DNA from: Candidatus Saccharimonadia bacterium
Lineage (GTDB): Bacteria > Patescibacteriota > Saccharimonadia > Saccharimonadales > 2-12-FULL-41-12
Assembly: GCA_963717365.1 (NCBI GenBank)
Contig: OY970327.1
Location: 651,599 to 715,598, forward strand
Direction: 5' to 3'
Length of the DNA stretch: 64,000 bases
Shown: piece by piece, positions 1-64,000 of the stretch
Numbering within the stretch: position 1 is the first letter of the stretch
How the letters are laid out: each line of letters opens with the position of its first letter
Made by a program: the position numbers and the translations under genes
Notes under the pieces: generated by a model
What the model was told of the DNA's origin: nothing
Databases searched by the model: none
What the model saw: the letters and a program-made list of their open reading frames with translations, nothing else

Positions 1-397
1 ATACAGGCAGGAAGCCACGAATGCCTTCCATTTCTACCAACATACCGCCACGGTTGGCGTCATACGGAGTAATTTCAATTGCTTCGCCAGCTTCAAAGAT
101 GCGCTGTAATTCGTCCCAGCCCCTGTCTTTAGCGGCTCGTTTAACGCTGAGAAGCGCAAAACCTTCTTCGAGTTCTGGGTCTACCACGCTGGTAGTTACT
201 TTGGCGCCTTCTTCTATCACCTGGCCGTGCCCAATTTCGCGGCGCATAACGACGCCGACGCCATGCGCGCCTAGGTCAATCCATACTTCGTGCTTGCGCA
301 CCGATGTAACGGTTCCTTCGACGACATCGCCGGCTTTTAGTTGTTCAATGGTACTGCCTGCAAGCAGTTCGTCCATCGTAATAGTTGATTTTGACAT
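1..397 (-). CDS. rpsA: Ribosomal protein S1-like protein (S1 RNA-binding domains). Only the N-terminal 132 codons are present; the gene runs off the window start.
   Basis: My own minus-strand translation from the ATG at complement 395-397 reads MSKSTITMDELLAGSTIEQLKAGDVVEGTVTSVRKHEVWIDLGAHGVGVVMRREIGHGQVIEEGAKVTTSVVDPELEEGFALLSVKRAAKDRGWDELQRIFEAGEAIEITPYDANRGGMLVEMEGIRGFLPV. It shows S1-fold motifs (GDVVEGTV..V....VWIDLG and GGMLVEMEGIRGFLP). A GGAGG Shine-Dalgarno (complement of 408-412) sits 10 nt upstream. The + ORF 21..458 in the track is its antisense shadow. Confidence 0.65.
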   Translation of the reverse strand, partial: MSKSTITMDELLAGSTIEQLKAGDVVEGTVTSVRKHEVWIDLGAHGVGVVMRREIGHGQVIEEGAKVTTSVVDPELEEGFALLSVKRAAKDRGWDELQRIFEAGEAIEITPYDANRGGMLVEMEGIRGFLPV

Positions 398-545
398 GAT
401 ACACATGCCTCCTTATATGCTGCGGCAACCCGTGGATTGTTTCCCCGTTCAGACTTAAGTCATTATTATAGCTGTTTCACCCCTATTAGTCAAAACCCTA
501 TTACAGACAAGACAAAGCGTTGCATTCTATAGTACGATACTAGCA

Positions 546-1367
546 ATGTATTTAGCAGTCGACATTGGCGGTACCAAGACATTGATGGCAGTATTTTCCG
601 CCAAAGGAAAATTACTGGAGTCAGTTCGGTTCGAAACGCCAAAAGACTACCCGGACTTCTTGAACGAACTCAAAAATACCTTTGAAAAACTTGAGCATAA
701 AGCTGATATAACCGTCTGTGTAGCTGGGGCGCCCGGGCGAATTGACCGGCGAACTAACCAGTCTGTTATTGCGTTCGGCAACCTTCCTTGGGAAAACGTG
801 GCGATTGGCGAAGCGCTTGAGGAAATTTGCGGTGTGCCGGCAGTACTTGAAAACGATGCGAATTTGGCTGGACTGTCTGAAGCAATACTGATCAGTCATG
901 CGTATAAAAAAGCTCTTTATATAACTATTAGTACTGGTATTGGTGGAGTAGTGATCATAAACGGTATAATTGATCCGGAATATGCCGATATGGAATTTGG
1001 CCATATGATCTTTGAACACGATGGCAAGCTGCAGAAGTGGCAAGACTTTGCTTCTGGCAAAGCTATTTTTAATAAGTACGGCATGCGAGCCAGTGATATC
1101 GATGATCCGCAGACCTGGTACGCCATCAGCCGCAATATCGCGCTGGGTCTGACCAACGTAATTACTACTGTAACGCCGGACGTAGTCATCGTTGGTGGCG
1201 GCGTAGGCAGTCATTTTGAAAAATTTTCCGACCGGTTGCATGAGGAGTTAATGCTTTTTGGCTCAAATTTAGTGTCGGTACCTCCCTTACGGGAAGCACT
1301 GAGAGCCGAAGAAGCCGTCATATATGGATGCTATGAATTCGCCCGCCAAATCAAAAACCAGCAGTAG
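546..1367 (+). CDS. ROK-family sugar kinase (glucokinase-like)
   Basis: 273-aa ORF. It has the N-terminal ATPase motif LAVDIGGTK, the ROK signature-like ENDANLAGLSEA, ISTGIGGG-like TISTGIGGVV and a C-terminal VIVGGGV. The usual CxCGxxGC zinc motif is absent (EFGHMIFEHDG instead), so this is a divergent member. Confidence 0.75.
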   Translation: MYLAVDIGGTKTLMAVFSAKGKLLESVRFETPKDYPDFLNELKNTFEKLEHKADITVCVAGAPGRIDRRTNQSVIAFGNLPWENVAIGEALEEICGVPAVLENDANLAGLSEAILISHAYKKALYITISTGIGGVVIINGIIDPEYADMEFGHMIFEHDGKLQKWQDFASGKAIFNKYGMRASDIDDPQTWYAISRNIALGLTNVITTVTPDVVIVGGGVGSHFEKFSDRLHEELMLFGSNLVSVPPLREALRAEEAVIYGCYEFARQIKNQQ

Positions 1368-1815
1368 TTTTAGCACATTATTGGCCGCTGTTAAGCGCGA
1401 CTTCCCTGCTATGCGCTTTGAGACTTCGGATACCTTTTCCTGGTCTGCCGAAGATAAGATAATTTACTACGACCCCGCGGCTGAAAATCCGGCTTGGTCT
1501 CTGTTACATGAACTGGGCCACATGAAGTATGGCCATAACACATACAATACTGACGCACGGTTAATTCGCATGGAAGTTGAAGCCTGGCAAAGTGCTAAGG
1601 AGTTAGCTGAACACTACGGACAGGCAATTAGCGATGAACATATTGAAGATTGTATGGATAGTTACCGAAACTGGCAGTATTTACGCAGTAAATGCCCGGT
1701 TTGCGCGCAGTCTGGGGTTGAAAAACAAAGCGGCCACTACCACTGCATTAACTGCCGGCATAACTGGACTGTTACGGCTAATCGTTTTTGCCGGGTGTAC
1801 CGTTTAACTAACTAA
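1324..1815 (+). CDS. HExxH zinc-metallopeptidase-like protein (ImmA/IrrE M78-like motif) with a C-terminal zinc ribbon
   Basis: 163-aa ORF containing WSLLHELGHMKYGH (an HExxH in ImmA/IrrE-like context) and C-terminal CPVC...18 aa...CINC. It overlaps the ROK gene by 44 nt, so the true start may be the ATG at 1333 or a later one. Confidence 0.5.
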   Translation: MDAMNSPAKSKTSSSFSTLLAAVKRDFPAMRFETSDTFSWSAEDKIIYYDPAAENPAWSLLHELGHMKYGHNTYNTDARLIRMEVEAWQSAKELAEHYGQAISDEHIEDCMDSYRNWQYLRSKCPVCAQSGVEKQSGHYHCINCRHNWTVTANRFCRVYRLTN

Positions 1816-1938
1816 ATTTTTAATCGGGATACCTACCTTCGGCTACTATAGTTGGACTTCATTAAACTTTCATTAACTCGAGCAATAGTATGTATGGTGC
1901 AGGTCAAGAGGTTAAAACTATCTTCAAAATAATTAAAA

Positions 1939-1971
1939 AGTCCCGCAGCGATAACTCGGCGCGGGACTTTT
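1939..1971. terminator. Bidirectional rho-independent terminator between convergent genes
   Basis: AGTCCCGC (1939-1946) pairs with GCGGGACT (1961-1968). The stem is flanked by AAAAA on the left and TTTT on the right, so it reads as hairpin plus U-tract on both strands. It lies between the + gene ending at 1815 and the - gene ending at 1986. Confidence 0.7.
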
Positions 1972-1985
1972 ACATTTTGTTAAGA

Positions 1986-2183
1986 CTATGCAGTCTTTTT
2001 GGTGCGGCGGCTGATGCGGCCACCTTTGGCGCCAGCAGCGCGGGCTAATTCGCGGTTAGCGAAGAAACCGCCGGTGCGGCCTTTTTTACCGCCTGCGGCA
2101 CCGATTTTTGCGTAAAAATCAGAACCGTATTTGGCTTTGTTAGTTTGAGCAGCAGCTTTGCCGCCATCTTTTGTTCCTGCCAT
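1986..2183 (-). CDS. Small KGG-repeat general stress protein (YciG-like)
   Basis: 65 aa, very basic and Gly-rich, with repeated GGKKG / GAKGG motifs (MAGTKDGGKAAAQTNKAKYGSDFYAKIGAAGGKKGRTGGFFANRELARAAGAKGGRISRRTKK). This is typical of the stress-induced KGG repeat family. GGGAG lies upstream. Confidence 0.6.
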   Translation of the reverse strand: MAGTKDGGKAAAQTNKAKYGSDFYAKIGAAGGKKGRTGGFFANRELARAAGAKGGRISRRTKKTA

Positions 2184-2223
2184 AATGTGAGGACTCCCGT
2201 TAGTACTTATTTACTCCGCCGAA

Positions 2224-2262
2224 TAATAAAAGAGGGCCGCCGTTTTACCGGTGAACCCTCTC
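2224..2262 (-). terminator. Rho-independent terminator of the G1 / small-partner transcription unit
   Basis: On the minus strand AGAGGG (2261-2256) pairs with CCCTCT (2236-2231), with an inner CCGG/CCGG-type sub-stem, followed by TTTATTATT. It sits about 60 nt after the stop at 2319. Confidence 0.5.
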
Positions 2263-2318
2263 TTGCTTATTCAAGACTAGGCAAATATTAACATACTAGT
2301 GCTAATGAGTCAACAATA

Positions 2319-2861
2319 TTATGGTGTCGTGGTAAAACCGGAACCTTCCAGGGAGTCAGGCTGCGGAGCGGTGCTGGCAGGAGCCGATTGGGCAGGCGCT
2401 TTTGGATCGCCAAGGTTAATTGGTGCTACTTCTATGATTTTTTTGGTGTCAGGCCGGTATAAGACGGCTTTCTTGGCTTTGGCATACATTACAACCCGGT
2501 CGCCATTCTGGGCTTTGGCAAAGAAGGCTTGGTTGCTGAGTTTGGTTGAGTCAACGACCGTGGCTATAGTAGGGTCTTCATCGGTTGGCAATTCAATTAA
2601 GCGGGAAACTTCCTGTTTAATCTTTTCTGTCTCGGCCTTGGCGGATTCCTGCGGGTTAGACAGGCGCTTCACTTCTTTACGCTGCTCATCATACGCCCGG
2701 TATCCAAAAGCACCTCCGGCGGCAATGAGCAGTACCAGCACTATAATAGCGAGGTAACTTTTTTTAATTTTTACGAAACGGGTTTTGCGATGTTTGTGCG
2801 TTTCTGCGGCAACCGATGCGGTTTCTGCATTCGACGCATTTTTTTTACTTACTTTGGCCAC
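2319..2861 (-). CDS. Single-pass membrane protein, partner of giant gene G1 (paralog of 11157..11843)
   Basis: 180 aa with a GTG start preceded by AGGA. It has a basic N-terminus, a TM helix (YLAIIVLVLLIAAGGAFGY), and a C-terminal domain TIATVVDSTKLSNQAFFAKAQNGDRVVMYAKAKKAVLYRPDTKKIIEVAPINLG. That domain aligns with SLVAVTDPAKLAEKSPVLFKNAQKDDVVLFYLNPDKTGKAVLYRPLTKKLIAIVDGVNLN of the 228-aa protein. Confidence 0.6.
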   Translation of the reverse strand: MAKVSKKNASNAETASVAAETHKHRKTRFVKIKKSYLAIIVLVLLIAAGGAFGYRAYDEQRKEVKRLSNPQESAKAETEKIKQEVSRLIELPTDEDPTIATVVDSTKLSNQAFFAKAQNGDRVVMYAKAKKAVLYRPDTKKIIEVAPINLGDPKAPAQSAPASTAPQPDSLEGSGFTTTP

Positions 2862-2951
2862 GACTATTATTCCTTTTTAGCTCTTGTTTTTACACTTATG
2901 CTTAACAGCATATATAAGAGTACGCTAAATATCAAGGAGATTCAGGGGTAG

Positions 2952-5900
2952 TTAATGGCTGGCTACCGGAGCCGGTGGGGGCGGATCGGCTGATAAGGCT
3001 ATCCAGGAGAGAGCCATGTCCTCAAGTGCTGGGCTGGCTAGAATAATTTCAAACTCTTCTTCGGTGACATTTTTATAGCTATACTGCGCGAATTTACCAT
3101 CGCCGAGGGTTAGTGAAATAACCGGCTTAGTTGTCTTTGGCTTGCTGAATTTCACCTTAACGCTCGTTTCGCCGGCTTTTACTACAGCAGTACCGGCGGT
3201 ATCGCTGTTCAGCGTAATTTGCCCCTTAACCGCCACATTGCCGTCAAACTGGGCGTCTTTTTCAAACCGCACCATTTCTTTAAATGTAGCCGGTCCCTTA
3301 ACTTCCAGGGCACCCTGGACGATAAGGTTAAGGTTCACCGTCAGGCCCTGGACGTTGGCGTAGCCCAGCACATTGATCTGGCCGTCAAACTGGACGTCTT
3401 TCTGGAAACGGGCCATTTCTTTAAACGTTGCCGGGCCATTAATTTCAACAGCACCTTGGACGATCAGATCAAGGTTTACGGTTAGTTTTTGAACATTAGT
3501 TTCACCGTTAATAATAGCGTTACCGTTGGCCGTTAAGTTGCCGATGGACAGATTCTCGAGGTCAATTTGCTGGGTATTACCTTGGCTGGCTGGCTGTTGT
3601 TCCAGATTGTTTACCCGTGCTTCCAACGACTCAAAGCGGCCATTGTATTCAAGGCCTTCTATGCGATCCGCCCGGATTGTGCCGGCTGTAATGTCGCCGT
3701 TAACCGTTAATGTGTTTGCGGAAACTGCATTCAGGCTGGCATTGCCTTGAGAATTTAAATGCTTAGCAATCTCACCGACAGCCTTCAAATTATAGAAGCT
3801 GAGTCCTTGGAAGTTAACTTCTTTATAGCCGTCCTCCCGCTGCTTCACTAATTCAGGGAAAATTTGTTCAAGTTCCTGGGCTATGACACCGTACTGAAGT
3901 CCGTGGTCAAGGTTAAGTTCGGGCATCTCTTCAACTTTAAAGTTGAAACTGACAACGTTTACACTGTTTAACTTATCAAGGACAGAGCCTACCGAGGTAA
4001 CGTCTTTCTTAACCCGAGCGTCTGAAATACCGGTGGCATCGTTGCGACAGGTACCGGCCGTTGTGATACCACCGCTAATTCTTACGCCGTTACCGATATA
4101 CTGGCCGGCGGTACATGCGGCGACAGTTACGCCGCTTAATCCAGCCTGCTGGTATACACCGCTGGCAACATTAAGGTTGGCTATGCCGGCTCCGAGGTTG
4201 TCTAAGGTCAATGTGGTGGTGGCAGCATTGTTCAGATCAATAGTTGTAGTTCCTGCGGCGTTACGCTGGAGAGTAGAGTCGGTATCGGATATAACAATCT
4301 TATTGCTTGCGCTATCGAGGGTAAGGTCTCCACTGCCGCCGCTAGCTAGCGTGAGACCAGTTGTACCAGTAATATTTGCCCCTACACCAGTAATAGATCC
4401 TGTTTCTGTAATATTGCCGCTGTTATTGTCGATACCCCCTGTAATATTTGCACCTCCGGCTAAAATGGTTAACCCAGATCCTATAATTGCTGTGCCGGAG
4501 GAGGAGGCGCAGCCTGAATCCGAAGTCTCTATACACAAACCTCCGCCCGTTATGTGAAGTCTTGAATCAGGGGCGCTTGTGCCAATGCCAACGCTGCCGT
4601 TAGCCAAAGCCGTAATTATGTCAGTGCCTGATCCGGTGCCGGTAGAAATATTTCCCCGTGTATCGGTAGAGATACTAAATGACCCGGCATTATCGAAGAA
4701 GAAGCCGGATTTTGCCAGTCCTGATTTAAGGGAAGCGATAACGCCGTCAGTACGGTCGATCATAATTGCCGCTCCGGTAGCAGTTTGCTGGACCAGAAGG
4801 TTGCCGTTAATAGCTACGCTTTCGCCGAATTGTACGGCCGTACCATCCAGGTCTGTGATTGCGCCAGCAGTGGTAATTTGGAGACCGGTAGTGCTTGAGC
4901 CCAATAATACCTGGTCATTAAGTACCAGACTGCCATCAATATCGAGCAGCGAACCATCGATAGCTACCTGAAGACCGGTAGCCGCCGAGCCTATATCTGT
5001 TATGTCGTTAAGCACGAGGTTGCCGGTTGGATCAAAAATGGCTCCATCGATGCTAAATGCGCCAGTTATAGTTAAGCCGCCAGTTCCCTGGATAAGGCCG
5101 CTTCCAGCCGTCACTCCGTTGCTGGATACAAGTCCGCTGGCATTTACCTGGAACTGGCTGGTTGAACCTACTGAGAAGAGACCGTCCGGTGTAAGGTCAC
5201 CGCCGACTCCCACATTGCCGCCTAGAGGGTTAAGAACCAAGTCGCGGCCGCCGCCCGATCCAAAGATATCATAAGCACCAATTTCAAAACGGCTGACCGT
5301 ATCACTGGTGCTGACCGAACGGAAATATCCATAGGCATTAAGTGTAGCATCCGTACCCATAAGGTTATATCCGGTGGTATATGTTCCAAATGTGCCATTG
5401 ATAGTACTGTTTCCAGTGATAGAGGCGCTTCCCGACGTGACCACCAGCCCTGTGCCAAACGTTCCTTGACCCTCCACATTCAAGTTTGCCAGCCCTGCCC
5501 CGCTGTTATTTATAGTGAACGCGGTGTCGCTGGCATTAGCCATGTTAAACGTAAGGCCGCTGGTTGTGGCGATGGTGCTTGCACCAAGGTTAACCAATCC
5601 AGAGCCGCTTGAGATTGTTAAGTTATTGGCACCGGTTGTAGATAAGGTTAAGGCACCGGCGTTAGTAACCAGCGGCGTGGTAACGCTGGTATCAAAGACC
5701 GGTGCTTCAGAGATGGTAATGCTGCCGCAGCTGCCGCCGCTGCCAAGGGTAATGACCGTGCCGCCGCCGGTGAGGTCGCCGGAGCCGGCGGCGCAGGTAA
5801 GCTGGGTATTGCCCTGGACTGCCGTGTTGGCGGCTGCGCCGTAGGTAACGCTCAGGCCAGGAGTACTGCCCTCGCCGGAGTTGGTACCGGTAATGGAAAG

Positions 5901-8900
5901 GCCAACCATTGTTCCCAGGTTCTGGACGTAGTCGCCGACCGTTTCGGCGCCCAGGTCAACGGCGTTGTTCTGGACGTCGTTGACGCTTAGTCCGGCCGTG
6001 AACGAGCCGGAGACGTCGCCGGCGGCCGGGCTTTCGCCGACGTTGACGTAGGCGGCGTCGAGTCCGCCGGCGGCGCCGAAGTTAGCCGTTGTCAGCACCG
6101 TTCCGCTAGCACCGTCGAAGGTGTAGGTGGCGGCTGCGCCGCTCGGAGTATTCATGACTATGGTAGCGTCGTTGGTGCCCTTTTCGAAGAACAGCTGGCC
6201 GTTCTCCAGGATACGCAGCTTTTCGCTGCCGGCCGTCGAGAAGACGATGTCGTCGGCGCCGGCCGAGGCGGCGGCTTGCAGATCCAATAGCCCGCCGGCG
6301 TTCTTAAACAGCGGGCTGGTAACGCTGGTATCAAAGACCGGTGCTTCAGAGATGGTAATGCTGCCGCAGCTGCCGCCGCTGCCAAGGGTAATGACCGTGC
6401 CGCCGCCGGTGAGGTCGCCGGAGCCGGCGGCGCAGGTAAGCTGGGTATTGCCCTGGACTGCCGTGTTGGCGGCTGCGCCGTAGGTAACGCTCAGGCCAGG
6501 AGTACTGCCCTCGCCGGAGTTGGTACCGGTAATGGAAAGGCCAACCATTGTTCCCAGGTTCTGGACGTAGTCGCCGACCGTTTCGGCGCCCAGGTCAACG
6601 GCGTTGTTCTGGACGTCGTTGACGCTTAGTCCGGCCGTGAACGAGCCGGAGACGTCGCCGGCGGCCGGGCTTTCGCCGACGTTGACGTAGGCGGCGTCGA
6701 GTCCGCCGGCGGCGCCGAAGTTAGCCGTTGTCAGCACCGTTCCGCTAGCACCGTCGAAGGTGTAGGTGGCGGCTGCGCCGCTCGGAGTATTCATGACTAT
6801 GGTAGCGTCGTTGGTGCCCTTTTCGAAGAACAGCTGGCCGTTCTCCAGGATACGCAGCTTTTCGCTGCCGGCCGTCGAGAAGACGATGTCGTCGGCGCCG
6901 GCCGAGGCGGCGGCTTGCAGATCCAATAGCCCGCCGGCGTTCTTAAACAGCGGGCTGGTAACGCTGGTATCAAAGACCGGTGCTTCAGAGATGGTAATGC
7001 TGCCGCAGCTGCCGCCGCTGCCAAGGGTAATGACCGTGCCGCCGCCGGTGAGGTCGCCGGAGCCGGCGGCGCAGGTAAGCTGGGTATTGCCCTGGACTGC
7101 CGTGTTGGCGGCTGCGCCGTAGGTAACGCTCAGGCCAGGAGTACTGCCCTCGCCGGAGTTGGTACCGGTAATGGAAAGGCCAACCATTGTTCCCAGGTTC
7201 TGGACGTAGTCGCCGACCGTTTCGGCGCCCAGGTCAACGGCGTTGTTCTGGACGTCGTTGACGCTTAGTCCGGCCGTGAACGAGCCGGAGACGTCGCCGG
7301 CGGCCGGGCTTTCGCCGACGTTGACGTAGGCGGCGTCGAGTCCGCCGGCGGCGCCGAAGTTAGCCGTTGTCAGCACCGTTCCGCTAGCACCGTCGAAGGT
7401 GTAGGTGGCGGCTGCGCCGCTCGGAGTATTCATGACTATGGTAGCGTCGTTGGTGCCCTTTTCGAAGAACAGCTGGCCGTTCTCCAGGATACGCAGCTTT
7501 TCGCTGCCGGCCGTCGAGAAGACGATGTCGTCGGCGCCGGCCGAGGCGGCGGCTTGCAGATCCAATAGCCCGCCGGCGTTCTTAAACAGCGGGCTGGTAA
7601 CGCTGGTATCAAAGACCGGTGCTTCAGAGATGGTAATGCTGCCGCAGCTGCCGCCGCTGCCAAGGGTAATGACCGTGCCGCCGCCGGTGAGGTCGCCGGA
7701 GCCGGCGGCGCAGGTAAGCTGGGTATTGCCCTGGACTGCCGTGTTGGCGGCTGCGCCGTAGGTAACGCTCAGGCCAGGAGTACTGCCCTCGCCGGAGTTG
7801 GTACCGGTAATGGAAAGGCCAACCATTGTTCCCAGGTTCTGGACGTAGTCGCCGACCGTTTCGGCGCCCAGGTCAACGGCGTTGTTCTGGACGTCGTTGA
7901 CGCTTAGTCCGGCCGTGAACGAGCCGGAGACGTCGCCGGCGGCCGGGCTTTCGCCGACGTTGACGTAGGCGGCGTCGAGTCCGCCGGCGGCGCCGAAGTT
8001 AGCCGTTGTCAGCACCGTTCCGCTAGCACCGTCGAAGGTGTAGGTGGCGGCTGCGCCGCTCGGAGTATTCATGACTATGGTAGCGTCGTTGGTGCCCTTT
8101 TCGAAGAACAGCTGGCCGTTCTCCAGGATACGCAGCTTTTCGCTGCCGGCCGTCGAGAAGACGATGTCGTCGGCGCCGGCCGAGGCGGCGGCTTGCAGCG
8201 CCAATAGCCCGCCGGCGTTCTTAAACAGCGGGCTGGTAACGCTGGTATCAAAGACCGGTGCTTCAGAGATGGTAATGCTGCCGCAGCTGCCGCCGCTGCC
8301 AAGGGTAATGACCGTGCCGCCGCCGGTGAGGTCGCCGGAGCCGGCGGCGCAGGTAAGCTGGGTATTGCCCTGGACTGCCGTGTTGGCGGCCGAGCCGTAG
8401 GTAACGCTAAGTCCCGGAGTACTGCCCTCGCCGGAGTTGGTACCGGTAATGGAAAGGCCAACCATTGTTCCCAGGTTCTGGACGTAGTCGCCGACCGTTT
8501 CGGCGCCCAGGTCAACGGCGTTGTTCTGGACGTCGTTGACGCTTAGTCCGGCCGTGAACGAGCCGGAGACGTCGCCGGCGGCCGGGCTTTCGCCGACGTT
8601 GACGTAGGCGGCGTCGAGTCCGCCGGCGGCGCCGAAGTTAGCCGTTGTCAGCACCGTTCCGCTAGCACCGTCGAAGGTGTAGGTGGCGGCTGCGCCGCTC
8701 GGAGTATTCATGACTATGGTAGCGTCGTTGGTGCCCTTTTCGAAGAACAGCTGGCCGTTCTCCAGGATACGCAGCTTTTCGCTGCCGGCCGTCGAGAAGA
8801 CGATGTCGTCGGCGCCGGCCGAGGCGGCGGCTTGCAGCGCCAATAGCCCGCCGGCGTTCTTAAACAGCGGGCTGGTAACGCTGGTATCAAAGACCGGTGC

Positions 8901-10862
8901 TTCAGAGATGGTAATGCTGCCGCAGCTGCCGCCGCTGCCAAGGGTAATGACCGTGCCGCCGCCGGTGAGGTCGCCGGAGCCGGCGGCGCAGGTAAGCTGG
9001 GTATTGCCCTGGACTGCCGTGTTGGCGGCCGAGCCGTAGGTAACGCTAAGTCCCGGAGTACTGCCCTCGCCGGAGTTGGTACCGGTAATGGAAAGGCCAA
9101 CCATTGTTCCCAGGTTCTGGACGTAGTCGCCGACCGTTTCGGCGCCCAGGTCAACGGCGTTGTTCTGGACGTCGTTGACGCTTAGTCCGGCCGTGAACGA
9201 GCCGGAGACGTCGCCGGCGGCCGGGCTTTCGCCGACGTTGACGTAGGCGGCGTCGAGTCCGCCGGCGGCGCCGAAGTTAGCCGTTGTCAGCACCGTTCCG
9301 CTAGCACCGTCGAAGGTGTAGGTGGCGGCTGCGCCGCTCGGAGTATTCATGACTATGGTAGCGTCGTTGGTGCCCTTTTCGAAGAACAGCTGGCCGTTCT
9401 CCAGGATACGCAGCTTTTCGCTGCCGGCCGTCGAGAAGACGATGTCGTCGGCGCCGGCCGAGGCGGCGGCTTGCAGCGCCAATAGCCCGCCGGCGTTCTT
9501 AAACAGCGGGCTGGTAACGCTGGTATCAAAGACCGGTGCTTCAGAGATGGTAATGCTGCCGCAGCTGCCGCCGCTGCCAAGGGTAATGACCGTGCCGCCG
9601 CCGGTGAGGTCGCCGGAGCCGGCGGCGCAGGTAAGCTGGGTATTGCCCTGGACTGCCGTGTTGGCGGCCGAGCCGTAGGTAACGCTAAGTCCCGGAGTAC
9701 TGCCCTCGCCGGAGTTGGTACCGGTAATGGAAAGGCCAACCATTGTTCCCAGGTTCTGGACGTAGTCGCCGACCGTTTCGGCGCCCAGGTCAACGGCGTT
9801 GTTCTGGACGTCGTTGACGCTTAGTCCGGCCGTGAACGAGCCGGAGACGTCGCCGGCGGCCGGGCTTTCGCCGACGTTGACGTAGGCGGCGTCAAGAGTA
9901 GATGCATAGTTACTGAGAGTCAGAACACCGTTGCCAAGCCTGATGCGGCTGACGCCGCTGCCCTCGTTGGTTACGATAAATTCACTGTCAGAGCCGGTAG
10001 GCGGCCCAAATTCTATTATGTCTGCCGCTATTGTGGGTGAGCCGTCACTTTCCCGCACCCCGATTGAGGAGCCGCTGCTTGACGTACATTGCCACTCTTT
10101 AGCAGTTGCGTTCCATTTGAGTGATTGCCCGTCGCTGCAGCCCCCCAGCAAACGCAGACCATCGGCACTAATCTCCAGGCCAGAATTGTTGCTTGTCGTA
10201 GCAGTGGTGTTTGTTGTGCTCACATCCACGCAATCCGGTGAGCCTTGGATACAAAGCGTACCATCTTGATCGGGCAAATTGATATTACGGTCTGCCGTTA
10301 AAGCTAAGAAGTCTAAAATACCGGTATTGGCACCGGTGGTTTTGTTTAGAATTTCCGATTGTTTGGCCTGAAAGGCATAAGGCACAGCCGTCAGCTTTAT
10401 CCGCGGCGTCATTTCGCCGTCCCAAACCGGGGTACCGCTGCCCCCAATATTCATCGTCAGCCAGTGGTCCTGATCCCAATCTATTGTCGGTGGAAAACCG
10501 CTTACGTCGCCCAAATTAGCTGATAGGTAACCATTGACTACCCTAACCTTGCTTCCCCCTGTCCTAGTCTCCGTCCATTCGCTTGTTCCGCCGGTACTAG
10601 CGGAGTAGAGGTTAAATTCAATATTGTAGAAGCCGTCCGGTACGACGTTGCCGGCATTGGAAAGCAGGCGCGCCTGGAAGTTGAGATTGCTGGAAGTAGC
10701 CGCATACACGGGGGCAGGCGCGCCCATGCGCGTATATGAAATAACAGCAACAGAGGTCAGAATTACAAAATATACAAAAACACGCAGCAACCGCGTGACA
10801 GGGGAAATTCTAGAACTGAATGCCGATTTGCTAAATCGACACGGATATATCCGTTTTAACAT
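2952..10862 (-). CDS. Giant surface fibre protein G1 (2636 aa): signal/anchor, conserved N-domain, 213-aa tandem repeats, S74-like chaperone domain, C-terminal module
   Basis: Uninterrupted 7.9-kb ORF starting at ATG 10862. The N-terminal hydrophobic segment VFVYFVILTSVAVISY is followed by APAPVYA|ATSS. The ectodomain is rich in T/G/A/N/S/V. It has 6.6 copies of a 213-aa unit. SDARVKKD...GVIAQELEQIFPELV sits near the C-terminus. Confidence 0.85.
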   Translation of the reverse strand: MLKRIYPCRFSKSAFSSRISPVTRLLRVFVYFVILTSVAVISYTRMGAPAPVYAATSSNLNFQARLLSNAGNVVPDGFYNIEFNLYSASTGGTSEWTETRTGGSKVRVVNGYLSANLGDVSGFPPTIDWDQDHWLTMNIGGSGTPVWDGEMTPRIKLTAVPYAFQAKQSEILNKTTGANTGILDFLALTADRNINLPDQDGTLCIQGSPDCVDVSTTNTTATTSNNSGLEISADGLRLLGGCSDGQSLKWNATAKEWQCTSSSGSSIGVRESDGSPTIAADIIEFGPPTGSDSEFIVTNEGSGVSRIRLGNGVLTLSNYASTLDAAYVNVGESPAAGDVSGSFTAGLSVNDVQNNAVDLGAETVGDYVQNLGTMVGLSITGTNSGEGSTPGLSVTYGSAANTAVQGNTQLTCAAGSGDLTGGGTVITLGSGGSCGSITISEAPVFDTSVTSPLFKNAGGLLALQAAASAGADDIVFSTAGSEKLRILENGQLFFEKGTNDATIVMNTPSGAAATYTFDGASGTVLTTANFGAAGGLDAAYVNVGESPAAGDVSGSFTAGLSVNDVQNNAVDLGAETVGDYVQNLGTMVGLSITGTNSGEGSTPGLSVTYGSAANTAVQGNTQLTCAAGSGDLTGGGTVITLGSGGSCGSITISEAPVFDTSVTSPLFKNAGGLLALQAAASAGADDIVFSTAGSEKLRILENGQLFFEKGTNDATIVMNTPSGAAATYTFDGASGTVLTTANFGAAGGLDAAYVNVGESPAAGDVSGSFTAGLSVNDVQNNAVDLGAETVGDYVQNLGTMVGLSITGTNSGEGSTPGLSVTYGSAANTAVQGNTQLTCAAGSGDLTGGGTVITLGSGGSCGSITISEAPVFDTSVTSPLFKNAGGLLALQAAASAGADDIVFSTAGSEKLRILENGQLFFEKGTNDATIVMNTPSGAAATYTFDGASGTVLTTANFGAAGGLDAAYVNVGESPAAGDVSGSFTAGLSVNDVQNNAVDLGAETVGDYVQNLGTMVGLSITGTNSGEGSTPGLSVTYGAAANTAVQGNTQLTCAAGSGDLTGGGTVITLGSGGSCGSITISEAPVFDTSVTSPLFKNAGGLLDLQAAASAGADDIVFSTAGSEKLRILENGQLFFEKGTNDATIVMNTPSGAAATYTFDGASGTVLTTANFGAAGGLDAAYVNVGESPAAGDVSGSFTAGLSVNDVQNNAVDLGAETVGDYVQNLGTMVGLSITGTNSGEGSTPGLSVTYGAAANTAVQGNTQLTCAAGSGDLTGGGTVITLGSGGSCGSITISEAPVFDTSVTSPLFKNAGGLLDLQAAASAGADDIVFSTAGSEKLRILENGQLFFEKGTNDATIVMNTPSGAAATYTFDGASGTVLTTANFGAAGGLDAAYVNVGESPAAGDVSGSFTAGLSVNDVQNNAVDLGAETVGDYVQNLGTMVGLSITGTNSGEGSTPGLSVTYGAAANTAVQGNTQLTCAAGSGDLTGGGTVITLGSGGSCGSITISEAPVFDTSVTSPLFKNAGGLLDLQAAASAGADDIVFSTAGSEKLRILENGQLFFEKGTNDATIVMNTPSGAAATYTFDGASGTVLTTANFGAAGGLDAAYVNVGESPAAGDVSGSFTAGLSVNDVQNNAVDLGAETVGDYVQNLGTMVGLSITGTNSGEGSTPGLSVTYGAAANTAVQGNTQLTCAAGSGDLTGGGTVITLGSGGSCGSITISEAPVFDTSVTTPLVTNAGALTLSTTGANNLTISSGSGLVNLGASTIATTSGLTFNMANASDTAFTINNSGAGLANLNVEGQGTFGTGLVVTSGSASITGNSTINGTFGTYTTGYNLMGTDATLNAYGYFRSVSTSDTVSRFEIGAYDIFGSGGGRDLVLNPLGGNVGVGGDLTPDGLFSVGSTSQFQVNASGLVSSNGVTAGSGLIQGTGGLTITGAFSIDGAIFDPTGNLVLNDITDIGSAATGLQVAIDGSLLDIDGSLVLNDQVLLGSSTTGLQITTAGAITDLDGTAVQFGESVAINGNLLVQQTATGAAIMIDRTDGVIASLKSGLAKSGFFFDNAGSFSISTDTRGNISTGTGSGTDIITALANGSVGIGTSAPDSRLHITGGGLCIETSDSGCASSSGTAIIGSGLTILAGGANITGGIDNNSGNITETGSITGVGANITGTTGLTLASGGSGDLTLDSASNKIVISDTDSTLQRNAAGTTTIDLNNAATTTLTLDNLGAGIANLNVASGVYQQAGLSGVTVAACTAGQYIGNGVRISGGITTAGTCRNDATGISDARVKKDVTSVGSVLDKLNSVNVVSFNFKVEEMPELNLDHGLQYGVIAQELEQIFPELVKQREDGYKEVNFQGLSFYNLKAVGEIAKHLNSQGNASLNAVSANTLTVNGDITAGTIRADRIEGLEYNGRFESLEARVNNLEQQPASQGNTQQIDLENLSIGNLTANGNAIINGETNVQKLTVNLDLIVQGAVEINGPATFKEMARFQKDVQFDGQINVLGYANVQGLTVNLNLIVQGALEVKGPATFKEMVRFEKDAQFDGNVAVKGQITLNSDTAGTAVVKAGETSVKVKFSKPKTTKPVISLTLGDGKFAQYSYKNVTEEEFEIILASPALEDMALSWIALSADPPPPAPVASH
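3745..4040 (-). other. Peptidase S74-like intramolecular chaperone / autoproteolysis domain of G1
   Basis: Sequence GISDARVKKDVTSVGSVLDKLNSVNVVSFNFKVEE...LQYGVIAQELEQIFPELVKQREDGYKEVNFQGLSFYNLKAVGEIAKHL. The Ser-Asp codons are at complement 4020-4025, with Lys at +5. This pattern matches the endosialidase / tail-spike C-terminal chaperone family. Confidence 0.65.
5679..9892 (-). repeat. 639-bp (213-aa) in-frame tandem repeat, about 6.6 copies, in two subfamilies of identical copies
   Basis: Antisense shadow ORFs recur at 6127, 6766, 7405, 8044, 8683 and 9322, a period of 639. The three copies spanning 8044-9892 are identical to each other. The copies spanning 5679-8043 are also identical to each other. 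The two sets differ at about 7 nt per unit, for example gcagcgcc vs gcagatcc (LLALQ vs LLDLQ) and YGSAAN vs YGAAAN. Confidence 0.9.
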
Positions 10863-10927
10863 GTGTTTTTGTTTGTTTTTGGTTTTTGTTTTTGTTTTTA
10901 CTATATATTTAGTAAATAACTAGTCAC

Positions 10928-10975
10928 AGTATGACTCTTTTCAAACAGGGGTGCAATAGTAATCGAGTACAAAAT
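10928..10975 (-). promoter_or_regulatory. Promoter-like block upstream of G1 (-10 CATACT, -35 TTGCAC, upstream ATTTTGTACTC element)
   Basis: The minus strand reads ATTTTGTACTCgattactaTTGCAC-N17-CATACT, with -10 at complement 10928-10933 and -35 at complement 10951-10956. The whole block is about 85% identical to 44911..44959 upstream of G3. It is followed by a leader of about 60 nt, AAAAACAAAAACAAAAACCAAAAACAAACAAAAACAC-ATG, with no Shine-Dalgarno. Confidence 0.45.
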
Positions 10976-11129
10976 ATATGCAGGTATTGTATGGAAATTC
11001 CGCTTTGCACATAAATAAAATGACGTATTTATAGCAACAATATTTTCCATATTTATCTGTTAACTAGCAGTATTGAACACATTTAATACTATAGACACTG
11101 CTGGAACTTTAATTTAATTGCAACAATAC

Positions 11130-11138
11130 TTATCCACA
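11130..11138 (+). promoter_or_regulatory. Perfect DnaA-box 9-mer TTATCCACA (followed by G) in the G2-operon/G1 intergenic region
   Basis: Read directly as ctTATCCACAgccggg with the preceding t, at 11130-11138. It lies 19 nt downstream of the stop of 11157..11843 and about 270 nt upstream of the G1 ATG. TTGAACACA lies at 11073-11081. Confidence 0.4.
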
Positions 11139-11156
11139 GCCGGGAAAAGATTTTTA

Positions 11157-11843
11157 TTATCGAGCTGGTCTGGCTGGCATCGCGTTTGTGGCAGGTTCGG
11201 TACTAGATGTACCAGGGTTCAGGTTAACCCCATCGACAATAGCAATAAGTTTTTTAGTTAATGGCCGGTATAAAACAGCCTTTCCTGTTTTATCGGGGTT
11301 AAGATAGAACAGGACAACATCATCTTTTTGGGCATTCTTGAATAATACCGGACTCTTCTCGGCAAGCTTTGCCGGGTCGGTGACGGCTACTAACGAGGGT
11401 GTCTGGTCGGCCGGGACATCAGTATAGGAGCGTATTTCCTCGTGGTACTTAACCGCTTCGGCCTCGGCATCTGCTGTGGCGGCTTGCGATGCTTTTGGAT
11501 CAGCAGCAGTATTTGAGCCATCGTCATCGCGGCTTACTAACAGTATAACGGCTATAAAGGCTGCCAGCAGGAGCAACCCGGCTATAACCAGCATCTTAGG
11601 TGATACCACGATACCGGGCGCTGGCGGAGGGGATAGTGGCGCCTGTCTTGGTAAAAACAGAGGCGGATGAGACGTTTCGGCAGGTTTCCCGGGAGGCTTG
11701 GTTTCTTCTGCCGATTCTTCCGGGGTGTCATCTAAGGAGGGCTGGGTCTCAATTGGTTTTGCCTCATCTGTAATGGCGGCGTCTGATGACACTGGCTCTG
11801 TTGGCTCCTCGGCTTTTGGAACTTTTACACGCACGCGCGCCAC
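11157..11843 (-). CDS. Single-pass membrane protein, partner of giant gene G2 (paralog of 2319..2861)
   Basis: 228 aa with a GTG start preceded by GGAGAGGAG. It has an acidic/Pro-rich N-terminus, a TM helix (MLVIAGLLLLAAFIAVILLV), and a C-terminal domain shared with the 180-aa protein (KAVLYRP.TKK.I motif). Confidence 0.6.
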   Translation of the reverse strand: MARVRVKVPKAEEPTEPVSSDAAITDEAKPIETQPSLDDTPEESAEETKPPGKPAETSHPPLFLPRQAPLSPPPAPGIVVSPKMLVIAGLLLLAAFIAVILLVSRDDDGSNTAADPKASQAATADAEAEAVKYHEEIRSYTDVPADQTPSLVAVTDPAKLAEKSPVLFKNAQKDDVVLFYLNPDKTGKAVLYRPLTKKLIAIVDGVNLNPGTSSTEPATNAMPARPAR

Positions 11844-11917
11844 GATGGGATCTCCTCTCCCTGCTGATAATGCTAAAGCTATTGTAACGACTTATTCCCC
11901 TGTCAGCAAGGCTTGGT

Positions 11918-14900
11918 TTACTGTTGGATAAAGGTATTTGGATTTGTAACGCTGAGGGCGGTCCATGAGAACTGGACGTTCTCTGTGGCCGGCTGGCTGA
12001 GCATAATATCAAATCCGGTTGACGTTACGTTGCGGTAGGCATACTGGGCAAAGCCGCCCTCACCGAGAGTAAGGGAGATAACCGGCTGCTGGCTGAATGG
12101 CTTTGTGAAGCTGACATGGACACTCTGCTGCCCGGCATTGATTGCCGCGTAGCCGCCGGTGTTGCTATTGAACCTGGCCTCGCCGTTAAAGCTGGTAAGG
12201 CCGTTGAGCTGCACGTCGCCATTAAAAGTTGCCAGCTGCTCAAACAGGGCCGTACCCTGGAAAGTTGAGCTGCCCTTCACTACCAATGCGCCTTCGGTAA
12301 ACATATCTAGGGTTATATTCAGGTTGCCAACTGTCAGGTTTTCCAGGTCAATTTGCTGGCTTGGACCGGTGTTGCTTGCCTGACTTTGCTCAAGACTATT
12401 TACCCGGGTTTCCAGAGCTGATAACTTAACGTCCAAGCCGTCTATCTGCTCAAATTGTTCCATACTGATATCGCCGACTTTTTGGTTAAGCTCAATTAGG
12501 CCTTTTAAGGTGTATATATTAAGGGCGTCGTATTTTACCCGGAAATAGCCGTCTTGGCCCTGAGCAACTAGTTCAGGAAAGATCTCAGCTATCTCCTGGG
12601 CAATAACACCAGTGCCGCGGTCGCAGCTTAAATCAAGAACCGTATAGTCGGGATCGTCACATTTAAACTCAAACGTAACAGTATTAATGCTCTGGAGTTT
12701 ATCTAAAATTCCATCTTCAATGCTGGCGACATTTTCTTTCAGGCGGGCGTCAGAAAGTCCGGCATCATCAGCTTCGCAGGTACCAGCTGTAATGATACCG
12801 CCTGTTGAGGTGGCGTTACCCATAAATTGGTTAGCGGCACAATCCAGAGTGATGCCATTTACGCCATCATTCTGATATACGCCCGTCCCTGTTACATTAA
12901 AGTTGCCACTGGTAGATATGGTACTGCTGGCAGCTATGGTGGTAGCGCCGGAAACAGCGCCGGCGCTGGTTATACCACCGGCATTATTGTTTATGCCGCC
13001 GGTTATATTTGCCCCCCCGCCGGTAACTGTCAGTCCGGTAATGTTCTGCAAGGCACCGGCGTTAGTTAATCGTGTCACTCCGGCAGTTTGAAGGCTACCT
13101 TCGCTGATATTAAAGTTAGCAACTCCCAAGCCGCTGTTGGTTAGTATAAAAGTAGTAGTTAACAGATCATTCAGATCGGTTGTGAAAGAACCGGCCCCAG
13201 TCCTTTGGACTGAAGTATCAGAACTATCAATAACGAGAGTGTTACTGGCACTGTTTAACGTAAGGTTTGCGCTGCCTCCTGAGCTAACCGTCAGTGCGCC
13301 AGTTCCGGTAATACTCGCGATATTCTGCAAAGCACCGGTACTGGTTAGCCGTACGGTACCATTAGTGGCGACCGAGTTAAAGTTTATATTGCCGTCTCCG
13401 TCCAACAGGTCTGCCATTTCTGTTGTGGCGGAAAGTCCATAGAATAAGAGGGACTGGTTTCTTACTTGTAAAAATCCGTTGGCACCCGTAGAAACTAGTT
13501 CTGGAAATATTAACGCAAGCTGCTGGGCTATTACTCCCGTGCGATCATCGCAGGTTAAATCAAGAGCTGCGTACAACACGTCCAGGCAAAGATAGTTGTA
13601 ATCAACAACGTTTACATTCTTTATCTGGCTGAGCATGTTTGTTTTGGACACCACATTTGTTTTAAGGGTGCCGTCTGAAATACCGGTGTCATCAGGTTCG
13701 CAGGTTCCTGCCGTGATTATACCGCCGCTGACGGTTTGGTTGCCCAGGAATTCATTAGCTGCACAGTCTGGACTGATACCGTTTACTCCATCATTTTGAT
13801 AAACGCCAGTACCCGTTACATTGAAGTTTCCACTGGTAGAGATGGTATTGTTGGCAGCAATAGTAGTAGCGCCGGCAATTGCGCCCGTATTAGTGATACC
13901 GCCGGTGTTATTGTTAATACCGCCGCTGATACTGGCACCGCCGCTAGCGACTGTCAGCCCCGTAATACCGGTAAGGGTCCCTGTTATAGTACTATTCCCT
14001 GTTACAGTTATGCCGCCAGCTGTGACTGCCAAGCTGCCACCGAATGAGCCTCCGCCTTCGACGCTTAAACTAGCGGTTTGTGTTCCGTCGGAATTTGTAA
14101 CAGATAAGGTAGTGTTGGCACCGGCGTTTAGCAAATCGATAATTGTAGTACCGGCAGCACTGCGCCGCAAAGTGCCTGAACCGATATTAACCACGCCGTT
14201 GCCACTCGTTAAAGTAAGTGCCCCTGTACCTTGGGTTTGTACGAGTAGGTTTTGGTTATTGGCAGCTTGGATAGTTGTTGCGCCGGCTCCGGCGAAAGTC
14301 AGCGCGGTACCGGTAAATGTATTGGTGTTTATAGTACCGCCAACCGTTATATTATTTGTTACGTTAATCGCTACCCCGGCTGCTGAAAAAGTATTGGCTA
14401 AAGTAAAGTTATTTGCCTGGTTTTCATATGCTATGTTGGTGAGCGTTCCGGCAGTATTAATATCCACGCCGTTAAGCTGGAAGGCACCGGCAGTAGTATT
14501 AATGTTGCCTGACGCGGTAACACTAGTAAAACTTGGCGTAGCCGACAATGAAACGTTGCCACAAGTGCCGCCAGTCCCCAGGGTTATGGTATTGCCACCG
14601 CCGCTTAGGTTGCCAGTTCCAGATGCACAAGTGATCTGGGTATTGCCTTCTACCGCCGTGCCTGCACCGGAACCGTACTGAACATTTAGAGTAGCGGTAC
14701 CGCCGGCTCCTAGGGTAAGTGTTCCGCCGCCGCCAAGGCCTGTGCCAGCAGCTACAGTAACTGCTGTATTGCCCTGGACAGCGGTGTTGGCGGCTGAGCC
14801 GTAGAGCACGCTGATGGTTGGAGTACTGCCTTCGCCGGTGTTGCCGGTGGTAGATAGGCCGGTTAGGGTGCCGAGGGTGGCTATGTAGTTGCCTACAGTG

Positions 14901-17900
14901 TCAGTACCTAGGTCAACACTGTTGTTCTGTACACTGTTTACGAGGAAGCCAGCCGTGAATGAACCGGAGATGTCACCGGCAGCCGGTGCCTGCCCTTCGT
15001 TTACATAGGTAGCATCAAGCGTAGTGGTGTAGTTGGCGGTAGTCAGGACGGTGCCGGTGGCGCCTGAGAAGGTGTAGGTGGCAGCGGCGCCGGGGGCGGC
15101 TACCGCAAAGGTAACGTCGTTAGTGCCCTTTTCGAATTTCAGGTCGCCGTTTTCAAGGATACGCACTGCTTCGCCGCCGGCCGTATTAAAGATGATGTCG
15201 TCGGCACCGGCGGTGGCGGTTGTACCAACAGTAAGTATTCCGGCGCTTTGTACTATTGGTGTAGTAACGCTGGTGCCAAAGCTAACGGCAGCATTGGTAG
15301 TTATGTTACCGCAAGAACCAGCTGTACCTAAGGCAAAGCTGTTGCCGCCACCGGTGAGGTTACCAGTGCCGGATGCACAGGTAATCTGGGTATTGCCCTG
15401 GACAGCGGTGTTGGCGGCAGAGCCGTACAGTACTGAGATAGTTGGCGTGCTGCCTTCTCCGGTGTTGCCGGTGGTGCTGAGGCCGGTTAGGGTGCCAAGG
15501 ACGGATATGTAGTTGCCGGTTGTTTGAGTCCCTAAGGTAACGGCGTCAGCGTCGATCTCGCCATTAGAAATTGAGGTACCGAGGGTTGCTACCAGCGATC
15601 CGCTGGAAATACCCAGCCCTGTACCTGTTAAATCAGTGAAGGCGTCGCCGTTAAGCGTAAATGTGTCGCCGGTCTCAATGGTTAGGCCACCGTTGGCGGT
15701 AATCAGGCCGGCCGCGGCCACCGTGCCGGTGAAGCTGACAGCGTTGCCAATAGTCTGGCCGTTAATAGTGCCACTGGTCACGTTGCCATTGGTTGCGACC
15801 TGGAAGGCATCAGCCGTACCGGCCGTCAGCGTACCGGATACATCTAGGTTGCCGGTAACGTTAGTGTTATCTTGCAGCTCTATGGTTGAACCGCTGTTAA
15901 GTGTTATCAGGTCAGCACTGGTAATGGCCAGGTCATTGCCCACTCCTGTTGCTGAGATTGTTAAGTTCCCAGCATTAGTAACGATTGGCGTCGTAACACT
16001 GGTGCCAAAACTAACCGCCGCATTAGTTGTAAGGTTACCGCAAGATCCGGCTGTACCAAGGGCAAAGCTGTTACCCCCACCGCTGAGGTTACCAGTGCCG
16101 GATGCGCAGGTGATCTGGGTGTTGCCTTGAACGGCAGTGTTGGCGGTTGAACCGTAAAGGACGCTGATGGTTGGAGTTGAGCCCTCTCCAGTGTTGCCGG
16201 TAGTGCTTAGGCCGGTTAATGAGCCTAAGGTAGCTATGTAGTTGCCTACGGTATCTGTCCCTAAGTCTACGCTGTTGTTTTGGACGCTATTAACGAGGAA
16301 ACCAGCGGTGAATGAACCGCTGATGTCACCGGCTGATGGATTTTCGCCAGTGTTAACGTACGTTCCGTCCAGAGTAGCTGTGTAATTAGCGGTGGTGAGA
16401 ATCGTACCAGTAGCGCCTGAGAACGTATAGTTAGCGGGAGCGCCAGACGGGGTAGCAATAATAAAGGTGGCGTCGTTAGTACCACGCTCAAACCGTAAAT
16501 CACCGTTTTCCAGTATGCGGAAAGTTTCGCTTCCGGCGTTGCTAAAGACAATGTCATCAACACCAGCCGTAGCGGTCGATGAGATAGCAAGCGATCCAGC
16601 GTTCGTTAGTGTTGGCGTGGTCACAGAAGTTGCAAAGCTCACAGCTGCGTTAGTTGTAATATTGCCGCATGATCCGGCTGAACCAAGGGCGAAACTGTTA
16701 CCGCCACCTGAAAGGTTGCCCGTCCCACTGGCGCAGGTGATCTGGGTATTGCCTTGGACGGCGGTATTGGCGCCTGAGCCATAAAGAACGGCTATGGTTG
16801 GAGTGCTGCCTTCGCCGGTGTTGCCGGTGCTAGATAAGCCAGTCAGCGTGCCTAGGGTAGCAATGTAGTTTCCAACCGTATCTGTGCCCAGATCAACTGA
16901 GTTATTCTGGACGCTGTTAACCAAGAAGCCGGCAGTAAATGAACCGGAAATATCACCGGCTGTTGGGTTTTCACCAGTATTAACATAGGTACCGTCAAGC
17001 GTAGCCGTATAATTAGCGGTGGTGAGAATCGTACCGGTAGCGCCGCTAAAGGTATACGTAGCAGCCGCGCCGGGAGTTACTACTGCAAAAGTCACGTCGT
17101 TGGTACCTTTTTCAAACCTAAGGTCGCCGTTTTCCAAAATACGCACTACTTCACTGCCAGCTGTGTTAAAGATTATGTCGTCGGCGCCTCCGGTAGCGGT
17201 GGTACCGATACTCATAGTGCCTGCATTCTGAATAGTTGGCGTAGTTACAGAGGTTGAGAAACTGACTGCCGCGTTAGTAGTAAGGTTGCTGCAGCTACCG
17301 CCCGTACCAAGCGTGAGCGTATTGCCGCCCCCACTCAGATTGCCAGTTCCAGATGCGCAGGTAATTTGGGTATTACCTTGGACGGCGGTATTGGCTGCTG
17401 AACCGTATAGCACACTGATGGTTGGAGTACTGCCTTCTCCAGTGTTGCCGGTGGTAGATAAGCCAGTTAAGCTGCCCAAGGTTGCTATGTAGTTGCCGAC
17501 TGTATCTGTTCCAAGATCAACGCTGTTATTCTGGACGCTGTTAACTAAGAAGCCAGCAGTAAATGAGCCGCTAATGTCACCGGTGGCAGGGCTTTCACCA
17601 GTGTTTACGTAGCCGGTGTCCAGGTTGGTGGCGTAGTTTCCGGTGGTTAATATGGTGCCGCTGACACCGCTAAAGGTGTAGGTAGCAGCCGCGCCGGGAG
17701 CCGCAAAGGCTAAGGTTATATCATTGGTGCCCTTCTCGACTCTGACATCGCCGTTTTCTAAGAACCGCATCACTTCGTTGCCAGCCGTGCTCAAGACAAT
17801 GTCGTCAGCACCGGCCGTAGCGGTTGTAGTCAGATTTAGAGCCCCGGCGGTGGTTATTGTTGGCGTAGTAACTGAGGTACCAAAGCTAACAGCCGCATTA

Positions 17901-20900
17901 GTAGTAATGTTACCGCAACTGCCAGCTGAACCAAGGGCGAAGCTGTTGCCACCGCCACTTAAGTTGCCAGTTCCAGATGCACAGGTGATCTGGGTATTGC
18001 CCTGGACGGCGGTGCCCGCGCCAGAACCGTAGAGAACTGCCAAAGTAGGCGTAGAGCCTTCTCCGGTGTTGCCGATGGTTGAGAGACCGGTGAGAGTGCC
18101 TAGAGTTGCTATGTAGTTGCCGGTAGTCTGTGTACCTAGAGTAACTGCGTCGGCGTCAATCTCACCATTAGAAATTGAGGTACCAAGGGTTGCTACCAGC
18201 GATCCGCTTGAAATACCCAGTCCGGTGCCTGTTAAATCAGTAAATGTGTCTCCGTTAAAGGTAAAGGTATCACCCGCTTCAATGATTAGACCGCCGTTAA
18301 CACTTAACAGCGCGGAGAACATACCGGCACCGGTTACACTTAGATCGCCACCCAACAAACTCAGACCGCGAGTACTGTCGATTTCAATATTAGAACCATT
18401 CTGAGCAAGCCAAGAGCTGGATAAGCTATTACTACCGGTATATAGAGGAATTCGATTGGTTGTACCGGAGCCAGTGATAGTTCCGGCCGCACCGCCATCG
18501 TCGTTGTCGCAGGTTAGAACACCGCTGGCATTGACGGTTAGAGCACCGCCGTTATCATAAGTAGAACAGTTGAAACCAGTTAAAATGATCTGGTCAGCAC
18601 TGGTAAGTGTTAAGTCGTTGCCGGCTCCTGTTGTTGAAATGACTAATCCTCCAGCATTGGTTATCAGCGGTGTAGTAACACTGGTAGCAAACGATGGAGC
18701 CGCGCTAATGCTCAGGTTGCCACAACTGCCGGCTGAACCGAGAGCAAAGCTATTGCCACCACCTGTGAGATTACCGGTACCGCTAGCACAAGTGATCTGG
18801 GTGTTGCCTTGGACAGCGGTGTTGGCGGCTGAACCGTAGAGGACGCTGATGGTTGGAGTACTGCCTTCGCCGGTGTTGCCAGTGGTGCTTAGGCCAGTCA
18901 GTGTGCCGAGGACAGATACATAATTGCCAGTAGTTTGCGCACCTAACGTGACGGCATCAGCATCAATTTCGGCATTAGAGATAGATGTGCCGAGAGTAGC
19001 CTGCAGTGATCCGCCGGAAATGGCTAAGCCGGTGCCTGTAAGATCAGTGAACGCATCACCGTTCATAGTGAATGTATCACCTGCTTCAACGGTTAGGCCA
19101 CCGTTAGCACTAATCAGGCCAGCTGCAGCCAGTGTGCCAGTGAAGCTGGCGCTGGCACCGATGGTTTGTCCGTTAACGGTGCCACTGGTTACATCGCCAT
19201 TTGCCACCACTTGGAAAGCGTTTGCCGTACCCGCTATTAAGGTTCCGGACACATCCAGACTACCAGTAATGTTAGTGTTATCTTGCAGTTCTATGGTTGA
19301 ACCGCTGTTAAGTGTTATCAGGTCAGCACTGTTAATGGTCAGGTCATTGCCTGCCCCAGTAGCTGAAAGTGTTAGGTTGCCGGCATTGGTAACGGTTGGC
19401 GTAGTGACACTGGTTGCAAAACTAACCGCGGCATTAGTAGTAATATTTCCACATGATCCAGCTGAACCAAGAGCAAAGCTATTGCCACCACCTGTGAGAT
19501 TACCGGTACCACTGGCGCAGGTGATCTGGGTGTTGCCTTGGACAGCGGTGTTGGCGGCTGAACCGTAGAGGACGCTGATGGTTGGGGTGGAACCTTCGCC
19601 AGTATTGCCAGTGGTTGAGAGACCTGTCAGGGTGCCTAGGACGGATATGTAGTTGCCTACTGTATCTGTACCTAGGTCAACTGAATTGTTTTGGACACTG
19701 TTAACTAAGAAGCCAGCAGTAAATGAGCCGCTAATGTCACCGGTGGCAGGGCTTTCACCAGTGTTTACGTAGCCGGTGTCCAGGTTGGTGGCGTAGTTTC
19801 CGGTGGTTAATATGGTGCCGCTGACACCGCTAAAGGTGTAGGTAGCAGCCGCGCCGGGAGCCGCAAAGGCTAAGGTTATATCATTGGTGCCCTTCTCGAC
19901 TCTGACATCGCCGTTTTCTAAGAACCGCATCACTTCGTTGCCAGCCGCGCTAAAGACAATGTCGTCAGCCCCTGCAGTAGCGGTAGTAGCGATGGCAAGC
20001 GAACCGGCATTTTGCAATGTTGCGGTGTTCACACTAGTAAACGATGGAGTGGCGGTCATACTGATGGCGTTACAAGTTCCACCGGTGCCAAGCGTTATAG
20101 TGTTTCCGCCGCCAGAAAGATTACCGCTGGTGCTGCTACAAGTAACTTGGGTATTGCCTTGGACGGCAGTGTTGGCACCTGAGCCGTATATAACGCTGAG
20201 CGTAGGAGTGGAACTTTCACCGGTGTTGCCGGTAGTATTAAGACCAGTCAGGGCACCGAGAGTTGCTACGAAATTACCAGTAGTTTGAGTGCCTAGTGTT
20301 ACTGCATCGGCATCAATTTCTCCATTAGATATAGAGGTACCAAGTATTGCCTGTAGGGCACCGCCAGAAATCGATAATCCGCTGCCGGTCAGATCACTAA
20401 AGGCTTCGCCATTGATGGTGAAGCTATCGCCTGTCTCTATTGTCAGGCCGCCGTTGGCGGTTAACAACGCGGAGAACATACCGGCACCAGTAACATCCAA
20501 ATTGCCTCCAAGTAAGCTCAGGCCACGGGTACTGTCGATCTCAATACTTGATCCGTTTTGCGCCAACCATGAAGTTGATAGGCTGTTTGCACCGGTGTAC
20601 AGCGGTATTCGATTGGTAATACCCGAACCCGTGATAGTTCCGGCCGCACCGCCATCGTCGTTGTCGCAGGTTAGAACACCGCTGGCATTGACGGTTAGAG
20701 CACCGCCGTTATCATAAGTAGAACAGTTGAAACCAGTTAAAATGATCTGGTCAGCACTGGTAAGAGTTAAGTCATTACCGGCTCCTGTTGTTGAAATGAC
20801 TAATCCTCCAGCATTGGTTATCAGCGGTGTGGTAACACTGGTAGCAAATGAAGCGGCAGCGTTGGTGGTAATATTTCCGCACGAACCGCCCGTACCCAGA

Positions 20901-23900
20901 GTTAAGGTATTGCCTCCACCAGTAAGATTGCCCGTACCGCTGGCGCAGGTGATCTGGGTATTGCCTTGAACAGCGGTGTTAGCGCTGGAACCGTAGAGTA
21001 CGCTCAGGGTAGGAGTTGAGCCTTCTCCGGTGTTGCCAGTGGTTGAGAGACCGGTTAATGAGCCGAAGGCAGCCACGTAGCTGCCAGTTGTATCTGTTCC
21101 CAGAGCAACTGAATCGGGTTGGATAGCGGTTACACCAGCACTGCTTACCGCCAGGTCGCCAGATAGCGCGGCACTGACCCAACTGGTGCCGCTTCCGATT
21201 AATAAGTTACCGGCGCTGGCAGTTGTATCACCTAAGGCAGTGCCATTTATCCGGGCAACGGTTGGGGCTGGATAGGTGCCACTGAGGTCGCCGGTGGCGG
21301 CTCCACCAGGTGCCACGCCGCTGATAGTCGTGTTAGTAACACCACTAATCCGGCCTTTAGCATCTACTGTGAAGACTGGAACTTGGGTAGCACTGCCGTA
21401 GGTATTAGCAGATACGCCAGTACTAGCAAGCGTAAGAAGGCCAGATGGATTGAGCGTGGCATCGCCGCCTAAGGAGACAAAGGCTGGCACGCCACCGATG
21501 CCTGCTACCAGTAATTGCCCGCCCGTGCCAGCCGCGCTTACTCCTACTGCCCCTGTTCCATTTCCAAATAGAATGCCGTTTGTGGCCAAAGTGGTTGCTC
21601 CGGTGCCACCGTATTGAACACTTATGGTTGAACCCTGCCATACACCACTGGTTAAGGTGCCGACAGTGGTGATATCACTTAAATTACCTGTTGTTATAAT
21701 TACTCCACTGGCGTTGGGAAGTGTTAAGGTGCGAGTTGTGCCCGCAGCAATGCCTGCCAGCTCTAGAATAACTTTCTTGGTAGCATCGGTATTATCCTGA
21801 AGGCTAAAACTGTTATCGTTAAAGGCCCAATTACCACTGATTACTTCGGCAGCAGTTCCTCGAACGATACCGGAACTGGCATAGTCTATTGAAAGATTGG
21901 CTTCACCGGCGGGCGTTTCAGTCACATTAAAGTCTGATCCTAGGAAATCTAAGGTGTTAGCGGCGCTCGTAATATTTACATCGTTTTCCTGAATAGCCAG
22001 TGATCCGGCGTTATCATCAGATGCGCACGCCCAAACCGAGCCATTCCACTTTAATATCTGATTGCTTAAGCAGCCGCCCAGCAACCGTAGCCCGTTGCTG
22101 CCTACTTCTAGACCCGAGTTTGAGCTAGCTGTTACGGTTGTACCAGTTGTTACAGCATCAATAGTAATACTAACTCCGGCCGTCTCTGAGCCGGAACCAA
22201 TTACCGTTAAGCCAGTACCCCCTGTTAAGCTAGCTACGTAATTGCCGATTGTATCTGTTCCAAGACTAACACTATCTGCTCCTATGGTAGCTACTCCCGA
22301 TCCATTTACTGACAAATCTCCTCCGAGTACGGTACTTACCCAGCTGCTGCCGTTACCTATTATTAAGTTACCGACACCAGGGTTAGTGTCACCCAATGTG
22401 TTGCCATTTATCTTAGCAACAGTTGGGTTTGGATAGGTGCCGTTGAGGTCGCCGGTGGCGGCTCCACCAGGTGCCACACCGCTAATGGTGGTATTGGTTA
22501 CACCGGTTATGCGGCCTTTGGCATCGACGGTGAATACCGGTACTTGGGTTGCGCCACCGTATGTATTAGCCGATACTGTGGTGTTTGCTAGTGTCAAAAC
22601 GCCTGTTGCATTTATTACAGCATCGCCTGAAAGTGTTGTGAATGTTGGAACATTCGATCCATTGGCAATTAGTAATTGACCTCCGTTACCAGCTGTTGTA
22701 ACTTGTACATTTCCTGTTCCGTTACCGTATAAAATACCGTTAGATGTAAGACTTACAACGCCTGTTCCACCGTACTGTACACCAATGGTTGAACCCTGCC
22801 AGACACCGCTAGTCAAGGTACCGACCGTATTTATATCAGTTAGGTTACCAGTAGTAACAAGGGTACCATTAGTATTAGGAATAGTTAGGGTTCGGGTTAT
22901 ACCACTGGCTATACCGCCTAGTTCAAAGGCAACCCGTTTGGTGGCATCAGCGTTGTCCTGCAACGCCAGGCTAGTGTCATTGAACGACCAGTTACCACTG
23001 ATTACTTCATTGGCAGTGCGTCTGGTAATACCAGAGTTAGCGTAGTCGATGGCAATAGTGGCTTCGCCCAGTGCATTTGTAATGTCGAAGTCTGGTCCTA
23101 AGAAGTTTAATGAAACAGTCGGGTTTGAAACAGCGGTCCCACCCTCTTTGGTAATAAGTGCCGCGCTAATATCGTCTGTTGAACAGATCCATACGGTACC
23201 ATTCCATTTGAGAAGTTCTCCCGGGCCGCATCCACCTACCAATCGTACTCCATCGGCGGTAATCTCTAGGCCTGATACAGATGAGGATGTGCCGGTTGTG
23301 CCACTGGCAGCCAGTTTTACATCGGCAGCATCACCGACTATCTCGAGACTATTACCTATACTGAGGTCTAACGTAACCGTTGCTCCTGTTCCGCCACCCG
23401 ATAAGCCCGAACCAGCAACAATCGTCATTGAACTGCCAGCTCCCGGAGGACCTTGCGGCCCCTGAAGACCTTGTGGTCCTTGCGCGCCTTGCACGCCCTG
23501 GGCACCCTGAGCGCCTTGAGGTCCTTGTGCGCCAGCGGCGCCTGGAGCTCCTGCGACACCATTTGTGCCAGATGGTCCGGCTGGTCCCTGGAGACCCTGA
23601 GAGCCCTGTGGACCGGCTGCACTGCTTACAAACGAGGAACTACCGCCACGGTTATTGAGCATGCTCTGAAGGCTCGAGGAGAGGTTATTCAACTGTATAG
23701 TTCCATCAGCTAGGTCCTGGCCAGTGACCGATCGGTCCTTTATGTGATTTCCGGTCAGTGGCAGTATGGCTACATCACCGTTGTTATCACCGGCCCTGTG
23801 ACCATCGAGAAACTCGCTATTAAGGTTACCGACCAATCCTTGATCGGGGATACGGAGATATGATGAATCAGGTACTGTAAAGACGTAACGACTAACCACA

Positions 23901-24808
23901 TTTCCCTCTTCGTTAATCTTAAATAGCTCGTTTACGTCCTTGATCACCCCAACCCCAGATTCTTGCTTAAGCGAAGGGTCGACCGTGCCTGCTATCTGAT
24001 ACGCAACGTCTGCGAACGGCCCAAGACCCCGGGCAAGAATATTATTTTCTTCTTGGACCTTATAGTGTTTACTATCGTTTTCACCTGTATCGATGCCGAA
24101 TGTATGGGTCATGGTACTAGGAAAAGTCAAAAAGAGGACAGTTAGTCCTCCAATTAATCCGCCAGTTGCTCCAACGGCATATATAAGCCACAACGGCATA
24201 TACTTCCGTTTTTTAGGTTTCCTTACTTTTGGCAGACCAAGGTTCGGTATCTTCAGGTGAACACCCTTTTTCAAAGGTGCAGTATCGATATAGCCGTCCG
24301 AGTCGCTGAGTAGCGGCGTCACTGGCTGGCTTAATGCTACTCGTATTGCCTGTAAAACATGGCTGCCATGCAGAGAATTGTCCTGTGCATTTGCTTTCTC
24401 CACCTCAGTAATTTCTATTGCTTGTGATTTTGGCTCTATAGTTGTTTTTTGGCTTATTCTCGCCTGATATTCTTTGACAGTCTGACGGTCATATTCACGT
24501 CTTCCATTCTCATCACGAGACGGTACCAACATGGCCTGATCCTCTAGTCGACGAACCGATGAGGGAGAGACCTTAAGCAGCTTTGCTACCTCTGTTGTTG
24601 AAAGCGGTTGCGCAGATTTATAGGCTTCGAGTTCATCGACTGGAAAGTATCGATTCTTGCCATCTAGCCGTTCGGCAGCCAGCTTGCCGCCTTTTTCCAA
24701 GCGCCGCACCGTATCAATAGATACACCTAGAATATTAGCAGCATCACCTACTGTAACGTAGTCTCTGTACACTTCTTCTGGCTGCGATGTTGGCGAATTA
24801 CTATTCAT
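11918..24808 (-). CDS. Giant protein G2 (about 4296 aa): 2x cytoplasmic HTH, TM helix, collagen-like tract, about 13 degenerate fibre modules, two S74-like domains, C-terminal module
   Basis: The ORF in the track runs to 24922. A promoter-like TTGCAT-N17-TAAACT lies inside that extension, so I favour ATG 24808 ([12 protein letters not shown]...). Sub-domains are listed separately. Confidence 0.8.
12470..12770 (-). other. S74-like chaperone/autoproteolysis domain no. 2 of G2 (canonical SDARLK)
   Basis: Sequence [98 protein letters not shown]. The Ser-Asp codons are at complement 12749-12754. Confidence 0.65.
13400..13700 (-). other. S74-like chaperone domain no. 1 of G2 (variant SDGTLK, Arg replaced by Thr)
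   Basis: Sequence [97 protein letters not shown]. The Ser-Asp codons are at complement 13673-13678. Confidence 0.6.
23435..23614 (-). repeat. Collagen-like triple-helix tract, 20 uninterrupted G-X-Y triplets
   Basis: Translation is [60 protein letters not shown]. It begins about 170 residues after the TM helix, that is, on the predicted outside. Confidence 0.85.
24125..24199 (-). other. Single transmembrane helix of G2 (N-in / C-out by the positive-inside rule)
   Basis: [10 protein letters not shown] precedes [26 protein letters not shown]. Confidence 0.7.
24458..24760 (-). other. Two tandem MerR/excisionase-type helix-turn-helix domains at the cytoplasmic N-terminus of G2
   Basis: HTH1 is [50 protein letters not shown]2 is [47 protein letters not shown]. 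Both follow the (T/S)xxE/DAAxxLGVSxxTVxRxxxxGxLxxxR....R.Y pattern of HTH_17/MerR_1-type domains. Confidence 0.65.
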
Positions 24809-24878
24809 TTTGTTAGATTTTTGAACTACTTTTGTGTTCGTTATCTGTTTCTTATGTCTGTTAAGAAAGCTTATGCAT

Positions 24879-24931
24879 AGTTTACCTGGTAGCATTACAC
24901 TATGCAAGCCTATTGTGCACATTTTGTACTC
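24879..24931 (-). promoter_or_regulatory. Promoter-like block upstream of G2 (-10 TAAACT, -35 TTGCAT, inverted GAGTACAAAAT element)
   Basis: The minus strand reads GAGTACAAAATgtgcacaataggcTTGCAT-N17-TAAACT, with -10 at complement 24879-24884 and -35 at complement 24902-24907. The leader ...CGAACACAAAAGTAGTTCAAAAATCTAACAAA-ATG has no Shine-Dalgarno. Confidence 0.4.
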
Positions 24932-25224
24932 ACAGTACTAATTAATACTTTTACTGTTTATAGGGGTCGGGTATGTGGGCAGCGTGTATCACCGAGGAAT
25001 ATGACTGGAAAATACTGATTATTAATAAGGAGATTTATGCATGGAAGACAGTTTAGTTTTTTGTATTGAGGAATTTTATTAAATTAAGATTGAATTGAAT
25101 AATAATTAATTTATTTACGTGCTGCCAAAAATGTAATTTATCGTTAAAAATAAGCAAATTGGCTATAAATATTTGTATTTTATGTGTTCAAAAGTATATA
25201 TTATACAACATATTTTTTTCGGAC

Positions 25225-25233
25225 TTTTCCACA
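25225..25233 (+). promoter_or_regulatory. DnaA-box-like 9-mer TTTTCCACA (fits TTWTNCACA) upstream of G2
   Basis: Read directly as ggacTTTTCCACAatt. TGTGTTCAA lies at 25183-25191. It sits in an AT-rich intergenic region between the 5S terminator and G2. Confidence 0.3.
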
Positions 25234-25311
25234 ATTTAGACTTGAGGTCTGCTTAGTTTTGGCTTTCTTTTGAAATTCTGCGTTTTGTATTTTGCGACAG
25301 AGCTTTATTAT

Positions 25312-25347
25312 CTGAAAAGCAAAGAACCGCCCATAAAGGCGGTTCTT
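25312..25347 (-). terminator. Rho-independent terminator of the 23S-5S operon
   Basis: On the minus strand AAGAACCGCC (25347-25338) pairs with GGCGGTTCTT (25331-25322) across a 6-nt loop, followed by TGCTTTTC. Confidence 0.75.
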
Positions 25348-25356
25348 ATACATAAA

Positions 25357-25469
25357 ACGGCACCGTGCTATCTTCCCAGGGTTAAAACCCAAGTATTGTA
25401 ACCGCTGCGAGGCTTAACTGCTGTGTTCGGGATGGGAACAGGTGTGACCCTCACGCTATGGGCACCGAT
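25357..25469 (-). rRNA. rrf: 5S rRNA
   Basis: The reverse complement reads AUCGGUGCCCAUAGCGUGAGGGUCACACCUGUUCCCAUCCCGAACACAGCAGUUAAGCCUCGCAGCGGUUACAAUACUUGGGUUUUAACCCUGGGAAGAUAGCACGGUGCCG. It has the conserved CCGAAC and GUUAAGC motifs. Helix I (CGGUGCC / GGUGCCG) closes with two G-U pairs. Confidence 0.9.
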
Positions 25470-25520
25470 GGTGCTCTGGTGTGTAGCCCTGCCGCACTAC
25501 GTGCAGCATTACTATTATTA

Positions 25521-25567
25521 AGTACTATATCTCGGCTTCATTAAATTTTAATAAACCACGGGTATAG
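25521..25567. repeat. Copy a (degenerate) of the 48-nt near-palindromic module, in the 23S-5S spacer
   Basis: Sequence agtactatatctcggcttcattaaattttaataaaccacgggtatag. Homology with 28855..28935 extends over about 85 nt (ttaagtactata...catgtatcgg). Confidence 0.7.
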
Positions 25568-26102
25568 TCCGGCCAAAGCATATATCGGTGTCCATACGGA
25601 CGTTTTATGCTGACATTTAATCAATTGTAAATAAACGAATGTTTTACTAGTGTTATGAACTACTCAAATCATTCAGGGTTTACCTAAGCAACGCTTAGAT
25701 TTTTGTCTAAATGACTTAAATAATTGGCCATAATCACCAATAACTAGTCAAATGCACTTTTTTCCTATGAGACGAATCCGCTCCAGCCGCAAGCGGCATT
25801 TTGAAGATTCAACTCATAGGTCATAAAAAGTCAGTGGGGCTATTAGTACGCTTCGGCTGAGCATATTGCTATGCGTACACCTTGCGCCTATCAACCTGAT
25901 CGTCTATCAGGGCCCTCATAGGGAAATCTAATCTTGAGGTTAGTTTCGCGCTTAATATGCTTTCAGCGCTTATCTAGTCCGCACATAGCTACCGGGCAGT
26001 GCCATTGGTATGACAACCCGTACACCAGCGGTGCGTTCACCCCGGTCCTCTCGTACTAGGGGCAAATTCTCTCAAATTTCCTGACGTCCACAGCGGATAT
26101 AA

Positions 26103-26173
<71 letters not shown>

Positions 26174-26187
26174 AAGATGCTTCACCT

Positions 26188-26222
<35 letters not shown>

Positions 26223-26507
26223 AGCGCCGTCTATGTGAACTATTGGGCGCTATAAGCCTGTTATCCCTGGCGTAACTTTTATCCGTTTGCGCTGTCGATC
26301 CCACGTTCATATGTATAAATACATGGACAGCGGATCACTTACTCCTACTTTCGTACCTGATTGGATTGTATTCCTCACAGTCAAGCTGGCTTATGCGTAT
26401 GCACTATCACTACGATTTCCATCCGTAGTTAGCCAACCTTTGAACGCCTCCGCTACTCTTTAGGAGGCAACCGCCCCAGTTAAACTACCCACCAGACACG
26501 GTCCGGA

Positions 26508-26570
26508 AACCAGAAGAGATTTTCGAAATATAGCGCAAAAAATGCGTTTTCAAAAACCTTTTGTGGTTTC
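26508..26570 (-). other. Small helix expansion in 23S (about 40 nt longer than the E. coli counterpart as I recall it)
   Basis: ggaaaccagaagagattttcgaaatatagcgcaaaaaatgcgttttcaaaaaccttttgtggtttcc is a long hairpin (GGAAACCA/TGGTTTCC). It sits where E. coli has a short helix between CCAGACAC and GGGTGGTATTTCA. Confidence 0.5.
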
Positions 26571-27012
26571 CGTAAGAATAAAACTACAACAAGGGTGGTA
26601 TTTCACTGGCGACTCCACCTGGACTAGCGTCCAGGCTTCAAAGTCTCCCACCTATTCTACACATGTTATAGCTCGATTCAATGTCAAGCTGTAGTAAAGC
26701 TGCACAGGGTCTTTTCGTCCTGCTGCGGACAGACGGCATCTTTACCGTCAATGCACTTTCACCGAGCTCTTCGTCGAGACAGTGCCCAAATCATTACTCC
26801 ATTCGTGCGGGTCAGAACTTACCTGACAAGGAATTTCGCTACCTTAGGACGGTTATAGTTACCGCCGCCGTTCACCGGGGCTTCAGTTCGCACCGTGAAG
26901 CACTCCCCTTAACCTTCCGGCACCGGGCAGGAGTCAGCCCCTATACATCCACTTTCGTGTTAGCAGAGACCTGTGTTTTTGGTAAACAGTTGCTTGGGCG
27001 CCTTAGCTGCGG

Positions 27013-27410
27013 CCCCGTCACATTATCTACCATGATAACGCGCATATTAGGGGTCAGCTTTCTATTTGATTTGATACAAAGTATCTCGACATTAACTCGT
27101 AAATAGATCCTACAAAATCCATACCATTGTATATACAGCGGCATAGAAATCATAGTCTCTTAAGATGCGGTTCAGAGAAGTTAAAAACTCTAAATTCGCA
27201 AATTTTTGTTCTTGCCGGCTTTAGTACAGTTGTTTTTGTTGCTATACCTGTGTTTCATTAAATTTTAATGAAGTCGAGGTATAGTACTCGAAACCTTATG
27301 TAGTAAAAGCTTAGAAAACTGGCTAATATGTCACGTGCTGTCAGGTTTCGCAAGCGAAAACTGGATATTTGGCTTGCAAGGCAAGCCACATGATAAACAC
27401 TGTGACGGGG
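27013..27410 (-). other. 23S insertion 1 (about 360 nt extra): stem-bounded expansion/intervening sequence in a variable helix upstream of the CCCGAAGTTACGG block
   Basis: It is bounded by ccccgtcac (27013-27021) and gtgacgggg (27402-27410). The interior is AT-rich with several local hairpins (ggcttgc-aag-gcaagcc at 27371-27387; gtttcgc..gcgaaaac). It has no ORF with a convincing product. It contains module copy b. Confidence 0.7.
27241..27288. repeat. Copy b of the 48-nt near-palindromic module (inverted relative to copies a and c), inside 23S insertion 1
   Basis: Sequence gctatacctgtgtttcattaaattttaatgaagtcgaggtatagtact. Its reverse complement matches copy c at 45 of 48 positions. Confidence 0.85.
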
Positions 27411-28603
27411 CAGACCTTATCCCGAAGTTACGGTCGCTGTATTGCCGAGTTCCTTGACGAAGAATCACTCGTACACCTTGGTCTACTCGACCTGAGCACC
27501 TGTGTCGGTTTGCGGTACGGATAGCGTAGTCCACGCGTTTCGTTGCTTTTCTGGTCAGCTCTGTTACCGGAATTCGATTCCAGAGGAACCGTTTCATTCG
27601 TAGGTATTTCTCCTACTTAGACGGGTATAACCATGAACCCGCTCCGGCTAATAAGCCGCGCACACGAAACAAAACTACACTAGTACGGGAATATTAACCC
27701 GTTGTCCATCGCCTACGCTACGCGCCTCGGCTTAGGACCGACTAACCCTGGGACGATTATCGTGGCCCAGGAAACCTTGCTCTTTCGGTGGGCAGGATTC
27801 TCACCTGCCTTATGGTTACTCATTCCAACATTCTCACTTCCTCACGCTCCACCGGACCTCGCGATCCGACTTCAACGCAGAGAGGAACGCTCCTCTACCG
27901 CTCATATAAATATGAACCCATATCTTCGGTACTATGCTTTAGCCCCGTTACATTTTCCGCGCAAGATCTCTTGATGAGTGAGCTGTTACGCACTCTTTAA
28001 ATGAATGGCTGCTTCTAAGCCAACATCCTCATTGTTTAAGAAATCTCACCTCGTTTCCCACTGAGCATAGATTTGGGGACCTTAGATGATGGTCTGGGCT
28101 GTTTCCCTTTCGAGCGCCGATCTTAGCACCGACGTTCTAACTGCAGCGATTCCACAGATGGTATTCGTAGTTTATCAAGGGTGGGTACGCTTACGCGCCC
28201 CAGTCCGAAACAGAGCTCTACCCCCACCTGCTACCACGCCACGCTAGCCCTAAAGCTATTTCGAGGAGAACCAGCTATCTCCAGGTTCGATTGGCATTTC
28301 ACCGCTAACCACAGGTCATCCGAGAGTGTTGCAATACTCGACGGTTCGGTCCTCCACGACGTTTTACCGTCGCTTCAACCTGCCCATGGTTAGGTCACCT
28401 GGTTTCGGGTCTACTAATACACACTATATCGCCCTATTCAGGCTCGCTTTCACTACGCGTCCGTCAAATGACTTACGCTTGCGTGTATCAGTAACTCGTT
28501 GGATCGTTCTACAAAAAGCACCCCGTCACCCCTTGCTGGGCTCCGAGTCCTTGTACGCACATAATTTCAGGTTCTATTTCACTCCCCTTCCGGGGTTCTT
28601 TTA

Positions 28604-28634
<31 letters not shown>

Positions 28635-28811
28635 ATCGTAAGATATATTTAGCCTTAGGAGGTGGTCCTCCCAGATTCAAACAGGGTTTCTCGTGCCCCG
28701 TCCTACTCAACAAAACAATAATAAGGTTAGCAACGCTTAACATACCGGGCTTTCACCGTCTTTGGCCAGTCTTTCCAAACTGTTCTGCTCGCATTGCTGA
28801 TTTCTTACCTT

Positions 28812-29082
28812 ATGCAAGATGATGGTAGATCTTGCTGCCAACACGGAACACTGTGTTTTAAGTACTATACCTCGACTTCATTAAAATTTAATGAAACGTT
28901 GGTATAGCTGCGAAAACATGTATCGGCTTGTGGCCGACTCAGTGCTCTGTACTGGTTTTTTGTAATGTTACAACCCCTTTTAGATATTCGTCTACCAACT
29001 TATTTGCCGCCGTTGCCAGCTGCCCTCGCAATCTGTAAACAGATTGGTCAAACAACAAGCTGACAGGCAAAAACCTAAAAAG
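28812..29082 (-). other. 23S insertion 2 (about 250-270 nt extra) in domain I
   Basis: It lies between ...ctgttctgctcgcattgctgatttc and gtttgggctattccagtttcgctcgccactac, where E. coli has only about 20 nt as I recall it. It contains the hairpin gcaagat..atcttgc (28814-28835) and module copy c. Confidence 0.65.
28861..28908. repeat. Copy c of the 48-nt near-palindromic module, inside 23S insertion 2
   Basis: Sequence agtactatacctcgacttcattaaaatttaatgaaacgttggtatagc. The arms pair ctatacc/ggtatag and ttcattaaa/tttaatgaa around a 5x5 internal loop. Confidence 0.85.
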
Positions 29083-29750
29083 TTTGGGCTATTCCAGTTT
29101 CGCTCGCCACTACTCCCGGAATCATTGTTTATTTTCTCTTCCTCTGGGTACTAAGATGTTTCAGTTCCCCAGGTTACCGCTGCCTTGCCTATATATTCAG
29201 CAAAGAGTGATTAGACATGACTCTAACCGGGTTTCCCCATTCGGACATCTTCGGTTCAAAGTTTGATTGGCAACTCCCCGAAGCTTATCGCAGCCTTCTA
29301 CGTCCTTCATCGGTATCTTACGTCCAGGCATCCATTTTGTGCGCTTGAGTAACTTTTTATGAAAGTTAAATGAGACAAAACCTTGGGTTTTTTCTCATCG
29401 CTGCGCTGCTCTTTTTCCTAAGAAGAAAAGCTTATCTCGAAATAAATTCGAGATCGCTTTGATGAAATATGCCTTTGGCTTCTCATTTTGCATTTGACTA
29501 GTTATCGGTAATTACCAGCGAATTTCATTTTACTGAAACCTGCTAAATAACGTTTGCGATAACGATGTCGTCTATTTACTAATGTCAGTCCAAATTTTTA
29601 AGTTGCAAAACTCTAATTCCTTTAAGACAAACAGAGGTAAAACCACCCCATAATTGTTTGTCGGAACTCAAGTTTACGCTTGGGGGTTTGTTCGCTATGG
29701 CTACTGAGCCCGGCGAAACCTCACGGCCTAAACTTGAGGGTAACTTGACT

Positions 29751-29779
29751 ATCATAGCAATTTTAACAGAGAGGGTCAA
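29751..29779 (-). promoter_or_regulatory. Sigma-70-like promoter of the 23S-5S operon
   Basis: The minus strand reads TTGACC (complement 29774-29779), N17, TATGAT (complement 29751-29756). This would give a structured leader of about 385 nt, for example CTCAAGTTTA...TAAACTTGAG as a 10-bp stem at about 29640-29735. Confidence 0.55.
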
Positions 29780-29823
29780 GTATTATGCGCTGTTATAAAT
29801 ACTACACATTGGCAGGTGTTTGG

Positions 29824-30612
29824 CTAATCTAAACTGACGATATAATGGACGATCTGCTCTTTGGTCAACGGTTTGGTAGCGCGAATAAATATCAGCAAGT
29901 CCTTTTTGGCAAAAATAACGGTTTGCGTTCCGTCCTGGGAAGATGTGCCAGTATATGCTTTTATGCCTGGCGCCTCGATGAGCTTGGTAGCTTTAAGATT
30001 TGTAGCTAGTTTCAGGATTTCCCCATCAGGATCCTGCTTAAAGGATACAGGTAGCGGTTGTTGACTGACGGTAACATTGATGCCGGCTATCTTGTCTCCG
30101 TAGCTAGCAACGCCTTTTTCTGGATCAAAGCCGGTAGCCGGCTTTGATTGCTCGGCAGTTTGCGGTAGCACTGTGTCGAAGGTGGGTGTGGCTGGCTTAA
30201 CATCGGTGACAGTACTAGAGACAGTTCCTTCGTTCTTATTATTTAGACTCATAAAAACGGCAAATCCCAGTAATATGACAACGAGAACGGCTGCTGCCAC
30301 CAGAATACGCCGGCGCGGCAAACGCGCCAGCTTAACCTGTTTGACCCGTTTAGCCCAACTAGTTAGTTTAGGCATTGGCGGCAGTTTAGGTCGCTTGATT
30401 TTTGGTAACTTTAATTCTATTGAAACTATTTTGGGTGCCTTTTTGGTAGCTGAAGATTTAGCTTTAGGGGTTGCTGGTAAAGGTTCTGGGGCGGAACGGC
30501 GAGCTGAAGGTGATACGGGCTCGTAGAAAGAAGCTTTTGGGCGGACGTGCTTAGGCGGAGCTACACCGCTCAATGAGTCAATTGGCTGTTTGCCCCCATA
30601 TTTGTTTGCCAT
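29824..30612 (-). CDS. Single-pass membrane protein with a Lys/Pro-rich N-terminus (hypothetical)
   Basis: I prefer ATG 30612 (MANKYGGKQPIDS...). The longer ORF to 30699 would overlap the divergent gene start. The TM helix is ILVAAAVLVVILLGFAVFMSL, followed by an extracytoplasmic domain of about 130 aa. TACAAT lies 6 nt upstream of the ATG, so the mRNA may be leaderless. Confidence 0.55.
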   Translation of the reverse strand: MANKYGGKQPIDSLSGVAPPKHVRPKASFYEPVSPSARRSAPEPLPATPKAKSSATKKAPKIVSIELKLPKIKRPKLPPMPKLTSWAKRVKQVKLARLPRRRILVAAAVLVVILLGFAVFMSLNNKNEGTVSSTVTDVKPATPTFDTVLPQTAEQSKPATGFDPEKGVASYGDKIAGINVTVSQQPLPVSFKQDPDGEILKLATNLKATKLIEAPGIKAYTGTSSQDGTQTVIFAKKDLLIFIRATKPLTKEQIVHYIVSLD

Positions 30613-30667
30613 AAACACATTGTAACGAAAGCCTGTTTTCCGTGCTAATATTGTGAGGTAAATTCTT

Positions 30668-31414
30668 ATGACTATTCGAATAATCCTTAACCGCCGCAAT
30701 TTGTTGATTGGACTGGCAGCGCTAATTCTTATTATTGCTAGTACGGTGCTACTGGTTAAGCATCTCCAGGGTCAAACGCAGGCCAAATACTATGGGAAGC
30801 AGTTGGAGCTGCTAAAGAACGATGTTGCAGCGATTGATTCTCTCAACCAACGAGAGAGCCTAAAGGGCTCCTTAACAGATCAAGTTGTCCTCTATCAAAG
30901 CAAGCTTACGGGTATTGTGAACGTCTGCGGTAACATAGCGGCTAACGCCGACAAAACCAAAGATGATCCCAAGAACAAGCGAATTGCCGAGCAAATCAAG
31001 CAAGTTTCTACGCTATGCAGCGATATGGTGACCGTGACCGTCTATGCCCAAAAACAAGCCGATGCCACCCGGAATTTTGTGCTCTTCCCGGCCGATTCTT
31101 TGTCTGAACAAAAAAACGTAGCGAGCTTTACGGATACGTTACGGTTAACCAAAGCCAGTCTGGAAGGCTTGAAACAAGATCCAATAAATGATCCTGCCGT
31201 ATCTGAACAGATAATAATCTTGGAACAATTGCAACTGTTAGCAGGCGGAGCTGACGAAAAGACTACCGACTTTAACGCGCTCGCACGGCAAACTAGTATT
31301 CATCAAGTTAATTTTCTTAATGCCCGGAGTTACTACTGGACAAATACCATACTGATTGGAGACCTGAGAAATTCTATTGCTTCCCTGCAGAGTGAATTTA
31401 ACGCGCAAAAGTAG
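30668..31414 (+). CDS. N-terminally anchored hypothetical protein (alpha-helical, 248 aa)
   Basis: GAGG lies about 10 nt upstream of the ATG. The N-terminal TM is LLIGLAALILIIASTVLLV. No recognisable catalytic motif. Confidence 0.6.
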   Translation: MTIRIILNRRNLLIGLAALILIIASTVLLVKHLQGQTQAKYYGKQLELLKNDVAAIDSLNQRESLKGSLTDQVVLYQSKLTGIVNVCGNIAANADKTKDDPKNKRIAEQIKQVSTLCSDMVTVTVYAQKQADATRNFVLFPADSLSEQKNVASFTDTLRLTKASLEGLKQDPINDPAVSEQIIILEQLQLLAGGADEKTTDFNALARQTSIHQVNFLNARSYYWTNTILIGDLRNSIASLQSEFNAQK

Positions 31415-31420
31415 CGTTCC

Positions 31421-34108
31421 TTAATCTCTGGCCCAGAAGAAAGACCGCTTTGTACCGGAGCAAAAATAGGCTCCAGAACGTAGCAAGGCGTCAGTTGTTG
31501 GAGTGTTGCGGCAGAAGTTGATTTCTGGCACAACACTATATGATCCATTGACTGTGGCATCGTTCAGTAAAATTGGGGTTGCGTCATTATAGGTTGCACG
31601 AAAGCAGTAGGCGCCAAATGCATTGAAGTCTCGCATTGTGAAATCCCACATACCGTCTTGGCCTATGGGAACCGCGGCGACAGTCGTGAAAGCATTGGCT
31701 TCTTCTATGGTTTGTCTCACGGTAGAATGGCCACTATGGACAGGGTCGCCAGTAAGCCCCGCGGCTAGCGTTACACCGTCTGCCAGCGAAGAGTTGTCGT
31801 GATACCGGATCTCATTACTAGAAGTGGTGACATCTTGGTAATTTTCATTTACAAAGGCAGTATCGCAGGTTCCTACCTTGGGGGCATATTGCAACTTCAG
31901 ACTTTCTTCGCCAATACCCAATTGCGCCACGCTAACATGTAGTAAAAGTCGTAGCCTAAAGGTAATATTTGTGCTGGCTATAGCTGCGGTGTCCTGGGGC
32001 GTACTAAGCCACGTGCCGCCGTAGTCGAGATCAAATTTCTGGATGCGCCATTGTTGGTTGGATACACCAAGACTACGATCGCCCCCTGATGTATACAAAT
32101 AATTACGTAGCAAATCTACGGCAATCCACGCTGGCGCATCATCATTGGCACTTGGGTCAATAATTACAGCACCGCTCGTTCCAAATGAGCTGACCAGAGC
32201 ACCATCGCTACGATTACGTTTCTCTATACGCCAGCGAATATTAGTACCTGAATTATCCTCCTGGCCGGTAGTATAGATATACCCTCCCGCATCATCCAGA
32301 TCAAGGTCAAGTAGTTGATCATCACCAGTAGTTAAGTTATATGTAACTATACCGTCGGTATCAAAAGCAACGCCACAGTTGGCAGCCGTACAGAGTGCAC
32401 CGGTAGTAGCATTAAGCTTCTCGAGACGCCACTGGTTACCACTGGTTGAGTCAAAACCGCCGACATAAATTGCATTACCCGGTGTATCAACTTGGAAGGT
32501 CAGTATTTGATCGGTACCGGCCGTTGGTGTCTCCGTATAGACCCCATTGGTGGCAAATTGCGTGCCGCAATTGGCAGCACTACAGAGTGCTCCATCGCTG
32601 GTACGACGTTTTTCCATGCGCCAGTCAGTATTCGCGTTAACATACCAGCCCCCTGCATACACATAGCCGTTTTGGGGATCAACCGAAATTGTTCTAATAC
32701 GGTCGCTGCCGGTACCGGGATTATTACAGGCATAACCAGCTGTTGCTGAACAACCGGTGCCTGCCGCTTGGTTAAAACTCGAGCCTACCGCACCGGTTAA
32801 TGAGTTATATTTACCAATAAGCCATTTATCGTTAGTAGCCGTTTCATAGCCACCGACATAAATAAAACCGTTCACACCATCTATATCAATCGAGTTCAGT
32901 GAACCAGCACCGGGAAAACCGGCCCCAGAGTTAATGATGCCATCGGTATCAAATGCCGTGCCACAATTAGCTGCCGTGCATAGGGCAGCATCGCTGGTAC
33001 GACGTTTCTCTATACGCCAAGTACCGCCGCTATTACCGGCAACGTATATATAGTTGCCTGTTGGATCAATAGCAATACCACCTACGTTACCCGTCACTCC
33101 TGTCGGATAGGCGAACGCCGCGACTAGTGAGCCATCATTAATATTTCTTTTCTGAACCCGCCACTCAGTTGTAGTATAGCCTCCTATGTAGAAAAAGCCG
33201 TTGGCGCTGTCGGTAGCCAGACCACGAATAGTATCGTCTGTAGCAGAAGGGTTAGAAACGATAAACTCGGAACCGTTGGAATCTATATTACTAAGAAAGC
33301 GGAAAGATGATTGGTCAAGCGCAGGCCTGAGAGGATTGAGCGCCACCATGTGGGCGGCCCAATCGTCGCTGGTAACCGTAGACGTTTTGTTGCCGGTAGC
33401 TCCGGCAACCGCTTGCAAGCCATCATCAGCTGATATACCTGTACTGAGTGCTTCTATGTCGTAGCGTTCGGTCATACCGCTAACAGTAGATGCTACACTA
33501 TCGTTGTGTGCGCTACTGAACACTAGCATTGTATTGTTCCGAAGGGTTGTAAATCCAGTTGCAGTGGCAGTGGTACTGTTGCCGAAATTAGCACTCTTGG
33601 AAGCGCCGCCATTATCTATAACATTGGTAGTATCAACACCGCTAAAAGCTTGAATACCGGCCACTCGAAGTCCTGAACCAGGCACGGTGAAAACATAGTT
33701 CGCCGGTGGGGTCCCACTGACGACATGATATAAGGTTTTTAGGCACTTATTGGGTGTCCCACTGGCATCTGTATAACTAATTGTTGTCCAGCCAGCCAGG
33801 GTAGCATTGCAATCTGAGTTATTATCAGTACCAAAAGTAGCTACAAGGACATCCCCGATGTCTATACTTGCCGGCGCAGTGATAGTCATGGTTGGGCCGG
33901 CACTACCGTTAAAAGTACTAGAGGATCTGTAAACAATCGCCGCTTCTGCCTTTTGAGGTGGCACAATAATAGTAGCCGTTATAACTAAGATAAATGAAAT
34001 AGTAAGCGCAACACCCTGCCGCCTAATAGCGCGTATCCTTGACTTGAACAGTTGTTTTTTAACTGTTCTTTGTTTTTGCTTGTGCAAATATTTTTTGAAA
34101 ACCCTCAT
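31421..34108 (-). CDS. Secreted beta-propeller repeat protein (895 aa)
   Basis: A signal peptide ends at ...PPQKAEA|AIVY. The N-terminal domain of about 200 aa resembles an internal domain of G3. It is followed by about 7 repeats of 60-70 aa of the form YV(A/G)G...W(R/L)(I/V/L/M)EK(R)...DG(A/S)L..(AANCG)..F...G, for example TWRIEKRRTSDAALCTAANCGTAFDTDG, DWRMEKRRTSDGALCSAANCGTQFATNG, QWRLEKLNATTGALCTAANCGVAFDTDG and RWRIEKRNRSDGALVSSFGTSG. Confidence 0.75.
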   Translation of the reverse strand: MRVFKKYLHKQKQRTVKKQLFKSRIRAIRRQGVALTISFILVITATIIVPPQKAEAAIVYRSSSTFNGSAGPTMTITAPASIDIGDVLVATFGTDNNSDCNATLAGWTTISYTDASGTPNKCLKTLYHVVSGTPPANYVFTVPGSGLRVAGIQAFSGVDTTNVIDNGGASKSANFGNSTTATATGFTTLRNNTMLVFSSAHNDSVASTVSGMTERYDIEALSTGISADDGLQAVAGATGNKTSTVTSDDWAAHMVALNPLRPALDQSSFRFLSNIDSNGSEFIVSNPSATDDTIRGLATDSANGFFYIGGYTTTEWRVQKRNINDGSLVAAFAYPTGVTGNVGGIAIDPTGNYIYVAGNSGGTWRIEKRRTSDAALCTAANCGTAFDTDGIINSGAGFPGAGSLNSIDIDGVNGFIYVGGYETATNDKWLIGKYNSLTGAVGSSFNQAAGTGCSATAGYACNNPGTGSDRIRTISVDPQNGYVYAGGWYVNANTDWRMEKRRTSDGALCSAANCGTQFATNGVYTETPTAGTDQILTFQVDTPGNAIYVGGFDSTSGNQWRLEKLNATTGALCTAANCGVAFDTDGIVTYNLTTGDDQLLDLDLDDAGGYIYTTGQEDNSGTNIRWRIEKRNRSDGALVSSFGTSGAVIIDPSANDDAPAWIAVDLLRNYLYTSGGDRSLGVSNQQWRIQKFDLDYGGTWLSTPQDTAAIASTNITFRLRLLLHVSVAQLGIGEESLKLQYAPKVGTCDTAFVNENYQDVTTSSNEIRYHDNSSLADGVTLAAGLTGDPVHSGHSTVRQTIEEANAFTTVAAVPIGQDGMWDFTMRDFNAFGAYCFRATYNDATPILLNDATVNGSYSVVPEINFCRNTPTTDALLRSGAYFCSGTKRSFFWARD

Positions 34109-34152
34109 ATCTTATGGGGTATTCTACCAAGTAAACCGCTTATTTTAAATGG

Positions 34153-34314
34153 CTAGATGTCCATTATTTGCATGTCATCCATGATCTGTTCAATCAGGCC
34201 GGTCTGCTTTTTAAGTTTGTAGCGTGATAGTTTTTTGCGCTGAGGCCGGACAACTTCGTAGACAAGCCGATTGTTTGGATTTCCTTTCTTGTTGGTGTGT
34301 ATTTTAGGTGCCAT
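34153..34314 (-). CDS. Possible small basic protein (53 aa) between G3 and the propeller gene
   Basis: It is not in the ORF track. My own translation is MAPKIHTNKKGNPNNRLVYEVVRPQRKKLSRYKLKKQTGLIEQIMDDMQIMDI. The ATG lies 12 nt after the G3 stop. There is no Shine-Dalgarno. Confidence 0.3.
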   Translation of the reverse strand: MAPKIHTNKKGNPNNRLVYEVVRPQRKKLSRYKLKKQTGLIEQIMDDMQIMDI

Positions 34315-34325
34315 GATAGTGTCCG

Positions 34326-37300
34326 TTACTTACTCTTGTAACTTATTGTTATATCGCCGGCCCGGGCGATCTCATTATTTACTCCGACAGACAGCGTGAG
34401 ACGAATAGTCATAACCTCATTAGCACTTGGGATACAACCGGAAGATGTATAGGTGGTTTGGGTCCAGGTAGTTGTGTTCGCAATGCTTGTTGCCGTACCG
34501 CAAACCACACCGGCAGTGTTATACATAGTCATAGTCACGCTGGTGCCGGCCGAACTGCTGCTTCTCCAACCGCTAAATTGCACTGGGTTAGAGGCAGCAA
34601 AGCTGCTAAAGTCACTTGGCAACTGGTAACGGACCCAGATGTCGTAGTCGTTGGTGGCCTGGGCAGTCCACGCGTAGTAGTTGCGTGACTCATCAACCGC
34701 ACAGTTAGTACCCACCACATTGATGGAGAGCGCTGGAGAAGTTGTACGGTTGATACAGAAATCAGACGTCATGGTACCTGTGTTATTACTGCCGTCACCA
34801 GTCATCACCGCGCCCTGGTACTCTGGGGTTAAGGTGATTGTCTGGTCTAACGTACTACAGCTGCCCCAGACACCGCTTTCGTAACACTGGATGCGACCCA
34901 AAGTGCTATCGTAGTACATCGCGCCGTTAACACCGGCGCCGTCAGCGGATGGCGCGGTGGTGGCAGTATCTAGTACGAACTGGGTAGTGGCCGTAGTGGT
35001 GCCTGTGCTGTTGCCTACTTTTATAAAATTGCCACTGGTATCAATGTTGAACATGACGTCGGCGGCGGCCGCTGATTGTACTTTGAAGGCAGCCGCGTCG
35101 GTCCTGTTGATTAGCAAGCTACCATCGGTTGCCAATGTACTGGCAGAGGATTCGTAAAGATTTGCACTATTTGAGCCAAAGTAAACAGCATTTCCGGTAG
35201 TAGTTGCGCTTCTGAAGTATACCGCGTTGCCCTGGTTGTTGAGTTCCAGCGTTCTACCCCCCCATGACTGTATGAATGCATTCGATCCATTTGCTCCAAA
35301 CGTAAGAGCTTCTGAGCCGGCGACCGATCCCATCAGACGTAACCCGTAAGTGTTCGGTGTAGCTTGTACAAGGGTAGCAGCCTGGGTAACAGTTAAGTTA
35401 TCGTCTGTCATTAGGATGTCCGCACTCGGTCGATAAAGGTTAACTGAGTTAGCGCCGCCAGCACCGAAGACTATGCCGGACTTACTGCCGGTGCCTACGG
35501 CTCCGATTTTTACTTCTTCAGCAGTGCCATCGGCAGCATCTATGCTGCCGGTTGCATATATTTCTCCATTTGCTTGCAAGCTGGCGTATGTGGATGGACC
35601 AGTGTATGAGACTATGTTACCGCTTGCGGTAAACACTCCCCCTGTATTGAGCGAGTTTGCTGCGGAGCGATAGAGACTGGTATCGGTGCCAAAGTATAGT
35701 CCACCACTCGCTGCGGTAGTGTCAGTTCCTACTGTCAGAACTCCATTAGCCGGCACAGCAGCCGGTCCGATAGCCAGCCGAGAGGTGGAGCCATCAATCC
35801 GGAGAAGATTGGTAGCTCCTGTGGCATCTTGGACTCTGAAGTCATTGGTTCGGAAATAAGGTGAAGCTTGACCGTTCGATGGTACAATGGCGATAGAAAC
35901 GGTTCCGTTGCTTCCTCCTGCTTTAGCGGACAAGGCATAGCCAATAATTCCGCTGGTAGCATTATTGTCAGCCGTAGCTCTGCCCGCCGTAGTACTGGTA
36001 ACAAGCTGATCCCCGACGGCGACGGCTGAGGTATCGACGTTAATCGTAGTGTTACCTGCGAATATTACCGAAGTATTGAGGCCGGTAGTCTGCGAAATGA
36101 GCGAGACTCCATAGACCCTCGTATCCCGGGCAGTAGTCGTGGTTTCTACTCGATTAGCAACGGCGGTGCTGCGAACCACTACATCACCTGCCGCAACGCT
36201 GCCGTTAACAGTGGCTATCTTTTGGATATAACCTAGATTGTCCGCACCCGTATTAAGAGTGAAGTCTTGACTGGCTGCTACACGAAGCCCAATTATATTA
36301 CCGTTGGTAGAGGTAATATGAGAGCTACAGTCTAGAGTCCCGCTTGCCCCGTCTACCGTACAACCAGTCGCACCCGAACCGCCGGCAATGTTGATGGTGG
36401 CGGCAGCGGCAGCGGCCGGGCCTATATTGAACGTAGCGGCTGCCGCACCCAGGGTAATGTTGGTCGGAGTAGCGAATAAGGCTAGGGTGGCGGCATTGCT
36501 GTTGATGGCAGGAGCGTTCAGGTTAATGGTAGCAGCGTTCTGGAGAGTGGTAGTACCGGCTATTGTAGAACCGATGACAACATTATTGGTTGAGCTGGCT
36601 GTAGTGTTGTTGCCTATATTAATAGTCTGCGTAACCGCACCGGTGGTGTTACCTATCTGGACGGTGTTGGCTACTCCGGAAGATCCTATGCCGATAGTGC
36701 CGGAAGTAGCTGATTGTATGGAGACAGCAGAGGCACCATTGCCACCCTGTATAAGAGTCGTGTGGGCGGCTCCGCCTATGCTACCGAGAGTAACACCGAC
36801 TGTACCGGTAGTCGTACCGCCGTTACCGATAGCTACAGTGTTGGTAGTGCCGGCACCTGGGGTGCCGTTGGCGATGTTAACGATCTTGCCGCCGGACGTA
36901 GTTGAAGTGCCGCCGCCGATGGTTATAGTCTGAGTAGAAGCGGTGCCGTTAGCCGACTGGATATTCAGGAGCTGGGTGGCAGCCGTGGTGGCCTGACCGA
37001 GCGTTATGGTACCGGTCTGGGTGGTGCCGCCGACAGTGATGGTGCCGGCAACTGCCGCGCTGCCGATGGCAATAACATTGTTACTGGCCGTACCAACATT
37101 GATGGTACCGCCGGCTCCGGCCTGAATGTTAACAGCGGTTGAGCCCGTGCCACCCTGGATGCTAGTGGTAGAGGCGTTGGTAGTAGAACCAATAGAGATG
37201 AGGTTGGTACCGGCACCGGTTGGTGCCGTGTTGCCGATGTTAATAGTCTTACCACCGGCTACGCTGGTAGCACCGGTGCCGATGTTGAGGGTATCGATGC

Positions 37301-40300
37301 CGACAGCGTTGGCACCGGTACCGACATTGATGGTACGGGCTGCTGCTGCTGCAATGTTACCGAGGTCTATTTGGGTAACTCTGGTGTTGTTGCCTAGTAG
37401 CAAGGTAGAAGCACCGGCTGTACCGACTCCGGACAGGATACTGACGTTGGTGTTGGCAGCGCTGGCTCCGTTGGCGATGTTGACGGTGTTGGTAGAGGTA
37501 TTAGCAGCTCCGGCTATATTAAGAGTTACGCCGGACACAGTGGCGTTGGCAATACTGACTGTTGAGGCCCCGGTGCCGTTGGAGATCAGGACAGACTGAG
37601 CAGCGCTGGAGGAACCTAGCGTTATTGTACCCGTGCCATTGGAGCCGCCAATACTAATTGTCTTAGCCGATGAATTGGTGGAAGTACCGATGTTAATAGC
37701 CGAAGTACCGGTGCTGGAAGTACCGACATCTATAGCAACGTTACCAGCGGTGCCGGTAGTAGAACTGCCGGACTGAAGGGTAACCAGGCCGCTGTTACCG
37801 TTAGTAGTAGCGCCAGACTGTAAGCTGAGAGCACCGGAAGCTCCGGACGTAGCGCCGCCGGCACCGGTAAGGATAGTTATGGCGCCGCCGGCACCGGTAG
37901 CCGAAGCCGTACCGCCGGTAAAGCTCAGAGCTCCGCCGTTATTGGCGTTGCTGCCGCCAGCGGTACCACCTTGGATGGTAATAGCGCCGCCGGCACTACC
38001 GGTGGTAGTCGAAGCACCGGCTCCGCCCTGGACAGTTAGCGCACCGCCGGCATTGGCAACGTTGTTGCTGCCCGTACCACGTACGCTAAACGCAGTTGGA
38101 GCCGTGTTGACACCGCTGCTGTCGGCGTTGCCGAGGAATAAGTTGTTGCTTGTATCAAAGTAAGCCCGCCCGTTGGGTCCCCCGCTGCCGGTAACGATCT
38201 GTAAACCGTTAGCATCGGTAGTTCCTAGGACGGCTGTAGCTCCGAAGGCATTGCCACCCTGGACAAAGGCAGCACCGGTGCCGGTGGTATTACAGCCGGC
38301 CAACTGCCCTGCGGCATTTCGGCAGACTGCTGTGGAAGTATCGGTTGAACCGGCTAAATAATTAACTACGCCGGTAGCACTAACCTGGAAGGCATCGCCT
38401 GTTCCAACTTTAAGAGTTCCGGCTATATCTACGTTGCCAACAAAATTACTGGTGCCCGTGCCTTGGACGGTGAGGTTGGAACTGGCACCCTCTATTATAA
38501 GACTCCCCGTCACTGATAGCTCATTGGCATTCGTGTGAGTAATATAAACTTGTCCGCTATTACCAAGGACTATTATTGCTTCTCCTCCGGGATTATTTCT
38601 TGTGAGAATTATTTGCCCGCTGTCTCCGTAATAGGATGCGATTTGGCTGGCACTCGTTGTGACTCCTTCAGCACTCACCCTAAACACACTCGTAGGACTA
38701 GAGCCGGACTGAAGATCTAATAGGTTGCCGGTTGGGCTGGCATTAGTATTGCTGGCAAAGATCAGGGCGTTACCGGCTCCCGGGTTGCCGGCAGTGGTTA
38801 CTCTTAGTGTGTTGCCTGTATTAGTACCGTTGTCCAGATTCAATACTCCGGAAGCAATGGCGCTGCTGGAGTTGGTAAAGCCGTACAGGTAGTTAGCAGC
38901 CGTGACGGCAAAGCCGGAAGTGTCGGCTACGTTCTTGCCCAAAAAGCCGGTGCCGCCACTGCCGGTAATGGTACCGGAACAAGCCAGATTCCCCGTCGCC
39001 CCGTCTACCGTACAACCAGTCGCACCCGAACCGCCGGCAATGTTGATGGTGGCGGCAGCGGCAGCGGCCGGGCCTATATTGAACGTAGCGGCTGCCGCAC
39101 CCAGGGTAATGTTGGTCGGAGTAGCGAATAAGGCTAGGGTGGCGGCATTGCTGTTGATGGCAGGAGCGTTCAGGTTAATGGTAGCAGCGTTCTGGAGAGT
39201 GGTAGTACCGGCTATTGTAGAACCGATGACAACATTATTGGTTGAGCTGGCTGTAGTGTTGTTGCCTATATTAATAGTCTGCGTAACCGCACCGGTGGTG
39301 TTACCTATCTGGACGGTGTTGGCTACTCCGGAAGATCCTATGCCGATAGTGCCGGAAGTAGCTGATTGTATGGAGACAGCAGAGGCACCATTGCCACCCT
39401 GTATAAGAGTCGTGTGGGCGGCTCCGCCTATGCTACCGAGAGTAACACCGACTGTACCGGTAGTCGTACCGCCGTTGCCAATGGCTACAGTGTTGGTAGT
39501 GCCGGCACCGGGCGTGCCGTTGGCGATGTTAACGATCTTGCCGCCGGACGTAGTTGAAGTGCCGCCGCCGATGGTTATAGTCTGAGTAGAAGCGGTGCCG
39601 TTAGCCGACTGGATATTCAGGAGCTGGGTGGCAGCCGTGGTGGCCTGACCGAGCGTTATGGTACCGGTCTGGGTGGTGCCGCCGACAGTGATGGTGCCGG
39701 CGACAGCAGCAGTGCCGAGGTTAATAACGTTATTGTTGGTGGTACCGACACTGATGGTACCCGAAGCTGCAGCCTGGACAGATACAGCAGAGGCACCATT
39801 GCCACCCTGTATAAGAGTCGTGTGGGCGGCTCCGCCTATGCTACCGAGAGTAACACCGACTGTACCGGTAGTCGTACCGCCGTTACCGATAGCTACAGTG
39901 TTGGTAGTGCCGGCACCTGGGGTGCCGTTGGCGATGTTAACGATCTTGCCGCCGGACGTAGTTGAAGTGCCGCCGCCGATGGTTATAGTCTGAGTAGAAG
40001 CGGTGCCGTTAGCCGACTGGATATTCAGGAGCTGGGTGGCAGCCGTGGTGGCCTGACCGAGCGTTATGGTACCGGTCTGGGTGGTGCCGCCGACAGTGAT
40101 GGTGCCGGCGACAGCAGCAGTGCCGAGGTTAATAACGTTATTGTTGGTGGTACCGACACTGATGGTACCCGAAGCTGCAGCCTGGACAGATACAGCAGAG
40201 GCACCATTGCCACCCTGTATAAGAGTCGTGTGGGCGGCTCCGCCTATGCTACCGAGAGTAACACCGACTGTACCGGTAGTCGTACCGCCGTTACCGATAG

Positions 40301-43300
40301 CTACAGTGTTGGTAGTGCCGGCACCTGGGGTGCCGTTGGCGATGTTAACGATCTTGCCGCCGGACGTAGTTGAAGTGCCGCCGCCGATGGTTATAGTCTG
40401 AGTAGAAGCGGTGCCGTTAGCCGACTGGATATTCAGGAGCTGGGTGGCAGCCGTGGTGGCCTGACCGAGCGTTATGGTACCGGTCTGGGTGGTGCCGCCG
40501 ACAGTGATGGTCTTGGCTGTTGAGTTAGTACTGGTACCAATATTGATTTGCGGGGTACCGCTAGTTGAGGTCCCGACATCAATCGACACATTACCGGCGG
40601 TAGTTGTTGCATCACCAGACTGCAAGACTATATTACCGCTGCCAGACGTAGCTCCTGAAGCTGTACCCGACTTGATCGTCAGTACCTGAGAGTTGGTACT
40701 GGCAGTTGTCGTGTCAGCCGTACCAACCTTAGAGTTAGTCGTATCGACATTAAAGATGCTCGTGCCGGCCGCATTCTGGACTTGGAAGGCAGTGGTAGAG
40801 TCAGTAGAAGGCTTGAACAGAACACTGCCAGAGCTACTAAAACTGCCTACTAGATTGCCTGCACCGTCTCTTAGATCTAATATGTCACCAATACCGGCGA
40901 CGTTAGCCTGCAAGACACCCGCAACAGTACCAGAGGTTGCTGCCTTAACATAAAAGTTAGCATCCTGGCTATTTACGCCGTTAACAATAACATTGTTGTT
41001 AGCAAATGCAACTATGGTTGCAGCGATAGTGTAGGAGTTACCACTTGAAGCTTGGTTGGCAGTTGGCGATAATGCAACACCGCTTGTGGTTGCAGTTTTG
41101 TAGGCAACTACCCCTTGTGTGCCTGTAGTAATGCGGTAGCTAAAGCCAGACGTAGCACCAGCCGAGGCTGGTGTATTTGCCACAAATCCATAGCCTGCAT
41201 AAAGTTCATTGGTAGCCTGAGGAGTAAGGGTCGGATATGTTACCGTTGCGCTACCGGTGTTAAATTGTGTAGAGCTACTATCAATGCTCCAGGTTCCATA
41301 TGCGTTGCCCATAGTATACTCATCGACAGCAATATCTGTTGAGCCTGTATTTCCTGAGAAGGTTAAGGTTGCTGTGCTGGCACCAGTTGTAGTAATTACA
41401 CCGCGCCATAACTCGACACATTTTACTGTTCCAGAACCGTTACAGCCAGAAGCTATCTTCTGCCAGCTTGTTACACCACCACCCGATATACTATTTACTG
41501 TTTGAATGTTCTGGTAACCAACTCCAAGAACCAAAAGGTCTCCTACGTTTGCAGGAACCACGTTAACTGTTACTTGGTTTGAGCCGTTTGCACTCCAGCC
41601 CGTGACATGAGTGACGGGCGCATTGGTAACTTGCTGGAAACAAGAACCAAAGGTTAACTGGCTTGAATCAAGTTGTGAGGTAACCAGACAAAGTCCGGTT
41701 GAAGGAGTTGTATCAGGAAGTTTTAGAGTATAATTGGCGCTCAAAGTTGAAGGCGCAGCAATTGTAATGGTATTGCTGTCACCACTAGTTTTGAATTCTA
41801 ATTTACCAGAAAGCACGTTTGAATCACCGAGGATAACAGCACCGCTGGTGGTGCTTGCTGTAAGTATGGAGTCCCCGGATGTATTTTGAACTTGGAAGGC
41901 AGCGGTTGAAGCATTGGCTGGTTTTATTAAAACCCCGCTATTGGAAGACCCGCTAGGCAAAAGATTTATACCCCCACTACCAGCCTGTAAGGTCAAGGAC
42001 GATGTGGAATTAACAGACCCAATAGTTACAAGTTGTACTCCAGCTGAACTATCAGCAATGTGTATTGTAGTATCCTGAGCCGTAGAGCCGACTGAACCTA
42101 TGTTAATAGCCTTGGAAGCAACGTCGTTTATGCCTATATTAATAATGCCCGAAGCAGCAGCTTGCAAGACAATGTCACCGGTACCAGTACCAGTGCCACC
42201 TTGGATGATGGCTGTGGAGGCACCGTTATTAGTACCGATCGTAATATTGTTCTTACCAGTACCGGTAGCACTATCACCAATGCGGATGGTTTGGGTGGCG
42301 GCGTTAGCTACTTGAGCAGCACCTATGTTTATGGCCTGGCCAGCGGTTGACTGACCGAGCGTTATGGTACCGGTCTGGGTGGTGCCGCCGACAGTGATGG
42401 TGCCGGCAACAGCAGCAGTGCCGAGGTTAATAACGTTATTGTTGGTGGTACCGACACTGATGGTACCCGAAGCTGCAGCCTGGACAGATACAGCAGAGGC
42501 ACCATTGCCACCCTGTATAAGAGTCGTGTGGGCGGCTCCGCCTATGCTACCGAGAGTAACACCGACTGTACCGGTAGTCGTACCGCCGTTACCGATAGCT
42601 ACAGTGTTGGTAGTGCCGGCACCTGGGGTGCCGTTGGCGATGTTAACGATCTTGCCGCCGGACGTAGTTGAAGTGCCGCCGCCGATGGTTATAGTCTGAG
42701 TAGAAGCGGTGCCGTTAGCCGACTGGATATTCAGGAGCTGGGTGGCAGCCGTGGTGGCCTGACCGAGCGTTATGGTACCGGTCTGGGTGGTGCCGCCGAC
42801 AGTGATGGTGCCGGCAACTGCCGCGCTGCCGATGGCAATAACATTGTTACTGGCCGTACCAACATTGATGGTACCGCCGGCTCCGGCCTGAATGTTAACA
42901 GCGGTTGAGCCCGTGCCACCCTGGATGCTAGTGGTAGAGGCGTTGGTAGTAGAACCAATAGAGATGAGGTTGGTACCGGCACCGGTTGGTGCCGTGTTGC
43001 CGATGTTAATAGTCTTACCACCGGCTACGCTGGTAGCACCGGTGCCGATGTTGAGGGTATCGATGCCGACAGCGTTGGCACCGGTACCGACATTGATGGT
43101 ACGGGCTGCTGCTGCTGCAATGTTACCGAGGTCTATTTGGGTAACTCTGGTGTTGTTGCCTAGTAGCAAGGTAGAAGCACCGGCTGTACCGACTCCGGAC
43201 AGGATACTGACGTTGGTGTTGGCAGCGCTGGCTCCGTTGGCGATGTTGACGGTGTTGGTAGAGGTATTAGCAGCTCCGGCTATATTAAGAGTTACGCCGG

Positions 43301-44798
43301 ACACAGTGGCGTTGGCAATACTGACTGTTGAGGCCCCGGTGCCGTTGGAGATCAGGACAGAGTTAGTACCGGAACTGCTGCCGAGAGTGATGTTGCCGGT
43401 TTGGGCCGTACCGCCGATAGCAATAGTACCGGTCGTAGTACTGGCACCCATGGTGTAGGTAGAGCCGGCTACGCCGTCTAGGGTGTAGTTGCCGGTGCCG
43501 ACACGGAGGTTTAGGGCGGTGGCACTTGTAGCAGTACCTATAGTAATAGTTCCTTTAGTGGCGTCGGACGTGGAGTCAATAGTAATGCCTCCTGAAGCTG
43601 CACTACTTCCATATATAGTGCTGGCTATCAATGAGCCGGAGCCGCTGCTACCGTTAGTAACCTTGAGCACTCCGGCAGCTTGGCGGGACAAACCTACGTC
43701 ACCACCTGAGGTACTGGCACTGGCGCTAAAAGTTATCTGCCGACTCTCACTATAACTACCGATGTTTATGCCTTGGTTTCCGTGGATATAGATAACATTC
43801 GCCGTACTGTTGCTCGAGACAGAAACTATTCCGTGTCCAGCACCGGCTGCGCCCGGTCCTACTGTCAATGTCGGATTAGTCCCCCCGCCAAACGCAAACT
43901 GTGGAGTACCGGCAGTGTTTTGCAACTGCAACAAGTCCACTGTCTGTCCTCCGGCAGCGCCCCGGATAATACCGCCAATGGTTCCCGTGGTAGTACTGTT
44001 GGTAGCCTGGATATTGAAGTTGGAGGCTGCCTGCGGCGTACCTGAGCCGCCCGTATTTTGAATATAAAACGCCGAGCCGGTGGCGGCTGGGCAATTAGAG
44101 GTAGCGCCGTTGAAGATACAGATGGTTCCGGGGCTGGCAGTGGTGGCCAGGGTGCTATCCGGCAGCAAGTATTTGCGGTCTACCGTCAGGCTGCTGAAGT
44201 CTACCGTGCCTACCCCGCCGCCGGCTGTTGTCTTCACCAGGGTTTCGGATTGCTTGGCCTGGAAGGCGTATGGCACCGAGGTGAGTTTGATCCTCGGGCT
44301 CATCTCGCCGTCCGGGGCACAAGCGTTGGAGCCGTACGGCGTGGTAAACGGCGCTCCACAGGTGCCCAGCTGGGCGGTATTACCGACGTTCATGGTCAGC
44401 CACATGTCCTGGTCCCAGTTAATCGCCGGGAAGGCCGACTGGGAGCCCAGGTTGACGCTGAGGTAGCCGTTGACTACCCTGACCCGGTTGTCGTTGCCGG
44501 CGGTTACCCCGTTGCTGTCGTAGTACGTTTCGCTCCAAAGGGACGAACCGCCGGAAGCAACGCTGTACAGCTTGAACTCGATGTTGTAGAACCCATCGGG
44601 TACGATGCTGCCGCTGCTGTTGAGCAGGCGGGCCTGGAAGTTGAGGTTTGAGGAAGTAGCGGCATAGACGGGTGCCGGCGTGCTTAAGCGCGTATAAGAA
44701 AATACCCCTGTTAGGATGACCACAATCAAAACCAGGAAAACACGAAAACTGCGTAATACGCAGCATAGGGATTTGACCTGTTTTAAATTGTTTTGCAT
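34326..44798 (-). CDS. Giant surface protein G3 (about 3490 aa): signal/anchor, N-domain shared with G1, beta-helix-like T/G/A/N/I repeats with large identical duplications, distinct Cys-containing C-terminal domain, no S74 domain
   Basis: The track start at 44939 is a TTG that coincides with the -35 hexamer of the predicted promoter. The first in-frame ATG is at 44798 (MQNNLKQVKSLCCVLRSFRVFLVLIVVILTGVFSY...PAPVYA|ATSS). Short repeats such as NVIAIGSAAVAG, NTVAIGNGGTTTG and TINVGTGANAVGIDTLNIGTGATSVAGG resemble YadA-head / Hep_Hag-type motifs. Confidence 0.8.
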   Translation of the reverse strand: MQNNLKQVKSLCCVLRSFRVFLVLIVVILTGVFSYTRLSTPAPVYAATSSNLNFQARLLNSSGSIVPDGFYNIEFKLYSVASGGSSLWSETYYDSNGVTAGNDNRVRVVNGYLSVNLGSQSAFPAINWDQDMWLTMNVGNTAQLGTCGAPFTTPYGSNACAPDGEMSPRIKLTSVPYAFQAKQSETLVKTTAGGGVGTVDFSSLTVDRKYLLPDSTLATTASPGTICIFNGATSNCPAATGSAFYIQNTGGSGTPQAASNFNIQATNSTTTGTIGGIIRGAAGGQTVDLLQLQNTAGTPQFAFGGGTNPTLTVGPGAAGAGHGIVSVSSNSTANVIYIHGNQGINIGSYSESRQITFSASASTSGGDVGLSRQAAGVLKVTNGSSGSGSLIASTIYGSSAASGGITIDSTSDATKGTITIGTATSATALNLRVGTGNYTLDGVAGSTYTMGASTTTGTIAIGGTAQTGNITLGSSSGTNSVLISNGTGASTVSIANATVSGVTLNIAGAANTSTNTVNIANGASAANTNVSILSGVGTAGASTLLLGNNTRVTQIDLGNIAAAAARTINVGTGANAVGIDTLNIGTGATSVAGGKTINIGNTAPTGAGTNLISIGSTTNASTTSIQGGTGSTAVNIQAGAGGTINVGTASNNVIAIGSAAVAGTITVGGTTQTGTITLGQATTAATQLLNIQSANGTASTQTITIGGGTSTTSGGKIVNIANGTPGAGTTNTVAIGNGGTTTGTVGVTLGSIGGAAHTTLIQGGNGASAVSVQAAASGTISVGTTNNNVINLGTAAVAGTITVGGTTQTGTITLGQSTAGQAINIGAAQVANAATQTIRIGDSATGTGKNNITIGTNNGASTAIIQGGTGTGTGDIVLQAAASGIINIGINDVASKAINIGSVGSTAQDTTIHIADSSAGVQLVTIGSVNSTSSLTLQAGSGGINLLPSGSSNSGVLIKPANASTAAFQVQNTSGDSILTASTTSGAVILGDSNVLSGKLEFKTSGDSNTITIAAPSTLSANYTLKLPDTTPSTGLCLVTSQLDSSQLTFGSCFQQVTNAPVTHVTGWSANGSNQVTVNVVPANVGDLLVLGVGYQNIQTVNSISGGGVTSWQKIASGCNGSGTVKCVELWRGVITTTGASTATLTFSGNTGSTDIAVDEYTMGNAYGTWSIDSSSTQFNTGSATVTYPTLTPQATNELYAGYGFVANTPASAGATSGFSYRITTGTQGVVAYKTATTSGVALSPTANQASSGNSYTIAATIVAFANNNVIVNGVNSQDANFYVKAATSGTVAGVLQANVAGIGDILDLRDGAGNLVGSFSSSGSVLFKPSTDSTTAFQVQNAAGTSIFNVDTTNSKVGTADTTTASTNSQVLTIKSGTASGATSGSGNIVLQSGDATTTAGNVSIDVGTSTSGTPQINIGTSTNSTAKTITVGGTTQTGTITLGQATTAATQLLNIQSANGTASTQTITIGGGTSTTSGGKIVNIANGTPGAGTTNTVAIGNGGTTTGTVGVTLGSIGGAAHTTLIQGGNGASAVSVQAAASGTISVGTTNNNVINLGTAAVAGTITVGGTTQTGTITLGQATTAATQLLNIQSANGTASTQTITIGGGTSTTSGGKIVNIANGTPGAGTTNTVAIGNGGTTTGTVGVTLGSIGGAAHTTLIQGGNGASAVSVQAAASGTISVGTTNNNVINLGTAAVAGTITVGGTTQTGTITLGQATTAATQLLNIQSANGTASTQTITIGGGTSTTSGGKIVNIANGTPGAGTTNTVAIGNGGTTTGTVGVTLGSIGGAAHTTLIQGGNGASAVSIQSATSGTIGIGSSGVANTVQIGNTTGAVTQTINIGNNTTASSTNNVVIGSTIAGTTTLQNAATINLNAPAINSNAATLALFATPTNITLGAAAATFNIGPAAAAAATINIAGGSGATGCTVDGATGNLACSGTITGSGGTGFLGKNVADTSGFAVTAANYLYGFTNSSSAIASGVLNLDNGTNTGNTLRVTTAGNPGAGNALIFASNTNASPTGNLLDLQSGSSPTSVFRVSAEGVTTSASQIASYYGDSGQIILTRNNPGGEAIIVLGNSGQVYITHTNANELSVTGSLIIEGASSNLTVQGTGTSNFVGNVDIAGTLKVGTGDAFQVSATGVVNYLAGSTDTSTAVCRNAAGQLAGCNTTGTGAAFVQGGNAFGATAVLGTTDANGLQIVTGSGGPNGRAYFDTSNNLFLGNADSSGVNTAPTAFSVRGTGSNNVANAGGALTVQGGAGASTTTGSAGGAITIQGGTAGGSNANNGGALSFTGGTASATGAGGAITILTGAGGATSGASGALSLQSGATTNGNSGLVTLQSGSSTTGTAGNVAIDVGTSSTGTSAINIGTSTNSSAKTISIGGSNGTGTITLGSSSAAQSVLISNGTGASTVSIANATVSGVTLNIAGAANTSTNTVNIANGASAANTNVSILSGVGTAGASTLLLGNNTRVTQIDLGNIAAAAARTINVGTGANAVGIDTLNIGTGATSVAGGKTINIGNTAPTGAGTNLISIGSTTNASTTSIQGGTGSTAVNIQAGAGGTINVGTASNNVIAIGSAAVAGTITVGGTTQTGTITLGQATTAATQLLNIQSANGTASTQTITIGGGTSTTSGGKIVNIANGTPGAGTTNTVAIGNGGTTTGTVGVTLGSIGGAAHTTLIQGGNGASAVSIQSATSGTIGIGSSGVANTVQIGNTTGAVTQTINIGNNTTASSTNNVVIGSTIAGTTTLQNAATINLNAPAINSNAATLALFATPTNITLGAAAATFNIGPAAAAAATINIAGGSGATGCTVDGASGTLDCSSHITSTNGNIIGLRVAASQDFTLNTGADNLGYIQKIATVNGSVAAGDVVVRSTAVANRVETTTTARDTRVYGVSLISQTTGLNTSVIFAGNTTINVDTSAVAVGDQLVTSTTAGRATADNNATSGIIGYALSAKAGGSNGTVSIAIVPSNGQASPYFRTNDFRVQDATGATNLLRIDGSTSRLAIGPAAVPANGVLTVGTDTTAASGGLYFGTDTSLYRSAANSLNTGGVFTASGNIVSYTGPSTYASLQANGEIYATGSIDAADGTAEEVKIGAVGTGSKSGIVFGAGGANSVNLYRPSADILMTDDNLTVTQAATLVQATPNTYGLRLMGSVAGSEALTFGANGSNAFIQSWGGRTLELNNQGNAVYFRSATTTGNAVYFGSNSANLYESSASTLATDGSLLINRTDAAAFKVQSAAAADVMFNIDTSGNFIKVGNSTGTTTATTQFVLDTATTAPSADGAGVNGAMYYDSTLGRIQCYESGVWGSCSTLDQTITLTPEYQGAVMTGDGSNNTGTMTSDFCINRTTSPALSINVVGTNCAVDESRNYYAWTAQATNDYDIWVRYQLPSDFSSFAASNPVQFSGWRSSSSAGTSVTMTMYNTAGVVCGTATSIANTTTWTQTTYTSSGCIPSANEVMTIRLTLSVGVNNEIARAGDITISYKSK
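36350..37010 (-). repeat. Dispersed duplicate (offset 2652 bp) of 39002..39662 within G3
   Basis: Identical antisense shadow peptides (MLMVAAAAAAGPILNVAAAAPRVMLVGVANKARVAALLLMAGAF...) are seen in ORFs 36388..36933 and 38902..39585. Reading the nucleotides shows only a few differences (cgttaccgatagc vs cgttgccaatggc). Confidence 0.8.
36725..37595 (-). repeat. 871-bp dispersed duplicate (offset 5766 bp) of 42491..43361 within G3, apparently 100% identical
   Basis: The two stretches, read side by side, are identical from cagcagaggcacc... to ...ggagatcaggacaga. The shadow ORFs 37004..37255 and 42770..43021 give identical peptides. Confidence 0.85.
39376..40510 (-). repeat. 408-bp (136-aa) tandem repeat, about 2.8 copies, with extra single copies at about 42364..42770 and 36600..37000
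   Basis: Shadow ORFs at 39658 and 40066 (period 408) and at 42364 give identical peptides. The unit is TITVGGTTQTGTITLGQATTAATQLLNIQSANGTASTQTITIGGGTSTTSGGKIVNIANGTPGAGTTNTVAIGNGGTTTGTVGVTLGSIGGAAHTTLIQGGNGASAVSVQAAASGTISVGTTNNNVINLGTAAVAG. Confidence 0.85.
42491..43361 (-). repeat. Partner copy of the 871-bp dispersed duplicate (see 36725..37595)
   Basis: Same evidence as for 36725..37595. Confidence 0.85.
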
Positions 44799-44910
44799 TT
44801 TGGTTTGGTTTTGGTTTGGTTTGGGATTTGGTGTTAGCTGTTTTTTAGCTGTTAGTTTTTTGAATTTGTTTTGGTTATTTTTTGTTCTGTTTTTTAATAA
44901 CCTGAGCACT

Positions 44911-44959
44911 AGTATGGAGCATCCTGAATAAGGGGTCAATGGTTAATTGAGTACAAAAT
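44911..44959 (-). promoter_or_regulatory. Promoter-like block upstream of G3 (-10 CATACT, -35 TTGACC, upstream ATTTTGTACTC element)
   Basis: The minus strand reads ATTTTGTACTCaattaaccaTTGACC-N17-CATACT, with -10 at complement 44911-44916 and -35 at complement 44934-44939. It is followed by an A/C-rich leader of about 105 nt ending CCAAACCAAACCAAAACCAAACCAAA-ATG. Confidence 0.45.
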
Positions 44960-45134
44960 TTATGTATCAATATAGATGTGTAAATTACAATGATATTGAA
45001 TTTATATCGTAGTTTATAATACTACGATAATTGTCTCTAACCACTGTATCTGCGAAAAATACTGAATAATATAGGTGTTCAAACACCTTAAATTCGAAGT
45101 TATTTATACAACATTCCGTCTAGTAAACGTCCAG

Positions 45135-45143
45135 TTATCCACA
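45135..45143 (+). promoter_or_regulatory. Perfect DnaA-box 9-mer TTATCCACA (followed by G) upstream of G3
   Basis: Read directly as ccagTTATCCACAggaaaa. The palindrome AGGTGTTCAAACACCT lies at 45073-45088. Confidence 0.4.
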
Positions 45144-45309
45144 GGAAAATACTGTTTTAAGTTACCAGAATATGAATTATGCAGTTAAAAAAGTCAGTAA
45201 GTACTGTTAATCTAGCTTTTTGTTTGGAGTTAGGTCTAGCAAGTTTAGTCACGTGGACTTTGTGCCACCGGCCATCCAGTAAGACAGCCAAATACCTTGA
45301 TCTTGAAAT

Positions 45310-45370
45310 TACACACTAGTACACACTTGATTAGATGACTGGTGTGTACGGCGTGTGTATTCAGTGTGTA
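45310..45370. promoter_or_regulatory. Array of five phased 8-mers (2x TACACACT, then 3x NGTGTGTA) in the G4/G3 intergenic region
   Basis: TACACACT occurs at 45310-45317 and 45320-45327. GGTGTGTA is at 45341-45348, CGTGTGTA at 45352-45359 and AGTGTGTA at 45363-45370. Spacing is 10-11 bp. Confidence 0.45.
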
Positions 45371-45601
45371 GTTACAAAAAACAGGCTAACAAGTACTGTG
45401 AGGAGGTATTGAGACTCCGGCATAGTCTGGTTGGCAAGCTTACCCGGAAGCAATGATATTGCAGACGGACAGCTTTCTCTGATAACTCCTACGTTGTCAG
45501 TGCCCGTCGTCCAGGGCCGATTAACACGTGAATATAGCTCAAAGAAAGCCATTAGAATAGCTAGTGCCTGCTAACATGGAGTTTCCGTCCGATAAACTAA
45601 T

Positions 45602-48600
45602 TTATTCAGCGATAAAGTAGTCGTAGCGGTATTCCGTATTCGGCGCCGGCGTACCCTTGGCATTGAACATGACGTCGGTAGCCGTAGCATTGCCCTTATA
45701 GTAGCTAAGGCCAGCCGCCGAATCATTGGACGGGCTTAGCACTACCTTCGGCGCCTTGGAGTAAGCTTTGCTGAATAGTATCTTAGCCAGCTCGCCGGCT
45801 GTAGGCGCCGATCCGGTACGGATAATGATCGTACCGGCGGTATCATTGCCATCTATTATGACAGCCGCCCCTTTACCGCTGGCCCCAAGGACTTGGCTGG
45901 TTGGAGTATCACCGACGGTTATAATGTGGCCTTCCACTATTATATTGGCTTTGAACACGGCATTGCTGGTTACAGTTAAGGAATTAACCGTGGCTGCACC
46001 GGTTACCGTAAGATTTTGAATAGATGCCCCACCAGAGACATTAATGTTCGCGAAACTGGTATTGTTAACCTGCTGCTGCAAGGTTAGGATCTGCTTCTGC
46101 TGGGCTTGGATGGCAGCGGCCAGGTACGGCGTCAGGCCGGCGTATGATACAGAGTAGTAACCTTCGGCGTCCTGCTGTACAAGATCTGGGAAATTATTAA
46201 TGAATTCTTGGGCTATTACACCAGTATGGGCCCGGTCGGAGGAATTTTCGGACAGCATCCGGTAATTTACTACGTTGATGCCTAGTATTTTATTGAGCAT
46301 ATCTTCGCTGGAAGTAGCCGATAAGTCTTTCTTTAGTCTCTGGTCGGAGGTACAGGTAATACCGCCTGCTGTAGTTGGGTTAACCGTACAAGTACCGCCG
46401 GAATTTTGGAAACGGGCCACTGAAGTATCTGCTGTGGTACCGCTGCCAACGTGCAGCAAATACCCGGGGGCACTGTTTGCTATGCCAACCCGCCCATTCT
46501 CGCCAATCACAATTCTCTCAACTACAACGTTAGAAACCGGATCATAGAGTGCCACGCTGAACCGGCCGCCAACTTCATTGACGCCTACATTGTCCGCATT
46601 TAAGTTAATGCTGCCGACTGCCCTGTAGGCGCCACCGACGTATCCATAACCATACATACGAGCTATTAAGTCATTTCCCTGGATATCTGTTGGAGAGGCA
46701 GTAGTGCCGCGTGCTTTATGGAATCTAAGCTCCGACGAAAGGTCGTCGGATGAGGCTCTGCCTAATAGCACCGAGGATTCTGTATAGTTATCACCTTGGA
46801 TATGAAGTCTCAGCGACGGTGCTGTTGTACCAAGCCCAATACTCTTGGTTACGGAGTTGGCACTAAAGAATTCCGTGCCGGCGCCGTTTTGTATACGGAA
46901 GAAGTTGGGAGCATCGAGGCCAGCGCCAGATTTAAATATAATGTCTTTAAGCGTAGAAGTAGTGGCGATAGTTGCCGGTGAACCAGATAAGTCATAAGCA
47001 GCTTGAAGATCGCCGCCGCCGCCACCACCGCCACTACTGCCACCAACTTTGGTCATGGAGAAATAAAGTGGTTGAGAGACGGAGTTAGCGGCTACAGTTT
47101 CGCTGAGACCTGTTGAAGAAGCCATAACTTCTACGTAATCATTCGCGTTCAGGTAATAAGTAGTCGTTGTTGTCATTGAGCCTGAGGACTGACTATCCAA
47201 CGAATCTTTTGATATGTAGGTAGTTGTGCCGTTGAGCCTAATCTGTAAGTTTCTGTCTTCATTACCATCACTGAATGTAACTCCAGCGGAAATCACATAG
47301 GTACCAGCGACCGGCGCGGTAAGGCGAGAGGTGTTGCTTGAAGTAGAATGGAGATTATTAGTATCGTATGTTTCTGTGTTGAAAACCAAAGCTACGAGAG
47401 TAGAGTTCACTGATTGGCTGGCATTATGTGTTACCCGCGCGCTGGCATCGGCATTGCTTACGCATGTACCAGCCGTCACTATACCACCGCTGATAGTAGC
47501 CCCCTGCAAAGCTTCCCCTGCAGCGCAAGTCGCGGATATGCCCGAAACCCCGTTGGCTTGATAACCACCGACAGAGTTAATGGTACCGATAGCTTCAAAA
47601 CTGTCATCAGTTTTTAGCAAATTGCCCGCTGCTGCCCGATAGAGATTAGTGTCTGGTGTACCCGAGCCACCTGAAGCGCTCCAACCAATTTGATTTGTCG
47701 GGCCCAAAACGAACACACCCGAGGTATTAAATCGTGCGTTTTCAACAGTCCCTCCATTCGACTTAAACAGTATCTGGTCATTCGTAGCACCAGAAATAAG
47801 TTGTAAGTAGCCAGTACTTTGCAAAATGCCTCCGCTAGGAAGCAGTATATTGTTTGCTTCGAAGTTACCATCGGTTTTTAGGGTGCCAGCTCCTGATCTA
47901 TAAAGGTTAGTGTCTTGGGCGTTGCCGAAATAAATTGTGGGTAAACCGGGTGTAGGAATATTATTTTGAAGTGATATTTGAGCAGTTGTTCCTTGATACG
48001 AAACAATGCTATTTCCTGCAGTAAAAGTGGTGTCCGTTCTTAAGGTACTACCAGCTGAACGATACAAATTAGTATCCCCGCCAATAGTTATTCCTGAGCT
48101 CTGCCCGCCTGAGTCAGCGATCTGGATGGCTGTTTTGCCTGTGGCGTTGGCATTAATGATTCCGTTGAATGTCTTAATACCACCAAAAATCTGAGTGCCA
48201 CTAGTATTTACCAACCCAGGTGCGCTGGCAGTGGCGCTTTGCAGGATTAAGTTGTTACTACTAATTGTCGCGCCTTGGGCACCGGAACCATTACTGTCGA
48301 AGGTCCCGATAGCGTTTACGCCACTGCCACAACTGCCCCAGATAGGAGCAGTTGAGACACCTTGTGAGATTAGGCATGAGCCTATGGCTACGGCGGCCCT
48401 GCGGGCAAGTGAAGTTGTGGTATTGGCATACAGAAGATCGCCTATAGCATAGGTAGTATGACCGGTACCTCCTACGGTTGCTATGACCGTGCCACTACTG
48501 ATGCTTGAGCCATTTAGTGCTGTTAAATTAGTGCCGACACCGCTGAAGTTACCAGCAGTAACAGTACCGCTAACGTTAATGTGGCCTGTCTGTGGAGATC

Positions 48601-51600
48601 CGGTGGTAGGTTGCAACGAAACACATGCGCCGCAAGTACCTGAGCCTGGAGCGCTCAGGTTAATAGTGCCGGCACCATTAGTTATGACCACTGTCGAGTC
48701 ATTTGAAGTAAGGTTAGCGGCGGTATAATTAGTGCCATTGCCTATAAGAAGCTGGCCGTTGGTAGGAGTTGTAGTAATACCTGTGCCGCCGCGACCCACA
48801 AGGAGAATGCCGCTGTTAATATCACCAGCGTCTAGATTAGTCAGGTTGCTACCATTACCCTGAAAGAATCCGGCAATAATAGTCCCGGAAACATTAATGT
48901 GGCCGGTCTGAGCAGTATCCGGAGTGGCAGCTTTCAGAGCTACACAGGCGGCGCAAGTGCCGGCACCAGGTACAGTAAGGTCGATTGTGCCGGCACCGTT
49001 AGTGATCGTAACGCTGGAGTTAGAGGATGTCAGGTTAGCCGAAGCATAACCGGTACCATTACCAATAAGCAGCTTACCATTTGTTGGCACCGTAGCAATA
49101 CCGGTACCACCATACGCAACCCCTACAAGACCACTGTTAACGTTGGTACCGTTTAAGTTGGTAATATTGACACCGCTTAGGGCGGGGAATGCGCTAGCAG
49201 CAGTTGTTTGGATGAGTTGGCTAACACCGTTAAAGGTGTTGCCTTGCTTAGTGACAACAGCATCTAGGGTAACCGCTCCGACTGAAACATCGAAGTCAGC
49301 AGTCGCAAAACTAGCGATACCCTTTATAGTAGTTGTAGCATCAATAATAGTAATAGCCGAACCGGTAGTAAGTGCGCCGTTGAACGTTAATGATCCGCTT
49401 GCCAAGACAGAACCGCCGGCAGAGCCGGTTATACCGGTCACACCACCACCCACACCGGTACAAGTTCCCCAACTTGGTGCTGCACTTGTGGTAGCCAATA
49501 AACACTGTCCAGTAGTACCAGCCCCTGTAACGCCCAAGGCACTTGTTCCATTACCAAACAGAACGCCGTTCGTCGTAAACGTTCCGGCGCCGGTACCGCC
49601 GCGAGCAACAGTTAAGGAGCCGGCCGTAAAGAAGTTGGCGGCATCGGCATGACTAACGTTTTGTAATACCCCGGAACTATTTATCCGAGTTGTTCCACCG
49701 GCTTGAAGCGCAGTACTAGCGTTGAATGTACCAGCTGCTGTTACGGTTGTGCCTGATTCAGTCAAAATTGAGTTACCTATGGTGGCGCCCGTGCCGGTGT
49801 ACTTAGTGATAGTACCTGCGGTACCAGAGCCGGTGATGCCCCCGCCCGCGCCGGCGCAGTTGCCCGTAGACAGACAGAAGTTAGCGTTGCCGCCAACATC
49901 AGGCACCGTATAAACACGTCCTGCAGCTGAGGTGCCAGTTATACGGAAGTTATTGGTAGCCGTGCCGCCAACATACAGATCGCGGAACGGCTTGGCTGCT
50001 GAACCTAAGTCAATGCTGGCGGTGGCGGGTAGCAAGCTGGTATTGATTGCTACGTTTGCTAAATTGTCTAGCTCAATAGTGGCCAAATCTGGGTCGCTGC
50101 CGCCTCCGCCACAGAAGAATCCATACGTACAAACCGTGCTGTCATCAATTTCTATTGTTATGCTTCCTGCCCCATTGGTGATAATAATTCCAGCGCCTTG
50201 TGTTAAGGTAGCCGCAGTTGGCGCGCCAGTGCCGTCACCAATCAGTAATTGTCCGTTTGTTAGCACGCTGCTGGCAGTAATGGCGCCGGTGCCGTTACCA
50301 AACAAAATACCGCCGGAAGTAAGCGTGGTAGCGCCGGTGCCGCCCCTATCAACCATAAGTGTGCCAGTAGTACCTGAGCCAATAATCAAGCCGGTAGCAT
50401 CCACCAGGTTAAACGCCGGAGTTAAGTCGCTAGCGCCAAGGGAAACGCTTACGCCGCCGAAGTTAACGGCGCTGCTTACCAAGTCTCCGTTTGCTATTGT
50501 GCCGTCTGTAATCTCTCCCGATTCAATAGTCTGGCCTAGTTTTGTAACATTAGACCCTAAGCTAACCGCGCCAGCCGTGACGCTGAAGTCAGTACTGCTA
50601 AAGCTGGCAATACCCTTAGTGGTAGTCGTAGCGTTGTTAATAGTAATAGCAGAACTGGTTGTAGCCGCGTCATTAAATGTTATTGCCCCTGCCGCGGCAA
50701 CAGAGCCGCCGGCAGTACCAGTGATGCTGTTAACAGCGCCTGAACCTGTACAGTTGCCCCACGTTGGTGCCAACCCGGTGTTGCCTAATAGGCACTGCCC
50801 GGTGGCTCCAGCGGCGGTAGCGGTAATAGCGCTAGTACCGTTGCCTAACAATACGCCGTTTGCGCCAAGGGTCGCGGCGCCGGTACCGCCCTTGTTCACA
50901 TTAAGCGTACCGCTTAAGTTATTGATGGCTATGTTTGCTTCAACCACATCTAGGGTTGGGTTGCCGGCTACGCCGTTGCCGTTTGTTACCCCAAGCTTGC
51001 TAGAGCCAGCCGTTATGGTGCGGCCGGTAAAGGTATCAGCTGCAGTTTGGACAATTAATCCGTTCGTATTGTAAGCAGACAGTGATGTAAGGGTACTGTC
51101 GGCAGCTTGCTTACCGGTAAATTGGGTCTGGATATTGCTGCTAACTCCATCCAGGGCTGCCAGCTCGGTACTTTGAAGCGTTACGCCGCCAACTGTTATG
51201 GCGTTTGTTCCAAGCGCCAAGGCAGTAGCGTTTGCAAAGGTAACTGTTTCGTTGAATGTTTTGGCACCAGCAAAGGTTTGCGTGCCGGTGCTGACAAGGC
51301 CGGCAAAGCCGGCATCAGCCGTCTGCATAAATATATTGCTGCCGCTGATAAAGGCGCCGTCAGCGGCTTTAACTCCGCCGTTACCAGTATCAATTGTACC
51401 AACGGTAGTTACGCCAGTGCCGCCGGGCTGGCAAGAACCCCAGATAATAGTCGTGCCGTTCGAAGTCAAACACTCGCCAGGAGCCCCTCGTCCCAAACGG
51501 GTAGAGTTAGTACCGTTGTGGTAAAGCAGGTCGCCGTTGGTAGTCAGTTGCGAGATGTTATTAATAGCAGCCTGCGAAGTAGTAGCATTTGTACCGCCGT

Positions 51601-54600
51601 TAGCAATTGGCAATGTACCGGTTACTTCACTGCCGGCCGTACTTAAGGTAACGCTAGTCCCCAGCGTAGTCTCCAGTACCCCGGCGTTAAAGGCCAGGCC
51701 GGTGCCGGTCAGGTCGCTAAAGGCTTCGCCGTTAATAGTAATGACTTGGCCACTGGTGACAGTAAGGCCAGTAGCGAACACAGCCGTACCGTTAAACGTC
51801 TTAGCGCCGGCAAAGGTCTGGACGCCGGTGGTGACGGTACCGGCGACGGTGGCGCTGGCGTTAGATACCGTTAAGGTAACAGCATCAGGTGTAGCACCGG
51901 TGTTTAGGCTGAAGGTAGTACCAGCCACGGTACCAGTAGCAGTGGTATCAATAAAGTCGGCGTCAGTTGCAGCGGCGCCGTTAACGGATACCGAGTCACC
52001 AACACCTGCTCCGCCGGCATCGGTGCCGCAGACTAGGTTGCCGGAAGCATCGGTATCGATGCTGTCACAGTTAGCTAGGCCACCAACCCGGAGGTTAGCT
52101 GCACCAGCACCGCTGTTATCTAGGAACAAGGTAGTGTTGGCGCTATCTACTAGATCAAAGGTGTAAGTACCGGCGGCAGTACGGCGGATGGTAGTATCGG
52201 ATCCATCAATAAGTAGAATGTTACTACCGGAGTCAATTGTTAGGGCAACGACGCTGCTCTGGATCAGTGGCGTGGTGACACTGGTACCGAAGGTTGGGTT
52301 GGCGACGGTGGCTATGGTTAAGGTACCGTTAGCACCGCCGTCGGTGAAGGCGGCGATGTTAGTACCATTAGTCAGGACCCGTTCGTTGGTTAGGTTGCTA
52401 TCCAGGCCAAGTGTTAAGTAACTGGCGTTGTTGGGAGCAGCTGCACCGGCACCAGAGCCAACACAGTTACCGGTGGAGAGACAGACGTTGGCCGATGCAC
52501 CGGTAAAGTCTGGGAACAGATACGTCTTGTCTCCAGCCAGGTCAGCTACGTCAAAGGTACCGTAGAAGCTTGGGGTGCCGCCATTCTCCAGCATACGCAG
52601 TTCAGATGAGCTGTTGTTAAGTACTAGGTCAAAGGCACCACCCTGCATGTAGTCGGCAGTAAGGTTACCCAGGGCAATTGCCCGGGAGGTACCTTCACCG
52701 GCGCTGCCGCCGATGCCAATGCCGTTGCCGGCAGTGACGTCGCCGACGTAGTTGCCAGTCGTCTGGGTACCGAGTGCTACGGCATTGTTAGCAATATCTA
52801 CGCCGGCTACCTGGCCGTCGGTTATCTCGGTGGAGTCGATGCTCGTCCCCAGTGTAGTCTCCAGCTGTCCAGCATTAAAGCTTAGGCCGGTGCCGGTCAG
52901 GTCGCTAAAGGCTTCGCCGTTAATAGTAATGACTTGGCCACTGGTGACAGTAAGGCCAGTAGCGAACACAGCCGTACCGTTAAACGTCTTAGCGCCGGCA
53001 AAGGTCTGGACGCCGGTGGTGACGGTACCGGCGACGGTGGCGCTGGCGTTAGATACCGTTAAGGTAACAGCATCAGGTGTAGCACCGGTGTTTAGGCTGA
53101 AGGTAGTACCAGCCACGGTACCAGTAGCAGTGGTATCAATAAAGTCGGCGTCAGTTGCAGCGGCGCCGTTAACGGATACCGAGTCACCAACACCTGCTCC
53201 GCCGGCATCGGTGCCGCAGACTAGGTTGCCGGAAGCATCGGTATCGATGCTGTCACAGTTAGCTAGGCCACCAACCCGGAGGTTAGCTGCACCAGCACCG
53301 CTGTTATCTAGGAACAAGGTAGTGTTGGCGCTATCTACTAGATCAAAGGTGTAAGTACCGGCGGCAGTACGGCGGATGGTAGTATCGGATCCATCAATAA
53401 GTAGAATGTTACTACCGGAGTCAATTGTTAGGGCAACGACGCTGCTCTGGATCAGTGGCGTGGTGACACTGGTACCGAAGGTTGGGTTGGCGACGGTGGC
53501 TATGGTTAAGGTACCGTTAGCACCGCCGTCGGTGAAGGCGGCGATGTTAGTACCATTAGTCAGGACCCGTTCGTTGGTTAGGTTGCTATCCAGGCCAAGT
53601 GTTAAGTAACTGGCGTTGTTGGGAGCAGCTGCACCGGCACCAGAGCCAACACAGTTACCGGTGGAGAGACAGACGTTGGCCGATGCACCGGTAAAGTCTG
53701 GGAACAGATACGTCTTGTCTCCAGCCAGGTCAGCTACGTCAAAGGTACCGTAGAAGCTTGGGGTGCCGCCATTCTCCAGCATACGCAGTTCAGATGAGCT
53801 GTTGTTAAGTACTAGGTCAAAGGCACCACCCTGCATGTAGTCGGCAGTAAGGTTACCCAGGGCAATTGCCCGGGAGGTACCTTCACCGGCGCTGCCGCCG
53901 ATGCCAATGCCGTTGCCGGCAGTGACGTCGCCGACGTAGTTGCCAGTCGTCTGGGTACCGAGTGCTACGGCATTGTTAGCAATATCTACGCCGGCTACCT
54001 GGCCGTCGGTTATCTCGGTGGAGTCGATGCTCGTCCCCAGTGTAGTCTCCAGCTGTCCAGCATTAAAGCTTAGGCCGGTGCCGGTCAGGTCGCTAAAGGC
54101 TTCGCCGTTAATAGTAATGACTTGGCCACTGGTGACAGTAAGGCCAGTAGCGAACACAGCCGTACCGTTAAACGTCTTAGCGCCGGCAAAGGTCTGGACG
54201 CCGGTGGTGACGGTACCGGCGACGGTGGCGCTGGCGTTAGATACCGTTAAGGTAACAGCATCAGGTGTAGCACCGGTGTTTAGGCTGAAGGTAGTACCAG
54301 CCACGGTACCAGTAGCAGTGGTATCAATAAAGTCGGCGTCAGTTGCAGCGGCGCCGTTAACGGATACCGAGTCACCAACACCTGCTCCGCCGGCATCGGT
54401 GCCGCAGACTAGGTTGCCGGAAGCATCGGTATCGATGCTGTCACAGTTAGCTAGGCCACCAACCCGGAGGTTAGCTGCACCAGCACCGCTGTTATCTAGG
54501 AACAAGGTAGTGTTGGCGCTATCTACTAGATCAAAGGTGTAAGTACCGGCGGCAGTACGGCGGATGGTAGTATCGGATCCATCAATAAGTAGAATGTTAC

Positions 54601-57600
54601 TACCGGAGTCAATTGTTAGGGCAACGACGCTGCTCTGGATCAGTGGCGTGGTGACACTGGTACCGAAGGTTGGGTTGGCGACGGTGGCTATGGTTAAGGT
54701 ACCGTTAGCACCGCCGTCGGTGAAGGCGGCGATGTTAGTACCATTAGTCAGGACCCGTTCGTTGGTTAGGTTGCTATCCAGGCCAAGTGTTAAGTAACTG
54801 GCGTTGTTGGGAGCAGCTGCACCGGCACCAGAGCCAACACAGTTACCGGTGGAGAGACAGACGTTGGCCGATGCACCGGTAAAGTCTGGGAACAGATACG
54901 TCTTGTCTCCAGCCAGGTCAGCTACGTCAAAGGTACCGTAGAAGCTTGGGGTGCCGCCATTCTCCAGCATACGCAGTTCAGATGAGCTGTTGTTAAGTAC
55001 TAGGTCAAAGGCACCACCCTGCATGTAGTCGGCAGTAAGGTTACCCAGGGCAATTGCCCGGGAGGTACCTTCACCGGCGCTGCCGCCGATGCCAATGCCG
55101 TTGCCGGCAGTGACGTCGCCGACGTAGTTGCCAGTCGTCTGGGTACCGAGTGCTACGGCATTGTTAGCAATATCTACGCCGGCTACCTGGCCGTCGGTTA
55201 TCTCGGTGGAGTCGATGCTCGTCCCCAGTGTAGTCTCCAGCTGTCCAGCATTAAAGCTTAGGCCGGTGCCGGTCAGGTCGCTAAAGGCTTCGCCGTTAAT
55301 AGTAATGACTTGGCCACTGGTGACAGTAAGGCCAGTAGCGAACACAGCCGTACCGTTAAACGTCTTAGCGCCGGCAAAGGTCTGGACGCCGGTGGTGACG
55401 GTACCGGCGACGGTGGCGCTGGCGTTAGATACCGTTAAGGTAACAGCATCAGGTGTAGCACCGGTGTTTAGGCTGAAGGTAGTACCAGCCACGGTACCAG
55501 TAGCAGTGGTATCAATAAAGTCGGCGTCAGTTGCAGCGGCGCCGTTAACGGATACCGAGTCACCAACACCTGCTCCGCCGGCATCGGTGCCGCAGACTAG
55601 GTTGCCGGAAGCATCGGTATCGATGCTGTCACAGTTAGCTAGGCCACCAACCCGGAGGTTAGCTGCACCAGCACCGCTGTTATCTAGGAACAAGGTAGTG
55701 TTGGCGCTATCTACTAGATCAAAGGTGTAAGTACCGGCGGCAGTACGGCGGATGGTAGTATCGGATCCATCAATAAGTAGAATGTTACTACCGGAGTCAA
55801 TTGTTAGGGCAACGACGCTGCTCTGGATCAGTGGCGTGGTGACACTGGTACCGAAGGTTGGGTTGGCGACGGTGGCTATGGTTAAGGTACCGTTAGCACC
55901 GCCGTCGGTGAAGGCGGCGATGTTAGTACCATTAGTCAGGACCCGTTCGTTGGTTAGGTTGCTATCCAGGCCAAGTGTTAAGTAACTGGCGTTGTTGGGA
56001 GCAGCTGCACCGGCACCAGAGCCAACACAGTTACCGGTGGAGAGACAGACGTTGGCCGATGCACCGGTAAAGTCTGGGAACAGATACGTCTTGTCTCCAG
56101 CCAGGTCAGCTACGTCAAAGGTACCGTAGAAGCTTGGGGTGCCGCCATTCTCCAGCATACGCAGTTCAGATGAGCTGTTGTTAAGTACTAGGTCAAAGGC
56201 ACCACCCTGCATGTAGTCGGCAGTAAGGTTACCCAGGGCAATTGCCCGGGAGGTACCTTCACCGGCGCTGCCGCCGATGCCAATGCCGTTGCCGGCAGTG
56301 ACGTCGCCGACGTAGTTGCCAGTCGTCTGGGTACCGAGTGCTACGGCATTGTTAGCAATATCTACGCCGGCTACCTGGCCGTCGGTTATCTCGGTGGAGT
56401 CGATCGACTGACCAAGTTTTGAAACAGCAGCATTCAGGCTAACTGCGCCGCCTGTAACATCGAAGTCAGCAGCAGTAAAGGAAGCGATACCTTTATTAGT
56501 GGTAGTAGCATCATCGATAGTAATAACGGCACCAGTGCCGGTAGCGTTATTAATAGTAAGCGCGCCGGTTAAGCCCTCTAATGAAGCCACCCCTCCAGCG
56601 CCAGTACAAGTGCCGAAAGTTGGAGCACTACCAGTGTTAGCCAACAGACACTGGCCGGTAGTACCGGCAGCTGTCGCGCCAATTGCACTAGTAGCATTGC
56701 CGAATAAGACACCATTACTAGCAAATGTGCCAGCGCCGGTGCCACCGCGAGCAACTGCCACCGTACCAGTAGTTAGTTCAGAAGCGTTTAAGTCAGTGAT
56801 ACCGGATCCATTACCTTGCAAATTAGTTGCAACCAATGTGCCGCCAACAGTGATGGTAGCACCCGATTCAGTAATAATAGAGTCGACAATGTTTTGGGAC
56901 GCATCAAACTTAGCGATCTTGCCAGGCGTGCCAGCGCCGGTAATCGAAGATCCAGCCCCGCCGTCATCAGCCGAACAAATCAGATTGCCGGAAGCGTCAG
57001 TTGTTAAAGCACCGCCATTACCAGCAGTACTACAGTTGTAGGCGCCCAGGTTAAGCAAGCCGGTAGCCCCTATAGTAACCCGGGTAACTCCGCCGGTTTC
57101 CAGGTTAAAAGCAAACGCGTCGTTAGTACCAAGCGTGAGAGCCGCAGTGAAAGTATTGCCGCCCTGCAGGACGTCACCATTGCCGCCGGTACCAGCACAG
57201 TTACCGGTGTTGCGGCAAACAGTACTATCAACTGCAACCGTCGGGCTGGTACCCTCGCCGGCTGCACCAGTAACGGTAATCCCATCTCCAGCCGTAGTGA
57301 AGGCTTGGTAGTTCCCCGTCGTCTGGCTGCCAAGTGCTACGGCGTCACTAGCGATGTCGATGCCGGCGATGGTGCCGTTAACAATTTCGGTGGTATCAAT
57401 AGTAGTGCCTAAAGTAGTTTCCAGTACGCCGCTGGTTACCTGAAGTCCGGTACCGACTAAGTTAGATATGGCTACTCCATTAATAGTAAGAGCTTGGCCA
57501 GTCGTGACAGTAAGGCCGGTTGCGAACACGGCGGTGCCATTAAACGTCTTAGCGCCGGCAAAGGTCTGGACGCCGGTGGTGACGGTACCGGCTTCAGTAG

Positions 57601-60600
57601 CAGAAGCGTTTGTAACACTTAAGGATACGGCGTCAGGGGAAGCACCGGTATTAAGAGTCCAGCTCAGGCCAGCCGTGGTACCGGAAACGGCTGTATCAAT
57701 AAAGTTAGCATCAGAAGCACCAGCCCCGTTAACGGAAATGCTGTCACCAACGCCTGCGCCACCGGCGTCAGCACCACAGACTAGGTTACCGGAAGCGTCG
57801 GTATCGATGGTGTCACAGTTGGCTAGGCCGCCAACTCGGAGGTTAGCTGCACCAGCACCGCTGTTATCTAGGAACAATGTAGTGTTAGCGCTATCGCTCA
57901 AGTCAAAGGTGTAGGTGCCGGCGGCAGTACGGCGGATGGTGGTATCGGTACCGTCAATTAATAAGATGTTGGAGCCGGAGTCAATCGTCAGGGCGGCAGC
58001 ACTCTGCAGTAGCGGTGTAGTCACGCTGGTACCAAAGGTTGGGTTAGCAATAGTACTAATAGTAAGCGTGCCGTTGGCACCGCCATCTGTGAAGGCGGCA
58101 ATGTTAGTACCATTAGTGAGAACCCGTTCGGCAGTTAAGCTTGGATCAAGGCCTAGTGTTAGATAAGACGCGTTGTTTGGAGCGGCCGCACCAGCGCCGC
58201 TGCCAACACAGTTGCCAGTACTCAGACAAACGTCGGCGGTAGCGCCGCCGAAGGTTGGGAATACATACGTCTTGTCGCTATCCAGGTCAGCTACGTCAAA
58301 GCTGCCGTAGAAGCTGGCACCAGCGCCGTTCTCAAGAATACGCAGTTCAGACGAACTGTTAGCTAGAACCAGGTCAAAGGCACCGCCCTGCATGTAGTCG
58401 GCCGTTAGGTTGCCCAGAGCGATGGCCCGGGAGGTACCTTCGCCAGCCGCACCGCCGATGCCAATACCATTGCCGGCAGTGACGTCACCGACGTAATTCC
58501 CCGTCGTCTGGCTGCCAAGTGCTACGGCGTCACTAGCGATGTCGATGCCGGCTATGGTGCCGTTAACAATTTCGGTGGTATCAATAGTAGTGCCTAAAGT
58601 AGTTTCCAGTACGCCGCTGGTTACCTGAAGTCCGGTACCGACTAAGTTAGATATGGCTACTCCATTAATAGTAAGAGCTTGGCCAGTCGTGACAGTAAGG
58701 CCGGTTGCGAACACGGCGGTGCCATTAAACGTCTTAGCGCCGGCAAAGGTCTGGACGCCGGTGGTGACGGTACCGGCTTCAGTAGCAGAAGCGTTTGTAA
58801 CACTTAAGGATACGGCGTCAGGGGAAGCACCGGTATTAAGAGTCCAGCTCAGGCCAGCCGTGGTACCGGAAACGGCTGTATCAATAAAGTTAGCATCAGA
58901 AGCACCAGCCCCGTTAACGGAAATGCTGTCACCAACGCCTGCGCCACCGGCGTCAGCACCACAGACTAGGTTACCGGAAGCGTCGGTATCGATGGTGTCA
59001 CAGTTGGCTAGGCCGCCAACTCGGAGGTTAGCTGCACCAGCACCGCTGTTATCTAGGAACAATGTAGTGTTAGCGCTATCGCTCAAGTCAAAGGTGTAGG
59101 TGCCGGCGGCAGTACGGCGGATGGTGGTATCGGTACCGTCAATTAATAAGATGTTGGAGCCGGAGTCAATCGTCAGGGCGGCAGCACTCTGCAGTAGCGG
59201 TGTAGTCACGCTGGTACCAAAGGTTGGGTTAGCAATAGTACTAATAGTAAGCGTGCCGTTGGCACCGCCATCTGTGAAGGCGGCAATGTTAGTACCATTA
59301 GTGAGAACCCGTTCGGCAGTTAAGCTTGGATCAAGGCCAAGTGTTAGATAAGACGCGTTGTTGGGGGCAGCCGCGCCGGCGCCGGATCCGACGCAGTTGC
59401 CAGTACTCAGACAAACGTCGGCGGTAGCGCCGCCGAAGGTTGGGAATACATACGTCTTGTCGCTATCCAGGTCAGCTACGTCAAAGCTGCCGTAGAAGCT
59501 GGCACCAGCGCCGTTCTCAAGAATACGCAGTTCAGACGAACTGTTAGCTAGAACCAGGTCAAAGGCACCGCCCTGCATGTAGTCGGCTGTCAGGTTACCC
59601 AGAGCGATGGCCCGGGAGGTACCTTCGCCAGCCGCACCGCCGATGCCAATACCATTGCCGGCAGTGACGTCACCGACGTAGTTCCCCGTCGTCTGGCTGC
59701 CAAGTGCTACGGCGTCATTGGCGATGTCGATGCCGGCTATGGTGCCGTCGGTGATCTCGGTAGATTCAATTGATTGGCCAAGCTTCGTAACGTTAACGTT
59801 CAAACTAACTGCGCCGGCAACAACAGTAAAGTCAGTAGTCGCAAAGGAAGCAATGCCTTTCGCAGTAGTAGTAGCATCGTCAATAGTGATAATGCTGCCG
59901 CTACCAGTGGCGTTGTTAATAGTAAGGACGCCGGTCAGACCATCCAAGGATGCCACGCCCCCAGAACCAGGACAAACGCCAAAGCTGGGAGCACTGCCCG
60001 TAGTAGCTAATAGACACTGGCCGGTGGTGCCAGCTGCTGTCGAGTCAATCGCACTAGTACCGTTACCAAACAGAACGCCGTTAGTAGTAAAGGTACCAGC
60101 GCCAGTGCCGCCGCGGGCAACGGTAACAGTACCAGTAGTAAGATTAGATCCGTTTAAGTCAGTGATGCCGGAACCATTGCCCTGCAGGTTAGTTGCAACC
60201 AATGTGCCACCAACAGTTACAGTAATACCCGATTCAGTAATAATAGAGTTGACTATATTCTGCGAAGCATCGAACTTAGCAATACTGCCAGCCGTGCCGG
60301 TACCGGTAATGGCGGCAGCTGCGCCGTTGTCATCGTTCTGGCAGATCAGGTTGCCTGACGCGTCAGTTGTCAGCACGCCCCCATTGCCAAAAATACTACA
60401 GTTGTAGGCACCTAAGTTAAGTAAACCGGTGTTACCAATCGTAACGCGGGTGATGCCAGCAGTCTCCAAGTTAAGAGAGAAGTTATCATTTGTACCAAGA
60501 GTCAGCGTCGAGCCAAAGCTATTACCTCCTTGTAGAACATTGCCATTGCCCCCAACCCCAGCACAGTTGCCAGTTGTTCGACACACCGTTGTATCTACTG

Positions 60601-62089
60601 CAACATTATCAGCGTTTACCGTAATTCCATCGCCTGCGCCGATATCAAGAGTAGCGACTCCGCCCAAGCTAACTACACCGCCATTGAACAACCCTCCGCC
60701 TGCTGTAACTGTCAGGCTAGAGTTAGTTAAATCTATGTTGGCTATTGAGCCATCAGAAACTTTACTGCCATCAACCGAATTAGACTCCAGCTCAGCCATA
60801 CCAATAGTTTGACCCAGCAATGAAACGCTGGAATCAAGCCTAAGGTTGCTCAAAGTACCGGCATTAAGATTACTGGCACTCTGGTAATACGAGCCAGTCT
60901 GGCCGTTTAACTGGATAGCGTTAACATTTGTCACACCAGAGCCATCACCAGTGAAGCTAGCAGCCGTAGTGGCGCCGGTAATTGCTGTATCGCCCGTTAC
61001 CGCTAAATCCCCGTTTACAGTAATCACGGTGGCTGACTGGGTCAAAATTGAATCAGCAATTATCTGGGAAGCCGTGAATACCGGTATAGTACCGCTGGTT
61101 CCGGTACCGTTAATGGCACCAGCCGCTCCACCGTCATCATCGCTACAAATCACTTGCCCACTAGCATTGGCAGTCAGTGCACCACCATTCAGGTTAGTCG
61201 TACAATTTAAGCTGGAGAGAGTCAGAGTACTGGCAAACGTTACTGCCCCACTAGCGTTTATGCTGCCAATGGTAATACCAGCGAAGGTTGGACTTGAGGT
61301 TACATTAATATCTTGGGGTGTTGTCAGGGTAAAGGTACCGGCACTGGCGTTAACGCTGATCTGGTTAGAAGTCCCTTGTATCAACAAGCCGCCGCTCTGA
61401 TTGTTGATAGAGCTTACCTTTGGGTCTCCGGCGGAGGTATCACTAATTCTGATGTTACCGCCGTTATTGGTGATCAACAAGTTAGCCGTGCCGGCTGTAA
61501 TGCTCTGGATGCCAGCGATCTGGGCGCTTGGGGCTGGTATTAGCCCCCTCAGAGTCTGAAATTGTGCCTGTGTGACATACTCACAGTTATTGGCGTCAAG
61601 ACATATCACTCCCGAAGCATTTGGAAGCGTATAAGTCTGGCTCTTGTTGTTTAGGCTAGAAACAAAGGTACCACTCACAACCTTAAGGTTGCCGCGAATC
61701 GCAACATCTCCATTGACTAATACTGATTCTTTGGCACCCTGTAACTCCGAAGGTAAGTTAATATCTGAGCCTTGCTGGATAGTTACCTCTTGGGTAGGAA
61801 TAGCGCTTCGTAAGTTGCCATCTTCGGTTAGATTATTATTTCTAGTCTGATAGGCTATAGTCGCGCCTGTAAGGATCAGGACAACGGCGGTAATAATACA
61901 CGAAACAATGGTAGCTTTTTGGCGGTAAAACGGCGTGCGCACAACGCTGGGCAGTACATACTCAGGACTAGTTGCATCTACAGGGAGCAAAACAGGGCTG
62001 TTAAGGTCCACTTGCGGGTGCCCAAAATCAACACCGGCAGAATTTTGACGGCTTTCTTGGGGTTGATTTGGATTTTTATTTGGAAACAT
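45602..62089 (-). CDS. Giant surface fibre protein G4 (5495 aa): short cytoplasmic N-terminus, TM anchor, modular fibre with 395/396-aa tandem repeats, C1q-like domain, S74-like domain, C-terminal module
   Basis: Uninterrupted 16.5-kb ORF starting at ATG 62089. The TM helix is [22 protein letters not shown], about 55 aa from the N-terminus. The GGTG motif ([19 protein letters not shown]) and the Cys-pair motif (NC....NGG.LT.DASGNL.C..DDGG) recur many times. Confidence 0.85.
46070..46360 (-). other. S74-like chaperone/autoproteolysis domain of G4
   Basis: Sequence [96 protein letters not shown]. The Ser-Asp codons are at complement 46343-46348. Confidence 0.65.
47050..47440 (-). other. C1q/TNF-like jelly-roll domain in G4, followed by a poly-Gly linker
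   Basis: Sequence [140 protein letters not shown]. The pattern (F.....YD....F......F.AP..G.Y......V........L..NG........Y.L...D.V.V) is typical of C1q-like tips of BclA and phage fibres. Confidence 0.5.
51657..56405 (-). repeat. 1188-bp (396-aa) in-frame tandem repeat, 4.0 copies (type B), apparently identical
   Basis: Shadow ORFs at 52188, 53376, 54564 and 55752, and at 52752, 53940 and 55128, give identical peptides with period 1188. The unit starts [36 protein letters not shown]... and ends ...[12 protein letters not shown]. Confidence 0.9.
57311..59750 (-). repeat. 1185-bp (395-aa) in-frame tandem repeat, about 2.06 copies (type A), homologous to type B
   Basis: Shadow ORF pairs 57468/58653 and 57915/59100 are identical with period 1185. 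The unit starts [36 protein letters not shown]... Each array is preceded in the protein by a homologous X module of about 300 aa (coded at 56405-57310 and about 59750-60650). Confidence 0.9.
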
Positions 62090-62195
62090 TTTGATTTGTT
62101 TTATTTTTGTTTTAGCTATTTTATATATAACTAAACTACACTATACTCCACTGTCAACACCTTACCTAGTACTTTGAACACAAAATTTACTTAGG

Positions 62196-62204
62196 TTATC
62201 CACA
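62196..62204 (+). promoter_or_regulatory. Perfect DnaA-box 9-mer TTATCCACA (followed by G) upstream of G4
   Basis: Read directly as taggTTATCCACAggttaa, 107 nt upstream of the G4 ATG. TTGAACACAAAAT lies at 62174-62186. A TTGACA hexamer is at complement 62152-62157. Confidence 0.4.
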
Positions 62205-62292
62205 GGTTAAATTTAGTAAGTACTTGTTATTATTGTATTTATAACAATATATTTTACCAAAAAACATCGTTAATATTAAATTTTGTGTTCGT

Positions 62293-63144
62293 TTAAATGC
62301 TCACAATAGCATAGATTGCGGCTACTCCAACCAGCATAACCACTATCACTAATCCTAATACTCTGAGCAATTCAGTCTGAATAATCCTCTTTGAGAATGG
62401 ATTTCGTCCCATCGATATGATTGAACTTGATACGGCTCCATAAACAATTGCCCCTTCCGCCACAATTACTATTAGGAAGATAGCCAACGCTGCTAATACC
62501 TGGATTAGGCCTATGTCTTTACCTGTTACTTTTTTACCAAATATTTCAAGTTGTGTTTTATCTTCAATTGTCTGGCCTGGTTTTTCGGTAGTCAAGGAGT
62601 TAGCCAAAGAAATAGTCATTTTTCCTACCATGACAATGCGTTCGCTGTCATTCACTCTAATCGTCTGCGGCTCCGCGTCATCGCTATTAAAGTCCTCTAA
62701 GGCCTCTCCAAGATTCCCCTTATCTGCCTCCGCGCGCATTAGAACCCCTTTAATAGGTGATATAGTAAGTGAGTCACCTTTTTTAATAGCGCCACTCACA
62801 TCGCTTACAAGTGCCTCGACGGTACCACTAGTTTGGACATATGCCTGCTGCTCTCCCGAAGCCAGGGTAACGAGGTTATCTTTAGGATCTGTGGTAATTC
62901 CAATAAGTTTACTGGTAGTTTCTTGCGTAGCCCGTTCAATTTTCGGCTTGTCAGCGGTGCTTGAGCCGCTTAAAGCTGCAAGCATCCCCGTCCTCAGATC
63001 ACGATCTTCCGTAATGTAACCCTTTGCAAAACTTTGAGCTAATGCAGCGGCGCTCGCAAAAAGAATAATTAACAGCGTAGTGACCCCAATAAATAAAATA
63101 AGAGTTTGGCTTCGCCCAGTGCTTCTAGCTAAATTTGCCTTCAT
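62293..63144 (-). CDS. Membrane protein (N-terminal anchor plus two C-terminal TM helices), hypothetical
   Basis: I prefer ATG 63144 (MKANLARSTGRSQTLILFIGVTTLLIILFASAAALA...), because the track start at 63183 is a TTG. The C-terminus reads IGLIQVLAALAIFLIVIVAEGAIVYGAV...LLRVLGLVIVVMLVGVAAIYAIV. It lies directly upstream of G4. Confidence 0.6.
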   Translation of the reverse strand: MKANLARSTGRSQTLILFIGVTTLLIILFASAAALAQSFAKGYITEDRDLRTGMLAALSGSSTADKPKIERATQETTSKLIGITTDPKDNLVTLASGEQQAYVQTSGTVEALVSDVSGAIKKGDSLTISPIKGVLMRAEADKGNLGEALEDFNSDDAEPQTIRVNDSERIVMVGKMTISLANSLTTEKPGQTIEDKTQLEIFGKKVTGKDIGLIQVLAALAIFLIVIVAEGAIVYGAVSSSIISMGRNPFSKRIIQTELLRVLGLVIVVMLVGVAAIYAIVSI

Positions 63145-63252
63145 GTTTATGTTTAGTATGAGCTGACTAACGATAATAATCAATGTAACATCTTAAAAGC
63201 GCTGTTTATATAATTATGAAAGGAACAAATTAAGTAACTTATTGATTTAAGA

Positions 63253-63274
63253 GCCTGCTTATTTCTAAGCAGGC
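63253..63274 (-). terminator. Hairpin downstream of tRNA-Ile (candidate terminator of the tRNA unit)
   Basis: GCCTGCTT (63253-63260) pairs with AAGCAGGC (63267-63274). On the minus strand it is followed by TCTTAAATC, a weak U-tract. Confidence 0.45.
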
Positions 63275-63288
63275 TGCGTATGCAATTC

Positions 63289-63365
63289 TGGTGGGCGATG
63301 AGGGATTCGAACCTCCGACCTCGTCATTATCAGTGACGCGCTCTAACCAACTGAGCTAATCGCCC
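63289..63365 (-). tRNA. tRNA-Ile (anticodon GAU), CCA encoded
   Basis: The reverse complement folds as GGGCGAT TA GCTC AGTTGGTTA GAGC G CGTCA CTGATAA TGACG AGGTC GGAGG TTCGAAT CCCTC ATCGCCC ACCA. This is a cloverleaf with one A-C mismatch in the T stem. Confidence 0.85.
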
Positions 63366-63570
63366 GTATAGTGATATACGGCTAACTTGTTAATTTACTG
63401 CGCTCAGTTGGCGAGAGCATCTATCGCTTACTCTGCAGCTGCGCTGCGCCAACCGAGCTAATCGCCCGTATAGTGATATACGGCTAACTTGTTAATTTAC
63501 TGCGCTCAGTTGGCGAGAGCACACTTTTTTAAGCTTGCAGCGAAGCTGCGCCAACCGAGCTAGTCGCCTG
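63347..63570 (-). repeat. 102-bp tandem repeat (2.2 units) duplicating the tRNA-Ile 5' acceptor/D-arm fragment plus its leader
   Basis: ccaacYgagctaRtcgccYg occurs at 63347, 63449 and 63551 (period 102). tatagtgatatacggctaacttgttaatttactgcgctcagttggcgagagca occurs at 63367 and 63469, identical in both. The second and third units are truncated tRNA-like 5' halves (GGGCGATTAGCTCGGTTGGCGCAG... and GGCGACTAGCTCGGTTGGCGCAG...). Confidence 0.8.
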
Positions 63571-63583
63571 CATTACTAAATTA

Positions 63584-63660
63584 TGGTGGAGCGTCGGGGA
63601 CTCGAACCCCGGACCCCCTGCTTGCAAAGCAGGTGCTCTAGCCAACTGAGCTAACGCCCC
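63584..63660 (-). tRNA. tRNA-Ala (anticodon UGC), CCA encoded
   Basis: The reverse complement folds as GGGGCGT TA GCTC AGTTGGCTA GAGC A CCTGC TTTGCAA GCAGG GGGTC CGGGG TTCGAGT CCCCG ACGCTCC ACCA. This is a perfect cloverleaf with the G3:U70 alanine identity pair. Confidence 0.92.
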
Positions 63661-63703
63661 ATAATCTGTATCGAGCTGCTGTTTCTCTGTTACAACAGAG
63701 GTT

Positions 63704-63732
63704 ATTGTACCTAAAATTAGACTATTTAACAA
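63704..63732 (-). promoter_or_regulatory. Sigma-70-like promoter of the tRNA-Ala/tRNA-Ile unit
   Basis: The minus strand reads TTGTTA (complement 63727-63732), N17, TACAAT (complement 63704-63709), about 40 nt upstream of tRNA-Ala. Confidence 0.5.
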
Positions 63733-63791
63733 CTCTTTTATTGTATGGTCTTTTTATGATTTCCTCCGATTGAGCTATGAATTTAACTGTC

Positions 63792-63873
63792 TTTTCAATT
63801 CTACACACTGAGTGTGTAATTATGGCAGTCACAATACACATATGGCACAACATCGAGTGTGTAGAATTGAAAA
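63792..63873. promoter_or_regulatory. 18-bp perfect inverted repeat plus inner palindrome built from the same AGTGTGTA/TACACACT 8-mer as 45310..45370
   Basis: TTTTCAATTCTACACACT (63792-63809) is the exact reverse complement of AGTGTGTAGAATTGAAAA (63856-63873). The inner palindrome TACACACT-G-AGTGTGTA is at 63802-63818. A TATGGCA direct repeat occurs at 63821 and 63841. Confidence 0.5.
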
Positions 63874-63920
63874 CGTATAAATTGACTCCATATCAGGTAA
63901 CACTAATTGGTCTGTAAAAT

Positions 63921-63946
63921 AACAAACCTCCTAATGGAGGTTTGTT
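63921..63946 (-). terminator. Hairpin, possible terminator of a minus-strand gene lying beyond the window end
   Basis: AACAAACCTCC, loop TAAT, GGAGGTTTGTT. On the minus strand it is followed by ATTTTAC. Confidence 0.4.
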
Positions 63947-64000
63947 ATTAGGCCTTAGCCAGCTAAAAATCAAGATAGTGCAAATCAAACGTCAAATTCG

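Follow-up and report, generated by a model that had tools for sequence, protein, structure and literature searches.

Organisation of the G1 locus

The window, the whole 64-kb stretch of Saccharimonadia DNA analysed here, consists of giant genes over 75% of its length. One of these, the 7.9 kb gene G1, is a single open reading frame on the minus strand (window positions 2952–10862; all features given below lie on this strand) encoding 2636 residues, with an identical protein already on record. The neighbours of G1 are rRNA genes, a ROK kinase gene, a DivIC-like gene, and three other giant genes, with 23S and 5S rRNA and tRNAs encoded in the same window. Comparison of nine neighbouring ORFs with PHROGs gave no matches to phage structural, tail, or packaging families, and only two weak matches, to a family of unknown function and to a metallo-protease family. 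The reading as a prophage or phage tail fibre gene was rejected on the cellular chromosome, the rRNA neighbours, and the lack of phage structural, tail, or packaging matches among these nine ORFs.

Directly before the ATG of G1 lies an A-rich imperfect hexanucleotide leader of about (AAAAAC)x6 (10864–10899; period 6, 6.2 copies by TRF), in which no obvious Shine-Dalgarno sequence is seen, and upstream of this a promoter-like GTGACT-16-TATAGT (10900–10927), which is a consensus match only and not evidence of function. The protein begins with a hydrophobic segment at residues 25–43 (10734–10790), followed by PVYA/AT, with the hydropathy maximum of 1.84 at residues 26–44. This segment is predicted to be a signal peptide or membrane anchor, and the G1 product a secreted, N-terminally anchored surface protein, a location read from the hydropathy profile only. 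The N-terminal region that follows (residues 46–323; 9894–10727) is 71–77% identical to its counterpart in the orthologs. Its first ~200 residues are common to most homologous giant proteins, with residues 1–200 of G1 covered by 67–79 of 118 homologs and residues 201–400 by 17–21. These homologs come from MAGs of Saccharimonadia/Patescibacteria and are themselves giant, with some of them named adhesin or tail-fibre proteins in their sources.

Beyond the repeat array described below lie a non-repeated distal shaft or tip (residues ~1730–2279; 4026–5677), which starts as a diverged continuation of the repeat unit, a Peptidase_S74 intramolecular-chaperone domain (residues 2280–2340; 3843–4025), and a C-terminal region extending past the S74 core (residues 2341–2636; 2952–3842). 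The S74 domain is matched by Pfam family PF13884 with 56.6 bits (cutoff 22), and begins with SDARVKK, which aligns with SDRRIKK of 6F45 and SDERLKR of 8JOV, with the domain also aligning with 8HQZ. Ser2280 and Lys2285 are both intact, and from the work on K1F endosialidase we take them to be the catalytic Ser-Lys dyad. The preliminary description had read the G1 product as a fibre, and the chaperone domain fits this reading; the product would be a trimeric fibre, trimerised by the S74 chaperone, which would then cleave itself off at Ser2280. Should autocleavage occur, residues 2341–2636 would leave together with the chaperone domain.

The repeat array and its two blocks

Between the N-terminal region and the distal shaft, G1 carries 6.6 in-frame copies of a 639-nt (213-residue) unit (5678–9893). 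The longest period covered by TRF was 500 nt and the array was missed by this program, with comparison of the sequence to itself at a lag of 639 nt used instead. The self-comparison is perfect over positions 5678–9254 except at 7560, 7561, 7752, 7754, 7770, 7773, and 7776, and a repeat search returned seven copies at a spacing of exactly 639 nt. The period equals 3 x 213, and the frame is open through the whole array. Perfect periodicity over 4.2 kb cannot be the product of chance, and the array is confirmed as a real feature of G1, with the coordinates, copy numbers, quoted sequences, and amino acid changes given in the preliminary description all matched by the lag and unit comparisons.

The copies fall into two blocks, with 100% identity within each block and 98.9% identity between them. 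Block A (7977–9893), the N-proximal block given that G1 is on the minus strand, consists of the mutually identical units 1–3 (9255–9893, 8616–9254, and 7977–8615). Block B (5678–7976) consists of units 4–6 (7338–7976, 6699–7337, and 6060–6698), also mutually identical, and is closed by unit 7, of which only the first 382 nt are present (5678–6059). The blocks differ at 7 nt per unit: unit positions 201, 204, and 207 are synonymous (CCG GGA CTT against CCT GGC CTG, both Pro-Gly-Leu), positions 223 and 225 change TCG (Ser) to GCA (Ala), and positions 416 and 417 change GCG (Ala) to GAT (Asp). All seven differences lie inside 217 nt of the unit (8199–8415 in unit 3, at positions 8415, 8412, 8409, 8393, 8391, 8200, and 8199, with the same offsets in every unit), and the remaining 422 nt are the same in every copy. 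The seven fall into two narrow patches, a clustering (P about 1e-4) which suggests that they arose by patchwise conversion and not as separate point mutations. A donor of the A- or B-specific patches was not found elsewhere in the window with up to 6 mismatches allowed.

Within the blocks, synonymous sites are also identical throughout, over 1.9 and 2.3 kb, and the identity is recent, in support of the preliminary description, which had proposed very recent amplifications or ongoing homogenisation. The same observation refutes the view that these are old repeats kept identical through purifying selection on the protein, an explanation that has the amino acid identity in its favour and nothing further, and to which we assign practically no probability. 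The same module has, moreover, drifted elsewhere to 60–77% nucleotide identity, both in the L002 ortholog of G1 and in the neighbouring giant gene G2, which holds about 12 copies. Divergence among the copies in G2 shows that the module does not by itself entail identical units. Perfect or nearly perfect arrays with at least about four copies occur twice in the window, in G1 and in G4 (45602–62089), where about 4.0 copies of a 1188-nt (396-residue) unit show zero differences (51696–56404). One related long-read genome has four such arrays and a 2.7-copy repeat.

The 213-residue unit has no sequence relative in Pfam, NCBIfam, or the PDB, its sole database matches being to DUF7948, below the cutoff of that family, and to glucanase CBM chains (E = 0.06). 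Most relatives match only the first 130–150 residues of the unit, and the 120 homologs listed include 23 full-length non-redundant units, which limits the depth of the unit alignment. AF2 models of the unit as a monomer reach a pLDDT of 48.5 (17 sequences) and 66.0 (55 sequences) and contain few regular secondary structure elements. A Foldseek search of the PDB with the unit model gave no significant match (best E = 0.2). The top non-significant matches are chains of intertwined trimers (VgrG, T4 gp34, and a pyocin spike; E ≥ 0.2, TM ≤ 0.28), and these are no more than a hint at the fold.

Orthologous arrays, assembly dependence, and base composition

An ortholog of G1 in the Nanopore-assembled soil MAG MFD01275.bin.1.89 carries 8.8 units of 627 nt (209 residues) with 0 mismatches between them, located where the G1 protein has its array, and the two loci share a conserved downstream gene (58% identity). 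In the L002/L003 ortholog there are three units of about 72% nucleotide identity, in short-read assemblies that may have collapsed identical copies. The G1 unit is 76–80% identical to the orthologous units at the protein level. Judged from these sequences, copy number differs between species-level relatives, and since one ortholog carries 8.8 identical 627-nt units and the other three of ~72% identity, amplification and homogenisation appear to be recent, lineage-specific, and recurrent. The searched collections yielded no further genome of this species, the whole G1 protein gave no match against the contigs of GTDB representatives, and an exact 36-nt pattern from the unit was not found in JGI metagenomes.

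The arrays of G1 and MFD01275.bin.1.89 both end in a fractional copy, at the point where homology to an older third unit stops. The preliminary description had offered independent amplifications or block-wise homogenisation as origins of the two blocks; the clustering of the A/B differences and the end of the array at the limit of homology point towards exchange between units already present, by recombination or gene conversion, and away from fresh duplication followed by point mutation. We infer a mechanism in which two to three ancestral, diverged copies of a module of roughly 210 residues would have given homologous recombination a foothold, be it by unequal crossing-over, gene conversion, or replication slippage between adjacent units. 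Misaligned exchange would have enlarged the array and overwritten differences as far as the pre-existing homology reached, leaving 6.6 copies in two neighbour-homogenised blocks, with the seven surviving differences representing two small unconverted or converted patches. Since the 639-nt units are perfectly identical, gain or loss of one unit at a time (213 residues per chain) should be frequent, resulting in a fibre stalk of variable length.

The apparent copy number and zero divergence of G1 come from one assembly, and among the 79 loci surveyed near-perfect long arrays are seen only in Nanopore/Flye "MFD" contigs, in keeping with the warning in the preliminary description that short-read assemblers mis-size such structures. 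The MFD assemblies stem from Nanopore reads (median read N50 6.1 kb) processed with Flye and Medaka, and the comparable arrays, all of them from these contigs, are 3.6–5.5 kb long, near the read N50, which may be a ceiling effect. These observations lend some weight to an assembly or polishing artefact, in which the repeat is real and its copy number, perfect identity, or AAA/BBB order was made by the assembler or the consensus step. The routes considered were too few spanning reads on an unbridged repeat, averaging of multi-mapped reads, and a two-strain chimera; consensus polishing could also erase rare differences between copies. However, the periods of all nine near-perfect arrays are multiples of 3 (P = 5e-5), and every comparable array keeps its giant open reading frame open. 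Furthermore, the A/B differences outlived the consensus step, so that the copies were not simply averaged, and the array occupies the position in the protein where orthologs have diverged units. We regard an artefact as improbable, though it deserves to be kept in mind.

Base composition, which an artefact would not raise at third positions, also sets the array apart. The array has a GC content of 0.65 and a GC3 of 0.79, compared with about 0.5 in the rest of the gene and 0.41–0.56 in the rest of the window, with GC3 in the flanks at 0.49–0.52. This could be taken to indicate a GC-rich foreign cassette, imported by horizontal transfer or from a GC-richer relative and later amplified. In contrast to what such an import implies, the unit is as similar to the orthologous units, at the same position, as the N-terminal region is to its counterpart, the window holds no donor-like sequence, and GC3 is also raised in other homogenised arrays. 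We consider an imported cassette highly improbable. Synonymous changes relative to the ortholog run towards GC by 65:13 in the array and 124:84 in the flanks (Fisher P = 1.3e-4), with no significant GC shift in the second array tested, and the GC3 and substitution bias of the G1 array fit GC-biased gene conversion.

The reading that we consider likely is that the coding repeats of G1 are real, were amplified and homogenised very recently, and form part of the shaft of a giant surface protein, similar to tail fibres, in a soil bacterium of the Saccharimonadia (Patescibacteria/CPR).

Known length-variable fibres and the biology of Saccharimonadia

The G1 array looks like known cases in which surface proteins change length by gain and loss of repeats, with the lineage and the building block being new. 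In trimeric autotransporter adhesins, such as BadA and the YadA family, the number of neck and stalk repeats is variable and sets the length of the stalk. G1 would likewise encode a long, presumably trimeric fibre with a stalk length set by module number, however its predicted trimerisation device is a cleavable S74 chaperone. Membership of this adhesin class was rejected, with Pfam finding no YadA-type anchor and no head, neck, or stalk domains of these adhesins in G1. The comparison set for the C-terminal end consists of phage fibres and spikes with S74 domains, namely the K1F endosialidase, the T5 L-shaped fibre pb1 (8HQZ), and the S16 long tail fibre (6F45). G1 shares with these an S74 domain with an SDxRxK start, placed after a long, beta-rich region rich in Gly, Ala, Thr, and Ser. 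Unlike these fibres, G1 is part of a cellular chromosome, where rRNA genes and not phage genes are its neighbours. Its product carries a hydrophobic segment near the N-terminus, is several times longer, and continues for about 300 residues beyond the S74 core.

G1 would join the periscope proteins, variable-length surface proteins that include Sgo_0707 (SHIRT domains), SasG, Rib/alpha C, Esp, and CdrA (Whelan et al. 2021, PMC8201768). Like G1, these have a long in-frame array of units nearly 100% identical in DNA within a large surface protein (predicted for G1), vary in repeat number between related genomes (species-level orthologs for G1), and are sized reliably only with long reads, with intragenic recombination proposed as the cause. 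In contrast to the periscope proteins, G1 comes from Saccharimonadia/CPR rather than from the surveyed cultured pathogens, its unit belongs to no Pfam or NCBIfam family, its anchor is apparently N-terminal, and its phage-type S74 chaperone makes a fibre of three chains more probable than a monomeric rod built from globular domains.

Whether length is under selection bears on a further explanation, that of a functionally neutral, transient burst of duplication, in which recombination inflates and deflates a modular shaft with no selection on its length. Consistent with this, the orthologs vary freely (6.6 x 213 residues, 8.8 x 209 residues, and about three diverged units), and several distinct unit families have been amplified in different giant genes. 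Against it, though not decisively, the frame is always kept, and multidomain proteins as a rule avoid neighbouring domains of high identity; where surface proteins do contain them, the case has been made for selection on variable length (PMC8201768). A neutral burst is unlikely in our view, with a small but appreciable chance of being correct. On the preferred reading of a homogenised fibre shaft, variation in its length would probably serve host-cell contact by an episymbiont.

Giant surface proteins are familiar from other CPR bacteria, with Vampirococcus lugosii encoding ten giant proteins of 1392–4163 residues that have been connected with its fibrous surface (PMC8080830), and a repeat-bearing surface protein of a Gracilibacterium carrying a PTD tripeptide repeat of 9 nt whose nucleotide sequence is hypervariable (PMC6851277). 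Like these organisms, that carrying G1 has a tiny genome, is presumably host-attached, and devotes much of its coding capacity to giant surface proteins, whose repeats cause breaks or confusion in assemblies from short reads. G1 is the opposite case to Gracilibacterium, with 639-nt units that show no nucleotide variation.

Somewhat speculatively, soil Saccharimonadia may carry a battery of trimeric surface fibres derived from tail fibres, with shafts acting as rapidly length-switching cassettes kept in flux by recombination, which would occur so often that it leaves a signature of GC-biased conversion. If so, perfect 0.6–1.2-kb repeat arrays would occur in several giant genes per genome, changes in fibre length would let cells adjust their reach or their specificity for host bacteria, or evade phages that have these fibres as receptors, and short-read MAGs, on which CPR genomics mostly relies, would fail to show such variation. 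These MAGs account for most CPR genomes and seem to miss such arrays or to break at them, and the protein lengths and domain counts of public catalogues are therefore probably biased. Additionally, the raised GC3 of homogenised arrays provides a modest natural experiment on whether bacterial gene conversion is GC-biased. Patescibacteria rely on contact with host cells, with type IV pili almost the sole contact machinery studied, and identical arrays whose copy number differs between relatives suggest a simple and testable source of surface variation in these organisms.

Architecture of the G1 repeat array

The repeat array of the giant gene G1 is a real feature, with self-comparison of the window revealing a perfect match at a lag of 639 nt across 5678-9254, bar seven positions (7560, 7561, 7752, 7754, 7770, 7773, and 7776), and a repeat search of the window recovering seven copies spaced exactly 639 nt apart. 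The array was missed by TRF only because the longest period of that program was 500. It is contained in one open reading frame (2952-10862, minus strand, 2636 aa), and in gene orientation occupies nt 970-5185 (aa 324-1729), starting in codon phase 0 with a period of 213 codons. Block A, at 9893-7977 on the minus strand, comprises three mutually identical copies (units 1-3), and block B, at 7976-5678 on the same strand, comprises units 4-6 and the opening 382 nt of unit 7, again without internal differences. The blocks differ synonymously at unit nt 201, 204, and 207 (CCG GGA CTT in A, CCT GGC CTG in B), and by amino acid substitutions at nt 223 and 225 (TCG Ser in A, GCA Ala in B) and nt 416 and 417 (GCG Ala in A, GAT Asp in B). 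All seven differences are confined to 217 nt of the unit, with the other 422 nt invariant across all copies. The array details of the preliminary description, namely the 639-bp in-frame coding unit, the two internally identical blocks, and the ~7 nt by which these differ per unit, are all correct, and its reading of the array as a product of very recent amplification or ongoing block-wise homogenisation is largely right.

The differences between blocks are not scattered, with five of the seven lying inside 25 nt and the remaining two adjacent to each other, a clustering that arises in approximately 1 in 10,000 trials under random placement. The first patch is locally 20% divergent, approximately the divergence seen among unhomogenised units, and no donor sequence for the patches was found within the 64-kb window. 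We read the two patches as gene conversion, or as remnants that conversion has yet to erase, rather than as independent point mutations.

Orthologs and the origin of unit identity

The key evidence comes from comparison of orthologs. The nearest relative is P0002, encoded on CAWIAU010000001.1 of MAG MFD01275.bin.1.89 (locus L001) with a conserved gene downstream (58% identity); at the same protein position as the G1 array it carries an array of 627-nt units that runs to 8.8 copies with zero mismatches. A second ortholog, P0003, carries three copies of ~72% DNA identity, a result obtained in two separate short-read assemblies (JGI and Logan), and a further ortholog, P0005, carries two to three diverged copies. 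Between species the units share 76-80% protein identity, having diverged just as far as the N-terminal region outside the repeats (71-77%), and the unit is therefore vertically inherited, with homogeneity arising separately in each lineage. The last copy is incomplete in both homogeneous arrays (0.6 of a unit in the window, 0.8 in L001), and each array stops exactly where similarity to an older, partial third unit stops. Whole copies would be expected had unique sequence been freshly duplicated in tandem, whereas recombination among pre-existing repeats produces such a fractional end where older homology runs out.

The homogenised arrays also share a compositional signature. GC at third codon positions (GC3) is 0.79 in the G1 array (5678-9893), versus 0.49-0.52, or about 0.5, in the rest of the gene. 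In a polarised test restricted to codons that agree in their encoded amino acid and in their first two bases, the G1 unit carries G/C against A/T in an unhomogenised ortholog at 65 sites and the reverse at 13, versus 124 and 84 in the flanks (Fisher P = 1.3e-4). The L001 array (10931-16432) has a GC3 of 0.60 versus 0.42-0.48 (about 0.45), with the polarised test not significant for this locus, and that of L026 (13523-18617) has 0.71 versus 0.5. GC3 exceeds that of same-gene flanks in every homogenised Saccharimonadia array examined, and is not raised in the unhomogenised ortholog L002. This pattern fits GC-biased gene conversion in often-recombining arrays, and is a lead rather than a result.

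In a survey of 79 loci, 76 of which had been retrieved with the module, arrays both long and ≥97% identical were found only in "contig_N" contigs of the Microflora Danica project (L001/L004/L008, L026, and L034, from one genome, and L062), and in none of the NODE_ or k141_ short-read contigs. These genomes were assembled from Nanopore reads with Flye and one round of Medaka, the reads having a median N50 of 6.1 kb (PMC12313526). The periods of all nine arrays are divisible by three (P = 5e-5), which argues strongly that they are real coding features. The arrays are 3.6-5.5 kb long, near the read length, so larger arrays may be truncated or missing, and the exact copy number of the G1 array is provisional. 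MFD01275.bin.1.89 harbours five near-perfect arrays (2.7-8.8 copies, one cut by the end of the locus) in different giant genes, and several short-read MAG contigs terminate inside these giant genes.

The G1 protein and its genomic setting

A hydrophobic segment at aa 25-43 of the G1 protein, followed by an Ala-rich stretch, is a putative signal peptide or membrane anchor. The N-terminal region, approximately the first 200 residues, is the part most widely common to homologs. Further along the protein come the repeat array, ~550 non-repeated Gly/Ala/Thr/Ser-rich residues, and a Peptidase_S74 domain at aa 2280-2340 (56.6 bits against a Pfam cutoff of 22). This domain opens with SDARVKK, which aligns with SDRRIKK in 6F45 and SDERLKR in 8JOV, both tail-fibre chains of solved structure; the domain has a further match in 8HQZ, the T5 L-shaped fibre. 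Ser2280 and Lys2285 presumably correspond to the Ser-Lys dyad by which the chaperone is cut off in phage endosialidase and tail fibres. In phages, the S74 domain trimerises the preceding fibre, and by analogy the G1 protein would be a trimeric fibre shedding its last 357 residues. An imperfect (AAAAAC)x6 microsatellite occupies the ribosome-binding-site position directly 5' of the G1 start codon (10864-10899), with no Shine-Dalgarno motif visible.

The 213-aa unit has no match in Pfam or NCBIfam and no solved structure identifiable by sequence, and a search of 1.84 billion proteins with its profile yielded only 415 cluster representatives. It is composite (aa 1-150 and aa 135-213), with the first 130-150 residues forming a common module, marked by an invariant Cys pair and a G-x-G-x-L-x-GGG motif, that precedes other sequences in many relatives. 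The full unit, which includes the ENG..FEKG..ATYTF tail, is rare, the 120 homologs listed containing 23 non-redundant copies. When the unit was modelled as a monomer with AlphaFold2, mean pLDDT was 48.5 from 17 sequences and 66.0 from 55, and both models showed scant regular secondary structure. Foldseek found no significant match to the model in the PDB, the best non-significant matches being chains of intertwined trimers (VgrG, T4 gp34, and a pyocin spike; E ≥ 0.2). The models and matches are compatible with an obligate trimer and prove nothing. Homologs of G1 are giant Patescibacteria proteins, named, where the source gives a name, "tail fiber domain-containing", "beta strand repeat-containing", or "adhesin", with module-bearing genome loci overwhelmingly from Candidatus Saccharibacteria/Saccharimonadales MAGs.

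The presence of 23S (25822-29359) and 5S (25355-25469) rRNA genes and of tRNA-Ile and tRNA-Ala (63289-63660) marks the window as cellular DNA. Nothing in the neighbouring open reading frames points to a phage gene context, the PHROG matches being just two, both weak and to non-structural families; a ROK-family kinase is encoded, and a DivIC-like match is weak and under the Pfam cutoff. The 23S match is 3538 nt long, whereas the model has 2925 nt, indicating ~600 nt of insertions, and no 16S gene was found in the window. The genes for tRNA-Ala and tRNA-Ile usually lie in the 16S-23S spacer; here tRNA-Ala and then tRNA-Ile lie 34 kb upstream of the 23S gene on the same strand, with the giant genes G3 and G4 between.

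The minus strand carries four giant genes (2636, 4334, 3537, and 5495 aa), which together occupy 75% of the window. G2 (11918-24922, minus strand, 4334 aa), also encoding a fibre-like protein, carries approximately twelve copies of the G1 module at a DNA identity of only 60-77%, and the module itself is therefore not enforcing identity. The G2 protein comprises MerR/HTH_17 DNA-binding-type domains (aa 55-150), a collagen triple-helix repeat, the ~12 diverged modules, and Peptidase_S74, an odd HTH-first architecture common to many homologs (JGI name "excisionase family DNA binding protein"). G3 (34326-44939) has no Pfam match at all, and contains dispersed and tandem repeats of ≥90% identity at 36323-40526 (lags of 408, 2652, and 5766). 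G4 (45602-62089) carries ~4.0 copies of 1188 nt (396 aa) with zero mismatches (51696-56404, minus strand), adjoined by 2.1 copies of 1185 nt with 18 mismatches (57312-59763, minus strand), and its protein likewise terminates in Peptidase_S74.

Relation to known surface proteins

The closest known concept to G1 is the periscope protein, a surface protein with a stalk built of near-identical domains in tandem. High DNA identity in such arrays promotes intragenic recombination, so that strains differ in repeat number and thereby in reach, and reliable sizing is possible only with long reads (PMC8201768). G1 resembles these proteins in its tandem units near-identical in DNA; its copy number differs between related species. 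It is unlike those described in its lineage, its undescribed repeat module, its predicted phage-type cleavable chaperone, and its apparent N-terminal anchoring. Judged from its sequence, G1 appears to belong to an already known kind of variable-length surface protein and not to a novel class of system. Giant surface proteins linked to host attachment have been noted earlier in CPR bacteria (PMC8080830), and a repeat-bearing surface gene of a Gracilibacterium broke short-read assembly; the nucleotide sequence of that repeat is hypervariable, whereas the G1 array is invariant (PMC6851277). The G1 array provides a possible signature of gene conversion, yields testable predictions on copy-number heterogeneity among spanning reads, and flags a class of variation hidden in short-read CPR genomes.

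Follow-up and report, generated by a model that had tools for sequence, protein, structure and literature searches.

The window (the whole 64,000-nt stretch of Candidatus Saccharimonadia DNA analysed here) carries two giant putative surface-fibre genes, G1 (2952-10862, 2636 aa) and G3 (34326-44798, 3490 aa), both on the minus strand. The start of G3 is almost certainly the ATG at 44798 and not the TTG at 44939 given in the ORF list, because the TTG coincides with the -35 hexamer and the predicted start of the orthologue aligns with the ATG. The features of G1 are, with their basis in brackets:

11130-11138, minus strand: DnaA-box-like 9-mer TGTGGATAA, 276 nt upstream of the ATG (sequence reading)
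10928-10983, minus strand: candidate promoter block, CATATATTTTGTACTCGATT, with -35 TTGCAC (10951-10956), 17-nt spacer and -10 CATACT (10928-10933) (sequence reading; start site putative)
10863-10921, minus strand: putative 5' leader of about 58 nt, 10863-10902 almost purely A/C (composition)
10701-10862, minus strand: signal peptide or signal anchor, aa 1-54, hydrophobic at 28-43, probable cleavage at VYA/ATSS (A-A-T-S-S conserved in the family)
10781-10797, minus strand: terminator-like hairpin plus T-run inside the signal-peptide coding part (sequence reading)
10335-10700, minus strand: base domain core, aa 55-176, beta-sandwich and VPYAFQAKQSE neck (alignment, profile match, AlphaFold2)
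10248-10334, minus strand: end of the region common to G1 and G3, aa 177-205, ...TADRNINLPDQDGTLCI (BLASTP alignment)
5655-9896, minus strand: shaft, made of a 639-nt (213-aa) unit in 6.6 tandem copies with 97-99.6% identity, GC content ~0.65 (repeat analysis)
3687-4043, minus strand: Peptidase_S74 intramolecular chaperone/protease domain, SDxxxK at residue 2280 (Pfam, PDB 6f45, PHROG)
2952-3686, minus strand: tail after S74, 244 aa plus stop codon, common to four other family proteins (family comparison)

Those of G3 are:

45135-45143, minus strand: DnaA-box-like 9-mer TGTGGATAA, 345 nt upstream of the ATG (sequence reading)
44911-44968, minus strand: candidate promoter block, CATAAATTTTGTACTCAATTAACCA, with -35 TTGACC, 17-nt spacer and -10 CATACT (sequence reading)
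44799-44904, minus strand: putative A/C-rich 5' leader of about 105 nt, (CCAAA)n adjoining the ATG, A+C 0.93 (composition)
44661-44798, minus strand: signal peptide or anchor, aa 1-46 from the ATG at 44798 (sequence reading)
44748-44764, minus strand: terminator-like hairpin plus T-run inside the signal-peptide coding part (sequence reading)
44226-44660, minus strand: base domain core, aa 47-191, two insertions relative to G1 (alignment; NF053851 E 4.7e-5, profile positions 9-153 of 162)
42345-43361, minus strand: shaft block 1, aa 480-818, mean 95.6% nucleotide identity to the fibre gene of genome G010 (blastn)
36336-40511, minus strand: shaft block 2, aa 1430-2821, mean 94.8% nucleotide identity to the same gene (blastn)
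34329-35108, minus strand: C-terminal tip, last 260 aa, probable carbohydrate-binding-type beta-sandwich (family count and structure model)

The head region of G1 and G3

In BLASTP, G1 and G3 align significantly over one segment (G1 22-205 / P0002 61-275), in which 119 of 216 columns are identical (55%, E 2e-64); all remaining segments have E ≥7.1. Within this segment 16 of 33 residues are identical in the signal/anchor, 88 of 121 (73%) in the mature core (G1 55-176) and 13 of 27 in the columns that follow the core. The initial annotation had called the leader, the signal/anchor and the first ~130 aa of mature protein homologous, and the sequence bears this out at the stated coordinates, with protein identities far above the 30% line below which the similarity could be put down to composition. 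At the nucleotide level the coding head is 60% identical, and different codons are used at 72 of the 118 identical head residues. The whole 1.19-Mb genome has exactly two copies of the base domain, those of G1 and G3. At the position of the G3 hairpin the orthologue L004 also has a hairpin, with a different stem sequence.

The two promoter-like blocks (10928-10975 and 44911-44959) had been put at about 85% identity. They are identical in 37 of 50 alignment columns (74%) and the higher figure is confined to their 5' part; the similarity as such stands, with a best local alignment score of 51 for the upstream 300-nt regions compared to 22.6 ± 3.2 (maximum 36) for 300 shuffles. Among 72 related loci TGTGGAWAA is present within 500 nt upstream in 65 (median position -308), and a regular expression for the promoter pattern matched at 31 only. 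No Shine-Dalgarno-like 4-mer was detected in the G1 and G3 leaders, and one is present at 2 of the 72 loci. The A+C fraction at positions -40 to -1 is 0.95 for G1, the highest among 419 ORFs of ≥300 aa; at the related loci the median is 0.76, and 30 of them reach ≥0.80, vs 3 of 971 control ORFs. Four runs of 35 nt in the genome have ≥94% A+C, i.e. the G1 and G3 leaders and two proline-coding runs elsewhere. Moreover, the upstream elements recur before G2 and G4, both without the base domain, and before genes of relatives, with the A/C leader in weaker form at these other giant genes (G2 and G4). The upstream cassette is thus not confined to G1 and G3.

A DnaA-box-like site ~300 nt before the gene, a promoter of sigma-70 type and a long A/C leader free of any Shine-Dalgarno sequence would make up the gene head family-wide. 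5' UTRs that are unstructured and A-rich or CA-rich serve as ribosome landing sites, with translation independent of a Shine-Dalgarno sequence. The G1 and G3 leaders are of this kind in being almost purely A/C, non-self-pairing and free of Shine-Dalgarno-like 4-mers, and since an A/C-only leader cannot pair with itself it should give an open ribosome landing site; unlike the known cases, this leader type goes with a single gene family throughout a phylum.

Base domain, shafts and tips

The ~120-aa base domain belongs to a family of 9449 cluster representatives at E ≤1e-3 (626 at E ≤1e-30). It is present in 26 of 41 related genomes, with 1-4 matches per genome on frames of very different lengths, and in 58 of 251 genomes sampled across Patescibacteria, a count that takes in G000 and one unpublished genome, G199. 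Its position is N-terminal in each of the 151 proteins analysed, with the start at median residue 38 (maximum 119). Comparing 129 representatives with ≥400 aa behind the domain (8256 pairs), the base aligns in every pair, the rest lacks a BLAST hit at E ≤1e-5 in 3484 pairs, and just 53 pairs have mutual coverage of at least half in the rest. Throughout the family, then, one constant base is combined with many alternative ectodomains.

AlphaFold2 models the base domain as a beta-sandwich (core pLDDT >90). The domain is predicted to form homotrimers: the three-copy model reaches an ipSAE of 0.88 vs 0.00 for the best of three controls; the mark on this scale was calibrated with two copies, not three, and in that calibration 20 of the 30 solved homo-pairs attained it, as did 1 of the 23 single chains. 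Contact agreement between runs is ≥90% and the partner pLDDT is at least 89. The predicted interface (G1 156-176) lies within the stretch that best matches the MAT (mosaic adhesive trimer) profile discussed below (G1 150-176). Foldseek against PDB and BFVD gave nothing at E ≤1e-3, and the fold therefore gives no independent link; the model resembles phage BppU-type N-domains and minor tail proteins weakly, with every such match short of that threshold.

Behind the base the two ectodomains are unrelated, as had been noted from the sequence. G1 has the 639-nt repeats, of which its orthologue G010b has ten units, followed by the S74 domain. Residues 2280-2340 match PF13884 (E 3.1e-15, 56.6 bits vs a gathering cut-off of 22), with the catalytic Ser-Lys motif SDARVK at 2280, and the domain would cleave itself. 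S74 domains imply a trimer; among 156 family proteins nine carry one. G1 also matches a long-tail-fibre PHROG, and G3 has no PHROG match at all. The G3 ectodomain is built of G/T/S/A/N/I-rich units, and a Pfam scan of it gave no match, S74 included. The G3-type tip occurs in 33 of the 156 proteins, in 21 of them at the very C-terminus. Its model (mean pLDDT 64; 74-90 for residues 141-260) has 15 PDB matches at E ≤1e-3, mostly phage tailspike or tail-fibre structures and carbohydrate-binding modules, at low TM-scores (0.28-0.37 on the query), and the tip is probably a carbohydrate-binding-type beta-sandwich.

Age of the paralogues and exchange of shaft DNA

G010, a genome of another genus, carries a G1 orthologue (75% over 1741 aa) and a G3-type fibre taken as the G3 orthologue. 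On sequence grounds G1 and G3 are old paralogues and not the result of a recent swap behind one copied cassette, because nucleotide identity in the head is 60%, codons differ at 72 of the 118 residues that are identical, and each of the two genes has an orthologue in G010. Of the 10473 nt of G3, 5195 are ≥90% identical (mean about 95%) to the G010 fibre gene, a figure to be read in the light of just two assemblies and a possible mis-join in the repeat-rich G010 gene. The N-terminal 1437 nt of G3 gave no blastn hit against G010, and the housekeeping ROK kinase is 51% identical between the two genomes. Judged from these alignments, lateral exchange of shaft DNA is directly visible between G3 and the G010 fibre.

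The breakpoints that can be seen lie inside the shaft, and not at the boundary of base and shaft where they had been anticipated. In the base-domain tree well-supported branches force at least two changes between S74 and G3-type tips. Modular exchange behind a constant base, as first suggested for the two genes, is upheld in part, for the family and in the ~95% identity of the G3 shaft to G010, and not for a recent event between G1 and G3 themselves.

Possible kinship with Bdellovibrio fibres, likeness to phage fibres and possible function

NF053851 (Bdello_MAT_N) is the sole NCBIfam family matched by either head (G3: E 4.7e-5, 23.2 bits; G1: E 4.2e-4, 20.2 bits). Among 21 family members 12 match it (best E 1.3e-8), and any rival family is matched by one of them at most; in a more divergent class the profile matches 5 of the 6 members. 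Overall 17 of 27 members match at E ≤0.01, no other family doing so in more than one. All 27 members scanned score below the 60-bit cut-off of the profile (best 35.1 bits), and a whole-genome scan returned G3 alone (E 0.0039, 16.6 bits). The base domain thus appears to be remotely related to Bdello_MAT_N, a sub-threshold relative whose homology is detectable and specific.

According to the account of the Bdellovibrio bacteriovorus MATs in Caulton et al. [quoted passage not shown] G1 and G3 likewise have a hydrophobic segment, then A/ATSS, then a beta-sandwich, and a long fibre ending in S74 with SDxxxK (G1) or a non-S74 tip (G3); in both systems several paralogues per genome combine one base with different tips, in bacteria living on or in other bacteria. 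The differences are that the base scores 20-35 bits vs the 60-bit cut-off, that the proteins exceed the ~1000-aa MATs 2.5-3.5-fold in length and have near-identical tandem repeats, and that there are two copies in a Patescibacteria lineage compared to 21 in Bdellovibrio HD100. The portion of PMC10769870 drawn on here describes neither a DnaA-box-like site nor an A/C-only leader for MATs.

The likeness to phage fibres is seen in the G1 S74 domain, which resembles the long tail fibre distal subunit PDB 6f45 (E 8.8e-7, SDRRIKKD vs SDARVKKD), in the G3 tip model, which resembles the C-terminal sandwiches of CBA120 TSP4, K2-2 TSP and Kp7 gp52, and in the mosaic build with exchangeable modules known from tail fibres and tailspikes (e.g. 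endosialidase-type spikes with their C-terminal S74 chaperone). Unlike phage fibres, G1 and G3 are cellular, apparently Sec-exported and in a chromosomal housekeeping context with no virion genes seen nearby; structurally, the base matches no phage adaptor domain significantly, and in G1 244 residues follow the S74 core.

We consider it probable that G1 and G3 are old paralogues of a Patescibacteria-wide family of giant, Sec-exported, trimeric surface fibres, MAT-like in build and remotely akin to MATs, that serve host adhesion. The N-terminal hydrophobic segment would take the protein across the membrane, and the ~120-aa beta-sandwich is predicted to join two other copies around the conserved PR(I/L)KLTxVPYAF neck and so to set the register of a homotrimeric shaft. 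By analogy, the base may also tether the fibre to the cell surface. An outer membrane, on which the Bdellovibrio fibres sit, is probably absent from this lineage, and the anchoring partner therefore cannot be the same. The long repeat shaft would project the distal tip, which in G1 would be folded and then cut by the S74 chaperone-protease and in G3 may be a carbohydrate-binding-type beta-sandwich, and the tips might bind surface structures of the epibiont's host bacterium. Diversity would arise through repeat expansion and through lateral recombination of shaft segments between lineages, the latter being seen for G3.

Other readings of the data were weighed. That the base is an assembly module only, which nucleates the trimer, sets its register and binds nothing, while an uncleaved signal anchor or a partner (e.g. 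the small membrane proteins encoded after G1 and G2) provides the attachment, is unlikely. It would agree with the predicted trimer interface being the most conserved motif, with a stretch of ~10 residues (TRMGAPAPVYA) between the hydrophobic segment and the putative cleavage site, a long c-region for a signal peptide, and with the paralogous single-pass membrane proteins downstream of G1 and G2 (E 8e-12), but A-x-A/ATSS-like sites are conserved family-wide, conservation is strong over the whole sandwich and not just the neck (73% over 121 residues), and G3 has no small membrane partner downstream. Many S-layer proteins combine a conserved wall-proximal domain with a hypervariable exposed part, and a strong, specialised expression head would suit an abundant protein; a role of G1 and G3 as S-layer or other structural proteins of the envelope, with an SLH-like wall-binding N-domain and the remainder a lattice, is nevertheless quite improbable given that no SLH or other S-layer Pfam family matches either protein at E ≤0.01, that S74 is characteristic of trimeric fibres and spikes and the base is predicted to trimerise, and that there are 1-4 matches per genome on very different frame lengths with a tailspike- or carbohydrate-binding-like tip.

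We give very little credence to the genes being tail fibres of a prophage or tailocin with the common head as virion-attachment domain. Both proteins have N-terminal export signals, eight neighbouring ORFs scanned with Pfam comprise six without a family, one ROK/glucokinase and one DivIC below cut-off, the loci are flanked by rRNA (23S, 5S), tRNA and housekeeping genes, and the family with the same upstream elements is found in most related genomes; against this stand the S74 and PHROG long-tail-fibre matches of G1, without counterpart in the PHROG scan of G3, and the weak BppU-type N-domain and minor tail protein echoes of the base. Equally remote is the prospect that recent gene conversion, or a cassette duplicated recently and placed before two unrelated genes, accounts for the similar heads: the non-coding promoter block is indeed more similar (74%) than the coding head (60%), but different codons at 72 of 118 identical residues, the G1 orthologue (75% over 1741 aa) and G3-type fibre in G010, and the same head across the phylum all speak against it.

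Finally, the resemblance of these surface fibres to the prey-recognition fibres of Bdellovibrio makes them plausible host-attachment gear. Tentatively, and with more doubt than confidence, we raise the possibility that the Patescibacteria fibres form a large, laterally shuffled repertoire sharing ancestry with those fibres, in which shafts and tips behind one trimerising base are swapped between genera and which would be switched as a unit by a reader of the DnaA-box-like operator and translated through the Shine-Dalgarno-independent A/C-only leader. If true, a common fibre toolkit would lie behind the target choice of unrelated bacteria living on other bacteria.

The common head of G1 and G3 and its genomic setting

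The window belongs to a genome that forms a single contig of 1.19 Mb (98% complete, GC 0.45) and is dominated by four giant genes on the minus strand, which flank a 23S-5S rRNA pair, with tRNA-Ala and tRNA-Ile located upstream of them.

Giant genes, in window positions
2952-10862, minus strand: G1, putative surface-fibre gene, 2636 aa
11918-24922, minus strand: G2, giant gene, 4334 aa
34326-44939 (as listed in the ORF list), minus strand: G3, putative surface-fibre gene
45602-62089, minus strand: G4, giant gene

The initial annotation proposed that G1 and G3 share a head in front of unrelated ectodomains, and the pairwise alignment bears this out: BLASTP returned a single real segment (119 of 216 columns identical, 55%; E 2e-64) and none of the other G1-G3 segments fell below E 7.1. 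The signal/anchor has 16/33 identical positions, the mature core, which is the base domain of approximately 120 aa, has 88/121 (73%) and the stretch after it 13/27; the similarity ends near G1 residue 205 (...GTLCI). At the nucleotide level the heads are 60% identical, and different codons are used at 72 of 118 identical residues. Moreover, G010, a genome from the same family but a different genus, carries both a G3-type fibre and a G1 orthologue that is 75% identical across 1741 aa and contains the 213-aa repeat of G1. For these reasons we regard G1 and G3 as old paralogues kept alike by selection; a freshly copied cassette is contradicted by the codon divergence and by the G010 counterparts.

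The N-termini of G2 and G4 differ from those of G1 and G3 and the base domain is absent. In the G2 N-terminus (23723-24922), two stretches before the transmembrane segment resemble, by eye, excisionase/MerR-type helix-turn-helix motifs, which would be odd for a surface protein of this size. Directly 3' of G1 and G2 are genes of 180 aa (2319-2861, minus strand) and 228 aa (11157-11843, minus strand), respectively, and the encoded small single-pass membrane proteins are paralogous (38% identity over 71 aa, E 8e-12); the ORFs 3' of G3 (895 and 291 aa) showed no likeness to them. With respect to the rRNA and tRNA genes (regions 25355-29359 and 63289-63660), the 23S gene extends over 3538 nt versus 2925 positions in the model and thus probably contains insertions, while no 16S gene was found in the window. 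The two tRNA genes, tRNA-Ala first and then tRNA-Ile, share the strand of the 23S gene and are located approximately 34 kb upstream of it; the interval contains G4, G3 and three smaller ORFs, two of which have the same orientation.

The base-domain family, its ectodomains and shaft exchange

A profile of the two heads matched 9449 cluster representatives at E ≤1e-3; a threshold of 1e-10 left 2001 of them and one of 1e-30 left 626. The best profile matches plus G3 gave 151 proteins (142-3996 aa) for analysis. The base domain is N-terminal in all 151 (median start at residue 38, maximum 119). Of 41 related genomes 26 encode it, and a phylum-wide sample of 251 genomes gave 58 carriers, G000 and one unpublished genome, G199, being counted in. 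Among species-representative genomes, 451 of 508 pattern matches encode a relative, the best 80 being nearly all labelled Saccharibacteria or Saccharimonadales. Several base-domain genes occur within 10-20 kb on some contigs of Saccharibacteria (loci L055/L057/L069, L081/L097 and L105/L106, i.e. two or three genes each), hence fibre genes are also found in arrays. The domain is covered neither by Pfam nor by PDB sequences; the lone match of the base profile in the latter, a glycosyltransferase at E 0.13, is meaningless, and the ESM Atlas matches, unnamed clusters from Minisyncoccota (0.90) and Myxococcota (0.88), gave no usable link.

The search of relatives found the base domain on many different ectodomains. 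We compared the 129 representatives having at least 400 aa behind it, and all 8256 pairs align in the base; beyond the base, 3484 pairs lack a BLAST match at E ≤1e-5 and mutual coverage reaches half or more in only 53. The G1 ectodomain gave no BLAST match in 118 of the 128 other representatives, and that of G3 none in 30. S74, the Peptidase_S74 intramolecular chaperone/protease domain, is present in 9 of 156 family proteins and the G3-type tip in 33, of which 21 end with it. With 39 labelled rows, a quick maximum-likelihood tree of the base required seven changes of the S74 label, at least two being forced by the starred branches alone; a FastTree of 151 rows also required seven, versus a mean of 8.8 after shuffling, but this count is inflated by truncated proteins and was set aside. 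An iterated HMM started from the G3 tip drifted into the base of all 156 proteins, and homology between tip and base was rejected since direct hhalign comparison gave a probability of 0.6%.

Evidence of exchange is found in the G3 shaft. Two blocks (aa 480-818 and 1430-2821; together 5195 of 10473 nt) are common to the G3-type fibre of G010 at a mean of approximately 95% nucleotide identity, whereas the first 1437 nt of G3 gave no blastn match to that gene and the tip reaches 76-81% identity. In the N-terminal region the two proteins are 53% identical, and a ROK kinase is 51% identical to that of G010 versus 80% and 62% within the genus. Among 29 other genomes of the family the shaft block was detected in G010 only, genomes of the same genus reaching at most 74% over 378 nt. 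From these sequence comparisons the most plausible reading of the near-identical shaft DNA is a recent event of lateral transfer or recombination, with the caveat that a mis-join in the assembly of a repeat-rich gene could give the same picture.

G1 shows a uniform 71-72% identity to its G010 orthologue. Self-BLAST of G1 revealed 6.6 tandem units of 639 nt (5655-9896) that are 97-99.6% mutually identical, with a GC content of approximately 0.65 versus 0.45 for the genome; Tandem Repeats Finder, whose longest period is 500, missed the unit because of that limit. Against the orthologue in G010, which has ten units, identity drops to approximately 72%, and this points to concerted evolution within each gene. 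Taken together, the earlier idea of a constant base carrying variable fibres holds across the family, and exchange is supported for the G3 shaft, but G1 and G3 themselves form an ancient pair of paralogues. A near-identical shaft block in two genera suggests that fibre repertoires are traded, which would be in keeping with the natural competence described for Saccharibacteria (PMC10633639).

Promoter-like block, leader and early hairpin of the giant genes

The promoter-like blocks of G1 and G3 had been put at about 85% identity; the likeness as such is real (local score 51 for the 300-nt upstream regions versus 22.6 +/- 3.2 in 300 shuffles), but the identity is lower, 37 of 50 columns (74%). 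The elements comprise a -35 hexamer (TTGCAC or TTGACC), a 17-nt spacer and the -10 hexamer CATACT. In G3 the listed TTG start is in fact part of the -35 hexamer TTGACC, and translation almost certainly starts at the ATG at 44798, the position matched by the predicted start of its orthologue (locus L004). The leaders are extreme in composition: the A+C fraction in the 40 nt 5' of the start is 0.95 for G1 and 0.93 for G3, the highest among 419 ORFs of ≥300 aa, and only four 35-nt runs in the whole genome reach 94% A+C, namely the two leaders and two proline-coding stretches.

Relatives show the order, 5' to 3', TGTGGAWAA, a TTTTGT-type block, -35 and -10 elements, and the A/C-rich leader. TGTGGAWAA is found within 500 nt upstream in 65 of 72 loci (median -308). 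The median A+C fraction at -40 to -1 is 0.76, with values ≥0.80 at 30/72 loci versus 3/971 control ORFs; SD-like 4-mers occur in 2/72 and the promoter pattern is matched in 31/72. Upstream of G4 (62090-62215), CTGTGGATAAC, AAATTTTGTGTTC, TTGACA and an A-rich leader lie within approximately 125 nt 5' of the ATG, and G2 (24809-25240) has the variant TGTGGAAAA, TTGCAT and TAAACT separated by 17 nt, and an A-rich leader. With these weaker versions at G2 and G4, the gene head is a common mark of the giant surface genes, not one restricted to G1 and G3.

Both G1 (10781-10797) and G3 (44748-44764) contain, 35-65 nt from the beginning of the coding sequence and within the part for the signal peptide, a terminator-like GC hairpin with a T-run behind it; at the position of the G3 hairpin L004 has a different stem sequence, and L008 and L012 were noted with L004 for this feature. 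A hairpin is present in the first 160 nt of 20/72 related loci, starting at nt 34-57 in 16 of the 20; the controls gave 43/739 for ORFs, 22/199 for ORFs whose N-terminus is hydrophobic and 6% for shuffles of codon order. Judged from sequence, the early hairpin may serve some of the genes as an attenuator or pause site.

Likeness to Bdellovibrio MAT fibres and its implications

NF053851 (Bdello_MAT_N), the NCBIfam model for the N-domain of the mosaic adhesive trimer (MAT) fibres of Bdellovibrio, is the only NCBIfam model matched by the heads (E 4.7e-5 for G3, covering almost the full profile, and E 4.2e-4 for G1). It is also matched by 12/21 family members and 5/6 divergent members, all scores being under the 60-bit cut-off, while no match was obtained in 14 control genomes. 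Caulton et al. [quoted passage not shown] G1 resembles the S74 subgroup (SDARVK at residue 2280), its S74 domain aligning with a phage long-tail-fibre chaperone domain (PDB 6f45), while G3, without S74, resembles the other subgroup.

The structure model of the base is a beta-sandwich (core pLDDT >90, mean 77.9) with no Foldseek match at E ≤1e-3 in PDB or BFVD; faint resemblances to BppU-type N-domains and minor tail proteins are no more than leads. In the predictions three copies associate (ipSAE 0.88 versus 0.00 for the best of three controls, calibration counts being only rough here), with at least 90% contact agreement between runs and pLDDT ≥89. The predicted interface is the VPYAFQAKQSE neck (G1 156-176), which lies within the stretch that best matches the MAT profile (G1 150-176). 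For the G3 tip the mean pLDDT is 64 (74-90 for residues 141-260), and the model gave 15 PDB matches at E ≤1e-3, mostly phage tailspike/tail-fibre structures and carbohydrate-binding modules. G1 and G3 are most likely trimeric host-adhesion fibres of the MAT type, a function inferred from these likenesses. Our searches found no literature linking MAT fibres to Patescibacteria and none treating Saccharibacteria and Bdellovibrio fibre proteins together, although the homologue tables supplementing PMC10769870 may already list such proteins.

For the choice and holding of hosts by Saccharibacteria and other ultrasmall epibionts, passages of PMC10633639 and PMC11665869 name type IV pili and a small number of unspecified adhesins. 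The base domain offers a simple handle for candidate host-recognition genes in thousands of uncultured genomes and a defined module for testing anchoring and trimerisation. The A/C-only leader and the conserved site upstream provide regulatory elements that can be tested. Finally, the base domain links these genes to the MAT fibres of Bdellovibrio, the one system in which surface display of such fibres and their binding to prey glycans have been demonstrated.

What the first reader, a model, noticed from the sequence alone, without database searches (positions are those of the whole stretch)
11130..11138. Perfect DnaA-box 9-mers (TTATCCACA, always followed by G) sit upstream of G1, G3 and G4, with a TTTTCCACA variant upstream of G2
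TTATCCACAG occurs at 11130, 45135 and 62196. All three are on the + strand (antisense to the giants) and all are in the intergenic region upstream of a giant gene, at 268, 337 and 107 nt from the ATGs. Upstream of G2 there is TTTTCCACA (25225), which still fits the relaxed DnaA consensus TTWTNCACA.

Each box is accompanied 20-60 bp away by a TTGAACAC / GTGTTCAA element: 11073-11081, 62174-62182, 25183-25191 (inverted) and the palindrome AGGTGTTCAAACACCT at 45073-45088.

A specific 9-mer is expected far less than once per strand in 64 kb by chance, so three copies with identical context are unlikely to be coincidental. Candidate explanations are DnaA acting as a transcription factor on the giant-gene regulon, a different regulator with a DnaA-box-like site (for example the G2 HTH), or remnants of a duplicated upstream cassette. 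I did not notice other copies, but I could not scan the coding sequence exhaustively.
Basis: seen in the sequence. Interest (0 to 1): 0.62.

Follow-up and report, generated by a model that had tools for sequence, protein, structure and literature searches.

The report
DnaA-box-like operator upstream of giant genes
A 10-12 base motif identical to the strongest binding site of the replication initiator DnaA sits in front of all four giant surface-protein genes in this Saccharibacteria window and in front of their relatives in 74 of 78 other species, so it is a real, phylum-wide control element, though the protein that reads it has not been identified.

Summary
TTATCCACAG occurs exactly three times in the window (11130, 45135, 62196) and TTTTCCACA once (25225). 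All four lie upstream of a giant gene, and none occurs elsewhere.

The window is Saccharibacteria (TM7). In 80 loci from other species that encode relatives of the G1/G3 N-terminus, TGTGGA[T/A]AA occurs 76 times in 69.5 kb of upstream DNA (1.5 expected) and 3 times in 531 kb elsewhere. It is present in 74 of 78 usable loci, 71:5 in the gene-sense orientation. The only common variant is the one seen before G2.

The extended consensus (C)CTGTGGATAA(C) equals E. coli oriC boxes R1 and R4.

The element is not a promoter hexamer. It lies either 9-27 nt upstream of the -35 in either orientation, or, in 40 loci, 186-196 nt upstream of a conserved sigma-70-type promoter, at the distal edge of a fixed-length module.

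I found no consensus RNA structure or small ORF, and terminators adjoin it in only 22 of 74 cases.

Best reading: a protein-binding operator of a giant-gene regulon, with DnaA as the only known candidate binder (untested, because no Saccharibacteria oriC could be fetched). The G2 HTH idea is unlikely, duplication remnants are rejected, and the TTGAACAC companion is species-specific.

The parts
11130..11139 (-). Box upstream of G1. It reads CTGTGGATAA on the gene (-) strand and lies 268 nt before the ATG and 173 nt before the -35.
25225..25233 (-). Variant box upstream of G2. It reads TGTGGAAAA on the gene strand and lies between the 5S rRNA terminator (25322-25347) and a promoter-like site.
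   Evidence: The same variant is the main alternative form in other species.
45135..45144 (-). Box upstream of G3 (CTGTGGATAA), 337 nt before the ATG and 195 nt before the -35.
62196..62205 (-). Box upstream of G4 (CTGTGGATAA), 107 nt before the ATG and about 50 nt before a TATAGT -10-like hexamer.
10928..10956 (-). G1 sigma-70-type promoter, TTGCAC-N17-CATACT. It is homologous to the promoter conserved in other species.
44911..44939 (-). G3 sigma-70-type promoter, TTGACC-N17-CATACT.
25099..25128 (-). G2 promoter-like site, TTGGCA-N18-TATTAT, 96 nt downstream of the box. Tentative.
62140..62145 (-). G4 -10-like hexamer TATAGT. It aligns with the G1 -10 region. The -35 is unclear.
45096..45112 (-). 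G3 copy of site H1 (GTTGTATAAATAACTTC; consensus GTTGT-N7-ACAAC), 23-39 nt after the box. This is a conserved position in the long module.
45005..45029 (-). G3 copy of site H2 (CGTAGT-N7-ACTACG palindrome), the second conserved site of the module.
45073..45088 (.). Palindrome AGGTGTTTGAACACCT. Other copies of TTGAACAC are at 11073-11080, 25184-25191 and 62174-62181.

Best explanation
The element (R-S-Y)TGTGGA[T/A]AA(not T) is a binding site for a single DNA-binding protein. It acts as an operator shared by the promoters of the giant surface-protein genes of Saccharibacteria, that is, a giant-gene regulon. The most likely binder is DnaA. One DnaA molecule would recognise this R1/R4-type high-affinity box through its domain IV and tie transcription of these very long, costly genes to the replication and growth state of the cell.

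In some loci the box sits at about -45 to -70, next to the -35. That is a position from which a bound protein can touch RNA polymerase. In most loci it forms the distal edge, at about -230, of a fixed-length upstream module. That module also holds two conserved GTTGT-N7-ACAAC sites, so action there would need looping or a larger nucleoprotein assembly.

Shown here: the element is real, specific to giant-gene upstream regions, conserved across the phylum, biased in orientation, held at fixed distances, and identical to the canonical DnaA box. Inferred: that a protein binds it, that this protein is DnaA, and whether it activates or represses.
For: Window: 4 of 4 TTWTCCACA copies lie upstream of the 4 giants and none elsewhere.

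Comparative:
- 74 of 78 usable loci from other Saccharibacteria species carry it upstream. There are 76 hits against 1.5 expected, and 3 against 7.8 expected elsewhere. Orientation is 71:5.
- A G4-family homologue at 36% identity also has it. G4 is unrelated to G1/G3 at the N-terminus.
- The loci fall in different genomic contexts, about 43 downstream of rplU and about 30 not.

Sharp edges: information content drops to background beyond -3 and +2.

DnaA likeness:
- The element matches TTATCCACA at 9 of 9 positions.
- The only tolerated change is A/T at box position 3 (55 T: 19 A in the gene-sense reading), as in the canonical TTWTNCACA.
- The flanks give CTGTGGATAAC, which is exactly E. coli oriC R1 and R4.
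- A single asymmetric 9-12-mer suits a monomeric binder.

Positions typical of a transcription-factor site: the box lies 9-27 nt upstream of a TTGACn-N17-TAAyCT promoter, in either orientation (L014, L020, L052, L038, L071, L059). In 40 loci it lies 186-196 nt upstream of a conserved TTGnnn-N17-(G/C)ATA(A/C)T promoter, while the distance from the -10 to the ATG varies from 1 to 235 nt.

Patescibacteria encode DnaA (PMC12102498).
Against: - There is no binding evidence of any kind.
- As far as I know, known DnaA-regulated promoters usually carry the box(es) close to or over the promoter, often in clusters. Here there is a single box, mostly about 190 nt upstream of the -35.
- Extra weak boxes nearby are only marginally enriched (26 against 18 +/- 4).
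- Box position 5 is invariant C here, whereas DnaA tolerates any base there.
- A regulon limited to giant genes is not an obvious DnaA regulon.
- No paper in the searched library links DnaA boxes and Patescibacteria.
Confidence: 0.45

Rival explanations
1. It is the same kind of element, a protein-binding operator of the giant-gene regulon, but it is read by a Saccharibacteria-specific DNA-binding protein that is not DnaA. The identity with the DnaA box would then be coincidental or convergent.
For: The regulon appears restricted to giant surface-protein genes, with only 3 copies in 531 kb of other DNA. The box is embedded in a lineage-specific module with other conserved sites at fixed positions: GTTGT-N7-ACAAC twice, AGGTGT and AACAG. 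The invariant C at box position 5 and the conserved flanks exceed what DnaA is known to require.
Against: No candidate protein is known. No regulator gene is consistently adjacent; the upstream neighbours are ileS, rplU or other giants. A single asymmetric site with no repeat or palindrome is unusual for the common dimeric regulators. An 11 of 11 match to CTGTGGATAAC of E. coli R1/R4 is unlikely by coincidence.
Confidence: 0.4
2. A protein bound at the box, DnaA or another, works as a boundary or roadblock. It would stop read-through from the upstream gene (rplU, an rRNA operon or another giant) from entering the giant-gene control region, rather than regulating initiation.
For: The box always marks the 5' edge of the conserved region. 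It lies just after the upstream gene: 18 nt after the small ORF before G1, and a median of 40 nt after rplU. In 16 loci a terminator hairpin follows it directly, and in 6 a terminator precedes it. The strong orientation bias of 71:5 fits an orientation-dependent block. To my knowledge a DnaA-box block of this kind has been described for the E. coli asnC transcript.
Against: 52 of 74 loci have no recognisable terminator near the box. The fixed 186-196 nt spacing to the promoter is not needed for a roadblock. In the short architecture the box is found in both orientations right next to the -35.
Confidence: 0.07
3. The element acts in the transcript or in the transcription bubble. It would be an ops/JUMPstart-like recruitment site for a NusG-family antiterminator needed to complete 8-16 kb genes, or another leader-RNA motif.
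For: The genes are very long and encode surface proteins, like the operons controlled by RfaH-type factors (own knowledge). The motif is almost always on the coding strand.
Against: The box lies upstream of the conserved sigma-70-type promoters. In 16 loci a strong terminator separates it from the gene. In L014, L020 and L052 it is inverted. No consensus RNA structure was found, and the window has no Rfam hit there.
Confidence: 0.03
4. The cytoplasmic tandem MerR/HTH_17 domains at the N-terminus of G2 bind the box. G2 would then be a membrane-tethered regulator that controls the giants.
For: G2 carries two HTH_17/MerR domains ahead of a membrane segment and has a variant box upstream of its own gene.
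Against: Only 19 relatives of this N-terminus were found among 5.8 billion proteins. Most are 165-400 aa, several carry an SH3 domain, and one is named by its source as Candidatus Daviesbacteria. The box, in contrast, is present in 74 of 78 species loci. As far as I know, MerR-type domains usually read palindromes. The one metagenome relative fetched has no box upstream.
Confidence: 0.03
5. Chance, or a decaying remnant of duplicated upstream DNA with no function.
For: The within-window excess is modest (3 against 0.45 expected; 1 of 100 shuffles reached 3). G1 and G3 are paralogues whose promoter-proximal regions are still alignable.
Against: There are 76 hits against 1.5 expected in other species. 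The flanks are randomised while the 9-mer is invariant. Homology between the window regions does not extend to the box.
Confidence: 0.01

Closest known systems
High-affinity DnaA boxes (E. coli oriC R1 and R4, consensus TTATCCACA / TTWTNCACA)
   Same: The 9-mer is identical. The flanking bases are also identical (CTGTGGATAAC). The A/T tolerance at box position 3 is the same. It is a single asymmetric site.
   Different: It is not in an origin and not in a cluster. There is one copy per giant-gene control region. Binding by DnaA is untested.
DnaA boxes acting as transcriptional operators (own knowledge: E. coli dnaA, nrdAB, mioC and rpoH promoters; B. subtilis dnaA, sda, ywlC, yydA regions)
   Same: It is a DnaA-type box placed upstream of or beside a sigma-70-type promoter outside oriC. 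The short architecture, 9-27 nt upstream of the -35, resembles these.
   Different: The target genes are giant surface proteins, not replication or nucleotide-metabolism genes. Most copies lie about 190 nt upstream of the -35 at a fixed distance. There is a single box rather than an array.
Distal operators that act by looping (own knowledge: araO2 about 210 bp from araI, lac O3, gal OE/OI)
   Same: It is a strong site far upstream of the promoter, with constrained spacing and further conserved sites in between.
   Different: Spacing here is held to within about +/-5 bp across species, rather than only in helical phase. The binding proteins are unknown.
RfaH ops / JUMPstart elements in leaders of long surface-structure operons (own knowledge)
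   Same: It is a short, conserved, orientation-biased motif in front of very long genes for surface structures.
   Different: ops lies in the transcribed leader. This box lies upstream of the conserved promoters, is sometimes inverted, and is sometimes followed by a terminator.

Membership tests
DnaA box | 9-mer matching TTWTNCACA, ideally TTATCCACA | tested here: met
   There are three exact copies and one TTTTCCACA in the window. In other species 54 loci have the exact form and about 18 the W variant. The flanks equal E. coli R1/R4.
DnaA box | Bound by DnaA domain IV of the same organism | not testable with these tools
   This needs EMSA, DAP-seq or ChIP with Saccharibacteria DnaA.
DnaA box | The same consensus found clustered at the organism's oriC (dnaA/dnaN region) | not tested
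   No dnaA was found in the window or in the 80 loci. No literature on the subject was found.
DnaA box | The organism encodes DnaA | not tested
   Only from the literature: dnaA is reported in Patescibacteria genomes (PMC12102498). It was not checked for this genome.
DnaA-regulated promoter | Box(es) overlapping or close to the promoter | tested here: inconclusive
   Met in the short architecture, 9-27 nt upstream of the -35. Not met in the 40 loci where the box is 186-196 nt upstream. The promoters are predictions only.
ops/JUMPstart-type antitermination element | Located in the transcribed leader, on the non-template strand, in one orientation only | tested here: not met
   The box is upstream of the conserved promoters. 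It is inverted in L014, L020 and L052. A terminator follows it in 16 loci.
Structured leader RNA / small RNA | Conserved secondary structure with covariation | tested here: not met
   RNAalifold predicts no consensus pairs over 41 aligned modules. The two palindrome-like sites show about 56% Watson-Crick pairing and conserved bases rather than compensatory change. There is no Rfam hit.
Sigma-70 promoter hexamer (-35 or -10) | Fixed 16-18 nt spacing to a partner hexamer, with a sequence resembling TTGACA or TATAAT | tested here: not met
   The base after the box varies and there is no partner hexamer at 16-18 nt. Canonical -35 and -10 elements lie further downstream.

The most novel reading that the evidence does not exclude
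Across Saccharibacteria, the replication initiator DnaA directly controls the giant surface-protein genes, the likely host-attachment apparatus of these epibionts. It would do so through one high-affinity box that nucleates a fixed-geometry upstream assembly of about 235 bp. Display of the giant proteins would then be coupled to the replication and division cycle.
Probability: 0.3. Interest if true: 0.85.

Novelty: new variant of a known kind. Interest (0 to 1): 0.68.

Why it matters
I found nothing published on how Patescibacteria (CPR) regulate genes, and their giant surface proteins are prime candidates for host attachment. This element gives a concrete, phylum-wide handle.

- It defines a giant-gene regulon by sequence alone.
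- It nominates a testable regulator. DnaA is one of the few DNA-binding proteins these reduced genomes can be expected to keep.
- It reveals an unusually rigid upstream module of about 235 bp.

If it is not, the box is bait for isolating an unknown regulator. The motif can also be used to find giant-gene starts in fragmented metagenome assemblies.

Tried and rejected
- **RNA structure.** RNAalifold on 41 aligned modules gave no consensus pairs. Explicit pair counts on the two GTTGT-N7-ACAAC sites showed conserved bases, not covariation.
- **Small ORF in the module.** The longest stop-free stretches are mostly 30-49 codons in either strand (20-69 overall) and are not conserved.
- **DnaA filament along the module.** Matches with two or fewer mismatches are only marginally above shuffles (26 against 18 +/- 4).
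- **Terminator association.** Only 22 of 74 loci have an intrinsic terminator within 60 nt.
- **Companion element TTGAACAC.** It is not conserved outside this genome.
- **Adjacent regulator gene.** Clustering of the upstream ORFs gave ileS, rplU and other giants, with no DNA-binding family.
- **G2 family.** The metagenome scan returned one HTH relative without a box, which is uninformative. The homologue search showed the family is small.
- **G4 family.** Only one true homologue was found, but it carries the box.
- **Saccharibacteria oriC.** There is no dnaA signature in the window or the loci. The look-up of encoding contigs returned only a Logan contig without DNA. Literature searches were empty.
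- **First alignment for the locus search.** It was redone with 6 sequences.

Full report
**What is in the window.**
The window carries four very long genes on the - strand: G1 2952-10862, G2 11918-24922, G3 34326-44798 and G4 45602-62089. G1 and G3 share an N-terminal domain, G2 begins with two MerR/HTH_17 domains, and G4 is unrelated at its start. Homologues of the G1 N-terminus are annotated as Candidatus Saccharibacteria / Saccharimonadales, so the organism is a member of Saccharibacteria (TM7, Patescibacteria).

**The observation.**
TTATCCACA occurs exactly three times, at 11130, 45135 and 62196, always on the + strand and always followed by G. Allowing A or T at position 3 adds only 25225 (TTTTCCACA), which gives four copies, one in each intergenic region upstream of a giant and none in coding DNA. 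The count alone is weak evidence (0.45 expected, and 1 of 100 shuffles reached 3). The placement is what is striking. Around the box the four regions share only the 10-mer. G1 and G3 are alignable only from about 30 nt upstream of their -35 into the leader, and G1 and G4 only around the -10 and leader.

**Comparative test.**
- **Loci fetched.** Using an alignment of G1/G3 N-termini and four homologues, I fetched 80 loci from GTDB species-representative genomes, nearly all labelled Saccharibacteria or unclassified.
- **First count.** On the gene strand the exact 9-mer TGTGGATAA is present in 52 loci, once each, 200-650 nt before the protein match.
- **Variant form.** With the conserved NFQAR motif as anchor, 54 loci have the exact box. 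In nearly all the others the best match is TGTGGAAAA, the same variant as upstream of G2.
- **Totals.** TGTGGAWAA/TTWTCCACA occurs 76 times in 69.5 kb of upstream sequence (1.5 expected) and 3 times in the remaining 531 kb (7.8 expected). 74 of the 78 loci with usable upstream DNA have it. 71 copies are in the gene-sense orientation and 5 are inverted.
- **Genomic contexts.** About 43 box-bearing loci lie downstream of ileS-rplU, and about 30 lie elsewhere.
- **G4 family.** The only clear homologue of the unrelated G4 N-terminus (36% identity) has TGTGGAAAA 273 nt upstream of its ATG and a similar downstream layout.

**Anatomy of the element.**
Aligned on the box, information content is high from -3 to +10 and at background beyond. 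The consensus is R-S-Y-TGTGGA-[T 55 / A 19]-AA-(not T)-T. The plurality form CCTGTGGATAAC contains the 11-mer CTGTGGATAAC, which is the sequence of both high-affinity boxes R1 and R4 of E. coli oriC, as I checked in the MG1655 record. The single tolerated substitution is at the position where the canonical DnaA consensus TTWTNCACA (established knowledge) also allows A or T.

**Where it sits relative to promoters.**
The box is not itself a -35 or -10, since there is no partner hexamer at 16-18 nt and the following base varies.
- **Conserved promoter.** A well-conserved sigma-70-type promoter lies nearer the genes: TTGnnn-N17-(G/C)ATA(A/C)T, preceded by an A-tract. In the window it is TTGCAC-N17-CATACT for G1 (10956-10928) and TTGACC-N17-CATACT for G3 (44939-44911).
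- **Long architecture.** Of 56 loci in which the first scan recognised this promoter, most have the -35 about 188-193 nt after the box end (median 191). A slightly broader scan places 40 loci at 186-196 nt, 30 of them rplU-linked and 10 not. The distance from the -10 to the ATG ranges from 1 to 235 nt. G3 has 195 nt and G1 173 nt. Within this module other landmarks keep fixed positions: a GTTGT-N7-ACAAC site 23-39 nt after the box, a second one at about 107-123 nt, and AGGTGT and AACAG motifs in between. In the rplU clade the terminator hairpin of rplU occupies the first 33 nt after the box, so there the box lies between the rplU stop codon and its terminator.
- **Short architecture.** Here the box is 9-27 nt upstream of the -35 of a TTGACn-N17-TAAyCT promoter, in sense orientation (L038, L071, L059) or inverted (L014, L020, L052).
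- **The other two window genes.** G4, with about 50 nt from box to a -10-like TATAGT, and G2, with 96 nt to TTGGCA-N18-TATTAT, are intermediate.

All promoters are predictions, because no TSS data exist.

**What it is not.**
- RNAalifold finds no consensus structure in 41 aligned modules, and the two palindrome-like sites are conserved in sequence rather than covarying.
- There is no conserved small ORF.
- Additional weak DnaA-like boxes are only marginally enriched.
- An intrinsic terminator adjoins the box in only 22 of 74 cases.
- The location upstream of promoters, the occasional inversion and the intervening terminators argue against an ops-like or leader-RNA role.
- The TTGAACAC element is enriched in this window (7 against 1.66 expected) but absent at that position in other species, so it is a species-level feature at best.
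- The G2 HTH has only 19 detectable relatives, mostly short non-giant proteins, so it cannot be the general reader of a near-universal box.
- No regulator gene is consistently adjacent.

**Most likely mechanism.**
The features are a single, sharply bounded, asymmetric, high-information site. It is specific to one class of genes and avoided elsewhere. It lies either beside the -35, in either orientation, or at a fixed long distance within a conserved module. Together these best fit a protein-binding operator that defines a giant-gene regulon. I regard this much as nearly certain (about 0.95).

The identity of the protein is inferred. DnaA is the only known protein with this specificity, its DNA-binding domain and box are conserved across most bacterial phyla (established knowledge), and Patescibacteria encode dnaA (PMC12102498). 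I put DnaA at about 0.45 and an unknown lineage-specific factor at about 0.40. Roadblock or boundary, RNA-level and G2-HTH models share the remainder. The direction of regulation is unknown.

The rigid spacing of about 190 bp suggests looping or a multi-protein assembly with the GTTGT-N7-ACAAC sites. This is inference only.

**Novelty.**
DnaA boxes acting as operators are known. A phylum-wide, single-box signature of giant surface-protein genes in CPR bacteria, embedded in a fixed-length module, is not described in the searchable literature. I class it as a new variant of a known kind.

Noticed in passing
window 25355-29359 and 63289-63660: The rRNA genes are split. tRNA-Ala and tRNA-Ile, the usual 16S-23S spacer tRNAs, lie about 34 kb upstream of 23S-5S on the same strand, with G4, G3 and several ORFs in between. 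The 23S match spans 3538 nt for a 2925-nt model, which implies an insertion of about 600 nt.
   Followed up: no
L001-L080, about 0.1-3.5 kb upstream of the box: Synteny is conserved. ileS (47 loci) is followed by rplU (38 loci), then the box, then a G1-type giant gene. In one clade the box lies between the rplU stop codon and the rplU terminator hairpin.
   Followed up: partly
window 45005-45029, 45096-45112; loci L002-L078 (alignment A3, columns 42-62 and 178-198): Two GTTGT-N7-ACAAC palindrome-like sites lie at fixed positions about 84 bp apart inside the upstream module. They are probably sites for a second, dimeric factor. The sequence is conserved without covariation.
   Followed up: partly
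window 10863-10900, 44799-44850, 62090-62115; most loci just before the ATG: C/A-rich leaders with no obvious Shine-Dalgarno sequence (AAACAAAAACCAAAAAC) directly precede the giant-gene start codons. CAAAAAC, ACAAACA and AAAACCA are 6-fold enriched in leaders.
   Followed up: no
window 24023-24808 (G2 N-terminus): G2 fuses two cytoplasmic MerR/HTH_17 domains to a membrane segment and a giant ectodomain with collagen-like repeats. Its few relatives are short proteins with tandem HTH domains, several of them with an SH3 domain.
   Followed up: partly
window 2952-10862 (G1, aa 2280-2340): G1 has a Peptidase_S74 domain (endosialidase intramolecular chaperone), as found in phage tail-fibre and tailspike proteins.
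   Followed up: no
window 2319-2861 and 11157-11843: Paralogous small membrane proteins are encoded directly downstream of G1 and G2. A relative of the first is also present in L036.
   Followed up: no
window 45144-45601: There is a 458-nt non-coding gap between the G4 stop codon and the G3 box. It contains GTGTGTA-type repeats around 45310-45375. It has no Rfam hit and remains unexplained.
   Followed up: no
L079 5690-5720; L028 3566-3602; L010 3704-3858: Some loci carry two boxes in inverted orientation, for example TGGATAAC-N7-GTTATCCACA in L079. This suggests occasional paired sites.
   Followed up: no

What the first reader, a model, noticed from the sequence alone, without database searches (positions are those of the whole stretch)
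12470..13700. Tail-spike-type autoproteolytic chaperone (S74-like) domains in three of four giants, and two in tandem in G2
G1 (3745-4040), G2 (13400-13700 and 12470-12770) and G4 (46070-46360) each contain the pattern (T/D)G(I/L)SD(A/G/Q)(R/T)(L/V)K(K/E/T)(D/N)(V/L)...N(V/T)V.(F/Y)....(20-30 aa)...G(V)IAQE(L/I/F)...FP(E/D)LV....(D/N)G(Y/F)..V.Y..L. This includes the Ser...Lys(+5) dyad spacing known from the endosialidase / phage tail-spike intramolecular chaperone that cleaves itself off after trimerisation.

That predicts these cellular giants are trimeric fibres matured by C-terminal self-cleavage. G2 carries two complete tip cassettes of about 330 aa each (stalk, then [15 protein letters not shown](E/Q)F.GN....[13 protein letters not shown](I/L)SD, then chaperone) in tandem. 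The first has SDGTLK (Arg lost) and the second has canonical SDARLK. Either the first site is inactive and was read through after a cassette duplication, or cleavage at the first site releases a second fibre-tip protein.
Basis: partly seen in the sequence, partly recalled or inferred. Interest (0 to 1): 0.75.

Follow-up and report, generated by a model that had tools for sequence, protein, structure and literature searches.

The report
Phage-type self-cleaving domains in Saccharibacterial giants
Three of four giant surface-fibre genes in this small bacterial genome (probably a Saccharibacterium) carry the self-cutting trimerisation domain known from phage tail spikes, but placed internally ahead of a lectin-like tip, and twice in one protein; this arrangement has not been described and could be tested as part of how these epibionts build or shed attachment fibres.

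Summary
Pfam Peptidase_S74 (PF13884) matches G1, G2 (two separate copies) and G4 well above its cut-off, and does not match G3. Every copy has the Ser-Lys(+5) dyad at the stated coordinates.

- These are cellular genes. They lie beside 23S/5S rRNA and tRNAs on a 1.19-Mb contig, and the closest relatives are all in Saccharibacteria MAGs.
- They belong to a large family of N-terminally anchored or secreted giants.
- Unlike phage S74, where the Ser lies about 100 aa from the stop codon, the domain here is never terminal. A further 248-586 aa follow it: helices, a short beta-helix and an H-type-lectin-like domain.
- Cleavage would therefore detach a lectin-bearing trimeric cap rather than a bare chaperone.

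G2's tandem arrangement is not a recent duplication. Synonymous sites are saturated. The upstream copy belongs to an old "upstream-type" lineage shared with other multi-S74 giants. Ser and Lys are invariant in 95 of 95 family copies, whereas Arg(+3) is preferentially lost in upstream copies.

Trimerisation and cleavage remain inferred.

Verdict: a new variant of a known kind, of moderate interest.

The parts
11918..24922 (-). G2, a 4334-aa giant. Order of elements: cytoplasmic double HTH, one TM helix, collagen stretch, long shaft, two Cys-knob+S74 cassettes, helices, beta-helix, lectin-like C-terminal domain.
   Evidence: ORF. Pfam domains. Identical to database protein P0016, which comes from a 1,191,543-bp contig.
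13340..13678 (-). G2 upstream S74/ICA domain (aa 3749-3861), motif SDGTLK. The Ser3749 codon is 13676-13678.
   Evidence: PF13884 37.2 bits, E 3.5e-9 on its own. Family HMM 116 bits. Motif. Its nearest relatives are upstream copies of other giants.
13679..13804 (-). Cys-bracketed pre-cleavage module 1 (aa 3707-3748: [42 protein letters not shown]).
   Evidence: Translation. The family consensus C...q........gGi.t...C.....g.SD.RlK holds in at least 80% of 95 copies.
12428..12754 (-). G2 downstream S74/ICA domain (aa 4057-4165), motif SDARLK. The Ser4057 codon is 12752-12754.
   Evidence: PF13884 52.5 bits, E 6e-14. Family HMM 133.5 bits. A PDB profile search of an alignment of G2 with three relatives hits MyRF ICA 7dc3 at E 1.8e-7.
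12755..12880 (-). Cys-bracketed pre-cleavage module 2 (aa 4015-4056).
   Evidence: In the alignment of the two cassettes, the 95 aa before each Ser are 78% identical, yet only 34 of 74 identical residues share a codon.
12377..12532 (-). Two predicted helices after the downstream ICA core (aa 4131-4182), a possible coiled coil.
   Evidence: AF2 helices at residues 92-113 and 124-143 of the 295-aa fragment, at low pLDDT.
12170..12340 (-). Short beta-helix or solenoid (aa 4195-4251).
   Evidence: AF2 gives regular 3-residue strands every 6 residues, pLDDT 64-74. Foldseek matches to tailspike beta-helices.
11936..12163 (-). C-terminal H-type-lectin-like domain of G2 (aa 4254-4329).
   Evidence: AF2 pLDDT 85-95. 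Foldseek matches to Helix pomatia and H. aspersa agglutinins, SLL-2 and discoidin II, with TM-score about 0.56-0.58 on the target, and to R-pyocin fibre feet. Pfam H_lectin scores 19.3 bits, below its cut-off of 24. Relatives reach the cut-off.
24473..24760 (-). Two MerR/HTH_17-type helix-turn-helix domains at the G2 N-terminus (aa 55-150).
   Evidence: Pfam MerR E 3e-15, HTH_17 E 2e-13, MerR_1 E 2e-11. The same N-terminus occurs in 17 other giants of 2100-5100 aa.
24122..24196 (-). The single transmembrane helix of G2 (aa ~243-267), preceded by KVRKPKKRK. This predicts the N-terminus inside the cell.
   Evidence: Sequence. It is the only hydrophobic segment in the protein.
23438..23614 (-). 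Collagen G-X-Y triple-helix stretch in G2 (aa 437-495).
   Evidence: PF01391 31.3 bits, cut-off 27.2.
2952..10862 (-). G1, a 2636-aa giant with a signal-peptide-like N-terminus, 7 x 213-aa shaft repeats, one S74 domain and a lectin-like C-terminal domain.
   Evidence: Identical to P0037.
3708..4025 (-). G1 S74/ICA domain (aa 2280-2385), motif SDARVK. The Ser codon is 4023-4025, and 357 aa run from the Ser to the end.
   Evidence: PF13884 56.6 bits. Motif. Family HMM 136 bits.
2967..3368 (-). G1 C-terminal lectin-like domain (aa 2499-2632).
   Evidence: Family C-terminal-domain HMM 206 bits.
45602..62089 (-). G4, a 5495-aa giant with an N-terminal TM helix (aa 58-80), 1188-nt shaft repeats and one S74 domain.
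46049..46348 (-). G4 S74/ICA domain (aa 5248-5347), motif SDQRLK. The Ser codon is 46346-46348, and 248 aa run from the Ser to the end.
   Evidence: PF13884 46.9 bits. Motif. The AF2 model matches MyRF ICA 7dc3 (E 4e-5, TM-score 0.56) and endoNF chaperone 3gw6.
34326..44939 (-). G3, a 3537-aa giant of the same family (it shares the G1-type N-terminus) with no S74 domain and a different tip.
   Evidence: No Pfam hit. No family-HMM hit. N-terminal homology to G1 at E 3.5e-60.

Best explanation
**What it is.** G1, G2 and G4 are cell-surface fibres of a small-genome bacterium, most likely a Saccharibacterium (Patescibacteria). They belong to a lineage-specific family of giants.

**Proposed mechanism.**
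1. Each protein is exported with its N-terminus held at the cell. G2 and G4 have one N-terminal TM helix, and G2 also has a cytoplasmic double HTH. G1 has a signal-peptide-like N-terminus followed by a conserved N-terminal domain.
2. Near the far end sits a conserved module: a Cys-bracketed knob, then an S74 / intramolecular-chaperone-autocleavage (ICA) domain.
3. By analogy with phage tail spikes and MyRF, three ICA domains associate, set the register of the trimeric shaft, and then cut the chain just before the invariant Ser using the Ser-Lys(+5) dyad.
4. The ICA domain is internal here, so the cut does not remove a bare chaperone. It separates the shaft from a 250-360-aa trimeric cap made of the ICA domain, helices, a short beta-helix and an H-type-lectin-like domain.

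**G2.** It has two such modules of ancient, separately conserved types, so it can yield three pieces:
- shaft, aa 1-3748;
- middle piece, 308 aa (3749-4056);
- lectin cap, 278 aa (4057-4334).

The upstream site has lost Arg(+3) and probably cuts more slowly or less precisely, but it is not dead.

**Shown:** domain identity, motif invariance, architecture, phyletic distribution and the age of the duplication.
**Inferred:** trimerisation, cleavage, and the fate and role of the fragments.
For: **Domain identity**
- All four copies exceed the Pfam cut-off.
- They match phage tail-fibre PHROG families.
- They match solved ICA structures by sequence and by fold.

**Catalytic residues**
- Ser and Lys(+5) are present in 95 of 95 S74 copies from cluster representatives at 50% identity, including 13 upstream copies.
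- The positions equivalent to MyRF Y615 and Y617 (mapped through the profile alignment of G2 with three relatives and the seed alignment) are F/F in G1, Y/Y in the G2 upstream copy, F/F in the G2 downstream copy and Y/M in G4.
- In MyRF, S587A and K592A abolish cleavage. R590A only reduces cleavage and makes it less precise (PMC8326128).

**Internal position**

| Set | Ser-to-stop distance | n |
|---|---|---|
| Saccharibacterial loci | median 406 aa | 20 |
| Family proteins | median 402 aa | 82 |
| Viral copies | median 101 aa | 88 |
| Other cellular copies | median 118 aa | 43 |

**Lectin cap**
- AF2 gives pLDDT 85-95 for the C-terminal domain, and Foldseek matches H-type lectins.

**Trimer hints**
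- A collagen repeat in G2 and helices after the ICA domain.

**Cellular context**
- rRNA and tRNA genes in the window, a 1.19-Mb contig, and the top 18 genomic loci all in Saccharibacteria/Saccharimonadia or Patescibacteria-group MAGs.

**Old, maintained tandem**
- Saturated synonymous sites and an upstream-type paralogue lineage.
- Other single ORFs carry 2-3 copies: L013, L002, P0017, P0029.
Against: - There is no experimental or proteomic evidence of cleavage.
- AF2 monomer models of the ICA part are poor, with pLDDT 35-65. A trimer could not be modelled.
- Cleavage would detach the lectin-like domain. The same domain ends 70 other retrieved proteins in which no S74 domain was detected, some of them fragments. 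It is therefore odd that a functional tip should be cut off.
- Invariant Ser and Lys could in principle be structural.
- G2's upstream copy lacks Arg(+3) and the long helices that follow the downstream copy.
- The organism is inferred from relatives only.
Confidence: 0.5

Rival explanations
1. Only the last S74 domain of G2 cuts. The upstream copy (SDGTLK) is catalytically silent and is kept as a structural trimerisation or registration node inside the fibre.
For: - Arg(+3) is lost in 8 of 13 upstream copies but in only 4 of 82 last copies (Fisher p = 4e-6).
- The upstream copy has the lowest Pfam score of the four copies (37 bits).
- It lacks the long helices that follow the downstream copy.
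Against: - Ser and Lys(+5) are kept in all 13 upstream copies, and G2's upstream copy keeps both aromatic positions.
- In MyRF the equivalent R590A mutant still cleaves, though partially and with aberrant sites.
- Several upstream copies keep Arg (P0019, P0028, P0044, P0045), so the upstream position does not itself require loss.
- The Fisher test is not corrected for shared ancestry.
Confidence: 0.2
2. None of the S74 domains cuts. They serve only as trimerisation clamps, and the lectin-like domain stays covalently attached at the fibre tip as the adhesin.
For: - The lectin-like C-terminal domain also ends 70 retrieved proteins in which no S74 domain was detected. Several of these carry Kelch or Gly-rich domains instead.
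- G3 has a tip with no S74. A functional tip is therefore expected to remain attached.
- No direct evidence of cleavage exists.
Against: - The dyad is invariant in 95 of 95 copies despite 50% or more overall divergence.
- Every experimentally studied member of this domain family self-cleaves once trimeric: endoNF, T5 pb1 and MyRF. MyRF is from PMC8326128; endoNF and T5 are from my own knowledge.
Confidence: 0.15
3. The giants are phage or prophage tail-fibre genes rather than cellular surface proteins.
For: - PHROG tail-fibre families and Pfam S74 match them.
- NCBI names relatives 'tail fiber domain-containing protein'.
Against: - No phage structural or replication genes are in the window.
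- Neighbours are rRNA, tRNA, a ROK kinase, a DivIC-like gene and small membrane proteins.
- The proteins are 2600-5500 aa, with an N-terminal TM helix or signal peptide.
- The 80 best viral loci match only the S74 part at 46% identity or less, and never the C-terminal domain.
- Full-length relatives are confined to Saccharibacteria MAGs.
Confidence: 0.02

Closest known systems
C-terminal intramolecular chaperone domain (MEROPS S74, PF13884) of phage endosialidase K1F, T5 L-shaped tail fibre pb1 and GA-1 neck appendage
   Same: - Same Pfam domain, with the SD.R.K Ser-Lys(+5) dyad, the GVIAQE..FPELV core and aromatic residues at the cutting site.
- It is preceded by a fibre shaft.
- PHROG and PDB matches.
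   Different: - In phages the domain is terminal, with the Ser 84-120 aa from the stop codon, and the released piece is only a chaperone.
- Here 248-586 aa follow it, including a beta-helix and a lectin-like domain.
- The carrier is a 2600-5500-aa cellular protein with an N-terminal TM helix or signal peptide.
- One protein can hold two or three copies.
MyRF (myelin regulatory factor) ICA domain, PDB 7dc3
   Same: - Best solved-structure match by sequence (E 1.8e-7) and among the best by fold.
- The ICA domain is internal and is followed by further domains.
- It sits in a single-pass membrane protein that also has a DNA-binding domain. G2 has two HTH domains and one TM helix.
   Different: - In MyRF the order is DNA-binding domain, ICA, then TM, all on one side of the membrane, so cutting frees the transcription factor.
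- In G2 the order is HTH, TM, about 3500 aa of shaft, then ICA.
- The cut is therefore extracellular and about 3500 residues from the membrane, and cannot by itself free the HTH domains.
Cellular 'tail fiber domain-containing proteins' of Bacteroidota and others (PGAP name for PF13884 carriers)
   Same: S74 domains in non-phage bacterial proteins are already annotated in databases.
   Different: - Those copies are essentially terminal. The median Ser-to-stop distance is 118 aa across 43 non-Saccharibacterial cellular copies.
- Those listed are about 140-850 aa long.
- They match only the S74 part of the query.
H-type lectins (Helix pomatia agglutinin, discoidin II C-terminal domain, SLL-2) and R-pyocin tail-fibre foot domains
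   Same: - The fold of the last ~80 aa of G2 matches them, with TM-score about 0.56-0.58 and probability 1.0.
- Some relatives pass the Pfam H_lectin cut-off.
- H-lectin modules are used as binding tips in eCIS tail fibres (PMC12923769).
   Different: - The window's own domains fall below the Pfam cut-off (16-19 bits against 24).
- Sugar-binding residues were not examined.
- Placement directly after a self-cleaving ICA domain was not found in any paper returned by the literature searches.

Membership tests
Peptidase_S74 / ICA (intramolecular chaperone autocleavage) domain, PF13884 | Profile match above the curated gathering score (22 bits). | tested here: met
   G1 56.6 bits, G2 upstream copy 37.2, G2 downstream copy 52.5, G4 46.9. 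G3 has none.
Peptidase_S74 / ICA (intramolecular chaperone autocleavage) domain, PF13884 | Catalytic Ser at the first residue of the domain, with Lys five residues later. | tested here: met
   SDARVK, SDGTLK, SDARLK and SDQRLK. The dyad is invariant in 95 of 95 family copies.
Peptidase_S74 / ICA (intramolecular chaperone autocleavage) domain, PF13884 | Conserved Arg(+3), which positions the scissile strand (MyRF R590). | tested here: inconclusive
   Present in G1, the G2 downstream copy and G4, and absent from the G2 upstream copy (Thr). In MyRF, R590A is only a partial defect, so the residue does not strictly define the family.
Peptidase_S74 / ICA (intramolecular chaperone autocleavage) domain, PF13884 | Aromatic pair lining the cutting hole (MyRF Y615/Y617). 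| tested here: met
   Mapped through the PDB profile alignment of G2 with three relatives and the seed alignment: F/F in G1, Y/Y in the G2 upstream copy, F/F in the G2 downstream copy, Y/M in G4 (only one aromatic).
Peptidase_S74 / ICA (intramolecular chaperone autocleavage) domain, PF13884 | C-terminal helix that forms a trimeric coiled coil. | tested here: inconclusive
   AF2 monomer models predict long helices after the core in the G2 downstream copy and in G4, but at low pLDDT. The G2 upstream copy has only a short helix before the next shaft segment. No trimer model was possible.
Peptidase_S74 / ICA (intramolecular chaperone autocleavage) domain, PF13884 | Trimerisation-dependent self-cleavage before the Ser. 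| not testable with these tools
   This needs recombinant expression with S-to-A controls, or proteomics.
Phage-type C-terminal chaperone (tail spike / tail fibre maturation) | The domain lies at the extreme C-terminus, so that only the chaperone is released. | tested here: not met
   The Ser-to-stop distance is 357, 586, 278 and 248 aa in the window, against 84-120 aa in 88 viral copies. PHROG profiles end with the S74 match, whereas the window proteins continue for 150-270 aa.
Phage-type C-terminal chaperone (tail spike / tail fibre maturation) | The gene is encoded in a phage or prophage structural module. | tested here: not met
   The context is rRNA, tRNA, a ROK kinase and membrane proteins. 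Full-length relatives are found only in Saccharibacteria genomes.
MyRF-type membrane-tethered transcription factor | [quoted passage not shown] | tested here: not met
   The order in G2 is HTH (aa 55-150), TM (aa ~243-267), then ICA (aa 3749 and 4057). The ICA domains are on the other side of the membrane.
H-type lectin, PF09458 | Profile match above the gathering score (24 bits). | tested here: not met
   G2 scores 19.3 bits and G4 16.0. G1 has no hit. Relatives P0085 (25.2 bits) and P0018, P0027 and P0174 (precomputed) do match.
H-type lectin, PF09458 | H-type lectin beta-sandwich fold. | tested here: met
   The confident part of the G2 AF2 model matches 2ccv, 4q56, 3wmp and 2vme (probability 1.0; TM-score 0.56-0.58 on the target for 2ccv, 4q56 and 3wmp; 0.24 for 2vme, a two-domain chain). 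For G4 the match is only suggestive.
H-type lectin, PF09458 | GalNAc-binding residues at the protomer interface. | not tested
   No residue-level comparison or trimer model was made.
Collagen triple helix repeat, PF01391 (G2 only) | A G-X-Y repeat that matches the profile above its cut-off. | tested here: met
   G2 aa 437-495, 31.3 bits against a cut-off of 27.2.

The most novel reading that the evidence does not exclude
The internal ICA modules are programmed break-points in a membrane-tethered HTH-TM-fibre protein.

- After trimerisation, the covalent link between shaft and lectin cap is replaced by a non-covalent one, or by none. In G2 this would happen twice, in sequence.
- The epibiont could then shed or exchange lectin-bearing tips on contact with its host bacterium.
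- Loss of Arg(+3) would tune upstream sites to fire later.
- The cytoplasmic double HTH would couple the state of the fibre to gene expression.

This would be a bacterial counterpart of self-cleaving adhesion receptors of the MyRF, GAIN or SEA type.
Probability: 0.1. Interest if true: 0.85.

Novelty: new variant of a known kind. Interest (0 to 1): 0.55.

Why it matters
Saccharibacteria and other Patescibacteria live attached to host bacteria. Apart from type IV pili, the molecules that find and hold the host are largely unknown (PMC11623550, PMC9894109; abstracts listed).

This family offers concrete candidates. The four giants in the window occupy about 48 kb of a 1.19-Mb contig. Three of them end in a lectin-like domain behind a self-cleaving module that so far has been studied experimentally only in phage fibres and in the eukaryotic factor MyRF.

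If the cut occurs, it shows three things:
- a phage fibre-maturation device has been adopted by cells and moved to an internal position;
- serial cleavage sites can be built into one fibre;
- the mature tip is not what the gene sequence suggests.

The predictions are cheap to test, using fragment sizes and S-to-A controls. If the cut does not occur, the family becomes a natural set of non-cleaving ICA domains with an intact dyad.

Tried and rejected
**Searches that gave nothing**
- The look-up of encoding contigs for G2 returned nothing on record. The source was identified only as a 1,191,543-bp NCBI/ENA contig.
A tighter alignment, A3, worked.
- NCBIfam gave no hits for any tip fragment.
- Rfam found no intron family in the over-long 23S.
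- Four literature searches found no paper linking S74/ICA to Saccharibacteria or Patescibacteria giants.

**Weak or uninformative results**
- AF2 monomers gave poor ICA regions, so catalytic geometry could not be assessed.
- hhalign of the G4 C-terminal domain against the G1/G2-type profile was weak (probability 12.6%). The G4 lectin assignment therefore stays tentative.

**Ideas rejected or corrected**
- I first took the ~410-aa tails that follow S74 in P0002 and P0003 to be G3-like. The alignment showed that only the YY..CY..W..C neck motif is shared.
- MyRF-like release of the G2 HTH domains by ICA cleavage is rejected on topology.
- A recent cassette duplication in G2 is rejected. Synonymous sites are saturated, in contrast to the shaft repeats at 96-100% nucleotide identity.
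- A prophage origin is rejected on gene context and phyletic distribution.
Full report
**1. What is in the window**

The window holds four giant ORFs on the minus strand:
- G1, 2952-10862, 2636 aa
- G2, 11918-24922, 4334 aa
- G3, 34326-44939, 3537 aa
- G4, 45602-62089, 5495 aa

The setting is cellular.
- A bacterial 23S rRNA (25822-29359) and 5S rRNA (25355-25469) lie between G3 and G2. tRNA-Ile and tRNA-Ala lie at 63289-63660.
- The small neighbouring genes are a ROK kinase, a DivIC-like protein and unannotated membrane or secreted proteins. There are no phage genes.
- G1 and G2 are identical to database proteins P0037 and P0016. Both come from a single 1,191,543-bp NCBI/ENA contig.

**2. Checking the observation**

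- Translating the C-terminal parts shows the reported motifs.
- Pfam PF13884 (Peptidase_S74, "chaperone of endosialidase", cut-off 22 bits) matches G1 at 56.6 bits, G4 at 46.9 bits and G2 twice. It does not match G3.
- Scanned separately, G2's upstream copy scores 37.2 bits (E 3.5e-9) and its downstream copy 52.5 bits (E 6e-14).
- The dyad motifs and Ser codons are SDARVK (4023-4025), SDGTLK (13676-13678), SDARLK (12752-12754) and SDQRLK (46346-46348).
- A family-specific HMM run over all six frames finds exactly these four copies.
- The two G2 cassettes are 308 aa apart and align over about 310 aa.

**3. What the domains resemble**

- A profile built from G2 and three relatives hits MyRF ICA (7dc3, E 1.8e-7), a phage tail fibre (8jov), the S16 long-tail-fibre tip (6f45) and the GA-1 neck appendage (3gud).
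- PHROGs gives many tail-fibre families. In every one the match sits at the very end of the phage profile.
- AF2 monomer models are poor across the ICA part, as expected for a domain that folds as a trimer. Even so, Foldseek places them on MyRF ICA and on the endoNF chaperone 3gw6.
- In MyRF, S587 and K592 are indispensable. R590A, the Arg(+3) equivalent, gives partial cleavage with aberrant sites. Y615 and Y617 line the cutting hole. Cleavage needs the trimer (PMC8326128).
- The Y615/Y617-equivalent positions are F/F in G1, Y/Y in the G2 upstream copy, F/F in the G2 downstream copy and Y/M in G4.

**4.

- After the Ser come 357 aa in G1, 586 and 278 aa in G2, and 248 aa in G4.
- I measured the Ser-to-stop distance in fetched loci:

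| Set | n | Median (aa) | Range (aa) |
|---|---|---|---|
| Viral S74 copies | 88 | 101 | 84-120 |
| Copies from other bacteria (mostly Bacteroidota) | 43 | 118 | 86-330 |
| Copies in Saccharibacteria loci | 20 | 406 | 189-1542 |

- Among proteins retrieved by an exhaustive HMMER search, the last S74 copy lies a median 402 aa from the C-terminus.
- In G2 the stretch after the downstream copy is predicted as two helices, a short regular beta-helix, and a confidently modelled C-terminal domain (pLDDT 85-95).
- That C-terminal domain superposes on H-type lectins (Helix pomatia and H. aspersa agglutinins, SLL-2, discoidin II) and on R-pyocin fibre feet.
- Pfam H_lectin is sub-threshold for the window's own proteins (16-19 bits against 24), but relatives reach it.
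- For G4 the lectin assignment is only suggestive.
- The same C-terminal domain also ends 70 retrieved proteins in which no S74 was detected, some of them fragments. Several of these carry Kelch or Gly-rich domains instead. It is therefore an independent module.

**5. The family and its host lineage**

- The exhaustive search gave 9343 hits at E < 1e-3 and 71 at E < 1e-30, many of them 1000-5100 aa long.
- In the genome collection, the top 18 loci are all Saccharibacteria, Saccharimonadia, Saccharimonadales or "Patescibacteria group" MAGs. Weaker matches covering only the S74 part come mainly from Bacteroidota, plus Paceibacterota and Kaiserbacteria.
- NCBI names a close relative [quoted passage not shown].
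- In IMG/VR, the 80 best loci match only query residues ~1-161, at 46% identity or less. None matches the C-terminal domain.
- The family has two N-terminal types:
  - G1/G3-type: a signal-peptide-like segment (…VYA|ATSSNLNFQARLL) followed by a conserved ~130-aa domain, found in more than 60 proteins.
  - G2-type: two MerR/HTH_17 helix-turn-helix domains, a basic stretch and one TM helix, found in 17 other giants and in loci L001, L002 and L004.
- Each giant has a single hydrophobic segment, at its N-terminus.
- G2 also has a collagen G-X-Y stretch, an independent hint that the fibre is trimeric.

**6. The tandem arrangement**

- It is recurrent. Twelve of 91 S74-bearing family proteins have two or three copies. 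Examples are P0017 (SDSTLK, SDALLK, SDIRLK) and P0029, which is L013 ORF 4679-11263 in a Saccharimonadales MAG (SDSGLK, SDSNLK, SDIRLK). L002 ORF 449-10897 has two copies and a G2-type N-terminus.
- It is old.
  - The 95 aa before each Ser in G2 are 78% identical in protein, yet only 34 of 74 identical residues use the same codon. Third-position identity is 0.51.
  - The ICA parts are 38% identical.
  - By contrast, shaft repeats in G1 (7 x 639 nt), G4 (4 x 1188 nt) and G3 (2.8 x 408 nt) are 96-100% identical in DNA.
- G2's upstream copy is 69% and 62% identical to the upstream copies of P0017 and P0044, but only 35% to its own partner. An "upstream-type" ICA paralogue has therefore been maintained across giants.
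- Ser and Lys(+5) are present in all 95 copies examined.
- Arg(+3) is kept in only 5 of 13 upstream copies, against 78 of 82 last copies (Fisher p = 4e-6).
  - This test is not corrected for shared ancestry.
  - Arg is lost in some members and kept in others within both similarity groups of upstream copies.
- Together with the partial phenotype of MyRF R590A, this argues that upstream sites are attenuated rather than dead. It also argues against a relic of a recent duplication.

**7. Mechanism**

Best-supported reading:
- These are N-terminally anchored or secreted trimeric surface fibres.
- Their distal Cys-knob plus ICA module nucleates and registers the trimer, then cuts before the Ser.
- Because the module is internal, the cut separates the shaft from an ICA-helix-beta-helix-lectin cap.
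- G2 can yield three pieces: aa 1-3748, aa 3749-4056 and aa 4057-4334.

Shown: domain identity, motif invariance, architecture, distribution and age. Inferred: trimerisation, cleavage and the fate of the fragments.

The main difficulty is that cleavage would detach a domain that looks like the adhesin. There are three ways out:
- the cap works before the cut, or after release;
- the cap stays bound non-covalently;
- the cut does not occur at all.

These cannot be separated by computation. A MyRF-like release of G2's HTH domains is excluded by topology.

**8. Comparison with what is known, and novelty**

- The domain is a member of PF13884/S74, and cellular carriers of it are already annotated in databases.
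- Four things are not described in any paper I could find:
  - the systematic internal placement;
  - the lectin-like module downstream;
  - serial copies with position-specific loss of Arg(+3);
  - the HTH-TM-giant-fibre carrier in Saccharibacteria.
- I rate this a new variant of a known kind, of moderate interest. It gives concrete, cheaply testable candidates for the attachment fibres of epibiotic Patescibacteria.

Noticed in passing
window 24122-24760 (G2 aa 55-267); also L001, L002, L004: G2 begins with two MerR/HTH_17-type DNA-binding domains, a basic stretch and a single TM helix, ahead of about 4000 extracellular residues. The same N-terminus is present in 17 other giants of 2100-5100 aa, so the fusion is conserved and is not a gene-calling artefact. 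Why a giant surface fibre should have a cytoplasmic DNA-binding head is unexplained.
   Followed up: partly
window 25355-29359 and 63289-63660: The rRNA operon is split. tRNA-Ala and tRNA-Ile, which normally sit in the 16S-23S spacer, lie about 34 kb upstream of the 23S gene. G4, G3 and three genes for small or medium membrane or secreted proteins lie between them. 5S is followed directly by G2 and G1.
   Followed up: no
window 25822-29359: The 23S rRNA match spans 3538 nt for a 2925-nt model, so it contains about 600 nt of insertion. No Rfam intron family matched at E <= 0.01.
   Followed up: partly
window 5656-9789 (G1), 51653-55559 (G4), 39376-40511 (G3): The shafts contain near-identical tandem repeats: 7 x 639 nt at 97-100% identity in G1, 4 x 1188 nt at 96-100% in G4, and 2.8 x 408 nt at 99% in G3. 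These account for the local G+C rise to 0.64 in G1 and contrast with the ancient tip cassettes. Copy numbers could be affected by assembly.
   Followed up: partly
window 13679-13804, 12755-12880, and e.g. G2 aa ~565-590, G1 aa ~212-259: A Cys-bracketed motif (roughly C-x3-Q-x-LKW-x5-7-W-x-C, or C...GGI.T..C) recurs along the shafts of family members and always sits immediately before the S74 Ser. It may be a disulfide-closed node or knob.
   Followed up: partly
window 31421-34108 (-): An 895-aa secreted or anchored protein with no Pfam or NCBIfam match. It contains repeated units of about 60 aa of the type W(R)(I/M/L)EKR..SDGALC.AANCG..F.T.G, suggesting a beta-propeller-like repeat protein. 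It lies between G3 and the 23S gene.
   Followed up: no
window 34326-35078 (G3 C-terminus); P0009, P0012: G3 lacks S74 and ends in a different ~200-aa tip after a YY..CY..W..C neck. That neck motif also precedes yet another tip type in relatives P0002 and P0003, where it lies downstream of an S74 domain. Tips therefore appear to be swapped as modules.
   Followed up: partly
proteins P0115, P0125, P0082, P0085: The same lectin-like C-terminal domain ends proteins that carry Kelch beta-propellers or a Gly-rich domain and have no S74. It is therefore a general C-terminal module in this lineage.
   Followed up: partly
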